From positions 1 to 49,558 of the forward strand of contig JAZROG010000034.1 of the NCBI GenBank assembly GCA_045648605.1: DNA of 49,558 nucleotides. Reading direction: 5' to 3'. The notes under the pieces were generated by a model. That model was not told the origin of the DNA. It saw only the letters and a program-made list of their open reading frames with translations, and made no database searches. The translations under genes and the position numbers were made by a program. This DNA is from Eubacteriales bacterium (lineage in GTDB: Bacteria > Bacillota > Clostridia > Oscillospirales > CAG-272). Of this stretch, positions 1 to 49,558 are shown in pieces. The stretch's first letter is position 1; each line of letters opens with the position of its first letter.

Positions 1-221
1 ACCGCAACAAGCTCACCAAGGTGAGATGCAGCCGCACTTCCTGCCTCTGTTGCCGCCTTAACCGCGCCAACATCGCCTCTTACCATAACGGATACAAGTC
101 CGCTACCGATCTTCTCTGTACCAATGAGAGTTACATTTGCAGCCTTAACCATTGCGTCAGCCGCCTCGATTGCCGCAACAAGACCTCTTGTCTCTACCAT
201 TCCAAGTGCTTCAAGTGCCAT
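1..221 (-). CDS. BMC-H shell protein (PduA/EutM-like), truncated by window edge
   Basis: Not in ORF track. Manual translation from ATG at 221 gives [61 protein letters not shown]..., nearly identical to 633-908; AGGAGA RBS upstream. Confidence 0.95.
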
Positions 222-223
222 GA

Positions 224-616
224 TTATTTATCTCCTTTTTTAGTTTTTACTGTTTTTTTAGCCGTCGCAGGCTTTTTTACTTCTTCTTTTTGAAGTTTTT
301 CCGCCTTTTCCTCTGCCTCTGTCTCGTTCTCTGCTTTCTTTATTCTCGAAGCCGAAAGCTCAACAAGACGAACAAGCTCGGGATGGGGATTTGCTATAAC
401 TGCGTGTGCCACAGGCTTTTTTATGCAGGATGCGCAGGCATTTTCTATTGCCGCATTTACTGCAGAAACGCTTCCCTCTATCATAAGGGTAACAAGTCTG
501 CCGCCCAGCTTTCGCTCCCAGGAAACGAGAGTTACATCCGCGCTCTTGCACATAATGTCAAGGGCATCTATTGCCGCTGTTACGCCACTAACCTCAACAA
601 ATCCAAGTGATCTCAT
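224..616 (-). CDS. BMC shell protein with charged C-terminal tail
   Basis: BMC domain ([25 protein letters not shown]...[11 protein letters not shown]...VIANPH) plus a Lys/Glu-rich tail. Confidence 0.9.
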
Positions 617-632
617 ATTTTCCTCTTAAAAA

Positions 633-908
633 TCAGAGAGTGGGAAGGATCTTCTCAACATCTGCATGAGGACGGGGGATCACATGAACCGCAACAAGCT
701 CTCCAAGGCGAGATGCCGCCGAGCTTCCTGCCTCTGTTGCCGCCTTAACTGCGCCAACATCACCTCTTACCATAACGGATACGAGTCCGCTACCGATCTT
801 TTCTGTACCAATAAGAGTTACCTCTGCAGCTTTCACCATTGCGTCTGCCGCCTCGATTGCCGCAACAAGTCCTCTTGTTTCTATCATTCCAAGTGCTTCC
901 ATTGCCAT
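633..908 (-). CDS. BMC-H shell protein (PduA/EutM-like)
   Basis: Canonical [24 protein letters not shown]...[10 protein letters not shown]...HVIPRPH. Confidence 0.97.
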
Positions 909-926
909 GTTTTTAATTTCCTTTCG

Positions 927-1241
927 TTAATTTTTATCAAATGCGTTTAATTTGAGCATCTTTTCGGTGGAGTCCTCTGTATTTGCAATGATATGCTTTG
1001 TGATAACTCCCGAAACCGCCTTTGCAGCCTGCTCTGCTGCGTCAACTGCCGCGCTTACCGCATCGACGCTTCCTCTGAATTTCACCGCAACTATCAGCGG
1101 AACGGGGAGCGCATCTGCATTGCCCGGCTTATTTTTATCGAGTGTTTCAACGGTAACGTTTGCCGCCTTGCAGCCCGCATCAACTGCGACCATTGCTGCG
1201 GTCAGTCCAAAAACCTCGATTATTCCAACTGCTTTTCCCAT
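927..1241 (-). CDS. BMC domain shell protein
   Basis: AVGIIEVFGLTAAMVAVDAGCKAANV...RGSVDAVSAAV; start placed at MGKAV after AAAGGGTG RBS. Confidence 0.88.
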   Translation of the reverse strand: MGKAVGIIEVFGLTAAMVAVDAGCKAANVTVETLDKNKPGNADALPVPLIVAVKFRGSVDAVSAAVDAAEQAAKAVSGVITKHIIANTEDSTEKMLKLNAFDKN

Positions 1242-1255
1242 TTTGTCACCCTTTA

Positions 1256-2467
1256 TCATTCATTTACGATGGCAATCTTGAGACCTTCCATTTTCAGGTT
1301 GGTTTCAAGCGCCTCGTTGATCTTTTCGAGGGGATATTTATGAGTTATCAGCTTTTCAAGCGGAAGTCCTATTGCCTTTGCACGCTTGAGGAAATCAAAT
1401 GTTGTAACATAATCGCGAAGAGTATATACCCAAGAGCCGACAGTTGTGATCTCCTTTGAGCAGATATCAAAATGAGGATTGATGGTGGCATCTCCACCGT
1501 TTATAAAGAATCCAAGCTCGCAAAGTCCGCCGCCGTTGCGGATGAACTTATAGATATTTGCATGAGCTATGGGAGAGCCTGTACACTGGAAGGCGAAATC
1601 TGCAAGATAACCGCCAAAAGCGTTCTTGACAGCGTCCGTAAGTGCCTCGATCCCCTTATGATCCTTGAAATTAACAGTTGCATTTGCACCCATGAGCTTT
1701 GCAAATTCAAGTCTCTTTGCCTCACCGTCAACGGCAACGATATTTTCCGTTCCCATTGCACGGAGAACCGCAATACAGATAAGACCGATAGGACCGCATC
1801 CCTGAACCACAACTCTGGAGTTGAAGCGGAGGATTCCCGTGGTCTTTGCTCTTTCAACCGCGTGAATAAGCACTGCGGAAGGCTCTATAAGTATTCTTGA
1901 ATCAAGGTCAAGATCGCTTACATTAAAGATTGTGGAGCCGCCTCTTACGAGTATGTAATCCGCAAACCAGCCGTTAAGCTTTTTATCATCGTCGGGAAGC
2001 AGACCGTAAACATCCGCACCGCCAACATTCTGTTTGTTAAGGTCGAACATTGTGATATCGGGATTGTCCTTAAAGATCATGCAGGTAACGACCTTGTCGC
2101 CAACGCCGAGAGGCTTGCCCGCGCTGTCCTTTTTAACATTTTTACCGACCTTTACAACCTCGCCCGTTCCCTCATGACCGAGAACAACGGGGATAAGAGA
2201 AAATGGATCTCTCTTAAATTCGTGAGCATCAGTTCCGCAAACACCGCATCCCTCAACCTTAACGAGAATATCATCATCGCCAAGCTCGGGAATCGGATGC
2301 TCCTCGATATCAAAATGCTCAAGCTTTGTCAGCATTGCAACTCTGCTTTTTTCGGGAATGCTTCCGCCAAAAGCAGTAGAAGAGCTTTTGGGTGCAGAAG
2401 CATCATTTCCGATATTCTCGAGCACCTGCCTGACAATTTTTTCAATATCAGTGGACTTGATATCCAT
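1256..2467 (-). CDS. Zinc-dependent (MDR) alcohol dehydrogenase with N-terminal encapsulation peptide
   Basis: CGVCGTD and GHEGTGEV catalytic Zn motifs, GCGPIG Rossmann motif; N-terminal amphipathic helix DIEKIVRQVLENIG followed by a linker. Confidence 0.92.
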   Translation of the reverse strand: MDIKSTDIEKIVRQVLENIGNDASAPKSSSTAFGGSIPEKSRVAMLTKLEHFDIEEHPIPELGDDDILVKVEGCGVCGTDAHEFKRDPFSLIPVVLGHEGTGEVVKVGKNVKKDSAGKPLGVGDKVVTCMIFKDNPDITMFDLNKQNVGGADVYGLLPDDDKKLNGWFADYILVRGGSTIFNVSDLDLDSRILIEPSAVLIHAVERAKTTGILRFNSRVVVQGCGPIGLICIAVLRAMGTENIVAVDGEAKRLEFAKLMGANATVNFKDHKGIEALTDAVKNAFGGYLADFAFQCTGSPIAHANIYKFIRNGGGLCELGFFINGGDATINPHFDICSKEITTVGSWVYTLRDYVTTFDFLKRAKAIGLPLEKLITHKYPLEKINEALETNLKMEGLKIAIVNE

Positions 2468-2481
2468 TTTTATTTCCTTTC

Positions 2482-2955
2482 TTACATTTGAGTTTCTAAA
2501 TACTGCGCTCCGTATGCCGAAAGTGCCGTATCCTGTTCCTCGGTGCCTCCGCTAACGCCAAGACCACCGATTATTTTACCGTTTTCTCCATAAAGGGGAT
2601 CACCGCCGCCGAAGATCACTATCTTACCGCCATTGGTAAACTGAATTCCGTAAAGGCTTCCACCCGGCTTTGCAAGAGTCGAAAGCTTTTTGGTGGTCAT
2701 TTTAAGTGCCACAACGGTATATGCTTTTCCGAGAGCCACATCATAGCTTGCAATATAGGCATCATCCATGCTCTTGACAAGCCTTGGATTTCCCGCACCG
2801 TCCGAAATGCACACAACAGCCTTCACGCCCATTCGTACAGCTTCATCAAGCACTGCGTCGCAGAGCCTTTCGGCAAGCGAAAGTGTCATTTCCTTTTTTC
2901 CTTTAAGAGCCGAAACGGTATTTTCAACAATTTTTCTTATTTCCGCCTCATTCAT
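2482..2955 (-). CDS. GlcG/HbpS/PduO-C-terminal-like heme-binding protein with N-terminal encapsulation peptide
   Basis: MDDA..ASYDVALGKAYT and IIGGLGVSGGTEEQD motifs; N-terminal EIRKIVENTVSAL helix. Confidence 0.88.
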   Translation of the reverse strand: MNEAEIRKIVENTVSALKGKKEMTLSLAERLCDAVLDEAVRMGVKAVVCISDGAGNPRLVKSMDDAYIASYDVALGKAYTVVALKMTTKKLSTLAKPGGSLYGIQFTNGGKIVIFGGGDPLYGENGKIIGGLGVSGGTEEQDTALSAYGAQYLETQM

Positions 2956-2964
2956 AGAGCAAAA

Positions 2965-3759
2965 TTATTTGCCAAGCTGCTCAAGAACAAGCTTTGTTAT
3001 CATTGCAACGGTATCAGCATCAGCACCGCCGTGAGAGCAAGAGCCACCGCAGCCGTGACAGCTGGGCTTGCCTGCCTTTGCATTGGGGCAAACATCTGCA
3101 GGGTGCTTACCCTTAAGACCGAACTGACGGCGAATTTCGTAAAGTCTCTGAACCTGAGAATCTGTGAGCTGCTTGGGACCGCCGAGCATCTTTGACTGGT
3201 AAAGAAGCTGTGCATAGAATTCAAGGGATTCCATCTTGTGATAAGCATTGAGAAGATTATCAGAGAAGGAAAGCGCGCCGTGGTTTGCAAGAAGAACTGC
3301 ATCATAATGCTGCAGATACTTTGAAACAGCATCCGGAATTTCTTCTGTTGAAGGTGTTCCGTATTCAGCTATCGGAACGCATCCGAGAGCGATAACAGCC
3401 TCGGGCATGATAGGCTCTGTAAGCGGAATGCCCGCAATAGCGAAGGATGTTGCATAGAGAGGATGTGCATGAACAACGGAATTCACATCGGGTCTCTCCT
3501 TATAAACTCTCATGTGCATCTTGATCTCAGAAGAAGGCTTGAAGCCTGCATTTGCCTGAATGACCTTACCGTCTCTGTCAACCTTGCAGATGTATTCGGG
3601 AGTCATGAAGCCCTTTGATACACCTGTGGGTGTGCAGAGAAATTCGTTGTCATTCAGCTTAACGGAAATGTTACCGTCATTTGAAGCAACCATTCCCTTT
3701 GCGTAGATACGCTTACCAATTTCGCATATCTGTTTTTTGATTTCAAACTCGTTTACCAT
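2965..3759 (-). CDS. Class II aldolase (fuculose/rhamnulose-1-phosphate aldolase-like), BMC-associated
   Basis: GNIS, TPTGVSKG, PSSEIKMH, VVHAHP and LLANHG motifs; C-terminal peptide TVAMITKLVLEQLGK. Confidence 0.93.
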   Translation of the reverse strand: MVNEFEIKKQICEIGKRIYAKGMVASNDGNISVKLNDNEFLCTPTGVSKGFMTPEYICKVDRDGKVIQANAGFKPSSEIKMHMRVYKERPDVNSVVHAHPLYATSFAIAGIPLTEPIMPEAVIALGCVPIAEYGTPSTEEIPDAVSKYLQHYDAVLLANHGALSFSDNLLNAYHKMESLEFYAQLLYQSKMLGGPKQLTDSQVQRLYEIRRQFGLKGKHPADVCPNAKAGKPSCHGCGGSCSHGGADADTVAMITKLVLEQLGK

Positions 3760-3790
3760 TTTTTGTTCTCCTTGTTTTTTATGTAAAATT

Positions 3791-4210
3791 TTATTTTTTT
3801 AAATAATTAAAGACTTCATCAATGCCCTCATTTGTTTTGGAATTGACGAAAAATATTTTTTTGCATCCCGCAAGACGAAGCCAATTTTCGGCTCTTTGGG
3901 GGTCTGCTTTATCGATTTTTGTGACGATTCCAAAGCTTTCCCTATTGACCATTGAGGTACAGAGCGGTGGAAAGAGCGAATAATCATCGTCTGCCGAAAT
4001 GAGAAGCGCAACTATATCCGCTTCATAGGCATAAATTGCAAGCGCCGCACCGAGACCATGGACCTCGGCATATTCCCCCGGCGAATCTATAAGCCAATCA
4101 CCGTAATCCATATACTGTGTTTTGTGATAGCTTATCTTCTCGCCCTTAAGTGCTTGCTTCAAAGTCGTTTTCCCAACTCCGTGCCTGCCTACGAGAAGTG
4201 TTTTCTTCAT
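3791..4210 (-). CDS. EutP/PduV family microcompartment GTPase-like protein
   Basis: GRHGVGKTTL P-loop, YHKTQ, IDSPGEY, TKID; start chosen at MKKTLLVG, overlapping the upstream stop (TAATG). Confidence 0.92.
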   Translation of the reverse strand: MKKTLLVGRHGVGKTTLKQALKGEKISYHKTQYMDYGDWLIDSPGEYAEVHGLGAALAIYAYEADIVALLISADDDYSLFPPLCTSMVNRESFGIVTKIDKADPQRAENWLRLAGCKKIFFVNSKTNEGIDEVFNYLKK

Positions 4211-4560
4211 TATGTTTTTGTCAGCTGACATACTGTAAATCCAAGCGTTTCCTCGGCATATGAGGTTATGGCAACCATCGAGGCCTCAACCTCGGAATAG
4301 CTTCCGGTTATTATCACGGTTCCGCTGAACCTATCAACAAATCCAAGCTGTGCGCCCGATGCCTTGATGGCAATATCTCCTGCGATTATTGCGGTCTCTG
4401 CAGGGCTGAGTGTCAAAATTCCGATAGCCGATCTTGAATATTCAACTGCGGGATCAAGACCGAGCTTTTTATATAAAATTTCATCGGGATTTGCTATGAT
4501 GTGGGCAAGGGTTATCTGCTTACCCGGCACAAGCTCCTGAATTATTCTTTGCTTTTCCAT
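4210..4560 (-). CDS. EutS/PduU-type permuted BMC shell protein
   Basis: RIIQELVPGKQITLAHIIANP...AIGILTLSPAETAIIAGDIAIK...FVDRFSG. Confidence 0.93.
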   Translation of the reverse strand: MEKQRIIQELVPGKQITLAHIIANPDEILYKKLGLDPAVEYSRSAIGILTLSPAETAIIAGDIAIKASGAQLGFVDRFSGTVIITGSYSEVEASMVAITSYAEETLGFTVCQLTKT

Positions 4561-4570
4561 TTTTCCTTTT

Positions 4571-5374
4571 TCAGCCTCCGATCTTGCATGTAAGGCCACA
4601 TTTCTCTGCAGCCATCAGCAGCTTTTCCATCTTTTCTCTCTCGGGAGGTCTTATATGCTCCATTTTGTATTTTCTGCCAAGTCCCGCATATTTGTCGGAA
4701 CCTATTCTGTGATATGGGAGCAAATGAATCTGACCCACCCCGATATCACGGGCAAATTTTGCAATATCTCTTATTTCTTCCTCGGTGTCATTAAAGGTTG
4801 GCACAACGGGAACTCTTATTATCAGATGCTTTGCCTCTTTCGCTATCATTTTTGCGTTTTCGAGGATAAGCGAATTGTCCTGCGAGGTAAATTCCTTATG
4901 CTTTTCGCCGTTCATATGCTTTATGTCCATAAGAACAGTGTCAACATATGGCAAAAGTCTTTTTATGACCTCGGCCTTTGCAAATCCGGTGGTCTCGATG
5001 GCGGTGGAAATCCCCTTTTCCCGCGCAAGCGCCAGAAGCGCCTCGGAAAAATCAGGCTGCATAAGACATTCTCCGCCCGAAAGGGTAAGTCCCCCTCCGC
5101 CCGAGCGTCTGTAATAGACTCTGTCTCGCTCCACCTCTTCGATTATCTCTCCTGCCGTCCTGTCCTCTCCAACGTTTTTGATAACTCCGGCAGTATTTAT
5201 CTGCTCAAAATCATATGATTGAGATTCGGGATTACAGCACCAAGCGCACCTTAGCGGACAGCCTTTAAGAAAGACAATGGTTCGCACACCCGGTCCGTCA
5301 TGAAGCGAAAAGCGCTGTATATTAAATATTCTGCCCTTGACGCATGATAACGCCTGCGTGTTTTCCATTTTCAT
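4571..5374 (-). CDS. Glycyl-radical enzyme activating protein (radical SAM)
   Basis: IFNIQRFSLHDGPGVRT, CPLRCAWC (CX3CX2C), SGGECLMQ, LLPYH. Confidence 0.96.
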   Translation of the reverse strand: MKMENTQALSCVKGRIFNIQRFSLHDGPGVRTIVFLKGCPLRCAWCCNPESQSYDFEQINTAGVIKNVGEDRTAGEIIEEVERDRVYYRRSGGGGLTLSGGECLMQPDFSEALLALAREKGISTAIETTGFAKAEVIKRLLPYVDTVLMDIKHMNGEKHKEFTSQDNSLILENAKMIAKEAKHLIIRVPVVPTFNDTEEEIRDIAKFARDIGVGQIHLLPYHRIGSDKYAGLGRKYKMEHIRPPEREKMEKLLMAAEKCGLTCKIGG

Positions 5375-5391
5375 ATCCTTTCTTTAAACAA

Positions 5392-7917
5392 TCAAAATCC
5401 CTGTTGCTCTGTTCTGTTGATGATATCCTCCTGAAGTCCCTTTGAAAGAGTAGTGAACAGTGCTGAATATCCCGCAACACGAACCACGAGTGACTTGTAT
5501 TTTTCGGGATTCTTCTGTGCATCACGAAGCGTCTCGCGGCTGACAACATTAAACTGCATATGGCTTCCTTTTCTGTCAAAATAACCTCTGATAAGTGCCA
5601 CAAAGCTTTCAAGACCGCTCCGTCCGCTGAGTGCGGATGGGTGGAATTTCATATTGAAAAGTGTTCCGTTCGAAGCAATATAGTGGTCAAGGCAGGAAAC
5701 CGAATTTGCCGCCGCGGTCGGACCCTTTATATCTCTTCCTGCAGCAGGTGAAACACCGTCTGCAATGGGTGTATAAGCAAGTCTGCCATCGGGAGTTGCG
5801 CCTGTCTGCGCACCGAGCGGCACATTTGCCGAAACGGGATAAAGTCCCGCCTGATACATTCCGCCTCTGGGATTCTTATATCTTTCAAGGGGCTTTGTAT
5901 ATGTATAAGCCACCTCGCGAGCGAACATATCCACCTCGTCATCATCGTTTCCGAATTTCGTCAGCGAAGCGATGTCCGAAAGCAGCTCTTCATATTTTTT
6001 CTTGTCCTCTGCCGAGGCATCATTTCTCTTAACTGTGAGATATACCGTCTTTATATCATCTGCGGTAGGCTCTTTTCCGCTAATGAGAAGGCTCTTTATT
6101 ATGTCCTCTGTGAGCTTGGTTGCCATAGAAGCATCCATATCCATACCGTAATTGTCTTCAAGTGCCTTTTTCCAGAAGGAAAGAGTATATTTTTTGTCCT
6201 CGAAAACAAGCTTTCTTACCGCATAGAGTGCGTCGGTAACATTTGCGATTCCAAATCCCTGTGGGCCTGTGAAATTATATACCGCGCCGCCCTCCTGAAG
6301 GCTCTTTCCTCTGCCGATGCAATCCTCAACCATCGAGGACTGGAACGGAAGCGGACATCTCTCTGCGTGAGCAAGATCAATGGCATTATCCGCATTCACC
6401 ATAAGCTCGATGAAATATTCCATCTGCTTCTTGTATGCGTCCTCAAATTCCTCATAGGACTTCATAGCCGAAACATCCATGGTTTCGGGGCCTATCTGAA
6501 CTCCCTTGTCTTTACCGCCCGAGAAAACCATTTCAAGGGGTCTGCACATATTGAAGAACGCCGCGTCGTGCCAACCGTCGGTCTTTGCCGCCTTTTGCGG
6601 CTCAACGCATCCTATTATATTATAATCTCTCGCATCCTCGAGGGTAAGTCCTCTGCTCTGGAGAGACGGGATTATGACCTCATCATTGTAATAAGCGGGG
6701 AAACCGATTCCCGTTCTTGTAAGCTCTGCCGCCCTTATCAGAAATTCGTGGGGCGAGCCGTTCCAAACTCTCACCGAGAAGGAGGGCTGGGGCAAAAATA
6801 CGTGCTCTGTTGCCGTTATCGCCATAAATGAAAGATCATTTGTGGCATCTCTGCCGTATTTATCCTGACCACCAACTATAAGGTTCTGGAAAAGGCTGTA
6901 TCCAGCAAAGCCCTCTGCCGAGGCAGCATCGCGGACCTTATTAAGATCATTAAGCTTTACCCAAATGCAATCTATAAGCTCCTGCGCTTGCTCGCGCGTG
7001 AGCTTGCCGCTGTCAATATCCTTTTTATAATAAGGATACATATATTGGTCAAATCTTCCGGGGGATATTGAATGTCCGCTGGATTCTATCTGCAAAAGCA
7101 TCTGAACAAACCAGAATGACTGGCAAGCCTCGCTGAAGCTCTGTGCGCCAAGTCTCGGAACTCTTGCGCAGACCGCAGAAATTTCTTCAAGCTCCTTTTT
7201 TCTGCCGAAATCGGATGTGGTCTTTGCCATACTGCTCGCAAGAGCGCTGTATCTCTCTGCGTACTTTATCGCCGCCTCGCAGCTCATTATAACAGCATCA
7301 AGGAAATGGGTGCGCTTAGCAAAATCCGCATCGCCTTGACTCAGCTTCGCCTTCTCCGCCTTCGCTTCGGCAATTATTCCGCTATATCCAATCTCAAGGA
7401 CCTTCTTATAATCCACCGTCAGATGTCCGATTCCGTTATAAAAATAATTTCCGGGAGTGAACATTCCGTGTTCAATGGCGTTTTTCGCCTCATCCGACAT
7501 ATATGAGGTCGCAAGAGAGCTTGTGGTTTTTCCCTTCCAATACTTATATACTTCCGTGAGTGTGGCTTTTGTTTCGTCGGAAATATAGAACGGGTCGGCA
7601 CTTCTGTGCTCAACGGTATCAAATTCATCCATCAGCCACTCAAAGGAATATTCGGGAAAGACCTGACAGCTTCTGGGTGCTTTTGTTGCCGCACCGACTA
7701 TAAGCTCATTTTCTCTTATAGTTATCGGAATATGCTCGAGAATATGGGCAAATGCCTTTGCGCGCCTTGTGATTATCGGCTCTCCCTCGGTCGCTTTATA
7801 AGACTCGGTAAGAAGCACTGCTCTATCTGCCTCGATCTGCGGCATTTTTTCATAGAGAGAATCCACAAGAAGCGGTATTCTCGGAGATCTTTCAATTGGA
7901 GCTGCAAAGAACTTCAT
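5392..7917 (-). CDS. Glycyl radical enzyme, probable B12-independent 1,2-propanediol dehydratase
   Basis: 841 aa PFL-like fold with GCVEP Cys loop and RVAGYS glycyl loop; BMC locus with aldolase points to the GRM5 type. Substrate is inferred. Confidence 0.88.
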   Translation of the reverse strand: MKFFAAPIERSPRIPLLVDSLYEKMPQIEADRAVLLTESYKATEGEPIITRRAKAFAHILEHIPITIRENELIVGAATKAPRSCQVFPEYSFEWLMDEFDTVEHRSADPFYISDETKATLTEVYKYWKGKTTSSLATSYMSDEAKNAIEHGMFTPGNYFYNGIGHLTVDYKKVLEIGYSGIIAEAKAEKAKLSQGDADFAKRTHFLDAVIMSCEAAIKYAERYSALASSMAKTTSDFGRKKELEEISAVCARVPRLGAQSFSEACQSFWFVQMLLQIESSGHSISPGRFDQYMYPYYKKDIDSGKLTREQAQELIDCIWVKLNDLNKVRDAASAEGFAGYSLFQNLIVGGQDKYGRDATNDLSFMAITATEHVFLPQPSFSVRVWNGSPHEFLIRAAELTRTGIGFPAYYNDEVIIPSLQSRGLTLEDARDYNIIGCVEPQKAAKTDGWHDAAFFNMCRPLEMVFSGGKDKGVQIGPETMDVSAMKSYEEFEDAYKKQMEYFIELMVNADNAIDLAHAERCPLPFQSSMVEDCIGRGKSLQEGGAVYNFTGPQGFGIANVTDALYAVRKLVFEDKKYTLSFWKKALEDNYGMDMDASMATKLTEDIIKSLLISGKEPTADDIKTVYLTVKRNDASAEDKKKYEELLSDIASLTKFGNDDDEVDMFAREVAYTYTKPLERYKNPRGGMYQAGLYPVSANVPLGAQTGATPDGRLAYTPIADGVSPAAGRDIKGPTAAANSVSCLDHYIASNGTLFNMKFHPSALSGRSGLESFVALIRGYFDRKGSHMQFNVVSRETLRDAQKNPEKYKSLVVRVAGYSALFTTLSKGLQEDIINRTEQQGF

Positions 7918-8004
7918 GGATTTCTCCTTGTTTTTTATAAATTATAGGATCAAATTTCACCCCAAACGGATAAAATTTGGTTTTGTGATTATTTTTTCAC
8001 ATAC

Positions 8005-8033
8005 ATTTTACCATATTTATGTCCGTTTGTCAA
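8005..8033 (-). promoter_or_regulatory. sigmaA promoter of the microcompartment operon
   Basis: Minus strand TTGACA-17 bp-TAAAAT with extended TG. Confidence 0.75.
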
Positions 8034-8165
8034 TAGTTTTCTTCGTTTTTCTTGCCATAATGCAGAGTTTTTGTTTGTTTTATGTTGTTTTAGACGTGTA
8101 AAAACAACATTTTTATGTAAAATCATCTGCCGTAAAAGAAAAAATAAAAAATTTTCAAAAAACTA

Positions 8166-8194
8166 TTGACAAATAGGAAAAAGCGTGGTATAAT
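8166..8194 (+). promoter_or_regulatory. sigmaA promoter of rplJL
   Basis: TTGACA-17 bp-TATAAT with extended TG and an A-rich UP element. Confidence 0.85.
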
Positions 8195-8204
8195 ACCGCT
8201 GTTA

Positions 8205-8347
8205 TCCAAAGACAGCAGGTTTCCGTAAAGGCGGCATCATGCAGCTCTCCTGCCGAGGAACGATTTTATAACTTGAATATTTTTTGTTATGCAATCTTTC
8301 TTCGCGCGCTTTTTTGGGAGCAGCCTTTTCGGAGAAAGATTTTTTTA
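8205..8347 (+). ncRNA. L10 leader (ribosomal protein autoregulatory RNA)
   Basis: AAGACAGCAGG...CCTGCCGAGG core typical of the L10 leader, followed by a terminator-like hairpin with U-tract, directly upstream of rplJ. Confidence 0.8.
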
Positions 8348-8392
8348 TATTTATTGCTAAGTCTGAATTTTCACAATGGGAGGTGAAATGAA

Positions 8393-8923
8393 ATGCCCAG
8401 TAATGCAATACTCGAACAAAAGAAACAGACCGTAAGCGATCTGGCAGAGCTTCTCAAGAACTCTCCCGCGGGCGTACTCGTAAACTACAGCGGTATCACC
8501 GTTGAGGACGATACAAAGCTCCGTGCGGCTCTCAGAAAGGCCGGCGTTAAGTACATGGTCATGAAGAACACTCTCACAGGCAGAGCTTGTGACGAGGTAG
8601 GTCTTGGCGAAATGAAGCAGTACCTTACAGGTATGACAGCTATCGCTATCAGCGAATCCGATGCTGTTGCTCCCGCAAAGGTAATGAAGGAATACGCTGA
8701 GAAGATCGAATCCTTTGAGATTCTTGCAGGTTATCTCGATGGCGCGGTTGTTGACAAGAACACCGTTATCTCTCTCGCTGATATCCCCTCCAAGGAAGTC
8801 CTTATCGGAAAGGTACTTGGAAGTCTCCAGTCTCCTCTTTACGGACTGGCTTATGTTCTCCAGGGAAAGATCGACAAAGAAGGCGGCGAGGCTCCTGCAG
8901 AGGAAGCACCCGCAGAGGCTTAA
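8393..8923 (+). CDS. rplJ: 50S ribosomal protein L10
   Basis: VMKNTL motif, LADIPSKEVL, GGAGGT RBS, upstream of L7/L12. Confidence 0.98.
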   Translation: MPSNAILEQKKQTVSDLAELLKNSPAGVLVNYSGITVEDDTKLRAALRKAGVKYMVMKNTLTGRACDEVGLGEMKQYLTGMTAIAISESDAVAPAKVMKEYAEKIESFEILAGYLDGAVVDKNTVISLADIPSKEVLIGKVLGSLQSPLYGLAYVLQGKIDKEGGEAPAEEAPAEA

Positions 8924-9022
8924 TGTCTCACATTTTGGCGAATTGCCAAACAAAATGCGCATAAAATATTTGCGCGCAATCTAAATTTTAAAAATTATTA
9001 TTATTTTCGGAGGTAGATTAAA

Positions 9023-9403
9023 ATGGCTACAGAAAAGACAACCAAACTCCTTGAAGAAATCAAGGAACTTACTATTCTTGAACTTGCTGATCTCGTAAAG
9101 GCTCTCGAAGAGGAATTCGGCGTTTCCGCTGCTCCTGTTGCAGTTGCTGCTGCTCCCGGTGCTGCTGCTCCCGGCGCTGCTGCTGAAGAGAAGACTGAGT
9201 TCGATGTTGAGCTCACATCCTTCGGTGCAAAGAAGCTTGATGTTATCAAGGTTGTTCGTGAGGTTACAGGTCTCGGCCTTAAGGAAGCTAAGGAACTCGT
9301 TGAGGGTGCTCCTAAGACTCTTAAGGAAGGCGTTTCCAAGGACGAAGCAGAGTCTCTCAAGAAAACTCTTGAAGAGGCTGGCGCAACTGTTACAATCAAG
9401 TAA
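9023..9403 (+). CDS. rplL: 50S ribosomal protein L7/L12
   Basis: [34 protein letters not shown]. Confidence 0.99.
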
Positions 9404-9437
9404 TTTAAAAATTACCGATTTTAACTTGCTGTACATC

Positions 9438-9468
9438 AAAGGCTATCGCATAAGCGATAGCCTTTTTT
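9438..9468 (+). terminator. Intrinsic terminator of rplJL
   Basis: AAAGGCTATCGC-ataa-GCGATAGCCTTT followed by T-run. Confidence 0.9.
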
Positions 9469-9475
9469 GTTTTTC

Positions 9476-9504
9476 TTGACAAAGATATATAAATGTGATA
9501 TACT
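9476..9504 (+). promoter_or_regulatory. sigmaA promoter of AraC gene
   Basis: TTGACA-17 bp-TATACT with TG extension. Confidence 0.7.
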
Positions 9505-9549
9505 TTTAAAAAAAGAAACTATTCTGTCATTTCGGAGGCAAAATTCACT

Positions 9550-10353
9550 ATGGAAAGAGTTTGTACGAGCCGTTTTCTGCTATCTTCATTTTCCGCAGCC
9601 CATTCCTTTTATCCTCATAAGCACTTCTGCGATGCGAGAAACGGAAAGGAAAAGACCACCATAAGCTATATAGCCAAAGGCTCGGTGGTGATATCTGCAA
9701 CAGGCGAGGAGATAATGGCAGAGGCGGGCGATATCCTATACCAGCCCGACGGCATAAAATATACCTCCGCATGGAAAGGAGCGCCCGATGTTGAATATTA
9801 CAGCATCCATTTTGATTTTCTCCATCTGCGCGAAACAAGAATAGACAGAGCATTTGCGCTCCAAAGCATTTCTCGGGAAAAAGTAGGAGATCTGGGCGCG
9901 CTGATTGTCAAAATTTTTGAGAATTACGAAAAGGATGATAGTGAAAGACTCGTTGCGCTGTCGGATTTTTATCTTCTCTGGAGCAGAATCCTGCCGCATC
10001 TCGATTCAAGCAAGAGGATCACATTTTCCCCGGCAGTTACATCCGCTCTTGAGTATATCGAAAGAGAGTATCTGACCAATTTTTCAATTTCCGAGCTTGC
10101 GAAGCACAGCCAACTCTCCGAATCAAGGCTCTATCATAAATTCAGCAGCGAAATGAAATGCTCACCAATTTCTTACAGAAACAAGCTGCGAACCCAAAAA
10201 GCAATAGAATATTTAAGCGATGGAAATTATTCTGTAAGTGAGATAAGCGACAAGCTGAACTTCAATTCACCAGTCTATTTCAGAAAAATATTCAAGCAAA
10301 TGACAGGCTTTTCTCCGATCGAATATAAAAAACTCCGCCGCGAACAGAAATAA
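9550..10353 (+). CDS. AraC family transcriptional regulator
   Basis: N-terminal cupin-like region; C-terminal ISELAKHSQLSESRLYHKF...SVSEISDKLNFNSPVYFRKIFKQMTGFSP. Confidence 0.93.
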   Translation: MERVCTSRFLLSSFSAAHSFYPHKHFCDARNGKEKTTISYIAKGSVVISATGEEIMAEAGDILYQPDGIKYTSAWKGAPDVEYYSIHFDFLHLRETRIDRAFALQSISREKVGDLGALIVKIFENYEKDDSERLVALSDFYLLWSRILPHLDSSKRITFSPAVTSALEYIEREYLTNFSISELAKHSQLSESRLYHKFSSEMKCSPISYRNKLRTQKAIEYLSDGNYSVSEISDKLNFNSPVYFRKIFKQMTGFSPIEYKKLRREQK

Positions 10354-10524
10354 CGAAAAAGATGTCTCATTGCCTCGTTTTCTTTAGGACGTTATTTACA
10401 ACCAACAGTTGAGCGAAAAATCCCTGTTTAGTTGAGCAAATTTTTGTTTTTTCAACTGTTGTTATCTTCACTTTGCGGACTCGCAGCGGTATAATTTAGA
10501 TACCAAATGAAAGGAGTTTTAACT

Positions 10525-11025
10525 ATGAACACAACTTTAGGAAAAAGAATTGCAGCCCTCCGCCGTGAAAAGGAGCTGAAGCAGGACGAGCTTGCCGAAA
10601 AGCTTGGAATAAGTCCACAAGCAGTAAGCAAATGGGAAAATGACCAGACCTGTCCCGACATTTCCCTGCTCCCGCTTCTCTCAAAAATTCTCGGTGTAAG
10701 CGTTGACGAGCTTCTCTCCGGCAAAAAGGAGGAAGCTCCATCGGTCAGACTAGTGCCCGAAAACGAGAGAAAGGATATTGGGGACATGATGCTACGAATC
10801 CTGATAACAAGCGCAGATGGCGATACGGTGCGTGTAAACCTTCCTCTTGCCATAATAGAGGTTGCGATCGATAGCGGACTTAATATGTCACAGGTATCGG
10901 GAAACGAAGCGCTCAAACACATAGACCTAAACAAGATCATGGGTATGGTAAAACAGGGTGCTATAGGAAACATCGTAGAGGTTGAAAGTGCTGACGGCGA
11001 CACAATTCGAATATTTGTGGAGTAA
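10525..11025 (+). CDS. XRE/HTH_3 transcriptional regulator with C-terminal domain of unknown function
   Basis: LRREKELKQDELAEKLGISPQAVSKWEND..PDISLL; AAGGAG RBS. Confidence 0.9.
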   Translation: MNTTLGKRIAALRREKELKQDELAEKLGISPQAVSKWENDQTCPDISLLPLLSKILGVSVDELLSGKKEEAPSVRLVPENERKDIGDMMLRILITSADGDTVRVNLPLAIIEVAIDSGLNMSQVSGNEALKHIDLNKIMGMVKQGAIGNIVEVESADGDTIRIFVE

Positions 11026-11028
11026 AAT

Positions 11029-11262
11029 ATGAAAATAACCCTAAATACTCGCAACGTTTTCTTTTTTCCCACAGGACTTATCGCCAACCGCTTCACAGCG
11101 GGAATAATTCGCAGAAAATTGATAAAAAAAGGAATAAGGCTAACGAGAAAACAAATCGGACTGTTTATCAAAGAGTTCAAACAATATAAAAAGAACCATA
11201 CCGATTGGAATCTTGTAGAAGTCGAAAACAAGGATGGATATACTGTAAAGGTAAAAATATAA
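11029..11262 (+). CDS. Hypothetical basic protein, coupled to the XRE gene
   Basis: Starts 3 nt after the XRE stop with GGAG RBS; C-terminus resembles the XRE C-terminus. Confidence 0.7.
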   Translation: MKITLNTRNVFFFPTGLIANRFTAGIIRRKLIKKGIRLTRKQIGLFIKEFKQYKKNHTDWNLVEVENKDGYTVKVKI

Positions 11263-11319
11263 AAATGCATACTTTATCATTCAGATTTCTGTGTCTACAG
11301 AAGCAGTTTTTGTGGGGAA

Positions 11320-11355
11320 AAGAGGACGAAGAATTTTCACATTCTTCGTCCTCTT
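11320..11355. terminator. Hairpin between convergent genes
   Basis: 15-bp perfect stem AAGAGGACGAAGAAT / ATTCTTCGTCCTCTT. Confidence 0.7.
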
Positions 11356-11483
11356 ACTGTTGGCAGACAATGTATTCTTTTTTTAATTTCAAAACTATCC
11401 TTTAAAGACACACAGCTCTTTTGGATTTTAAACAAAAAATCGTCTATATGTTGCAAAAACCAACAAATTCCTATTTACATAAA

Positions 11484-12173
11484 TCAAAGTGTTTTAAGCA
11501 TCTCGCAGAGGAGCTTTACAGAGTTTTCAGCGGCGATCGTAACAAATTTATCATAGCTCATTGCTGCCTCCTCGTCGCCACCGTCTGAAATGGCGCGAAT
11601 GACCACAAATGGCACAGAATTTACATAGCAAACATGACCGATGCTCGCGCCCTCCATCTCGCAGGCGATAGCGGAAAATGTATCTCGGATAAATGCCTTT
11701 CTACTCTCCTCGGCAACAAAAACATCGCCCGATGCAATAGTTCCCGAAACAGCCTTAAGTCCTACACTCTCTGCGGCACCGCAAGCCTTCGCACAAAGCT
11801 CTGCGGAAGCGGGGATATTTATGATATTTATTCCCGAAATGAGTCCAACAGGGTCACCTATTGCGCTTGTGTCCATATCATGCTGAACAACACTGCTTGA
11901 AAGCGCAACATCGCAAACCGAAAGCTTATCTGTGAGAGTTCCCGCAACACCTGTGTTTATTATGATATCGGGCGAGTATTTAAGTATCATCGTCTGGGCG
12001 CAGATAGCGGCAAAAACCTTGCCGATGCCGCAGGTGGCAATGACAACATCATGAGAAAGCAGCTTTCCGCTATGATATTCAACACCGCTTATTTTTTCGC
12101 ATTTATCTCTCTCAAGCATACCGCAAAGAGTTGCTGTCTCGCAGCTCATCGCGCCTATTATTCCGATTTTCAT
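11484..12173 (-). CDS. mtnN: 5'-methylthioadenosine/S-adenosylhomocysteine nucleosidase
   Basis: IGIIGAM, GIGKV.AA, INTGVAG, CEMEGA, RAISD. Confidence 0.96.
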   Translation of the reverse strand: MKIGIIGAMSCETATLCGMLERDKCEKISGVEYHSGKLLSHDVVIATCGIGKVFAAICAQTMILKYSPDIIINTGVAGTLTDKLSVCDVALSSSVVQHDMDTSAIGDPVGLISGINIINIPASAELCAKACGAAESVGLKAVSGTIASGDVFVAEESRKAFIRDTFSAIACEMEGASIGHVCYVNSVPFVVIRAISDGGDEEAAMSYDKFVTIAAENSVKLLCEMLKTL

Positions 12174-12649
12174 TTTACTTCCTCCGTTGGATATTTGAAA
12201 TCTGTATTTTTGTTCGATTCAAGTGCCAAAAGATAGCTCTTACATTCCTTTTTTGCATCGTCAAGTGACAAATTGAGGTAATTTCCACATTCCTTGCGGC
12301 TTGCACCGAACATCTCCCCATCATGGTAGATTATTCTCGCAAGAACCTTTTTGACCGTATCGAGAACCTCGACATCATTTGCATCTCTTACAAGAAGATA
12401 AAAGCCCGTTTGGCATCCCATAGGGCCGAAATATATAACCCTTTCGCCAATTTCCGATGAACGGACAAAGGTTGCAAACATATGTTCAACCGAGTGCATG
12501 GTCCTATCGTCCATATAGTCCCCCATATTTGGGCGGCGAGTCCTCATATCATATGTTGTGATATCTCCGTCACGGCGGGAAACGTAAATTCCCGGAATTA
12601 TATAGTCGTGATCGACCTTAAATGATTCGATTCTGCTTGGATTATTCAT
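12170..12649 (-). CDS. luxS: S-ribosylhomocysteine lyase (AI-2 synthase)
   Basis: ESFKVDH, HSVEH, GPMGCQTGFY, CGNY; start after GGAGGA RBS; ATGA overlap with mtnN. Confidence 0.96.
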   Translation of the reverse strand: MNNPSRIESFKVDHDYIIPGIYVSRRDGDITTYDMRTRRPNMGDYMDDRTMHSVEHMFATFVRSSEIGERVIYFGPMGCQTGFYLLVRDANDVEVLDTVKKVLARIIYHDGEMFGASRKECGNYLNLSLDDAKKECKSYLLALESNKNTDFKYPTEEVK

Positions 12650-12804
12650 CAGCGATTCCTCCGTATTTCTTTTCTTTTTATATTCTACCACATTCCGCCT
12701 CTTTTTTCAAGAATTTCGACAAAAAACGGTAACAAAAACTTCAGAGCGACATATTATACTAACAGAGAGGCAAAAGCTCTCAAAAATTTTTGGAGGAACT
12801 CTTT

Positions 12805-12897
12805 ATGAATAACTGCCTTTGCAACCTTTTTGACGACAACAACATCATCTGGCTCATCATCATTGCCATACTTCTCATCTCCTGCTGCCACTATTAA
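12805..12897 (+). CDS. 30-aa Cys-rich single-TM small protein, probably sporulation-related
   Basis: GGAGGA RBS; MNNCLCNLFDDNNIIWLIIIAILLISCCHY; own terminator; below ORF-track cutoff. Confidence 0.75.
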   Translation: MNNCLCNLFDDNNIIWLIIIAILLISCCHY

Positions 12898-12904
12898 ATA
12901 ACGA

Positions 12905-12940
12905 CGAGGCTGAGCAAATGCTCAGCCTCGGTGCTTTTTT
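12905..12940 (+). terminator. Intrinsic terminator after small ORF
   Basis: CGAGGCTGAGCA-aa-TGCTCAGCCTCG then TTTTTT. Confidence 0.85.
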
Positions 12941-12945
12941 AGGGA

Positions 12946-13195
12946 GAATTTCGCCGCTGCGGCGGCGACCGGCGCTGTCGCCGGCTCCCACAAACTTAAA
13001 AAAAGTTTGACCAAAACTTACAAGCAAAAAAGATATTTAATGTTTATCTGTTTTTTACGTGGGATTTGTGGTAATTTTACGTAGAAAATAGTTTAACAAC
13101 CCAACTTTTCCCTTTTTTAAAGTTTTGATCGACCTTTTTCAAAAGGTCGCGCGAGCCGGCGGCGGCGCAGGTCGCCACCGCAGTGGCTAAACTTC
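12946..13195. repeat. Long imperfect inverted repeat pair (MITE/REPIN-like structured element)
   Basis: About 75-bp arms at 12946-13019 and 13120-13195 are reverse-complementary homologs around an AT-rich spacer. Confidence 0.8.
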
Positions 13196-13216
13196 CTCTT
13201 CAATATAGAAAATCTC

Positions 13217-13265
13217 TTCATTTTTCTCATCTCCAAACATTCATTTTTCTCATCTCCAAACATTC
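13217..13265 (+). repeat. Perfect 23-bp tandem duplication
   Basis: TTCATTTTTCTCATCTCCAAACA x2 plus TTC. Confidence 0.95.
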
Positions 13266-13269
13266 TCTA

Positions 13270-13298
13270 TTGACATATCGGATTTTTTTTGTTATAAT
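13270..13298 (+). promoter_or_regulatory. sigmaA promoter of holB operon
   Basis: TTGACA-17 bp-TATAAT with TG extension. Confidence 0.8.
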
Positions 13299-13332
13299 TT
13301 TAAGGAGGACTAATTAAAATGGGAAAGGATGT

Positions 13333-14370
13333 GTGCAAATGAAGCCCTTTGACAGCATTCTCGGCAACGACGAGCTTCGTTTGCGTCTGGCAAATGACAT
13401 AAGAGAAAAGACACTCTCTCATGCCTACATCATCGAGGGTCCCCGCGGAGTCGGAAAGCACACACTTTCTATAAATCTTGCGGCGGCGCTTGCCTGTGAA
13501 AATGCCCTTGACCCTTCAGGTCCCCTTCCCTGTCTTGCTTGTCCTTCATGCAGAAAGATCCTTTCGGGAAAATCACCCGACATTATCACGGTAAGGCGTG
13601 AAGAGGACAAGGCGAGCATGGGTGTTGACATCATAAGAGATCTCAGAAGCAATGTCAGGCTTTTGCCAAATGACCTTGATACAAAGGTCTATATCATCGA
13701 GGATGCTCATCTTATGAACGAGCAGGCGCAGAATGCGTTTCTTTTGACACTCGAGGAGCCGCCTAAATTTGTGGTATTTCTGCTTCTTGCGGAAAATTCC
13801 GTAAGCCTTCTTGAAACCATCAAAAGCCGCGCGCCTATACTCAGAATGCGACCGATTCCCGAAGATGCTGTTGCAGAGCACATTCTTAAATCAGAGAATA
13901 GTGCAAGGGAGCTTAAGGAAAGCTCACCCGAGGAATTTGACGAGATAATAAAGCTATCCGGTGGCTTTATCGGGCAAGCACTTGAGCTTCTTGACGAAAA
14001 AACGCGCCGTCCTCTTCTTGCGGCAAGGCACATGGCGAAAAGCTTTATTTTGCAGATGACCGAAAGAAAAAACGGCAAAAAAACGGCTGAAATGATAGAA
14101 TCCTTTTCAAAAAAACGAGATGAGCTTTCACGCTTGCTTTCGGAAATAGAGCTTGCTGCAAGAGACCTTCTCATAGTCAAAAAAAGCGAAAACGCCCCCC
14201 TTTGCTTCTTCACAAGCGAGGACGAGGCGGCAGAGCTTTCATTTAAATTCAATTCCGGAGCGCTCATGGAGCTTCTCGGTAACATCTTTGAAGCAAAGGA
14301 AAGACTTCGCGCAAATTCAAATGTGCGTCTTACGCTCTTTGAGCTTGCGATAAAATGTGGACTCCTATAA
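13333..14370 (+). CDS. holB: DNA polymerase III subunit delta'
   Basis: SHAYIIEGPRGVGK, Zn finger CLACPSC, AQNAFLLTLEEPP, TIKSR. Confidence 0.93.
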   Translation: MQMKPFDSILGNDELRLRLANDIREKTLSHAYIIEGPRGVGKHTLSINLAAALACENALDPSGPLPCLACPSCRKILSGKSPDIITVRREEDKASMGVDIIRDLRSNVRLLPNDLDTKVYIIEDAHLMNEQAQNAFLLTLEEPPKFVVFLLLAENSVSLLETIKSRAPILRMRPIPEDAVAEHILKSENSARELKESSPEEFDEIIKLSGGFIGQALELLDEKTRRPLLAARHMAKSFILQMTERKNGKKTAEMIESFSKKRDELSRLLSEIELAARDLLIVKKSENAPLCFFTSEDEAAELSFKFNSGALMELLGNIFEAKERLRANSNVRLTLFELAIKCGLL

Positions 14371-15562
14371 AAATAAAAGAGATAAAATGGAGAAATATAT
14401 GAATAACAGCGAAAATCAGACCCCAAGAAATCCAAATCAGGGGCATCAGAAAAACCGAGGCTATCACGGAAAGGGTTATAATAAAAACTTCCACCGCGGT
14501 CATAATAAGAACCGTGAAAAAAGAGAAAATGATTCCCAAAAGCTTGAAGCTGCTACTTCTGCCGAAGAAATGATGCAGAACAGCAGGCCCGAGGCAAATA
14601 TAAGCTCTGATACCGAGGCAACCGAATATTCCGTTACGGTCGATCTTTCGGATGATGCCACGCTCCTTATCGACGAAGCGCCGGCAAATGACGATTCGCC
14701 CAAGGTCGAGGTGGTTGGAGTCAGATTCAAAAAAGCGGGCAAGGTATATTACTTTGCGCCGGGAGAATTCAAGCTTCATCTGGGTGACGCGGCAATCGTT
14801 GAAACAGCAAGAGGTCACGAGCTTGGAGACATTGCCTGCGGAAACAGGATGGTGAGAGAAAAGGACATCGTCCAGCCTCTCCGCCCCGTAATAAGAATTG
14901 CAACTCCCGAGGATATCCGCCACGGTGAGGAAAACAGAAAAAAGGAAAATGAGGCATTTTCCATCTGCCTTTCAAAGATCGCAGAGCACGGTCTTGACAT
15001 GAAGCTGGTGGATGTTGAATATACTTTTGATAACAGTAAGCTCCTTTTCTATTTCACAAGCGCAGGAAGAGTTGACTTTAGAGAGCTTGTAAAGGATCTC
15101 GCTTCTGTATTCCGCACAAGAATAGAGCTGAGACAGATAGGAATAAGAGACGAAGCAAAGCTCATGGGCGGTCTCGGTGTTTGCGGCAGACCCCTCTGCT
15201 GTGCAAGCTTCCTCTCGGATTTTGTTCAGGTGTCGATAAAGATGGCAAAGGAACAGAATCTTTCGCTCAATTCCACAAAAATTTCAGGCACCTGCGGAAG
15301 ACTGATGTGCTGTCTGCGATATGAGCATGACACATATGAGACCGAGATAAGACTTACTCCTCCCGTAGATTCGGTTGTCAAAACCGAGGACGGCGTGGGT
15401 ACAGTCATCGAAACAAGCCCCCTTGCGGGACTTATAAAGGTAAGACTCAATGATAAGGCAGATACTGTTCCCAAATTCTATCATAGAGACTCTGTTAAGG
15501 TCATCAGCGCACCGAAAAGAAGCGCAAATAATGACGATGAAGAGCCTGATAGTGAGGAATGA
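14357..15562 (+). CDS. yaaT: PSP1 domain protein YaaT/RicT
   Basis: GVRFKKAGKVYYF, RVDFRELVKDLA, CGRPLCC, ISGTCGRLMCCLRYE; start codon uncertain. Confidence 0.94.
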   Translation: MDSYKNKRDKMEKYMNNSENQTPRNPNQGHQKNRGYHGKGYNKNFHRGHNKNREKRENDSQKLEAATSAEEMMQNSRPEANISSDTEATEYSVTVDLSDDATLLIDEAPANDDSPKVEVVGVRFKKAGKVYYFAPGEFKLHLGDAAIVETARGHELGDIACGNRMVREKDIVQPLRPVIRIATPEDIRHGEENRKKENEAFSICLSKIAEHGLDMKLVDVEYTFDNSKLLFYFTSAGRVDFRELVKDLASVFRTRIELRQIGIRDEAKLMGGLGVCGRPLCCASFLSDFVQVSIKMAKEQNLSLNSTKISGTCGRLMCCLRYEHDTYETEIRLTPPVDSVVKTEDGVGTVIETSPLAGLIKVRLNDKADTVPKFYHRDSVKVISAPKRSANNDDEEPDSEE

Positions 15563-15696
15563 TTCCTAAAAATCCATAATTTTTGCGTTTTTCCTACAAA
15601 AAATCTTATTTTGTATCAACTTTTTTCGCAAACCATCTTGATTTTTGCGATAAATGTGATAAAATATTAGTATATTAAATACGGAGGTGTAACAAC

Positions 15697-15870
15697 ATGG
15701 CTTTCAAGATTGATCCTGATAAGTGTCTCGGCTGCGGTGCTTGCGCTGGTGCTTGCCCCGTTGAGGCTATTTCCGAAAATGACGGCAAGTTCGTTATCAA
15801 TGCTGATACTTGCATCGGTTGCGGTGCTTGCGCAGGTTCTTGCCCTGCTGAAGCTATCGAAGAGGCTTAA
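15697..15870 (+). CDS. 2[4Fe-4S] clostridial-type ferredoxin (57 aa)
   Basis: Not in ORF track: MAFKIDPDKCLGCGACAGACPVEAISENDGKFVINADTCIGCGACAGSCPAEAIEEA, two CxxCxxCxxxCP motifs, GGAGGT RBS. Confidence 0.97.
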   Translation: MAFKIDPDKCLGCGACAGACPVEAISENDGKFVINADTCIGCGACAGSCPAEAIEEA

Positions 15871-15936
15871 TTTCGGTACATAATTATACAGATGGAGCAG
15901 GCATATCGCCTGCTTCTTTCTGCAAGGAGATTTAAA

Positions 15937-16710
15937 ATGACCGACAAAATTTTATTTGAGGGCGAAAGACTTGATACCGTAAACGAAAGCATTCGCCTTA
16001 TTCAGAAAGAAAACGGACTCACCTTTGGCACAGATGCCTATCTTCTTGCCGCCTTTATGCGCACCGCAAAAAACGCAAGGGCGCTTGAGCTTGGTGGCGG
16101 AACGGGAATAATTTCCCTGCTCTGTGCCTCAAAGCGTAAGTTTAAGAAAATATATATTGCCGAGGTTCAAGAGGATTTTGCGCTTCTTTGCAAAAGAAAT
16201 GCAGCGCTGAACGGACTTTCAGGCGAAACAGAGACGATTTGTGCTGATGCTCGTGATCTAAGAGCCGAGGATTTTGGCGGAGAGCTTGATTTGGTTTTCT
16301 CAAATCCCCCTTATATGAAGGTGGATTCGGGAAAAAGAAATGATCACGATGAAAAATTTATCGCAAGGCACGAGGTCTGCGGAAGCATTGACGATTTTTG
16401 TCGGGCGGCAGGAAGGCTACTTAAATTCGGAGGACTTTTCTACTGCGTTTACCGCCCCGACAGAATGTGTGACCTTCTTGCGGCAATGAAAGCACAAAGG
16501 CTTGAGCCAAAGAGAATTACATTGGTTTGTGCAGACCCTGAAAGTGCCCCATCCATGATGCTTGTGGAGGCAAAAAAAGGCGGAAGCACGGGGCTGAAGC
16601 TTACAAGACCGCTTTTCCTTCATAATTGCGATAAGGATAAAAGCGGCAAGCGTTCGGAATCCGAGGACGCAAAGAAAATATATGAAAAATGCTCTTTTGA
16701 GTATTTTTAA
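15937..16710 (+). CDS. tRNA1(Val) adenine(37)-N6 methyltransferase (YabB/TrmN6-like)
   Basis: FGTDAYLLA, LELGGGTG, NPPY, ARHE. Confidence 0.9.
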   Translation: MTDKILFEGERLDTVNESIRLIQKENGLTFGTDAYLLAAFMRTAKNARALELGGGTGIISLLCASKRKFKKIYIAEVQEDFALLCKRNAALNGLSGETETICADARDLRAEDFGGELDLVFSNPPYMKVDSGKRNDHDEKFIARHEVCGSIDDFCRAAGRLLKFGGLFYCVYRPDRMCDLLAAMKAQRLEPKRITLVCADPESAPSMMLVEAKKGGSTGLKLTRPLFLHNCDKDKSGKRSESEDAKKIYEKCSFEYF

Positions 16711-16736
16711 TACCTGTAAGAGGTTCAAGGAGAAAT

Positions 16737-17501
16737 ATGAAGGATACTAAAAGACTGCTCAGCTATGTGCGCCGCGCAGTTGACGATTATGGAATGATAA
16801 AGGAGGGCGACAAAATTGCCGTTGGTGTTTCGGCAGGCAAGGATTCGCTTACTCTTCTGTGCGCCATGGCGGCTCTGCGCCGTTTTTACCCCATTAAATT
16901 CGAGCTTATCGCCATAACCATCGATATGGGCTTTGAGGGTATGGATTTTTCGGAAATAGAGAAACTATGCAGAGAGCTTGACGTGGAATATCATATCGTG
17001 CCATCCCAGATAGCAAAAATAATTTTTGACGTGCGAAAAGAAAAAAGCCCCTGCTCACTTTGTGCTAAAATGCGCAGAGGTGCGCTGCACAACGCGGCAA
17101 AGGAGCTTGGATGCACCTCGGTGGCACTGGGACATCATTTTGACGATGCTGTTGAGACCTTTATGCTTAATCTTTTCTTTGAAGGAAGGCTCGGTTGCTT
17201 TTCTCCCGTTTCCTATCTTTCAAGAATCGGACTTAATCTCATTCGCCCGATGGTGTATATGCCCGAAAAGGACGTTAGATATTTTGCCGCCCAGAATGAA
17301 CTTCCCGTTGTAAAATCAAGCTGCCCCGCAGACGGAAATACCGAGCGCGAGGAAATGAAGAAGCTTCTTCACGAGCTTGACAAGAAGCATAAGGGACTTC
17401 GTTACCGTATCTTCGGAGCAATGCAGCGCGGCGAGATCGACGGCTTCAGACCCGCAGAACGTCTTGCCGGAATCGAAGCATATTCCGAGGACGAGGAATA
17501 A
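16737..17501 (+). CDS. ttcA: tRNA 2-thiocytidine biosynthesis TtcA family protein
   Basis: PP-loop SAGKDS, CSLCAKMRRG, GHHFDD, CPAD. Confidence 0.88.
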   Translation: MKDTKRLLSYVRRAVDDYGMIKEGDKIAVGVSAGKDSLTLLCAMAALRRFYPIKFELIAITIDMGFEGMDFSEIEKLCRELDVEYHIVPSQIAKIIFDVRKEKSPCSLCAKMRRGALHNAAKELGCTSVALGHHFDDAVETFMLNLFFEGRLGCFSPVSYLSRIGLNLIRPMVYMPEKDVRYFAAQNELPVVKSSCPADGNTEREEMKKLLHELDKKHKGLRYRIFGAMQRGEIDGFRPAERLAGIEAYSEDEE

Positions 17502-17516
17502 CATCATATATAACAC

Positions 17517-17544
17517 AAAAAAGAGCCGAAATCGGCTCTTTTTT
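17517..17544. terminator. Bidirectional terminator
   Basis: AAAAAAGAGCCGA-aa-TCGGCTCTTTTTT between convergent genes. Confidence 0.88.
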
Positions 17545-17551
17545 GTTCGTC

Positions 17552-18586
17552 TTATTCCTTGATCTCATCCACAAAGAAGCCTCTTGTGTGGGCGCGCTTT
17601 CCGTCTTTTGTTCGCAGATCAAGTCTGAAATATGTATTCTTTGTAAGCGAATCGTAATTTGCACGGCAAGTATCTATCAGCCAGCTCATATCCACATCCC
17701 AAGATGTGATACTTTCGCCATCCTTGCTCTTTATTCTCCTTCTGAATCTTACGGGAGTCAGTAGAGTTATTTCATCAACCTCACTGCACTCGATATGGAG
17801 AATATTGTTCTCGATATAAAGATCGTATATTTCGATTCCGGTAGAAGCATAAAAATCGCCCTTTTCGAGAGAATCCATAAGGCAGGAATATTCAAGCCTT
17901 TCAGCCTTCACCATTACCCAACCGCCGCAGCAGTCACCCTCACCGTGGGCATCGTCTGCCGCAATAGGGAAAACCTTGCGCTCTCCCTCTGTCAGAAGAT
18001 CGTCGATGGGGTCCATATCGTCTTCATATCCTTCATGTGCGGCACCTGTGTTATAGCATTCCATGCCCCAAAGCCCTTTTAGTCCACCGTAATCACGGTA
18101 ATTCTGAAGCGATCCCTTGGGGTGATTGAAGCAAACGAGAAATCCTGCCTCGTTACATTCCTTTATAACTCTGTTAAGCTCCTCGGGGCCGTAACCAAAG
18201 CCTCTCGGCTCAAAATTTATCATTTTTTCCGTTCTGTAATCCATCGCATGCTTTATTGCCCCCCAAAATCCTTCGGGGTGAAAAAACGGAAAGACCTCCG
18301 CTGTGGGATCCTTTGCATAAACATTGAAATGTGTCGATGGCAAGAGCATATAATCTCCCTTATTTTTTGCATACTCAACACTCGTTATCGCAATAAAATC
18401 CTCGTCATTAAGCTCGGGATGGGGGAGCATTATCTGATGGTCGGTAAAGGCAACTGCAGAATATCCGTTTGCCTTATATATCTCCTTCACTCTCTCGGGA
18501 GTCATTCTTCCGTCTGAAATATTGGTATGAACGTGCAGATTGACCTTGAAAAATTTTCCTTCGTGTGGTATAAGATAGTGCTTCAT
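17552..18586 (-). CDS. PHP domain phosphoesterase
   Basis: NLHVHTNISDG, AFTDH, NHP, ADDAH metal-binding motifs. Confidence 0.88.
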   Translation of the reverse strand: MKHYLIPHEGKFFKVNLHVHTNISDGRMTPERVKEIYKANGYSAVAFTDHQIMLPHPELNDEDFIAITSVEYAKNKGDYMLLPSTHFNVYAKDPTAEVFPFFHPEGFWGAIKHAMDYRTEKMINFEPRGFGYGPEELNRVIKECNEAGFLVCFNHPKGSLQNYRDYGGLKGLWGMECYNTGAAHEGYEDDMDPIDDLLTEGERKVFPIAADDAHGEGDCCGGWVMVKAERLEYSCLMDSLEKGDFYASTGIEIYDLYIENNILHIECSEVDEITLLTPVRFRRRIKSKDGESITSWDVDMSWLIDTCRANYDSLTKNTYFRLDLRTKDGKRAHTRGFFVDEIKE

Positions 18587-18609
18587 AATATAATCTTCCT
18601 TTCAAATGA

Positions 18610-19641
18610 TTAGTCTGCGCAAATGAGCATTTCTATTGCCGAATAGCCTTGCGGCGAACGCTTTAGCATTCTGTCTGCCTCTGTGCAAAGGCTTATCTTT
18701 TTGTAAAGACGCTCATATGGTATTTTTGAAGCGCTACGCGCCAGAATTTTCGCTCTGTATTCATTAAGTATCTTGCTTTTTCCGATGTCGAAAAAAGACA
18801 TTCCGTCATCCGTCAGACGCTTGACAAGCAAAAGATCACATATGGTTTTCGATATTTCTCCGAAAATGATCAGCGGGTCTGTACGCTTGAAGCGAAGATA
18901 ATCGAGAACGGCAAGGGCTTCCGAGCTTCTGCCCTCCATAATGGCGTTTGACAGTGCAAAGGTGTCAAATTCAACATCTGCAATGCAGACATTTCGTATA
19001 TCCTCATCCGTAACCTCGTCTCTTCCCTCAAAAAGAACAAATGCACAGAGCTTGTCTATCTCATTTGACAAATTGTACATTCCCGTGCCGCAATAATCGA
19101 TAAGGTATGCGAGATTTCTTTGATTTATCTTGACCCCTCCGTGAGCAAAATGTCTCTCTGCCCACGATGCCAGCCTTTGCGGAGTGCATTTTTCAAATCT
19201 GACAGGCGTGAGATGCTCCGAAAGCCTTTGTATGATCGCAGACGGCTTTGCAGAGGAATACCCCTCATCGATGCATCCCGATGCAACCGAAACGATAAGG
19301 GAGGTATAATCATAATCCGCAAGGAGAGCGAAGGAATCAAAAAGAGACTCGATCTCGCCCGAATGTTGAGCATTAAAATCAAAGCCTGATATAATTATAA
19401 GCTTTCTCTCGGTCATCATCGGCGGCTGCATTATGGCATCAAGCAGCGTGTCGGGCGAAAACTTGACCGCATCTATCTTTGTTATGTTAAAAAAAGCAAA
19501 TGTGGGGTCGGGACAAATGGCTTCAGCAGCAAGAGAAACGGCGTGAGATTTAAGATAATCCTCCTCACCGTAAAAAACATAACTTGCTATATTCCCGCTT
19601 TTCAGCTGCTTTCTGAATTCCGAATCACTTATGATCTGCAT
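18610..19641 (-). CDS. holA: DNA polymerase III subunit delta
   Basis: YVFYGEEDYL, PPMMTERKLII, LSNEIDKL, FALSNAI; start set at MQIISD after GAGGA RBS. Confidence 0.9.
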   Translation of the reverse strand: MQIISDSEFRKQLKSGNIASYVFYGEEDYLKSHAVSLAAEAICPDPTFAFFNITKIDAVKFSPDTLLDAIMQPPMMTERKLIIISGFDFNAQHSGEIESLFDSFALLADYDYTSLIVSVASGCIDEGYSSAKPSAIIQRLSEHLTPVRFEKCTPQRLASWAERHFAHGGVKINQRNLAYLIDYCGTGMYNLSNEIDKLCAFVLFEGRDEVTDEDIRNVCIADVEFDTFALSNAIMEGRSSEALAVLDYLRFKRTDPLIIFGEISKTICDLLLVKRLTDDGMSFFDIGKSKILNEYRAKILARSASKIPYERLYKKISLCTEADRMLKRSPQGYSAIEMLICAD

Positions 19642-19706
19642 TTTTTCCTCTCTTTGTTTTTTTGCGCTAAACAATAATTTATCGGTGCGTTGATAAAACG
19701 CAAATC

Positions 19707-19799
19707 TGTAGGGGACGGCGACCTCGACGTCCCGTTTTTCATTTAAAATCAACGGAAATTCCACGTCTTTGCGGGACGTCGAGGGCGCCGTCCCCTACA
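19707..19799. repeat. GTAG-type REP doublet (REPIN)
   Basis: TGTAGGGGACGGCGACCTCGACGTCCCG ... CGGGACGTCGAGGGCGCCGTCCCCTACA, inverted with 1 mismatch. Confidence 0.88.
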
Positions 19800-19956
19800 A
19801 AAATTCTTCTTCGCCTATTCGCTAAATTCCTGTTTACAGTAACATTAGTATACCATTTTTTTGCCAAATAGTCAACGATTTTTACATAATGAAGCATATT
19901 TTTTGCTGTGTTTTTGATTTTTCTTAACGAAATCGGCGGGAATTTTAAAAAATCTC

Positions 19957-19985
19957 TTGACAAATAGGCAGAAACAGGATATAAT
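19957..19985 (+). promoter_or_regulatory. sigmaA promoter of rpmH operon
   Basis: TTGACA-17 bp-TATAAT. Confidence 0.8.
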
Positions 19986-20064
19986 ATTGGGTGTCATTGT
20001 GTAAAAGCGTAAAAGCAACAAAAGCAACACGCTTCCGATAAACAATTATAAGGAGGTGCAGATA

Positions 20065-20199
20065 ATGCTCAGAACTTACCAGCCTAAGAAAAGACAGAGA
20101 AAGAAGGAGCATGGCTTCAGAAAGAGAATGAAGACCGCTGACGGCAGAAACGTACTCAAGAGAAGACGTGCAAAGGGCAGAAAGAGACTCACATACTGA
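20065..20199 (+). CDS. rpmH: 50S ribosomal protein L34
   Basis: Not in ORF track: [44 protein letters not shown]; AAGGAGGT RBS. Confidence 0.99.
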
Positions 20200-20397
20200 T
20201 TCTCTCTGCTACCATCATAAAACCTCCGATTGATGCGAGTGCAATGCTCTTTAATTGATCGGGGTTTTTGATTTTTTAACACTTTTAACACTCTTAAAAC
20301 TTTTAAAACTTTTTTGATTTTTCAAAAAATTCAGAAAAAACAAATTCAAGAAAAAAACAATGACGGAAGCGACTCCCTATGAGGAGGTAATGAAAAA

Positions 20398-20796
20398 ATG
20401 AAACTTGTTGCAATTAAAGAGCATCACTTATATTCCAAGGCATATGCCAAGGGAACAAAGTGCATAGGAAAGCGAATAGCAGTATATGTGCTGAAGGACT
20501 ACGGTGCAAAGAGATTGATGATAGCTAATCCCGAGAAGAAATATCTCAATAGGGTCGGCATCTCGGTCTCCAAAAAGTACGGAAAAGCTCATGAGCGCAA
20601 CCGTGCAAAGCGAATAGTCAGAGAAGCATACAGGTCTGTTGAAAAGGACGAAAGATATGTTATGAAAAAAGGATTTCTCATCGTGCTTGCCATAAGAGAC
20701 GGCTGCCACGGAGCAAAAAGCCATGAGGTTGCCGCAGAGCTGCGTCATGCACTCATTCGCCTTGAAATGCTTTCGGAAAAAAGAGTGACGCCATGA
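20398..20796 (+). CDS. rnpA: Ribonuclease P protein component
   Basis: [25 protein letters not shown] (RNR motif); synteny. Confidence 0.96.
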
Positions 20797-21029
20797 AATA
20801 TGTATGTATTGCGCTTCTGCGTTTTTACCAGAAATTTATTTCGCCACTAAAAGGAGCCCCAAGCTGTAGGTTCACGCCTACTTGCTCCAGCTATGCCATT
20901 GAGGCATTTCAGAAAAGAGGCTTTTTTGTGGGTCTTGCCCTCACGGTCTGGAGAGTTCTCCGCTGCAATCCTTTTTGCCGCGGCGGATATGATCCCGTTC
21001 CTGAGAAGCGCCGCAAAAACAAGGGGTAA
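20793..21029 (+). CDS. yidD: Membrane protein insertion efficiency factor
   Basis: [18 protein letters not shown]...[15 protein letters not shown]. Confidence 0.97.
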
Positions 21030-21080
21030 GCGAATAAAAATTTGCCCACGGGGGCAATGATATAGAAATCCCAAAAGGAT

Positions 21081-22256
21081 GTGATTAAAATAGACGCAAT
21101 TTTAACATGGATCGGTCAGGCGCTTCGCTGGGTTGAATCATGGTCGGGAAGCTATATGGTTGCGCTTCTCGTTTTCTCGCTTGTTGTGGAGATACTTTTC
21201 CTCCCATTTGATATCAAGCAGCAGAAAAGCCAGATAAAGCAGGCAAAGCTCCGTCCCAAGGAAATGGCTATCCGCAATAAGTACAAGGGACGCGATGACC
21301 AGGCTACGAGACAAAAGATGCAAATGGAGATCCAGGAGTTTTACCAGAAGGAAAACTATAATCCCATGAGCGGATGTCTTCCTCTCCTTATACAGCTCCC
21401 TGTAATCATGGCGCTGTACGGAATAGTTATCAATCCTCTCAAGTACGTTGTAGGATTTAAGGATGCGCAGATCGAGGAAATCAAGAATATTATAGTTCAG
21501 GCACTTCCCGATGTTAAGATCAACACCTCACAGACTATTCCCTTTTTCAATCATATCAAAAATCTCGGACTCGATGCATTCAGCAGCGTTGAGGGCTTTT
21601 TAGAAAAGGTTCCAAGCCTTGATTCTCTTCCGAATTTTAATGTTTTCGGAGATTTCAATCTCGGCCTTATCCCCAGCGAGGGTGGGTGGAGCTGGCTTCT
21701 CATAATTCCCGTTCTGGTATTCATTTTCCAGTTCGCTTCAACAAAGCTGATGCGTAAATTCACCTATCAGCCGCCTTCCGCACAGGATGCAAACATGGGC
21801 TGCTCAAACACCGTTATGGATGTTACAATGCCTCTTATGACAACATATTTTGCATATGTTCTTCCGGGTGCTGTCGGTATCTATTGGGTATCAAAGAACA
21901 TTCTTTCCTTTGTTAAGAGATTCATTCTTTCAAAGGCAATGCCTATGCCTGTCTTTACGGACGAGGACTATAAGGCTGCCGAGCAGGAACTGAAGAACAA
22001 AGCACCGAAAAAGAAGGAAAATGAGAGCGGAAACGGCTATAACGCAAGCGGAAAATACGTTCGTTCGCTCCACCATATCGACGACGAGGATTTTGAGGAC
22101 ACTCGCGAGAAGGCACTTGCCGCAAAGGCCGCTGCAGAAAAGGCTGCCGAGGAAGAAAAGAAGGCAGCAGAGGAAAAGGCAAACGCCAAAGGTGGCATGG
22201 CAGCTCCTCTCAAGGAAGACAAAAAAGATAACGAAGAAGACAAAAAAACTGAATAA
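21081..22256 (+). CDS. yidC: YidC/Oxa1 membrane protein insertase
   Basis: NPMSGCLPLLIQLPV, PGAVGIYW; synteny. Confidence 0.95.
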   Translation: MIKIDAILTWIGQALRWVESWSGSYMVALLVFSLVVEILFLPFDIKQQKSQIKQAKLRPKEMAIRNKYKGRDDQATRQKMQMEIQEFYQKENYNPMSGCLPLLIQLPVIMALYGIVINPLKYVVGFKDAQIEEIKNIIVQALPDVKINTSQTIPFFNHIKNLGLDAFSSVEGFLEKVPSLDSLPNFNVFGDFNLGLIPSEGGWSWLLIIPVLVFIFQFASTKLMRKFTYQPPSAQDANMGCSNTVMDVTMPLMTTYFAYVLPGAVGIYWVSKNILSFVKRFILSKAMPMPVFTDEDYKAAEQELKNKAPKKKENESGNGYNASGKYVRSLHHIDDEDFEDTREKALAAKAAAEKAAEEEKKAAEEKANAKGGMAAPLKEDKKDNEEDKKTE

Positions 22257-22277
22257 TAAAGACGGAGTTTATAAATC

Positions 22278-22937
22278 GTGAAAAAGGAAATTACAATCAG
22301 TGCCAAGAGCGTTGATGAGGCACTCCAAAAGGCTGCAAAGGAGCTTGGTGCTCCCGATGTCAGCGCTATTGAATATACCGTTCTTGAGGAAGCAAAGAAG
22401 GGCTTTCTCGGAATCGGCGGAACACAGGCAAAGATCCTCGCAAGCTATGAGGATGTTCTCTGCGGCAAAGCTGCAGCAGTTGCATTTGTTAAGAAGCTCG
22501 TAGCTGATATGAAGCTTGATGCAACGGTAACCGTTCGCGACGGCGATAACGATGATACAATCATCAGCATCGATGGCGAGAGCGCAGGTGTTCTTATCGG
22601 TCACCATGGTGACACACTTGATTCTCTCCAGTATCTTGCAAATCTTGCCGCAAACAAAAAGGTCGAGGGCGAGAAGAAGGAATATTGCAAGATCACAATC
22701 GATATTGAGAATTACAGAGCAAAGAGAGAGGAAACTCTCCGCACATTTGCGCGCCGCATGGCAAGCAAGGTGGTTAAATACAAGAAGAGCGTTATGCTCG
22801 AGCCTATGAATCCCTATGAGAGACGCATAATCCATTCCGAAATTCAAGGAATCGACGGCGTTTCAACAAACTCCATCGGCTCTGAAAATAACCGTAAGAT
22901 CGTTATTTATCTGGACGATAAAAAAACGAACGACTAA
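22278..22937 (+). CDS. jag: RNA-binding protein Jag/EloR (KhpB)
   Basis: Jag_N KKGFLGIG, KH LIGHHGDTLDSLQYL, R3H PMNPYERRIIH. Confidence 0.96.
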   Translation: MKKEITISAKSVDEALQKAAKELGAPDVSAIEYTVLEEAKKGFLGIGGTQAKILASYEDVLCGKAAAVAFVKKLVADMKLDATVTVRDGDNDDTIISIDGESAGVLIGHHGDTLDSLQYLANLAANKKVEGEKKEYCKITIDIENYRAKREETLRTFARRMASKVVKYKKSVMLEPMNPYERRIIHSEIQGIDGVSTNSIGSENNRKIVIYLDDKKTND

Positions 22938-22945
22938 TTATTGTG

Positions 22946-22982
22946 GGGCTGATTCACAAAACGTGAGTCAGCCCGATTTTTT
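22946..22982 (+). terminator. Intrinsic terminator after jag
   Basis: GGGCTGATTCAC / GTGAGTCAGCCC stem plus T-run. Confidence 0.7.
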
Positions 22983-23015
22983 AGGATGGAAATTTGTATG
23001 AGAAATTGAAAGTGG

Positions 23016-23080
23016 GTTAATCCTCCTTTAGCGCAGCGTAGCGGAGTCGAAGGATCTACGAACGCTAAAGGAGGGCTAAC
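23016..23080. repeat. REP-like stem-loop
   Basis: 18-bp imperfect stem GTTAATCCTCCTTTAGCG / CGCTAAAGGAGGGCTAAC enclosing AGCGTAGCGGAGTCGAAGGATCT. Confidence 0.55.
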
Positions 23081-23132
23081 AGTTCTGAAAAATCCTATTT
23101 ATATTCAAATCATAAAACCAAGAGGCTTTACA

Positions 23133-24530
23133 ATGAAAATTTTTGATACTATTGCGGCGGTTTCAACTCCCCGTGGCAAAGGCGGAGTTGCGATGATAAG
23201 AATAAGCGGAAAGCAAGCTTTGGAGCTGGCATCAAGGGTGTTTTTCCCTAAAAACGGGAAAAGCCTTTCCGAGATCGATCACGGAAAAGCCGTTTATGGA
23301 ATTATAAAGGAATATGACGGTGAGGGGAACTGCTTTGTGCTTGATGACGGCATTGCAACGGTCTTTCTCGCGCCCCATTCGTTTACAGGCGAAGATACGG
23401 TTGAGATCTGCTGTCACGGCGGTGTTCTTATAACAGAAAGAGTTCTTTCCGCTTGCCTTGCCGCAGGCTGCAGACAGGCACAGGCGGGCGAATTTACGCG
23501 GCGCGCCTTTATTTCGGGCAGAATGAGTCTCAGCCAAGCCGAGGATCTTGGTTCGCTTCTTGAAGCAAGAACAGAAGGACAGCTGCTTCTTTCGAGAAAC
23601 GGTCTTGAAGGTCATCTTACAAATGCCATCGGTAGCTGCTACGAGGAGTTGAGAAGTATTCTTTCAAGCGTCTATGCAAAAATCGATTTTCCCGATGAGG
23701 ATCTTGCCTCAATAGACGAAGAAACGATGCATCTTAAGATAAAAGAAACAAAGGATAAGCTTATTTCTCTTGAAAAGACATATAAAACAGGTCGCGCGGT
23801 GCGCGAGGGCGTTAAAACCGTTATCTGCGGAAGAGCAAACGGCGGAAAAAGCTCTCTTTACAACAGGATTCTCGGCAGAGATGCCGCAATCGTCACCGAT
23901 ATTCCCGGAACAACCAGAGATGTTCTTGAGCAGACTGCGGCAATGGGCAAGGTCACCTTGCTTCTTTGCGACACAGCGGGTCTGCGCGAAACAGATGACA
24001 AGGTCGAGAGCATAGGAATCGAGCGAAGCCGCGCGGCAATCGAGAAAGCAGAGCTTATATTTGCTGTTTTTGATCCTTCTTCTCCGTTTAATGAGGAGGA
24101 TGAGGCTCTCATACGCACGCTTTCGGGAAAACAAGGCGTTATTGCTGTTCTGAACAAATGCGATCTTGCTGAAGCCGACATTGAAAAAGCAAAGGAATTC
24201 ATTAGCGGAATAGAAAATTACGTTTGTATTTCCGCAAAAACCGGCGAAGGCTATGAGGCTCTTATAGAAAAGGTTGAGGAGATATTTGACCTCGGAGAAA
24301 TAGATCTGCGAAGCGATGCACTTGTAACCAATGCAAGACAGCATTCCGCGATTCTCCGCGCAATATTGCATCTGAAAAATGCAGAGGATGCCCTTTCCAT
24401 GGGGCTTACAGTTGACCTCTGCGGAACCGATATGGAGTGCGCAATGTCATCCCTTGCTGAAATTGACGGCAGAGAGGTGACGGAGGATATCGTTTCGAAT
24501 ATTTTCGCCCATTTCTGCGTTGGAAAGTGA
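23133..24530 (+). CDS. mnmE: tRNA modification GTPase MnmE
   Basis: DTIAAVSTP, PHSFTGED, GRANGGKSS, PGTTRD, DTAG, NKCD, terminal FCVGK. Confidence 0.98.
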   Translation: MKIFDTIAAVSTPRGKGGVAMIRISGKQALELASRVFFPKNGKSLSEIDHGKAVYGIIKEYDGEGNCFVLDDGIATVFLAPHSFTGEDTVEICCHGGVLITERVLSACLAAGCRQAQAGEFTRRAFISGRMSLSQAEDLGSLLEARTEGQLLLSRNGLEGHLTNAIGSCYEELRSILSSVYAKIDFPDEDLASIDEETMHLKIKETKDKLISLEKTYKTGRAVREGVKTVICGRANGGKSSLYNRILGRDAAIVTDIPGTTRDVLEQTAAMGKVTLLLCDTAGLRETDDKVESIGIERSRAAIEKAELIFAVFDPSSPFNEEDEALIRTLSGKQGVIAVLNKCDLAEADIEKAKEFISGIENYVCISAKTGEGYEALIEKVEEIFDLGEIDLRSDALVTNARQHSAILRAILHLKNAEDALSMGLTVDLCGTDMECAMSSLAEIDGREVTEDIVSNIFAHFCVGK

Positions 24531-24531
24531 T

Positions 24532-24763
24532 TTTTCCACATCGAAAAATACCCGAAAATTTTACCTCTTGTTTCTTTTTTGTGCAAAACGCAGAAAAAAC
24601 ACTTTCTTTCCAAAAGGTCTTGACAAGATTTCGGATAAGTTTTCCACAGGCAAAATCCACTTTCCGCAAAAAAGAGGCTTGATTTTAATGGGTTTTACAC
24701 AGTTTCAACAGAGTTTTCCACAGTTTTGCACAACCAAGCGCTTTGCAGCGCGAGTTTTCCACA
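24532..24763 (+). promoter_or_regulatory. DnaA-box cluster
   Basis: TTTTCCACA at 24532, 24640, 24714 and 24755, plus variants TTTTACACA (24693), GTTTCAACA (24702), TTTTGCACA (24724) and inverted TTCGGATAA (24630). Confidence 0.75.
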
Positions 24764-24920
24764 TTTGGGCATTATAACGAAAAACGGCTTTTTTCTTCAT
24801 TAAAAAACCTCTTTTGACAGCAAAAAACATGAATTTGTCAAGCACATTATCCTCCTTTTAAAGGGGTGAAGCATATCAGATTTTTTCGTTTTTTATCCAA
24901 GACAAATTCTCATTTAAATC

Positions 24921-24963
24921 AAAAAATCGGCTTTGCCAAATATCATGGCAAAGCCGATTTTTT
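24921..24963 (-). terminator. Terminator of ftsH operon
   Basis: 18-bp stem AAAAAATCGGCTTTGCCA / TGGCAAAGCCGATTTTTT. Confidence 0.88.
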
Positions 24964-24970
24964 AATTCAA

Positions 24971-26992
24971 TTAAAGACCGAAGGGTCTGTCATCATCGGA
25001 ATTTTGCTTATCCTCGATGATATCCTCAGCATCGGATTCGGCATTTGCCTTCTCCTCAGCTTCCTTTGCGGCGTTTTCTTCCGCACGGCGCTCGTTTTCG
25101 GCAGCGCTTTCCTTCTTTTTCTGCTCTGCGATAGCCTCGATCTCTTCCTCTGTGCAGCCATCGTGCTCCATAGCATATTTGAACTGATCGTTATCCATAG
25201 TCTCATGCTTGTAGAGATACTGCGCAACGAAATGAAGCTTGTCAATGTGCTCCGAAAGGTACTCAACGCACTTCTTATAAGCAGAATCTATGATGCTTCT
25301 GACTTCATCGTCAATTTCAGCCGCAGTCTTTTCGGAATAATTCTTGCCCGAGCTGAAATCGCGTCCAAGGAACACCTCGGAGCTGCTATGCTCGCTTCCG
25401 TAAAGGACAGTACCAAGCTTTTCGCTCATACCGTATCTCTCGACCATTGCTCTTGCTATCTTTGTTGCCTGCTGAATATCCTGTGAAGCACCCGTTGAAA
25501 TATCCTCAAGCACAAGCGCCTCCGCAACTCGTCCGCCCATTGAAACGATGATATCGTCTATCATCTCATTCTTTGTCCTGCCAAGCTTATCCTCCTCGGG
25601 AACACGAATGGTAACACCGCCCGCATTGCCCGCAGGGATTATGGTTATATGCTTAACGGGGTCAGAGGTGGGGCAATAGAATGCCGCAACCGCATGACCT
25701 GCCTCGTGGTATGCCACAAGCTTATTATCCTTTTCTCTTCTCTGCTTAGCCTTTTTCTGGGGACCCATGATGATCTTCATATAGGAATCCTCGATCTCAT
25801 CCATACCGATAAGGGATTTATTCCTTCTTGCGGCAAGAAGCGCGGCTTCATTGAGAAGATTTGCAAGGTCTGCACCTGTAAAGCCAACTGTTGACTGCGC
25901 CACCTTCTTAAAGCTTACCGCATCCTCAATGGGCTTATTCTTTGCATGAACGCGAAGTATCTCTTCTCTTCCCTTTATATCGGGATAACCGACAGTTATC
26001 TGTCTGTCAAAGCGTCCAGGACGGAGAAGTGCGGGGTCAAGGATATCGGGGCGGTTTGTTGCCGCAATGACGATAATTCCGTCATTTGAGCCAAAGCCGT
26101 CCATTTCAACAAGAAGCTGATTGAGGGTCTGCTCTCTCTCATCATGTCCGCCGCCGAGACCTGCGCCTCTGTGACGTCCCACAGCGTCAATTTCATCAAT
26201 AAATACTATGCTTGCAGGTGCTTTTCTTGCCTGATCGAAGAGATCTCGAACTCTCGAAGCGCCGACACCAACATACATCTCAACGAAATCCGAGCCGGAA
26301 ATCGAAAAGAAGGGTACATCCGCCTCGCCCGCAACAGCCTTTGCAAGAAGTGTTTTACCCGTACCTGGAGGGCCCATAAGAAGAACGCCGTGAGGAATCT
26401 TTGCGCCAAGCTTTGTATATTTCTTGGGGTCTTTTAAGAATTCAACGACCTCCTTAAGCTCTTCCTTTTCCTCATCAGCACCCGCAACATCGGCAAAAAG
26501 AACCTTCTTCTTATCAGCCGTCGCCATCTTGACTCGAGCCTTTCCGAAGCTGTTTATCTTTCCGCCGCCCTTGCCTGCCATCGAATTCATCACGAATATC
26601 CAGAAAACGATACCCATGATTATGAGGATCGCATAAGGCAGAAGCGATATCCACCACGAATAATTTTTTGCGGGCTTATAATCATATTCGGTTAGGATGC
26701 CCGCAGCCTTCTGTTCGAGTATCAGCTCGCGAAGGTCATTATAAAAAATAGTGATATTGCTGAGCTGATAGCTCGCCATTGTATCATCGGCAAGAGTAAG
26801 CGTTATCTGATTCTTATCGCTCACCTCAAATGCCTTTACCTGTTCCTTTTGGAAATATTCCACAACCTGACTGTAATCATCAAGCTTTTCAATCTTTGCT
26901 TCAGTTGTTTTGAAGATCTGCGTTACAGCCAGAATGATGATTCCTATCAAAACAAGATAAAACAAAATGACCTTAAAATTGCTTTTCATCAA
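24971..26992 (-). CDS. ftsH: ATP-dependent zinc metalloprotease FtsH
   Basis: Two TMs, [28 protein letters not shown]. Confidence 0.99.
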
Positions 26993-27018
26993 TGCTCCTT
27001 ATACCTTTGCAGTAATTT

Positions 27019-27570
27019 TTATTTTTCCTCGTAAACTTCCTTTTTGAGAACACCGACAAAAGGAAGCGCACGGTACATTTCATCATAATCAAGACCAAAG
27101 CCCACAACGAATTTATCGGGAACGACCCTTCCGCAATAATCGGGCTCAAAAACGACCTCTCTGCGGGAAGGCTTATCAAGGAGAGTGCATGTCCTTACAC
27201 TGTGTGCGCCCTTCATGCGCAGATATTCGGTAAGATGCGAAAGGGTTCTTCCGCTGTCGATTATGTCCTCAACTATGATTATATCAATAGAGTGCATATC
27301 CTTTCTCTGAAGATCAAGATGGATATTGATATTTCCCGTTGTTGCAGTTCCCGCGCCATAGGATGAGACCTTCATAAAGTCTATCTCAACAGGCAGCTCT
27401 ATCCTCTTCATAAGCTCACCCATGAAAACAACAGAGCCCTTAAGTATGCAAAGAAGGAGCAGCTTTTTATCGGAATTTTTATAATCCTCGCTTATCCTTG
27501 CGGCGATATCGCGGCATATCTCGCCTATCTCCTCTTCACTTATCAGAATTTCTTCAATGTCTTTATTCAT
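27019..27570 (-). CDS. hpt: Hypoxanthine phosphoribosyltransferase
   Basis: ILKGS, IIVEDIIDSGRTL, LLDKPSRR, FVVGFGLDY. Confidence 0.98.
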   Translation of the reverse strand: MNKDIEEILISEEEIGEICRDIAARISEDYKNSDKKLLLLCILKGSVVFMGELMKRIELPVEIDFMKVSSYGAGTATTGNINIHLDLQRKDMHSIDIIIVEDIIDSGRTLSHLTEYLRMKGAHSVRTCTLLDKPSRREVVFEPDYCGRVVPDKFVVGFGLDYDEMYRALPFVGVLKKEVYEEK

Positions 27571-27588
27571 AAGATCACCGACCTTTCT

Positions 27589-29022
27589 TTATTTATCGTT
27601 CTTGCTCAAAACAGTCAGCTTTATTCGGGCAATACTGTTTCTATCATTATTTTTTATTTTTACTCCGTCCCTTATGGCAATTTCGGGGATGAAAACTATT
27701 CCCTCACCGTCGCACACAATAGGATATGAAGCTCTCGTGCAAAGCCTCAGCTTCTTTTCCGAAAAAAGCTTACGGACATCCTTTGACATTCCGCCGGAGC
27801 GTATTTTATCGCCGCTTTTTCGGCATCGCACGGAAAGATTATCATTTATTTTATCAGATTCAAGATAAACTTGTGTAAATAACTTGTAAATATTTTCCTT
27901 TTCTTTCTGAATTTGCAGTGTTGAATGTGACGGCTCGGTGGAAACAGCTTTTTCAAGGAGCAAAATATAATCTCCGAAAATGTTTTCTCCCTCGGAAAGC
28001 ATAATTTCATCGGGAAGAGACGCCTTTTTTTCGCCTCTTTCACATTCATCCCCAAAAAGCAGTCTGCCATCCTCTATAAAAGCGCGTTTTTTTCCCGGAA
28101 GAGAAAGAGAAGAATGTTCTCTGCCCTTTATAACAAGCTTATAGAGCGCATCAAGATGAGCTCCCTCAAGCATTGAATCGCCGTTCTCACCGTAAAGGCA
28201 GGACACCGCGCGGCAAAAAATGCTTTTTTCAAGCAAGGCAAGCTCGCTTATTTTATTGGCTTCTGCTTTTTTAAGATACTCCTCAGATACAGTGTCAAGA
28301 TAATTTTGATCATCTCTCAAGCTCTCGCAGTTGCGGACAGATGCACCCGCAGCATCGGGATTTATTGCCCGAAGAACAGGCAAAACCGATGCTCTGATGC
28401 TGTTTCTCGCATAGATCTGCTCGGAATTTGTGCTGTCATATACATATTCTATGCCGTTCTCTGCACAAATATCATGTACCTGCTCCTTGGTAAGCGGAAG
28501 AATGGGTCTTATAACGCATCTGCCAACCCCAAGATCTCTCACGGGCGGAATTCCGCAAAGTCCCCGAAGTCCCGTACCTCTTGCAAGCCTGAAAAGAATT
28601 GTTTCCAGATTATCATCCGCATTATGAGCAGTTGCAAGAATGGGGATATCATTTTTTTCCATTATCTCGGCAAAGAAATCATATCGCACATCCCTTGCGG
28701 CACTCTCAATGCTCTTTCCCTTCTCCTTTGCAATGGCGGGAACATCTGCATCAAGTATAAACAGCTCTATTCCCATTTTTTCGCAGACACGGGCACAAAA
28801 ATCCCTGTCTCTTATGGCTTCCTCGCCGCGTATTCCGTGATTCACATGAGCGGCAAAGAGTGAAAATTCATTTTCGCTGCACCAATCATGGAGAGCATAA
28901 AGCAAAAGCGAAGAATCAGCCCCGCCCGAAAAGGCAACGAGTATCTTTTTCTCAAGATTTCGGCTTTCACCGAAAAATGAAAGGAGCATCTCGCTCGGCG
29001 AAGCAAATCCGCCGAGCGGCAT
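27589..29022 (-). CDS. tilS: tRNA(Ile)-lysidine synthetase
   Basis: AFSGGADS, HVNHGIRG, ARDVRY, TAHNADD, RN.IR; start set just after dnaB stop (uncertain). Confidence 0.95.
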   Translation of the reverse strand: MPLGGFASPSEMLLSFFGESRNLEKKILVAFSGGADSSLLLYALHDWCSENEFSLFAAHVNHGIRGEEAIRDRDFCARVCEKMGIELFILDADVPAIAKEKGKSIESAARDVRYDFFAEIMEKNDIPILATAHNADDNLETILFRLARGTGLRGLCGIPPVRDLGVGRCVIRPILPLTKEQVHDICAENGIEYVYDSTNSEQIYARNSIRASVLPVLRAINPDAAGASVRNCESLRDDQNYLDTVSEEYLKKAEANKISELALLEKSIFCRAVSCLYGENGDSMLEGAHLDALYKLVIKGREHSSLSLPGKKRAFIEDGRLLFGDECERGEKKASLPDEIMLSEGENIFGDYILLLEKAVSTEPSHSTLQIQKEKENIYKLFTQVYLESDKINDNLSVRCRKSGDKIRSGGMSKDVRKLFSEKKLRLCTRASYPIVCDGEGIVFIPEIAIRDGVKIKNNDRNSIARIKLTVLSKNDK

Positions 29023-29026
29023 TTTT

Positions 29027-30382
29027 TTAAGCACCGGGAGCTCCGTCCTGTGCAATAGAACGGAACTTGGTATATTTTCCTATCCAACCGACCTTAACGG
29101 TATTGGTCGAGCCGTGTCTGTTTTTGGCAACGATGACCTCGGCGGTGTTTGCCTCCGGAGGCGGCTCGCCGTTATTCTCATCATCCTTTTGATAATATTC
29201 GCTTCTGTAAAGGAAGAGAACCGCATCCGCATCCTGCTCAATAGATCCCGAATCTCGAAGGTCACTGAGCATCGGTCTCTTATCACTGTTCTTTTCCGCC
29301 GCACGGTTAAGCTGCGCACAGCAAAGCACCGGAACATTAAGCTCCTTTGCCATAAGCTTTATTGAACGGGATATCTCCGAGACCTCCTGAGCGCGATTGT
29401 CGCTCTTTCTGTCACTCTGCATAAGCTGCAGATAGTCGATAACAACAAGTCCAAGATTATCAACTCTGCGAAGCTTGGACTTCATACCCATAACGGTGAT
29501 ACCCGCGGTATCGTCAATAAGAATATTACATTTAGACAGCCATTCGGAGGTATGCGCCAGAGCATCCCAATCCTCGGGGGCAAGCTCGCCTGTACGGAGC
29601 TTATGAGAATCTATCATAGCCTCACTTGAAACAACTCTCGTTACAAGCTGCTCGGCAGACATTTCAAGAGAGAATATACAAACAGCCTTCCCCGTTGCTC
29701 TCGCAACATTTGTTCCAACATTCAGAACAAATGAGGTTTTACCCATACCGGGTCTCGCACCCACGATGATAAGGTCGCTCTTTCCCATACCCGCAAGAAC
29801 GCCGTCAAGTCCCGCAAATCCTGTTGCAACGCCCTGTGTGGCTTCCTTATTGGTATTAAGCTCATGCAGATGGTCATAGACCTGCATAAGAGCATCTCTT
29901 ATGTGTGTAAAGCTTTTGGTTTCCTTTTTCTGCGCTATATCGAAGATGGATTTTTCCGCGTTTTCAAGAATATTGTCAACGCTGTCCTGCTCGCTATAAG
30001 CCTTATCGGAAATATCTCCGCTGACCTCAATAAGCTTACGCAGAACGCTCTTATCCTTAACTATCTTTGCATAGTCCTTTATATTCAGCGCGCTTGGAAC
30101 CACCTCGCCGAGAGTTCTGATATAGTCCTCTCCGCCGCTTTTGTCATATACACCGATCTGAACAAGCTGGTCTATAAGGGTTACGATGTCGATAACACCG
30201 TTTTCCCTATAAAGGCACAGCATTGCATCAAATATTTTTGAATGCTCCGAGATATAAAAATCCTCGGGAGCGATCTCACCCGCAATCTGGTTAAGACATT
30301 CGGGGTCTATAAGCACCGAGCCGAGAAGCGACTGCTCCGCGATCATCGAAAATGGCTGTTTTCGGATCATTTCTTCATTCAT
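29027..30382 (-). CDS. dnaB: Replicative DNA helicase
   Basis: AEQSLLG, GARPGMGKT, FSLEMS, IDYLQLM, DLRDSGSIEQDAD, AKNRHG. Confidence 0.99.
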   Translation of the reverse strand: MNEEMIRKQPFSMIAEQSLLGSVLIDPECLNQIAGEIAPEDFYISEHSKIFDAMLCLYRENGVIDIVTLIDQLVQIGVYDKSGGEDYIRTLGEVVPSALNIKDYAKIVKDKSVLRKLIEVSGDISDKAYSEQDSVDNILENAEKSIFDIAQKKETKSFTHIRDALMQVYDHLHELNTNKEATQGVATGFAGLDGVLAGMGKSDLIIVGARPGMGKTSFVLNVGTNVARATGKAVCIFSLEMSAEQLVTRVVSSEAMIDSHKLRTGELAPEDWDALAHTSEWLSKCNILIDDTAGITVMGMKSKLRRVDNLGLVVIDYLQLMQSDRKSDNRAQEVSEISRSIKLMAKELNVPVLCCAQLNRAAEKNSDKRPMLSDLRDSGSIEQDADAVLFLYRSEYYQKDDENNGEPPPEANTAEVIVAKNRHGSTNTVKVGWIGKYTKFRSIAQDGAPGA

Positions 30383-30450
30383 GATTTCAAATCCTTATGT
30401 TTTATTATGTCCGTCTTTCTCAAAAATAATAATTGAAATGACGCAAATAA

Positions 30451-30897
30451 TTATTTTTCGGTAATTACAACATTGATCTTTCCGATGATCTCCGTATAGA
30501 GCTTCACCTCAACGGTATATGAGCCGAAAGCCTTCAGAGGATCGGGAAGAGATATCTTTCTCTTGTCGATGGTGAGTCCGTGATTCTTTTCAAGCGACTC
30601 TGCAATGTCCTTTGATGTAACAGAGCCGTAAAGGCGTCCGTCGCCACCTGCAGACATTGTGAATTTAACGAGAATACCCTCAAGCTTTGCGGCAATATCT
30701 CTTGCCTCTGCCTTTTCAACCTCGATCTTATGCTTAGCGGATGCTTCTCTGTTCTTAAGCTCGTTTATCGCCTTGTTATCTGCGGGAATTGCAAGTCCTC
30801 TTGCAATAAGGAAGTTTCTGCCGTATCCGTCCGAAACCTCGATCATCTGTCCCTTTTTTCCTTGAGCCTTAACGTCCTGTGTAAGAATAACCTTCAT
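30451..30897 (-). CDS. rplI: 50S ribosomal protein L9
   Basis: [32 protein letters not shown]. Confidence 0.99.
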
Positions 30898-30980
30898 TGT
30901 TTTACCTTTCTCCCCATGGTATTTTGCGTTTCCTCCCGGGGAAAGGAGGATTATATTGAATTGATGAATAGTAAATAATT

Positions 30981-33131
30981 TTATTGCCCGATGGTGGGTG
31001 AATTATCAAAGCCCTGTTCTCTGTCGATATTTTCCTTCATGAATTTTTCAACATTTTCGAGAACTATGTCCTCAAATTCGCGCATGGTAAGCTCTTCGCT
31101 TCTTCCGCCGGCATTGTTAAAATTACCTCCACCGACGCCCGCAAGAAGTGCCGCGCAATTCACCTTATTGTTACCCGAGCGTGCGCTGGCATTTATTCTC
31201 GTTCCGCTTCCCGCAATGACGATAGAGGCCATAATGCCCTCCATATTCATAAGTCGGTCTGCAACTCTGCCGATAACGATCTTTGTTTTTGCCTCGTCCG
31301 AAAGGCCCTCGCCGCGGCAAAGAGCAATTCTTCCGTTGCTTATAAGACGCATACTTGAGCCGATGGAGTATTCTGCCGCAAATGTTTCATAATCCACATC
31401 GAATAATTTTTTTGCTCTTTCTGCCTTTGCACTTGAACGGCTGAGGTATTCTGCCGCCGCATAGGTCTTGCTGCTGGCATATTGGGTGAAATTCTTGGTA
31501 TCAAGCATGATTCCCGAAAGAAGCGCGGTGGCTTCCTCTCCGAGCAGCTTTGAGTGGTGAAGTGATATCTCAAGAACTCCCGAAACTATCTCGGATGCCG
31601 AGGAGCAGGAGGTATCGATATAGGCAAAATCACTCTCGGCTGTTATGTCATTTTTCTCATGGTGGTCGATAATAACTATCTTTCCGCCTGTTTTTTCGCG
31701 AAGTGCTCTGTAAAGATTGGGGCTTTCCATATTCCGAGTGCAGTTCACATCGGTTATAATAAGAAGCGTATCGCTTCTCACAAGCCGCATTGCCTCTGCC
31801 TCGCAGATAAATCTGCCCTCATATTCCTCTTTTTCTCTTATATCCTCGGTGATCCTTATAAAATTCTCATCATCGGGATCATTTATAACGATATGCCAAT
31901 CATCCCTTATATCCGATACCAATCTTGCGATTCCGATACCGCTTCCGATGCTGTCATAGTCGGGACGGCTGTGACCCATAATAAGGACTCCTCCGCTCTC
32001 GCTTATAAAACGGCGCAGAGTATTACCTATCCTTCTGTATTCGCCCGTTCCGCCGCTTACCGCCTTTCTTCTGTCCCGTCCGTAGTAGGTTATCTCACCC
32101 GCGGTATTGATAACAGCCTTATTTCCGCTCTTTCTCTGCTCAAATGCGATATCCGCATTTCTCATTCGCTCGGAAAGGTTGTTTCCCGTAGCGGAAAAGC
32201 CCATAGAAACGGTAAGCTCGTCCTCTTTTGTTGAAACAGCCTCACGAATGGTATCGAGAATGGGGAATTTATCTCTTATGCAGCGTCCGAGAGAGCTTAG
32301 CGGCATCATAATGATGAATTTTCTTGTTTCAGGCTCAAATATGGAGCCGTCAAGATGAAGCACCCAGTCGCTCAGCAGCTCTCTGACCTTATCGGAGGCA
32401 TCCTTTTCGGAAATTCCCGACGAATTTGAGAAGGCCTTGAGGTCATCGATCTCGACTCTACCCATAACTATCGTCTCATTTTCAAGTCTTCTTGCCACAG
32501 AGATAAGCTGCTTCTTTTCCTCTGTGATATCAATGAGAGTTGTAAGATAATATACGCCCTTTGTGGGGTCTGCGGTCTTTTTCAGATCACCAATAAGAGT
32601 TTCGGTGCTCTGAATTATGATATATCTGATACCGTCCTCATCATCCGCTGTCTTATACTGAAGCTCAACCCTTTCATTTACCGAGCGCGCGATGACCTCG
32701 GGTGAAACAAAGGGCATAACCTCAGAAACAGAGGGCATAAACCCATGTGCCTTCTTCTCAAAAAGCTCGTGCGCCGCATGATTATGCTTGACGATTATTC
32801 CATTTTCGTTGGTAATGATATAGGGAAACACCATATTATCAAGCATCCTGTCAAAGCGATGAAGGATAAGCTCGCGTCTTGTGGCAGTTCTGCCGAGAAT
32901 GGCAAGCAGTGTTACCACCGTAAAAACAGCAAAAGCATACAAAACGGTGGCAAAAACAAGCAGAGAAAATCCTCCGATCTCGGTAAATGCGCTAACAAGC
33001 CATACAAGGGAGAGTATCAGAGCACCAATGCCCGTGCAAAGGAAAAATGCAAGCGGATAGTTGAAATAGGTATTCCTTTTTCCGACAATTCTTTTTTCCC
33101 TATCGGGAGCCTTATTTTCATTATTGTTCAC
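30981..33131 (-). CDS. gdpP: GdpP-like cyclic-di-AMP phosphodiesterase (TM-PAS-degenerate GGDEF-DHH/DHHA1)
   Basis: Two TMs, [34 protein letters not shown]; synteny with yybS-rplI-dnaB. Confidence 0.85.
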
Positions 33132-33162
33132 GGGAGATCACCTCCTTGAATTTTTTAAATTT

Positions 33163-34257
33163 TTATTTTTGTGACTTCTTTTTGCTTTTCGAAACAGCTT
33201 CCTTTATTGTAGAGACCGTTCCGAAAATCGCAAGAAGCAATATTCCGACACCGGGAAGTATAAAAATGAGAGGAATAGAAATGACAAGCGGGAAACAACC
33301 CACCTTAACCGCATTTCCCTCTCTTCTGGGGAGACAGCTCATAAGTCCCACCACAGCCATAGGCGGCATAAGGATCATATACAGATTATCAAGCACCGCA
33401 AGAGCTGGACTGTCCGCAAGAAATGCAGAAAGCAGATATGATATACCAAACACCGCAGCGGTCACAGCACTGACCTTGAATTCTCTGTCATGAGGCTCTG
33501 TTTTATGATAAAGATCATAAATTTTAAGCAGTGCAAGAAGAGACAAGCTCGTAAAGAATGCCGCTATCGAAAAATAAAGCACAATGGTTGCGGGAAGCAG
33601 ATTTATTATCCCGTTTGCAAGTGAAACGGGGTCAATGGAGGAAACATCGGTCTGGGGAAAATTCTCCTTTATCATGAGAAGCTGAGCATCAAAATACTCG
33701 CGCATTCCCTCACGGAGCTGATCCACAAGCGAAAGAAGAGCCTCACCGCTGATTACTCCGCCCGCAAGATAAACACAGCCGACAAAAATTACGAGAACGA
33801 ATATTCCCCCGCCCAAAGCAGAAGAAAGAATCGCGCCTGTTCTATTCATTCCCTTCTCCATTGCAAGAGCAAGGAAAAGTCCGAGGACAAAAGGAAGAAG
33901 CGAGAAAAGCGCGCCCAAAAGGAAGGCAATTCTGAATCCTCCGCTGCTCAAAATGAAATATGAAAGAACAGAGGCAAATGAAAGGATAGGCGGAAGCGGT
34001 GCAAGCCTCGGTGCCTCAAGCACCAGAAGCGCAGATATACCGCCGATTATAAAGCACAGGAAAAATCCCAGAAGCGCAGCAGATGAAAGCAAATTAAAGT
34101 CATTTGCCGTTATGCCGACCAAAAGGCAATATCCGCAAAGTGCCATGAGAACAGCCGAAGCAATGGTCAAAAAAGCCTTTGCGCCCTTTGAGAGCGTGTC
34201 GGGATGAATGGGCAGCTCAAAATCGCCCTTGTTATCTTGAAAATTACCGAAATTCAA
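33163..34257 (-). CDS. Multi-pass membrane protein (YybS/DUF2232-like)
   Basis: About 9-10 hydrophobic segments; conserved position upstream of gdpP; TTG start with GGAGGT RBS. Confidence 0.75.
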   Translation of the reverse strand: MNFGNFQDNKGDFELPIHPDTLSKGAKAFLTIASAVLMALCGYCLLVGITANDFNLLSSAALLGFFLCFIIGGISALLVLEAPRLAPLPPILSFASVLSYFILSSGGFRIAFLLGALFSLLPFVLGLFLALAMEKGMNRTGAILSSALGGGIFVLVIFVGCVYLAGGVISGEALLSLVDQLREGMREYFDAQLLMIKENFPQTDVSSIDPVSLANGIINLLPATIVLYFSIAAFFTSLSLLALLKIYDLYHKTEPHDREFKVSAVTAAVFGISYLLSAFLADSPALAVLDNLYMILMPPMAVVGLMSCLPRREGNAVKVGCFPLVISIPLIFILPGVGILLLAIFGTVSTIKEAVSKSKKKSQK

Positions 34258-34437
34258 TTCAAACCTCCAATTGAGGATAATACTCCATATTATCTTATCG
34301 TATTATTATACCACATATAAGAGAATTTGTCAAACAATTATAAAAAATATTTCTGAATTATGCCAAGAAAAATGTTATAAATCATAACATATATATTCAT
34401 CCGAAATTTGGTTGAAATAAATGTGATGTGATTTGTT

Positions 34438-34623
34438 ATGAAAGAAAAATTGATTCTCGAAAAGAAATTCAAGGGTGAGGACGGGCACAAAACTTTTTCA
34501 ATAAGGATCAAAGAAGAAACCGTTGAACAGCTTGATATTCTTGCTGCCAAAACCAATCGTTCAAGAAATGAGCTGATAAATATTCTACACGACTATGCAA
34601 TCGCAAATTGCGAGGTTAAATAA
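34438..34623 (+). CDS. Ribbon-helix-helix (CopG-like) DNA-binding protein
   Basis: TFSIRIKEETVEQLDILAAKTNRSRNELINILHDYA. Confidence 0.85.
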   Translation: MKEKLILEKKFKGEDGHKTFSIRIKEETVEQLDILAAKTNRSRNELINILHDYAIANCEVK

Positions 34624-34688
34624 CCTTCCAAATTAGCCTTTCCATAACACTTTTTTCTTAAATATGCCTTTAATTGATACAAAAGGTA

Positions 34689-34717
34689 TTGACAATTTGT
34701 TCTGTGAGTGTTATAAT
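34689..34717 (+). promoter_or_regulatory. sigmaA promoter of SCIFF locus
   Basis: TTGACA-17 bp-TATAAT with TG extension. Confidence 0.8.
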
Positions 34718-34747
34718 ATATACACTAATACTTTTTGGAGGTCTATT

Positions 34748-34888
34748 ATGGAACATATCAAGACTCTTGAAACTCGCAATCTCTGCGACAGTGCAAAGAA
34801 CGGTGGCTGCGGCGAATGCCAGACATCCTGCCAGTCTGCTTGCAAGACAAGCTGCGGTATTGCTAACCAGCAGTGTGAAAATAAGTAA
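34748..34888 (+). CDS. scfA: SCIFF ranthipeptide precursor
   Basis: MEHIKTL...GGCGECQTSCQSACKTSCGIANQQCENK; GGAGGT RBS. Confidence 0.97.
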   Translation: MEHIKTLETRNLCDSAKNGGCGECQTSCQSACKTSCGIANQQCENK

Positions 34889-34898
34889 GCACTAATGC

Positions 34899-34925
34899 AA
34901 AATGCCGCCCATGGGCGGCATTTTT
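34899..34925 (+). terminator. Hairpin/terminator between scfA and scfB
   Basis: AAAATGCCGCCC-at-GGGCGGCATTTTT. Confidence 0.75.
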
Positions 34926-34950
34926 AGTATGTTGATATAAAGGAGTAATC

Positions 34951-36336
34951 ATGGTACATCAGTACAAACTCGGCGGCTATAATATCGTTCTTGATATCTG
35001 CTCAGGCTCTGTCCATGCAGTTGATGAGGTCGCCTACGATATAATCGAAATATTCGAGAAAAAGGAAAAAAACGAAGTCATTTCCGAAATCTCAAAAAAA
35101 TATGCGGACAGAAGCGATATAACCGCAACTGACATTGAGGAATGTTATGAACAGGTCGAGGAGCTAAAAAACAAAGGCAAGCTCTTTACTCCTGACACAT
35201 TTGAAAATATGGCGGGACATCTCAAGGCAAAGACCTCGGGCGTGATAAAGGCGCTCTGTCTCCATATCGCTCACACCTGCAATCTTAACTGCTCATATTG
35301 CTTTGCAAGCCAGGGAAAATACCATGGAGACAGAGCGGTCATGTCCTTTGAGGTGGGCAAGCGCGCCCTTGATTTTCTCATTGAAAATTCGGGAAGCCGC
35401 CGCAATCTTGAGGTTGACTTCTTCGGCGGTGAGCCACTTATGAATTTTGATGTTGTAAAGCAGCTTGTTGCATATGCACGCAGCATCGAAAAGGAAAAGG
35501 GCAAAAATTTCCGCTTTACACTTACAACAAACGGCGTTCTTGTTGACGATGACGTTATCGAATTTGCAAACAAGGAATGTAGCAACGTAGTCCTCAGCCT
35601 TGACGGCAGAAAAGAGATCCACGACCGCTTCAGAGTTGATTATTCGGGCAAGGGAAGCTGGGAAAATATCGTTCCCAAATTTCAAAAATTCGTAGAAGAG
35701 CGCGGCGGCAAAAATTACTATATGCGCGGAACATTTACCCATGCAAACCCCGATTTTCTTGAGGATATCAAGGTGATGCTCGACCTTGGATTCAATGAAC
35801 TTAGCATGGAGCCTGTTGTCTGCGCCCCGGGTGACCCCTCCGAGCTTACAGATGCCGATCTCCCCATCGTTATGGATCAGTATGAAAAGCTCGCAGAGCT
35901 TATGATAGAGCGCGACAAGGAAGGCAAGCCCTTTACATTCTATCACTATATGATAGACCTTACGGGCGGCCCGTGCATTTATAAGAGAATTTCCGGCTGC
36001 GGCTCGGGAACCGAATATATGGCTGTTACTCCTTGGGGTGATCTTTATCCCTGCCATCAGTTTGTGGGCGAGGAGGAATTCAAGCTCGGTGACATCTGGA
36101 GCGGCGTTACAAACAAGGAAAAGCAGTGTGAATTTGGCGATTGCAATGTTTATACCCGTCCCGATTGCCATGATTGCTGGGCAAAGCTCTATTGCTCGGG
36201 CGGATGCGCCGCAAATGCTTATCATTCCACAGGCTCTGTCAGCGGTGTTTACGAATACGGCTGCAAGCTCTTCAGAAAGAGAATGGAATGTGCCATTATG
36301 GTCGCCATCGACCGTGCATTCAGAGGGCAAAGCTGA
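34951..36336 (+). CDS. scfB: SCIFF radical SAM/SPASM thioether maturase
   Basis: CNLNCSYC, FFGGEP, SPASM GCGSG..YPCHQF..CHDCWAKLYCSGGCAAN. Confidence 0.97.
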   Translation: MVHQYKLGGYNIVLDICSGSVHAVDEVAYDIIEIFEKKEKNEVISEISKKYADRSDITATDIEECYEQVEELKNKGKLFTPDTFENMAGHLKAKTSGVIKALCLHIAHTCNLNCSYCFASQGKYHGDRAVMSFEVGKRALDFLIENSGSRRNLEVDFFGGEPLMNFDVVKQLVAYARSIEKEKGKNFRFTLTTNGVLVDDDVIEFANKECSNVVLSLDGRKEIHDRFRVDYSGKGSWENIVPKFQKFVEERGGKNYYMRGTFTHANPDFLEDIKVMLDLGFNELSMEPVVCAPGDPSELTDADLPIVMDQYEKLAELMIERDKEGKPFTFYHYMIDLTGGPCIYKRISGCGSGTEYMAVTPWGDLYPCHQFVGEEEFKLGDIWSGVTNKEKQCEFGDCNVYTRPDCHDCWAKLYCSGGCAANAYHSTGSVSGVYEYGCKLFRKRMECAIMVAIDRAFRGQS

Positions 36337-36339
36337 TAT

Positions 36340-37677
36340 ATGAGAACGCCTATATGCGATTTTGTTCGCAAATATGCAGATGAAAACAAAACAAGACTTC
36401 ATATGCCGGGGCATAAGGGGACTTCCCTTCTCGGCTTTGAAAAATATGACATAACCGAGATTTCGGGAGCGGACAGTCTTTTTGAAGCAGACGGAATAAT
36501 TGCCGAAAGCGAAAAAAATGCCTCCTCCATCTTCGGATGTGATACATATTATTCAACAGAGGGCTCTTCTCATTGCATAAGGGCAATGCTATATCTTGCA
36601 ATGCTCCATGCAAAGGAAAAAGGGCAAGCTCTTCATGTGGCTTTGCCAAGAAATGTGCATAAAGCCTTTCTCAGCGCCGCCGCAATGCTTGATTTTGATA
36701 TCACTTGGCTTCTACCGAAGGAAAGCACATCATATCTTTCCTGCTCGGTCTCAGATGTTGGGCTTGAAGAGCTCCTTTCGGATAAAGAAAAAGGAATAAA
36801 TGCTGTGTATCTCACCACTCCCGACTACCTTGGAAGCATAATAGGCATCAAAAAAATCGCCGATATTTGCCATAAATACGGTGCGCTTCTCATAGTCGAT
36901 AATGCCCACGGAGCGTATCTGAAATTTTTGCCCACCTCCCTCCATCCTATGGACATGGGAGCGGATATTTGCTGTGATTCTGCGCATAAGACCTTACCCG
37001 TGCTGACAGGCGGGGCATATCTGCACATCTCCGAGAGGGTTTCATCCGTTTTGGGCAAAAATGCAAAAAATGCCCTTGCTGCATTCGGGTCAAGCAGTCC
37101 TTCCTATCTTATTTTGCAGTCCCTTGACTATGCAAATAAGTATCTTTCGGAGGATTATTCCAAAAAATTGGCTGATTTTTGCGACTTGCTTGACGAAAAA
37201 AAGGCTATTCTTTCGGAAAACGGCTATGAATTTTACGGTGATGAGCCATTGAAGCTTACTATAAAAGCCAAGGAATACGGATATCTCGGCACAGAAATTG
37301 CAGAAATCCTCGAAAAAAGAGACATTTTTTGCGAATTTTCAGATCCCGACTATCTCGTGCTTATGCTAACTCCCGAAAATACTCTAAATGACCTTGACAA
37401 AATGACGGAAGCGCTTCTTTCAATTCAAAAAAAGGATAAAATCGAAAATACCCCTCCGCCATTTGTTCTGCCAAAAAAGGCACTCTCGATAAGGGACGCA
37501 TATTTTTCACCCTCGGAGGAAATTTCCTTTTCGGAAAGCATCGGAAAAATACTCTCATCTCCAAGCGTTGGATGCCCTCCTGCAGTTCCGATAATCATGT
37601 GCGGTGAGATCATCGACGAAAATGCCATAAAATGCTTTGAATATTACAGTATCGAGAAAGTAACGGTAATCAAATAA
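36340..37677 (+). CDS. PLP-dependent Orn/Lys/Arg decarboxylase (YaaO-like)
   Basis: LHMPGHKG, RNVHKA, DNAHGA, SAHKTLP (PLP Lys), SSSPSY, PPAVPI. Confidence 0.92.
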   Translation: MRTPICDFVRKYADENKTRLHMPGHKGTSLLGFEKYDITEISGADSLFEADGIIAESEKNASSIFGCDTYYSTEGSSHCIRAMLYLAMLHAKEKGQALHVALPRNVHKAFLSAAAMLDFDITWLLPKESTSYLSCSVSDVGLEELLSDKEKGINAVYLTTPDYLGSIIGIKKIADICHKYGALLIVDNAHGAYLKFLPTSLHPMDMGADICCDSAHKTLPVLTGGAYLHISERVSSVLGKNAKNALAAFGSSSPSYLILQSLDYANKYLSEDYSKKLADFCDLLDEKKAILSENGYEFYGDEPLKLTIKAKEYGYLGTEIAEILEKRDIFCEFSDPDYLVLMLTPENTLNDLDKMTEALLSIQKKDKIENTPPPFVLPKKALSIRDAYFSPSEEISFSESIGKILSSPSVGCPPAVPIIMCGEIIDENAIKCFEYYSIEKVTVIK

Positions 37678-37722
37678 AAAACATACGGAGCTGATTTTCA
37701 CATCTTGGCTCCGTATGTTTTT
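37677..37722. terminator. Bidirectional terminator
   Basis: AAAAACATACGGAGC / GCTCCGTATGTTTTT stem. Confidence 0.75.
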
Positions 37723-37761
37723 ATAAAATAGGAAATTAGCGAACAAACGAAGGCGTGACCC

Positions 37762-37855
37762 GTAGGGGCGATCATCGATCGCCCGCCACACAAAGGGGAC
37801 AAATTGTCGTTGTTTTTAACCGTTTGTTTTTCGGGCGATCGATGATCGCCCCTAC
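37762..37855. repeat. GTAG-type REP doublet (REPIN), second family
   Basis: GTAGGGGCGATCATCGATCGCCCG ... CGGGCGATCGATGATCGCCCCTAC, perfect 24-bp inverted pair. Confidence 0.9.
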
Positions 37856-37897
37856 AAACACGCGGCAAAACACACCGACAAATTCCCGTTTGACACA

Positions 37898-38431
37898 TCA
37901 ACCTTTCCACAAAATCCTTGACACAAAGCAGGAAAAGAACACGCAAAATATCATCACCGCAAAGGCGCACGGAAAGGCATATTTTGTCTTTGTGACTCCT
38001 ACAGAAGAAAAATATACGCCTAAAATATACACTATAGTATCCGAGCTGCCCATGACCACAGCTGCGCAAAAGGAAGGAAAGCTGTCGGCTCCCGCGCTCT
38101 CCATAAGAGACGAAAAAGACGCCATTGATGCGCTTCCCGAAAAAGGTCTTGTTATGAGCAGCGTCAAAAGCTCGGACGGAATACCGCACCGCGCCGTTAT
38201 CGGCTCAATAAGCGCCTCTAAAGCATCAAGCACCCCCGATGCCGACAGCATCCTGACCCCAACGATTATTGCAACAAGTGACGGAATAAGTCCAAAGGAC
38301 ACCGAAATTCCTTCTTTTGCTCCGTTTTTAAAGGACTCAAACCCGACCTTTTTCCCGAAAAGCAAAAAAGCTGCCACAATACCAACAACCATCGGCACTG
38401 AAAATGCCGCTATTTTTTCTATTATTAGCAT
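37898..38431 (-). CDS. spmB: Spore maturation protein B
   Basis: F.NGAKEG, RPFSGSAS, GSSDTIVYILGVYF.SVG; follows spmA. Confidence 0.92.
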   Translation of the reverse strand: MLIIEKIAAFSVPMVVGIVAAFLLFGKKVGFESFKNGAKEGISVSFGLIPSLVAIIVGVRMLSASGVLDALEALIEPITARCGIPSELLTLLITRPFSGSASMASFSSLMESAGADSFPSFCAAVVMGSSDTIVYILGVYFSSVGVTKTKYAFPCAFAVMIFCVFFSCFVSRILWKG

Positions 38432-38436
38432 AAGGT

Positions 38437-39027
38437 CTATCTACGCACCATCCCACAAGCGCGGCATAGAAAAAGAGCAAGAAATGCACAACTCAAGGAA
38501 CAGATCCATATGGGAAGCACCACCGAAAAAGGATCGCTTGCTCCGGCAATGCGGCGAAGTCCTATTATTGTGGTGGGCAAAAGATTGGCAGATGCTGTAT
38601 TCAGCACAGCAAGGGTTATCATGTCATTTGAAGCCGTATTTGGGTCTCCACCTCGCCTTATGCTGTCGTTATGCAGCTTTTTAATTGCCGAAAGCGCAAG
38701 GGGAGTTGCCGCATTGCCTATTCCAAGAAGATTTGCGCCGATGCAGGCAGAAATTTCTTCACTGCCCTCTCCGCTCCTATACGAGTCAGGAAAAAATAAG
38801 CGAATTATGGGCGAGATGATTTTTGATAGTAATTTTATAGCTCCCGCATCCCGAAGCACCTGCATTATTCCACACCAAAGACACATTATTCCAAGAAGTG
38901 ATACCGTAAGAGAGATCGCTGCCTCCGCCCCCTCAAAAACCGCTCCGCCTATTTCCGTCATCCTTCCCGAATATGCTCCATAAGATATTGAAATAATACA
39001 CATCCCGCCAAAAACTCTTCCTATCAT
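38437..39027 (-). CDS. spmA: Spore maturation protein A
   Basis: GIMCLWCGIM, ANLLGIGNAATP, ASNDMI..VLNTA, PTTII.LR; start after GAAAGGAGA RBS. Confidence 0.94.
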   Translation of the reverse strand: MIGRVFGGMCIISISYGAYSGRMTEIGGAVFEGAEAAISLTVSLLGIMCLWCGIMQVLRDAGAIKLLSKIISPIIRLFFPDSYRSGEGSEEISACIGANLLGIGNAATPLALSAIKKLHNDSIRRGGDPNTASNDMITLAVLNTASANLLPTTIIGLRRIAGASDPFSVVLPIWICSLSCAFLALFLCRACGMVRR

Positions 39028-39121
39028 ACAGCCGCGCTCTCCTTTCGACATTATTTGACACAATATATCGTGGTATAAATACTTTTTTCTATCAAAATAT
39101 CGATTTTTTTATGAAATGCTA

Positions 39122-39150
39122 TTGACAAATAAAAATGGATGATGTATAAT
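39122..39150 (+). promoter_or_regulatory. sigmaA promoter of abrB
   Basis: TTGACA-17 bp-TATAAT. Confidence 0.8.
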
Positions 39151-39205
39151 AAATATACCAAAATATGTAAGTTTTTGGAATAATTTGTAAAAAGGAGTGA
39201 CAAGC

Positions 39206-39451
39206 ATGAAATCAACAGGAATCGTCAGAAAAGTAGATGAGCTGGGAAGAATAGTTCTGCCCATGGAGATCAGAAAGCTGATGGATATCAATATTAAAGA
39301 CTCCATCGAGATCTACACAGATGAAGATAAGATCATTTTGGCTAAATACCATCCGGCTTGTATTTTCTGCGGTGATGCAGAGGACGTGATCTATTTTGGC
39401 GGCAAGAGAGTTTGCCGCTCATGTATAGCAAAGCTTAAGGATCAGTTCTGA
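39206..39451 (+). CDS. abrB: AbrB family transition-state regulator
   Basis: MKSTGIVRKVDELGRIVLP; C-terminal CIFC...CRSC. Confidence 0.96.
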   Translation: MKSTGIVRKVDELGRIVLPMEIRKLMDINIKDSIEIYTDEDKIILAKYHPACIFCGDAEDVIYFGGKRVCRSCIAKLKDQF

Positions 39452-39543
39452 TCTCACATTTATACTATTCTGAATATTTTAGAAATATTACAAAAGAAGC
39501 TGAGCGTGTCGAGACTTTCTCGACACGCTGAAAAGAGGCTGTA

Positions 39544-40458
39544 TCAGCCTCTTTTTTTAGTTTCGTTTTTTTCTCTTATTTTCGCGAGAGCTACATAAAT
39601 TCCGCAGAGCACAATGACCGTTCCGCAAAGAATAGCAAGCATCGCACCTTCGCTTACAGGATCGTCAAAAAAGCAAATCGTGCAGTCCATATCCCTCATC
39701 ATTTCCACTATCATCTCATGGGGAATTCCACTATTTTCAAGCTCCGCAAATGCACCGCGCATGGTATGTGTGCGAGTAAGAGCTGTTCCGTATGTTCCCG
39801 GGAAAAAGGTGAGAACAGTCTGCAAAAAGTCACCGAACTGTGACATGGGCATATACGCTCCGCAGATAAAACCGTAAACAGAGCTTATCACCGACCCAAC
39901 TGCAGATATCTGCCCCTGAGACGAGAGAAACAGATTGATTATAGAAGATAGCGCCGTTCCGAACATGGCAAGGAGAAATACATCAAGAATCAGAAGAGCA
40001 ACATCAGATGCACTCAAGTACCATCCGGAAAAAGCAAGGTAGATAAGACCTATCACAGCGGTGATAAAGCATATTATCAGGGTTGAAGCAAGAGAAGAAA
40101 TATAATACGAAATCGAAAGCACCGAGCTTTTCACGGGAGAAACATTAAAATCTCCACGCACGCCCAAGGCTTTGTCCTGAACAGAGAGGAAATTCGAGCA
40201 AAAAGCAACCGTAACACAGCTTACAGCAAGAAGAGACGAAACAAGCTGACCGCCAACAAGACCGTCAATTATCTTCTCGGAAATCCCAAGGCTTTCGGGA
40301 ATAAATGATACAAATGCGTCCCGATAAACATTGCGAAGAAAGGTCGCATAAAGCACGAGAAGTATCATCGGTGTTGCAAGAGAGGTGAAAAACAGTCCCT
40401 TATCCTTAAAAAATAACTTAATATTTCTGCTCGTAAGTGCAAAAAAGGTGTTCATCAT
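39544..40458 (-). CDS. ABC-2 type transporter permease
   Basis: [10 protein letters not shown], six TMs, GFICGAYMP; coupled to the ATPase. Confidence 0.9.
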
Positions 40459-41357
40459 TTCTCCTCCCTTCTTCTGCCCGTAACAGCAAGGAAAACATCG
40501 TCCATTTTTCCCTTTGTCACCTCAAAATCCTTTATCAGATCCGGATTATTTCTTATCAGCTCTGCGGCAGCAAAGGAATTTGGAATATTAAGCCTGAAGG
40601 CATCTCCCACCGCTTCATATGAATAACCAAAGGACTTTATCTGCTCCTCGCTTGCGCCGTAAACTGTCATAAAATCCCCGGCATATTGATTTTTAAGCTC
40701 ATTTGGTGAACCCGATGCTACGATGCTTCCGCGCTCGATAATGACCACATTGTCTGCTTCTGCCGCCTCTTCCATATAATGTGTTGTGAGAAAAACAGTC
40801 ATGTTTTCCTCGCGGCGAAGCATCGCAACGATCTCCCAAACATTTTTCCTTGTCTGTGGGTCAAGACCGGTTGTAGGCTCATCAAGGATCAGCAAACGTG
40901 GCTTATGAAGAAGCGCACGGGCAATATCTACCCTTCGTCTTTGACCGCCCGAAAGCTTTTTTACAGGGCGATTCATTATCTCGCAAAGGTCAAAAAGCGA
41001 AGAAAGCTCCTTAAGCCTTTCCTCAAAATCCCTTCCGCAAATTCCGTAAAGTGCCGCACGGGAGCACAGATTCTCCCTTACGGTAAGTGCCCTGTCAAGA
41101 ACAGAATTCTGAAAGACCACACCGATAAGGCTCTTGATTTTATCCCCATCCTTATCAATATCAAAGCCGCCGACCCTCACTTCTCCGCCATCACGCGCAA
41201 GCACGCCGCAAATTATCGAAATAGCAGTACTCTTTCCTGCCCCGTTTACACCGAGGAAGGAAAAAAGCTCACCCTCCTTTACGGAGAAGCTCACATCCTT
41301 TACAGCCTCAACATCTCCAAAGCTCTTTTTCAGAGAGTTAATTTCTATTATGTTCAT
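40455..41357 (-). CDS. ABC transporter ATP-binding protein (DrrA-like)
   Basis: [34 protein letters not shown]. Confidence 0.96.
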
Positions 41358-41430
41358 AGCTTACCTCCCATTGTTGATATCAAAATGATATCACAAACAT
41401 CTCGCATTGTCAATCAGCAAAAACAATTAT

Positions 41431-41940
41431 TTACATTTTGTTAACACAGCCTGAAATCCTTTTAAAAACAAGCTCGGCAGTTTTTTTGATGTGTCCGGGC
41501 AAGGGTATCTCCTCTCCATTCCGCACTATTTTACCTGCCAAAACCTCCTCGCGACTCACAAAATAAAATTCCTTGCTCTCGCCCGAAAGCGGAGATAGCG
41601 GCGTGGCTTCATCAAAATCCTCAGGAAAAAGTGCTATATAAACAAAATCCAGATTCTGAACAGGGTCTTTTACGTTTTCGTGCAGTAAAAATGCGGGACT
41701 CGGAAGAAAAAATCCGTTTATCTCTTCAATTTTCTTGCCGTTTTCATCCGCGAGATATGCTTTTATCCCCGATTCCTCGTAAATTTCACGCAAAACCGCC
41801 TCGTGTGGCAGCTCATGCGGCTGAATATGACCTCCGAGGGGATAAAGCTGACCGAATTTTTTATGCTTGTGAAGCAATATTTTTTGAGTCTTTTCATCAT
41901 ATAAATAGGCAGTTGCCGTCATAGTTCTGTTATAAATCAT
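41431..41940 (-). CDS. Nudix hydrolase
   Basis: Nudix box GGHIQPHELPHEAVLREIYEESG. Confidence 0.9.
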   Translation of the reverse strand: MIYNRTMTATAYLYDEKTQKILLHKHKKFGQLYPLGGHIQPHELPHEAVLREIYEESGIKAYLADENGKKIEEINGFFLPSPAFLLHENVKDPVQNLDFVYIALFPEDFDEATPLSPLSGESKEFYFVSREEVLAGKIVRNGEEIPLPGHIKKTAELVFKRISGCVNKM

Positions 41941-42067
41941 AATAACCTCTCTTTCCTTCAGGTAATATTAACACATTCCGTCACTTTTGTCAACAAAAAG
42001 TGAATATTTTTATATTTAAAAATCCATTCCAATAGGATATAATAGAAAAAAACGGAGGTACAAAAAT

Positions 42068-42501
42068 ATGCTTAAAGGAATACCGAAAATAATTTTCCCG
42101 AGCTTTTAAAGGTTCTTTGCGAGATGGGACACGGAGACAGAATAGTTATTGCAGACGAAAATTTTCCCTCAGAGTCAATGGGAAAGGATGCAATCGTTAT
42201 AAGATGCGACGGCCACGGAGTGCCCGAGCTTCTAAAAGCCATTCTTGAGCTTTTCCCTCTTGATACTTATGTTGAAAAGCCTGTAAAGCTTATGGAGGTC
42301 GTAAAGGGCGACAAGGTCGAAACACCTATCTGGGATGTCTATAAGAGCATCATCGCAAAGCAGGACGCAAGAGGAGCGGATGCGGTTGGAAACATCGAAA
42401 GATTTGCCTTCTATGAGGAAGCGAAGAAGGCATATGCCATCATTGCCACAGGCGAAAGCGCACTTTATGCCAACATAATGCTCCAAAAGGGCGTTGTTTG
42501 A
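42068..42501 (+). pseudogene. fucU: L-fucose mutarotase (FucU/RbsD family), frameshifted near codon 10
   Basis: GGAGGT RBS and MLKGIPKII in one frame stop at TAA (42107-42109); PELLKVLCEMGHGD...ERFAFYE..ATGESALYANIMLQKGV continues in the other frame. Confidence 0.8.
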
Positions 42502-42533
42502 TTTTAAATAGGGATAGTTTCCCCGCACCGATT

Positions 42534-42576
42534 ATATAACAAAAGACAAGGCGATTTGCCTTGTCTTTTGTTATAT
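42534..42576. terminator. Bidirectional terminator
   Basis: 19-bp stem ATATAACAAAAGACAAGGC / GCCTTGTCTTTTGTTATAT. Confidence 0.85.
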
Positions 42577-42584
42577 TCAAAATC

Positions 42585-43589
42585 TTAAAGCAGCTTAATT
42601 CCGCGCTTTTCACATTCAAGAACAACATCCTTTGGCCAGAAGGAGGACTGCACCTCTCCGATATGCGCCTTGCGGAGGAAAAACATACAAATTCTCGACT
42701 GTCCAATACCGCCACCGATGGTATAAGGAAGCTCGCCCGCAAGAAGCGCCTTGTGGAAAGGAAGCGACTTTCTTTCCTCGCATCCACGCTCCTTAAGCTG
42801 TCTTTGGAGCGCCTCCTCGTCAACTCTTATACCCATTGAGGAAAGCTCAAGTGCGATATCAATAACAGGATAATAAACTATCAGATCTCCGTTAAGTGAC
42901 CAATCATCATAGTCGGGTGCTCTGCCGTCATGTGCGCTTCCCGAGCGGAGCTTTCCGCCTATCTGCATAAGGAAGATCGCGCCGTACTCCCTTGAAGCGG
43001 CATATTCCCTCTCCTTTGGTGTAAGGTCGGGATACTTATCCTCAAGCTCCTGTGTTGTGATAAAGGTTATATCCTCGGGCAGGAAGCTTTCGATGAAATT
43101 ATAGTCATCAACGATATAATTTTCCGTGTGACGGATAGCGGCATAGATATTTGTAACCGCCTTTTTCAGAGTTTCAATGGTTCTCTGCTCCTTTGTGATT
43201 ATCTTTTCCCAGTCCCACTGGTCAACAAAGAGCGAGTGGATATTGTCTGTCTCTTCATCACGGCGAATAGCATTCATATCGGTATAAAGGCCCTCGCCAA
43301 CCTTGAAATCATATTGCTTCAGCGCCATTCTCTTCCATTTAGCAAGAGACTGAACTATCTCAAATTTTTCTCCCGAAAAAACCGAAAAATCAACGGGACG
43401 CTCAATACCGCTGAGAGTGTCGTTAAGGCCGCTTGTGGATTCCACAAAAAGGGGAGCGGAAACACGGGTCAGATTAAGTCCGATAGCAAGATCTCGCTCA
43501 AAGAAATCCTTTACCTTTTTAATTGCAAGCTCGGTCTGTCTGACCGTGAGATGAGAGGAATACCCATCCGGTATATAAAGCTTTGACAT
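42585..43589 (-). CDS. asnA: Aspartate--ammonia ligase
   Basis: VQSLAKWKR, GLYTDMNAIRRDE, VDQWDWE, RAPDYDDW, GGGIGQSR. Confidence 0.98.
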   Translation of the reverse strand: MSKLYIPDGYSSHLTVRQTELAIKKVKDFFERDLAIGLNLTRVSAPLFVESTSGLNDTLSGIERPVDFSVFSGEKFEIVQSLAKWKRMALKQYDFKVGEGLYTDMNAIRRDEETDNIHSLFVDQWDWEKIITKEQRTIETLKKAVTNIYAAIRHTENYIVDDYNFIESFLPEDITFITTQELEDKYPDLTPKEREYAASREYGAIFLMQIGGKLRSGSAHDGRAPDYDDWSLNGDLIVYYPVIDIALELSSMGIRVDEEALQRQLKERGCEERKSLPFHKALLAGELPYTIGGGIGQSRICMFFLRKAHIGEVQSSFWPKDVVLECEKRGIKLL

Positions 43590-43645
43590 TTAAACCACCT
43601 CTAATAAAAAATACCCTATTATTTTACCTTTTTTTTCGCCTTTTG

Positions 43646-43893
43646 TCAATCCCCAAGTATGCTTTTTTCGTGTTTAGAGCCTACAAATCCGATTTTTTTG
43701 AAGTCCTCGGGGTTCTTTCTGATGATATAATCTATGTAAGAAGCCACCATTTTTGCGGTGAAGATATATCCCATGGGGTTAAGATGACCCATGAGGAAAA
43801 ATGCTTTGGTAAATTCCGCGTCATATTCGGGACCGTACTTGCGGATATCAAGGGGCATCTCGCCCTCTCTTACATAAAATCTCTTATATCCAT
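43646..43893 (-). pseudogene. Internally deleted, frameshifted remnant (probably SGNH/GDSL hydrolase)
   Basis: GGAG RBS, ATG at 43893 and MDIRDF, then a frameshift into VREGEMPLDIRKYGPEYD...GHLNPMGY...; only a C-terminal GH.N..GY block is left. Confidence 0.55.
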
Positions 43894-44027
43894 ATTTAAA
43901 TTCTCCAAATAACCGTCATTTATGGTGATTATACACCTCTTTTCGCTTTTTGTCAATATTTTGTATTGAAATAATCCGTTTTTTGTGTTAAAATAGATAC
44001 CGTATTATAAAAGAAAGGAGAAAAAGC

Positions 44028-46634
44028 ATGAAAAGACTTACTCTCGGAATTCTTGCCCATGTTGATGCCGGAAAAACAACACTTTCGGAGGCATTGCTCT
44101 TTAAATGCGGCACCATAAGAAAGGTCGGCAGAGTTGACCATAAGGATGCCTTTCTTGACACCTTTTCGCTGGAGCGCGAAAGAGGAATAACCATCTTTTC
44201 AAAGCAAGCACTGCTTAATTTTTCTCCCGAATGTCAAATGACTCTCCTTGACACCCCCGGTCATGTGGATTTTTCGGGGGAAGCGGAAAGAACGCTAAGA
44301 GTTCTCGACTATGCAATTCTCGTTATCAGCGCATCGGAGGGTATTCAGGCGCACACCTCCACCATCTGGCAGCTTCTTATGCGCTATCGGATACCAACCT
44401 TTATCTTTATAAACAAAACCGACCTTCCCTCCCCCATAAGAGAGGTCACCATGCGCGCGCTGAAGGATCGCTTTGGCGACGGCTGCATAGATTTCGGAAG
44501 CGAAAGCATGAAAGAGGAGATATCTCTTCTCTCCGAGGAGCTTCTTGATGACTATATCGAGGGAAGCTTAACAGATGAAAGGCTTGATGATGGAATAAAA
44601 GAGCTTATCGCATCCCGTCGTCTTTTCCCCTGCTTTTTCGGCTCGGCACTTAAGCTTTCAGGCGTTGATGAGCTTTTTGAAGTACTCCAAAAATACACCT
44701 TACAGAAAAAATACTCCGAAAAATTCGGAGCAAAGGTATATAAGATAACAAGAGATGAGAGCGGAAACCGCCTCACCCACATGAAGATAACAGGCGGTTC
44801 TCTTTCTGCCAAGACCGTGCTTGACCTTGGGGATGACAAGAGCGAAAAGGTCGATCAGATAAGAATATATTCAGGCTCGAAATTCACCCCCTGCGAGAGA
44901 GTAGAGGCAGGTCAGATATGCGCGGCAACAGGCTTGGAATCCACATATGGAGGTCAAGGTATCGGAATCGAAATGGAGTCCCCCGAAACGGTTCTTGAGC
45001 CTGTACTAACATACAGAATAATCCCGCCAAAGGACTGCAATGTGACCGAGCTTTATTCCTTTATCCGCCGTCTTGAAGAGGAGGACCCCGGCCTTTCCTC
45101 CATATGGAACGAAAGGCTGTGTGAGATACACGTCAAGGTAATGGGCGAGGTTCAGCTTGAGGTTTTGAAGCGTGTTATACTTGACAGATACGGAATTGAT
45201 GTGGATTTTGACGAGGGTAACATCGTCTATAAAGAAACCATCGAGGGAGCTTCGTTCGGAGTTGGTCATTTTGAGCCGCTGCGTCATTATGCAGAGGTGC
45301 ATCTGATGCTTGAGGGCACGGGCGAGGGCAGCGGACTCAGCTTTGACAGCCTTTGCAGTGAAAATCTTCTCGAAAAGAATTGGCAAAGGCTCATTATGTC
45401 TCATCTCGGAGAGAAGCAGCACATGGGAGTGCTTACAGGCTCCCCCATAACAGATATGAGAATCACCCTCATGGCAGGAAGAGCCCACAAAAAGCACACC
45501 GAGGGCGGAGATTTCAGACAGGCAACATACAGAGCCGTCCGCCAAGGACTTATGAGGGCAAAAAGCACACTTCTTGAGCCTTATTACGATTTCAGACTTA
45601 TAGTTCCCGAGGAAAATATCGGCAGAGCCATTTCTGATATCGGACTTATGAACGGAAGCTTTTCACCTCCGGAAATTGAGAGCGAGGGATTTATGCTTCT
45701 TTGCGGATCAGCGCCCGTAAGGGAAATGAGAAGCTATGCAAAGGATGTAAGCGCTTATACAAAGGGAAAAGGTCGCCTTACCCTAAATTTCGGCGGCTAT
45801 AAAAAATGTCACGATGCCGAAAATATCATATCCGAAATAGGATATGATGCGGAGCGAGATCCCGAAAACAGCGCAGATTCGGTATTTTGTGCGGCAGGTG
45901 CAGGATTCCTTGTGAAATGGGACGAGGTTGAAGAGCATATGCACATCGAGGATTTTTACAGAAAAGAGCCCGATGACTCGGATAGCGAAAATACAATTCT
46001 CGGCGGAGGCAGCATAAGCTCAAGAGGTGCGCTGTCTTATGAAGAAAATGTAATAATGGACAAGGAGCTTAAAGCCATTTTCGAGCGCACCTTCGGCCCG
46101 ATAAAAAAGAGAGCCTTGCCACCCGAGAGGGTCGTTCGTGATTACAGCAAGGAAAAGCCGAAAAAGCCAAAGGCATCAAAGGCTTATCTGCCCGAATATC
46201 TCTTGGTTGACGGCTATAATATCATTTTTGCTTGGGACGAGCTGAAAAAGATTGCAGAGGATAATCTCAATCTTGCGAGAAAGCTTCTGACCGACATTCT
46301 TTGTAATTATCAAGGCTTCAAGGATTGCGGCGTCATTCTCGTTTTTGATGCGTATAAGGTGGCAGGCGGAAAAGGCTCTGTTGAAAAGCACGGCGGCATC
46401 CATGTGGTATATACAAAGGAGGCAGAAACCGCCGATGCATATATCGAGCGAGTGACCCTCGAAATGGCAAAAAAATACCGCGTGAGGGTTGCAACATCGG
46501 ATAATCTTGAGCAGATGATAGTCCTTGGACACGGAGCAGAAAGGATACCCGCAAGAATATTCTATGAGGAGGTCTGTCAGGTGCGCCGTGAAATAGATGA
46601 GGAGCTTGATAAATTCAGAAAGCCCAATGCTTAA
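44028..46634 (+). CDS. EF-G/TetM-like translational GTPase fused to C-terminal NYN (YacP/Rae1-like) RNase domain
   Basis: AHVDAGKTT, RGITI, DTPGH, NKTD, SAL; domains III-V (MGEVQLEV, LLEPYY); C-terminal LLVDGYN, VFDAY, ETADAYIE, VATSD. Confidence 0.92.
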   Translation: MKRLTLGILAHVDAGKTTLSEALLFKCGTIRKVGRVDHKDAFLDTFSLERERGITIFSKQALLNFSPECQMTLLDTPGHVDFSGEAERTLRVLDYAILVISASEGIQAHTSTIWQLLMRYRIPTFIFINKTDLPSPIREVTMRALKDRFGDGCIDFGSESMKEEISLLSEELLDDYIEGSLTDERLDDGIKELIASRRLFPCFFGSALKLSGVDELFEVLQKYTLQKKYSEKFGAKVYKITRDESGNRLTHMKITGGSLSAKTVLDLGDDKSEKVDQIRIYSGSKFTPCERVEAGQICAATGLESTYGGQGIGIEMESPETVLEPVLTYRIIPPKDCNVTELYSFIRRLEEEDPGLSSIWNERLCEIHVKVMGEVQLEVLKRVILDRYGIDVDFDEGNIVYKETIEGASFGVGHFEPLRHYAEVHLMLEGTGEGSGLSFDSLCSENLLEKNWQRLIMSHLGEKQHMGVLTGSPITDMRITLMAGRAHKKHTEGGDFRQATYRAVRQGLMRAKSTLLEPYYDFRLIVPEENIGRAISDIGLMNGSFSPPEIESEGFMLLCGSAPVREMRSYAKDVSAYTKGKGRLTLNFGGYKKCHDAENIISEIGYDAERDPENSADSVFCAAGAGFLVKWDEVEEHMHIEDFYRKEPDDSDSENTILGGGSISSRGALSYEENVIMDKELKAIFERTFGPIKKRALPPERVVRDYSKEKPKKPKASKAYLPEYLLVDGYNIIFAWDELKKIAEDNLNLARKLLTDILCNYQGFKDCGVILVFDAYKVAGGKGSVEKHGGIHVVYTKEAETADAYIERVTLEMAKKYRVRVATSDNLEQMIVLGHGAERIPARIFYEEVCQVRREIDEELDKFRKPNA

Positions 46635-46760
46635 TTTTTGTTGAAAATTATACTGTTTTAACGATTTTTCCGTCTGTTTTTTATCGGAAAATGTCATTGA
46701 AAATCGCATTTTTGCGTGATATAATATATAAGCGTTTTGAATTATAAGGAGATGTGGATC

Positions 46761-48053
46761 TTGAAAAATTTCTATCTTAAGCCAAAGTTCTTTTCAGTAA
46801 TTAAAGATTATAGCGGAAAGCAATTTGTTTCCGACCTTATCGCAGGTATTATCGTTGCGATAATTGCCCTTCCCCTTTCCATTGCCTTGGCGCTCGCATC
46901 CGGTGTTGCTCCCGAAAAGGGAATCTATACCGCTGTTGCCGCAGGCTTTGTTGTGGCGCTCCTCGGTGGAAGCAGAATTCAGATCGCGGGCCCAACGGCG
47001 GCCTTTGCCACCATCGTTGCGGGCATTGTTGCCGCAAACGGACTTGACGGACTCTTTATTGCAACCGTCATTGCGGGAATTTTGCTTATACTTATGGGTA
47101 TCCTCAAATTCGGAAGCCTTATCAAGTTTATTCCCTTTACCATCACAACAGGCTTCACCTCGGGTATTGCGGTTACCATCCTTATCGGGCAGATAAAGGA
47201 TTTCCTCGGTCTTACATATGCAGAAGGAGTAAAACCCATCGAGGCTATCGAAAAGCTTGAAGCAAATTTTGAGGCTATCGGAACATTTTCATGGCAAGCA
47301 CTTCTTGTTGGTGCGGTATGCCTTGCGATTCTCATAATTTATCCCAAGATAGAAAAGCGTATTCCTCCGTCACTTATCGCGGTTGTGGTCGGCGCACTTA
47401 TGGTAAAATTCATTCCCGGTCTTGACGGTGGAGTTTTCACCATCGGCGAGCTTTATACCATTCCAAAGGGACTTCCAAGCGTTGATTTCGGCAGCTTTGA
47501 TTTCAGCATGGAGAAGATAACTGCTGTTCTTCCCGGTGCATTTACCATCGCCATCCTTGCGGCAATAGAATCGCTTCTTTCATGCGTTGTTGCCGACGGA
47601 ATGGTGAATTCCAAGCATAATTCCAATGCAGAGCTTGTGGCTCAGGGCGCGGCAAATATAGCCTCCGTTTTCTTTGGCGGTATTCCGGCAACGGGTGCTA
47701 TTGCAAGAACAGCGGCAAATGCGAAAAACGGCGGCAGAACTCCCGTTGCGGGCATGGTTCATTCGGTTGTACTTTTGCTTGTTCTTCTTTTCCTTATGCC
47801 CCTTGCGGGACTTATACCAATGCCCACCATTGCGGCTATCCTCTTTATGGTTGCATATAACATGAGTGAGTGGAGAAAGTTTGTGGCTATTATCAAATCT
47901 GCCCCCGTAACAGATATTATCGTTATGATAGTAACCTTCATTCTTACCGTTATCTTTGACCTTGTGGTAGCAATTGCGGTTGGTCTCGGCCTGGCAGTTG
48001 TATTCTTCATCCTTAAGAAATATATTTTCAAAAATAAAGCTGTAAAGGACTAA
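46761..48053 (+). CDS. SulP/SLC26 anion transporter lacking STAS domain
   Basis: DLIAGIIVAIIALPLSIALA, GGSRIQIAGPT, AIESLL, NAELVAQG, TGAIART; TTG start after AAGGAGA. Confidence 0.93.
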   Translation: MKNFYLKPKFFSVIKDYSGKQFVSDLIAGIIVAIIALPLSIALALASGVAPEKGIYTAVAAGFVVALLGGSRIQIAGPTAAFATIVAGIVAANGLDGLFIATVIAGILLILMGILKFGSLIKFIPFTITTGFTSGIAVTILIGQIKDFLGLTYAEGVKPIEAIEKLEANFEAIGTFSWQALLVGAVCLAILIIYPKIEKRIPPSLIAVVVGALMVKFIPGLDGGVFTIGELYTIPKGLPSVDFGSFDFSMEKITAVLPGAFTIAILAAIESLLSCVVADGMVNSKHNSNAELVAQGAANIASVFFGGIPATGAIARTAANAKNGGRTPVAGMVHSVVLLLVLLFLMPLAGLIPMPTIAAILFMVAYNMSEWRKFVAIIKSAPVTDIIVMIVTFILTVIFDLVVAIAVGLGLAVVFFILKKYIFKNKAVKD

Positions 48054-48055
48054 TC

Positions 48056-48937
48056 ATGTACGAGCTTATACAGGTAAGTGAAAGCTGTTATTATATCCAA
48101 AGCCCCGCTAAGATAGGTCTTATCAAGGTGGGCGAGAGCGAGGTCGTTCTCATAGACAGCGGCAATGATAAGGATGCAGGCCGCAAGGTGAGAGCGATCC
48201 TTGATTCAAAGGGATGGAAGCTTAATGCTATTTATAACACCCATTCAAATGCCGACCACATCGGAGGCAATAAATATCTTCAGGGGCGGACAGGCTGTGA
48301 GGTCTATGCTTCGGGAATCGAGGCTGATTTCACCAATCATCCCATTCTTGAGCCCTCCTTTCTTTACGGAGGTTATCCTTCAAAGGATCTGAGACATAAG
48401 TTCCTTATGGCGCAGGAAAGTGATGCAAAGCCCTTGAGTGAGGCGGTTATGCCAAAGGGCATGGAAATGATCCCCCTGCCGGGACATTTCTTTGATATGG
48501 TTGGCTTTAAATATGAAAATGTCGTTTACCTTGCTGACTGTCTTTCAAGCAAAGAGACCCTTGATAAATACGGAATCGGATTTATCTATGATGTTAAGGC
48601 TTATCTTTGTACCCTTGAGGCGGTAAAGCAAATGGAGGCGGAATATTTTGTTCCCTCCCATGCCGATGCCTGCACCGATATTCGTCCCCTTGCTCAGTAT
48701 AATATTGATAAGGTTAATGAAATAGCGGACAGAATAACAGATATTTGCAATGAGTCCCTTAATTTTGAAAGGATACTTCAAAAGCTTTTTGAGGTCTACA
48801 ATTTGAAAATGACCTTTGAGCAGTATTGCTTGGTAGGCTCAACGGTACGCTCATATCTTACCTATTTAAAGGATAATGGCGAGCTTGAATTTATATTTGA
48901 AAATAATATGATGTTATGGCACAAGGCTATTTCTTAA
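48056..48937 (+). CDS. Metallo-beta-lactamase fold hydrolase
   Basis: LIDSG, THSNADHIGG, LPGH, YLAD, PSH. Confidence 0.9.
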   Translation: MYELIQVSESCYYIQSPAKIGLIKVGESEVVLIDSGNDKDAGRKVRAILDSKGWKLNAIYNTHSNADHIGGNKYLQGRTGCEVYASGIEADFTNHPILEPSFLYGGYPSKDLRHKFLMAQESDAKPLSEAVMPKGMEMIPLPGHFFDMVGFKYENVVYLADCLSSKETLDKYGIGFIYDVKAYLCTLEAVKQMEAEYFVPSHADACTDIRPLAQYNIDKVNEIADRITDICNESLNFERILQKLFEVYNLKMTFEQYCLVGSTVRSYLTYLKDNGELEFIFENNMMLWHKAIS

Positions 48938-48944
48938 GCTACTA

Positions 48945-48973
48945 AAAACAGGTTGCATTTTGCAACCTGTTTT
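48945..48973. terminator. Bidirectional terminator
   Basis: AAAACAGGTTGCA-ttt-TGCAACCTGTTTT. Confidence 0.85.
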
Positions 48974-48978
48974 GTATT

Positions 48979-49558
48979 TTATTCTACTGCCGCTTTTTTG
49001 GAGGTTATTTTTCTTATTCTTTCGGTGTTGAATTTAGGCTTGCGGTCATAGGTGTAAAGTCCGTTTACCTCGGTCTCTATATCATAAAGCTGGGTGTAGC
49101 AGAAGGCAGAGATCCCTCTGTTATCAAGAAGGGCATGGGTGAGCTTTTCATAGCGCTCATAAAATTCCTCCTCGGTTTTGGGAGCGTTTCCGTAACCCCA
49201 GTCGTTGCCTGTGCGTTCTTCGCTGTCAACTATCCAGGAAGCGCCGCCGTATTCCGAGAGGAAGCAGAGCTTGTTTGATTTTTCCCAAACAGGCTTCTTA
49301 TAGAGGGTTTCATGGATATATTCGCATTCCTTGCCCTCATGAAGGGGAGCATAACGCTCCTTGAAGGAAACGGGATCCTGATTATAGTCATGGCAATCAA
49401 GCATATCATAGCAGCCCTCAACATGATGGAAGCCGGATACACCGATGAAAAGGCGGGTGGGGTCATATGCCTTTGTGGTTTCGTAAAGGTGGCGAATCAG
49501 TTCCACATCTACGTTATGACCTGTTTCGTTCATAGGGCACCAGCCTATTATTGCAGGG
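48979..49558 (-). CDS. Glycoside hydrolase family 2 (beta-galactosidase/glucuronidase-like), C-terminal part
   Basis: Frame runs to the window edge: PAIIGWCPMNE (acid/base), DPTR, SEYGG (nucleophile), FCYTQLYDIETEVNGLYTYDR. Confidence 0.9.
   Translation of the reverse strand, partial: PAIIGWCPMNETGHNVDVELIRHLYETTKAYDPTRLFIGVSGFHHVEGCYDMLDCHDYNQDPVSFKERYAPLHEGKECEYIHETLYKKPVWEKSNKLCFLSEYGGASWIVDSEERTGNDWGYGNAPKTEEEFYERYEKLTHALLDNRGISAFCYTQLYDIETEVNGLYTYDRKPKFNTERIRKITSKKAAVE

Follow-up and report, generated by a model that had tools for sequence, protein, structure and literature searches.

A clostridial Tet-like GTPase fused to a Rae1-type nuclease, a candidate factor for mRNA cutting at stalled ribosomes

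Two described families lie closest to the protein studied here. The ribosomal-protection proteins Tet(M) and Tet(O) (PDB 3J9Y, 4V6V) form the nearest characterized clade to its GTPase, and its nuclease domain corresponds to Bacillus subtilis Rae1 (ribosome-associated endoribonuclease 1, YacP). Rae1 has been reported to cut mRNA between collided ribosomes, and recent work (2025–2026 papers and preprints) makes it central to a Gram-positive collision-rescue pathway, "CART"; its binding mode on collided ribosomes is described there as still unsolved. More distant parallels are MutS2 (RqcU), which couples an NTPase with an SMR nuclease-type domain and senses collided ribosomes, and SmrB and Cue2, which cut mRNA at collisions; the concept is similar but the folds are unrelated, so that the likeness would be a functional analogy only. 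Fusions of the two modules are themselves already in print: Atkinson 2015 (PMC4342817) and Matelska 2017 (PMC5499597), both in silico, place them in "ten species" or "some Clostridia" and leave their function open. Compared with these catalogued clostridial TetM-like/NYN_YacP fusions as described there, our protein has an identical architecture with no difference in kind, and it is a member of that group. New relative to the earlier record are an either/or phyletic pattern, sister placement to Tet proteins, clade-specific signatures, a structured C-terminal extension, and a conserved minimum tether length. We found no experimental test of a GTPase–NYN_YacP fusion in searchable papers and no experimental characterization of any member, as a first-pass annotation of this DNA had supposed. 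We consider it fairly probable that the protein is orthologous to Rae1, with a GTPase for ribosome docking built in, and that it would cut mRNA at stalled or collided ribosomes.

The window (the whole 49,558-nucleotide stretch analyzed) carries the gene at 44028..46634 on the forward strand, as do all features below. The ORF list and translation give 868 codons plus stop from an ATG with no break, in agreement with the first-pass annotation, and every motif quoted there was located in the translation: VDGYN at 726–730, VFD at 772–774, TAD..IE at 801–807, TSD at 823–825, and, within domain IV, HFEPLRHYAEV at 414–424 and AHKKHTEGGDFR at 486–497. Direct sequence reading places a Shine-Dalgarno-like AAAGGAG at 44014..44020, 7 nt 5′ of the ATG. 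A promoter-like site, TTGAAA-17-TAAAAT with an upstream TG (43966..43994, ~33 nt 5′ of the start codon), comes from a consensus scan only and is weak evidence, since the scan found seven sites in the region against 5.4 expected. A 262-nt contig from an RNA library, identical to positions 46335–46596, is the sole hint of transcription in public sequencing runs, which yielded fragmentary low-depth contigs only, and may reflect DNA carry-over. A public DNA contig spans 45950–46261 with zero differences; it is not independent evidence, as it may come from the sample behind the window's assembly. No meaning attaches to the stretches that these contigs leave uncovered.

The fusion is genuine, as first supposed. 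The same architecture is present in 120/120 best homologues and in 145/150 cluster representatives, from many genomes, which rules out an assembly chimera. The family was found in at least 651 species-level genome stretches and in 166 of 400 sampled genomes of the class, as a core gene in single copy. Among the named carriers are Faecalibacterium prausnitzii, Blautia, Ruminococcus, Intestinimonas, and Flavonifractor. Our protein displays all of the family's features: GH[FY]EPL[RK]HY, xKHTEGGDFR, the DSVFC..GAG extension, the tether, and a C-terminal NYN_YacP domain in a single chain.

Pfam searches recovered both the GTPase domains and the NYN_YacP domain that had been read from the translation, with scores well outside what chance would give. 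The G domain (residues 4–223, 44037..44696; GTP_EFTU, 2.7e-47) carries G1 AHVDAGKTT, G2 RGIT, G3 DTPGH, G4 NKTD, and G5 SAL, and D13, G15, K16, T17, T55, D75–H79, K130, and D132 do not vary among 55 fusions. Next come domains II and III of EF-G type (residues 233–394, 44724..45209); the EF-G_D2 match at 233–305 is weak (18.7 bits, under the cut-off of 27), EFG_III matches 324–394, and AF2 models both domains with pLDDT of about 90, domain II exceeding 90. Domain IV (residues 399–512, 45222..45563; EFG_IV, 5.6e-15) bears the tip loops GHFEPLRHYAEV and AHxKHTEGGDFR, which are clade-specific: they occur in 26/26 clade rows of our alignment, unlike 6/6 Tet rows, which have SP[VA]ST, and 2/2 EF-G rows. 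Domain V (residues 515–596, 45570..45815; EFG_C, 2.8e-17) leads into a conserved C-terminal extension of the GTPase (residues 597–640, 45816..45947; pLDDT 86–90), modelled as a helix, a beta-hairpin, and a short helix, with the motif GYDxExD..N..DSVFC.(H)GAG..V.W..(M)H, in which S618, F620, and G624 are invariant across the fusions. Unfused relatives also carry the extension and end right behind it; it is absent from the Tet and EF-G rows, and Tet proteins lack the ~25-residue insertion that it contains. Ribosome-bound EF-G structures are the top Foldseek matches (E-values down to 7.7e-53), and TetO, EF-G, and TetM are the best solved relatives in a PDB search (about 1e-65). With G1–G5, the catalytic His of DTPGH (H79), and domains II–V in place, the module belongs among the EF-G-type GTPases, for which ribosome-stimulated hydrolysis would be predicted. 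G1–G4 including His79 are invariant together with four nuclease aspartates across 55 fusions at 40–73% identity; both modules are intact and strongly constrained. EF-G (fusA) and EF-G2 match this GTPase in fold and G motifs but share ~24% identity with it and have a different domain IV tip (GGxGQYGHV/SYHDVDSS); the same genome encodes separate EF-G and EF-G2-like proteins on contigs C68 and C62.

Likeness to the Tet proteins is closer. Tet(M) and Tet(O) share the five-domain plan and overall length, and loop 3 of domain IV is equal in length and ends in the same (A/G)DFR. Relatives of the fusion are filed under TetM-like or GTPase names, as anticipated in the first-pass annotation, and database labels assign them to a TetM/TetW/TetO/TetS family. 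One could therefore propose a role in ribosomal protection, in which the GTPase, like Tet(M) and Tet(O), drives tetracycline or some other A-site ligand off the ribosome and the nuclease provides a second step, on which Atkinson 2015 (PMC4342817) speculated. This reading can draw on tet_protect as the best NCBIfam model, TetO as the best PDB match, the Tet-length loop with its GDFR end, the database labels, and a MATE-like efflux neighbour, named from sequence only, in 6/77 related loci. We regard it as very improbable on several grounds. The tet_protect model (NF012153) gives 395.7 bits, with its cut-off at 775, a level also seen in unfused relatives (379–452 bits), and all specific Tet models fall far under their cut-offs (tet_protect_M_W, 260.8 against 1100; Tet(M), 208.4 against 1420). 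The protein shares just 27–32% identity with Tet(M), Tet(S), Tet(W), Tet(Q), and TetB(P). The YSPVST loop, earlier noted as missing, is indeed absent: aligned to TetO, GRAHKKHTEGGDFR stands opposite GLYYSPVSTPADFR, so that HKKHTE occupies the loop at equal length without the Tet residues, and SP[VA]ST is found in 0/26 clade rows against 6/6 Tet rows. In Tet proteins, the loop 3 residues (Y/F)(Y/F)SP(V/A)ST contact the tetracycline site. In a maximum-likelihood tree of GTPases (34 rows, 651 columns, including six Tet rows and rooted on two outgroup rows, the same genome's EF-G and EF-G2), the clade of fused and unfused GTPases (support 100/99) is sister to the Tet clade (100/98) and not nested within it. 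Unlike Tet genes, the fusion gene is chromosomal and not mobile, in a core setting with no mobile elements or resistance cassette seen around it; its upstream region leaves no space for an attenuator or leader peptide like that of tet(M), and an Rfam gathering scan of 41000–49558 gave no match, with no riboswitch or leader beside the gene. Moreover, the gene takes the place of housekeeping rae1 (below). By NCBIfam score, domain IV loop, and tree placement, the protein falls outside the tetracycline-resistance family, as the first-pass annotation had thought probable; its GTPase is best placed, by these comparisons, as a distinct clade sister to the tetracycline ribosomal-protection proteins. 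Cutting of mRNA on stalled ribosomes is more likely than tetracycline resistance, although the GTPase may have a protective role against some A-site ligand, since its closest characterized relatives are resistance proteins. These tests argue that a tetracycline-resistance label on fusion genes is wrong; TetM/TetW/TetO/TetS labels are widespread on such genes and would make resistome counts from gut metagenomes too high.

The nuclease domain occupies residues 723–868 (46194..46631). Its Pfam match to NYN_YacP (PF05991; residues 725–865, 5.2e-47) reaches 160.4 bits against a gathering score of 24.6 and covers profile positions 1–143 of 166, the last ~22 positions being absent from this subgroup, and it aligns with B. 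subtilis YacP (PDB 5MQ8/5MQ9) over YacP residues 3–142 (5.5e-22). Like Rae1, the fused domain has four Asp residues and a GYN motif directly after the first of them: across 55 fusions D728, D774, D803, and D825 never vary, nor do Y730 and N731, and G729 is nearly invariant. In the alignment, D728 and D803 correspond to D7 and D81 of Rae1, and a D7N D81N mutant of Rae1 is catalytically dead (PMC10351889). The two differ in context, as Rae1 is a free protein of ~170 aa encoded in a cysS-rlmB-rae1-sigH locus, whereas the fused domain follows a 640-aa GTPase C-terminally and is encoded at a different locus. Translation-dependent cutting of mRNA at stalled or collided ribosomes is the predicted property of such a domain. 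An alternative substrate would be 16S or 23S rRNA or the A-site tRNA, cut in ribosome maturation, quality control, or starvation-linked turnover by an NYN domain brought there by a GTPase in the decoding centre. Standalone yacP shares an operon with rlmB and cysS, and also with mrnC according to Matelska 2017 (PMC5499597), an arrangement from which early authors proposed rRNA or tRNA processing; a basic tract before the fused NYN domain (net basic in 52/55 fusions) would suit structured RNA, and the invariant domain IV tip implies a conserved ribosomal contact. Yet all experimentally mapped Rae1 substrates are mRNAs cut in a translation-dependent way, the fused domain retains the catalytic residues of Rae1 and shares 43% identity with a clostridial standalone Rae1, and nothing here points to rRNA. 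We therefore consider this alternative unlikely.

Between the two modules lies a tether (residues 641–722, 45948..46193) composed in the AF2 model of two disordered segments, the first variable and the second basic, on either side of a semi-conserved helix. The first-pass annotation had read everything between domain V and the nuclease as a low-complexity linker. AF2 pLDDT and conservation bear this out for residues 646–670 and 695–718, both predicted to be disordered with pLDDT < 50, but not for the folded extension at 597–640 or for the helix at 671–689 (pLDDT 63–71; consensus D.EL..IFERTYG). Tether length ranges from 58 to 101 residues (median 72) in 55 fusions. A complex prediction of the GTPase (1–640) against the helix plus NYN domain (668–868), run without controls, spoke neither for nor against docking of the nuclease on the GTPase (score 0.01, mark 0.32).

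Fused and standalone Rae1 replace one another across genomes, among the matches listed. The genome that contains the window (92% complete) has one NYN_YacP match, which is the fusion, and its rlmB has no rae1 behind it, which answers the earlier question of a separate rae1. Four other genomes have a standalone rae1 in a cysS-rlmB-rae1 locus, with sigH coming next in three of them. Within the class sample of 400 genomes, NYN_YacP is present in 261, almost always with one match each; among the matches listed (150 of 265), from which frame lengths were taken, 89 lie in frames of 734–934 aa, 60 in frames of 169–216 aa, and a single one in a 351-aa frame, and no genome has both forms. The unfused GTPase is also found in just 8/60 standalone-rae1 genomes among the matches listed, and comparison by hand identified nine genomes with the GTPase and without an NYN_YacP match. 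Since each module occurs without the other, Rae1 and the GTPase lead independent lives; Rae1 does not require this GTPase, and the GTPase may have its own job. Neither module is present in 9/14 genomes of the same order that are 99–100% complete, so the gene is dispensable. Both points count against the reading put forward at the outset.

Fused forms cluster in the tree of GTPases as well as in that of NYN domains, consistent with one or a few ancient fusions followed by retention. A single origin is not proven by these trees, as the fused label requires two changes on each, with one change allowed by just 13% of bootstrap trees for the GTPase. A further possibility is that the modules are functionally independent and that their fusion only co-regulates a GTPase with its own rescue or housekeeping role and a Rae1 that acts as it does in Bacillus. 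Such independence would agree with the occurrence of unfused GTPases with or without rae1, with Rae1 working alone in B. subtilis, and with a largely disordered tether. We find it distinctly unlikely, given that the fusion is retained in 145/150 representatives down to ~42% identity, that the tether is always at least 58 residues long and includes a semi-conserved helix and a basic tract, and that the clustering of fused forms in both trees fits one or few ancient, retained fusions.

Under the preferred reading, that of a Rae1 orthologue acting with its own ribosome-docking GTPase, we infer from the families of the two domains that GTP would drive delivery of the nuclease to stalled ribosomes. 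The GTPase would dock in the factor-binding site of a ribosome unable to proceed, in our favoured version the trailing, translocation-blocked ribosome of a collision, although the need for a trailing ribosome is something we infer purely from ribosome geometry. The tether would then let the nuclease reach the mRNA between ribosomes, GTP hydrolysis could serve as a timer or release step, and after the cut the ribosomes would pass from the mRNA to tmRNA/SmpB. A bolder "Rosetta stone" version, which we hold to be possible but doubtful, is that an unrecognized housekeeping GTPase, seated in the trailing ribosome's factor site, senses ribosomes unable to translocate and that GTP hydrolysis acts as a timer, after which the tethered nuclease is licensed to cut inter-ribosome mRNA, making the fusion a single-chain bacterial no-go-decay factor. 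If so, the mobile Tet proteins would be the sister lineage of a chromosomal rescue GTPase, which would suggest that resistance arose from a ribosome-rescue factor. That the natural form of Rae1 in much of Clostridia is welded to a factor-site GTPase provides a concrete hypothesis for Rae1 recruitment, and a GTPase-dead, nuclease-dead mutant of the fusion would be a ready handle for trapping a Rae1–ribosome complex.

The surroundings of the gene are those of the core chromosome, with neighbours that include yidC, mnmE, ftsH, tilS, dnaB, gdpP, and asnA. Recent horizontal acquisition was considered and rejected, as GC content is like that of the flanks and the neighbours are core genes. PIN/NYN nucleases are common toxin domains, and a ribosome-targeted design would suit a nuclease that stops translation as a toxin or in anti-phage abortive infection. 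A PADLOC scan gave no match, no partner or antitoxin gene is conserved beside the fusion gene, and the family is a single-copy core gene in 166/400 genomes that substitutes for housekeeping rae1, all of which make such a role extremely improbable. Among 77 related loci, each neighbour family is seen in 6 at most, which leaves the gene with no operon partner, and no operon link to smpB, ssrA, or rqcH was found in these 77 loci; SmpB, tmRNA, MutS2, and RqcH are all encoded in the same genome. In 6/77 loci, a MATE-like efflux gene (named from sequence alone) adjoins the fusion gene. A gene for a YlmH-like S4-domain protein, YlmH being a ribosome rescue factor, lies directly 3′ of the fusion gene in 3/77 loci.

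The fusion is a single gene whose conserved residues span both its GTPase and its nuclease. As the first-pass annotation had claimed, window 44028..46634 (+) is one ORF of 868 aa. It has an ATG start, and every motif quoted in that annotation is present in its translation; the ORF listing contains no comparable frame on either strand. The expected Pfam domains were all matched, namely GTP_EFTU (residues 4–223, 2.7e-47), EFG_III (324–394), EFG_IV (399–512), EFG_C (515–596), and NYN_YacP (725–865, 5.2e-47), with EF-G domain 2 (233–305) weak and below cut-off. Across an alignment of 55 fusions that are 40–73% identical to the query, the G1–G4 residues (including His79 of DTPGH) and nuclease residues D728, Y730, N731, D774, D803, and D825 are invariant, and the domain IV tip, GVGHFEPLRHYAEV together with AHxKHTEGGDFRQAT, is nearly so. 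A C-terminal extension of the GTPase (597–640) is also conserved, with S618, F620, and G624 invariant. D728 and D803 align to D7 and D81 of B. subtilis YacP/Rae1, for which the D7N D81N mutant is the published catalytic-dead control (accessible text of PMC10351889).

An AlphaFold2 model built from the same alignment (mean pLDDT 87, pTM 0.69) confidently places the five GTPase domains, the extension as helix, hairpin, and helix, and the NYN domain (723–867), and the best Foldseek matches in the PDB are EF-G bound to the ribosome. The intervening tether (641 to 722 in the query) varies from 58 to 101 residues among the 55 fusions and is net basic over its second half in 52 of them. Residues 646–670 and 695–718 are predicted to be disordered, flanking a helix predicted with middling confidence at 671–689 (semi-conserved consensus D.EL..IFERTYG). 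At window 45807–45947 (residues 594–640), Cys594 is ~80% conserved and Cys621 and His639 at least 90%; position 623 is His in ~60% of sequences and Ala in the query. Speculatively, these four positions could form a small metal-binding knuckle.

The architecture is widespread among Clostridia. NYN domains are present in all of the 120 best homologues from a collection of 5.8 billion proteins (846–931 aa, identity falling from 91% to 56%), and among the 150 top-ranked representatives of 50%-identity clusters, 145 combine the GTPase signature region with the NYN domain. When one genome per species was scanned for the pattern, at least 651 stretches matched. An artefact is thereby ruled out. The five exceptions among these representatives comprise three unfused proteins (642–706 aa) and two with other C-termini. 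The latter, P0249 (873 aa) and P0233 (914 aa), are GTPases of the query's clade that carry another C-terminus in place of NYN, in P0249 resembling aminotransferase-like sequence, and may be gene-call or assembly joins. Eighty loci taken from the pattern scan include Intestinimonas butyriciproducens, Faecalibacterium prausnitzii, Flavonifractor, Blautia, Ruminococcus, Anaerovorax odorimutans, and Fusibacter, as well as numerous Oscillospiraceae and Lachnospiraceae MAGs. Monoglobus pectinilyticus has a fused copy labelled 'translation factor GTPase family protein', and 29/401 genomes of a phylum-level sample carry the GTPase signature.

The GTPase resembles tetracycline ribosomal protection (Tet) proteins in plan but lies outside their family, because of its subthreshold scores, its position in a sister clade, and the distinctive features of that clade. 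Its best NCBIfam model is tet_protect, where its 395.7 bits fall short of the 775-bit cut-off, and it reaches the cut-off of no EF-G, EF-G2, or specific Tet model either. By tblastn, the GTPase part is 27.8% identical to Tet(M), about 28% to Tet(W), 28.4% to Tet(S), 29.9% to Tet(Q), 32.1% to TetB(P), and 24.5% to a plasmid EF-G. In a maximum-likelihood tree (34 rows, 651 columns; 17 fused, 9 unfused, and 6 Tet) with the EF-G and EF-G2-like proteins of the window's own genome as outgroup, Tet proteins form one clade (100/98), whose sister clade (100/99, stem 1.17) comprises every fused and unfused relative. Basal in this sister clade are five unfused clostridial proteins and one cluster representative; a further group within it (97/95) holds all 17 fused rows and three unfused rows, one of them a megaplasmid gene of Ligilactobacillus salivarius. 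Loop 1 of domain IV reads GH[FY]EPL[RK]HY in 26/26 rows of the clade. Loop 3 is xKHTEGGDFR-like, as opposed to SP[VA]ST in Tet proteins (6/6 rows) and SYH(D/E)VDSS in EF-G, and the C-terminal extension contains an insertion of ~25 residues found in neither. Score, tree, and loop 3 thus all bear out the earlier view that this is probably not a tetracycline-resistance gene; loop 3 also lacks YSPVST, as stated there. The megaplasmid gene, on L. salivarius pHN3 (locus L006:3530–5920), encodes 644 aa with 47.6% identity, and is divergent to adjoining rpsN (ribosomal protein S14); its annotated product is a TetM/TetW/TetO/TetS-family resistance protein.

Fused and standalone nucleases replace one another across genomes. 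The window's genome (1.91 Mb, 153 contigs, 92% complete) contains a single NYN_YacP match, the fusion, and three EFG_IV matches, namely EF-G, the EF-G2-like gene, and the fusion. The gene after its rlmB (contig C14) is a 979-aa ORF rather than rae1. Standalone rae1 in four genomes encodes 168–172 aa and lies in a cysS-rlmB-rae1 locus, with sigH next in 3/4. Among 400 genomes sampled from the class, 261 have NYN_YacP, nearly always as a single match, and 166 have the GTPase signature region (E ≤ 1e-35). For the GTPase, 150 of 168 matches were listed: 140 fall within open frames 843–934 aa long and the other 10 within frames of 650–789 aa, some at contig ends. The 150 NYN matches listed of 265 comprise 89 in frames of 734–934 aa (88 genomes), 60 of 169–216 aa, and one of 351 aa; within this set no genome has both fused and standalone NYN, 88/88 long-frame genomes are GTPase-positive, and 8/60 standalone genomes encode an unfused clade GTPase at a separate locus. 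The 351-aa frame belongs to genome G121, which also has a GTPase region match (1.9e-68) and may hold a broken or split fusion copy. Hand comparison of the two profile searches gave nine genomes with the GTPase and no NYN_YacP match.

In a tree of 43 NYN domains (24 standalone, 19 fused), a 95/86 branch separates 23/24 standalone domains from all 19 fused ones and the standalone domain of genome G259. That genome encodes an unfused clade GTPase (L089:3115–5211) and a standalone rae1 in a cysS-rlmB locus (L093:2195–2713), and from its gene content may be like a pre-fusion state. Together, the two trees fit a fusion that arose long ago, once or a few times, and was then retained, without proving a single origin. 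Within the window's own order the fusion is present in 5/14 sampled genomes, and neither module is found in the other nine, each 99–100% complete (G060, G093, G123, G177, G230, G256, G308, G333, and G356). The gene is repeatedly lost in this order and dispensable.

The query is a further member of a catalogued kind of GTPase-Rae1 fusion, the architecture being in print in the accessible parts of Atkinson 2015 (PMC4342817) and Matelska et al. 2017 (PMC5499597). In agreement with the first-pass annotation, a full-text literature search covering few subscription journals found no experimental characterisation. The accessible portions of three studies (PMC12407103, PMC13622287, and 10.64898/2026.10.09.757949) report that Rae1 cleavage requires an ORF with room for several collided ribosomes and yields trans-translation substrates; these portions contain no 'EF-G', relevant 'GTPase', 'Clostridi', or the fusion, and the last states that the Rae1-collided ribosome structure is unsolved. 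The interest of the fusion lies in its coincidence with this collision work and in the mislabelling of its family as a resistance gene.

Our overall reading, held with moderate confidence, is that the GTPase docks a tethered Rae1 nuclease on a ribosome unable to move on. The GTPase module would bind the factor site, the tether (at least 58 residues, with its basic tract) would let the nuclease reach mRNA outside the docked ribosome, and GTP hydrolysis would time or reset the encounter. We tentatively favour docking on the trailing ribosome, because the Rae1 cut site is at the boundary between stalled and trailing ribosomes and mRNA enters a ribosome on the side of its factor site. SmpB, tmRNA, MutS2, and RqcH are all encoded by the window's genome, and both known post-collision rescue routes are therefore available.

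The window is core chromosome. Upstream of the fusion are PFL, holB, yidC, mnmE, ftsH, tilS, dnaB, gdpP, an ABC transporter, a NUDIX protein, RbsD/FucU, and AsnA, and downstream are a SulP permease and an MBL-fold protein; the gene's GC (0.44–0.48) is like that of its flanks. Positions 21081–33131 form a housekeeping run of the origin-region type (yidC-like 60KD_IMP, mnmE, ftsH, tilS, dnaB, and a GdpP-type c-di-AMP phosphodiesterase). Among 77 related loci, any one neighbour family occurs in 6 at most. The sole thematically relevant neighbour, a YlmH-like S4-domain gene, lies immediately downstream on the same strand in 3/77 (L013:5735–6478, L085:8549–9295, and L031:8670–9425, with gaps of 11, −13, and 120 nt) and is absent from the window; for the two scanned, the best NCBIfam model is TIGR03069 at 75–84 bits, below its cut-off of 201.55. 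The fusion gene itself looks monocistronic, because it has its own Shine-Dalgarno-like AAAGGAG (+), 7 nt 5′ of the ATG, and a promoter-like site (+) ending ~33 nt upstream in a consensus scan, and the SulP permease that follows has a separate promoter-like site. Its 5′ side is too short to accommodate a tet(M)-style leader. The 438-nt intergenic region with the fusion's promoter-like site also holds a 12/12 sigma-70-like match from the consensus scan (43928–43956 (−), TTGACA-17-TATAAT) facing the divergent asnA.
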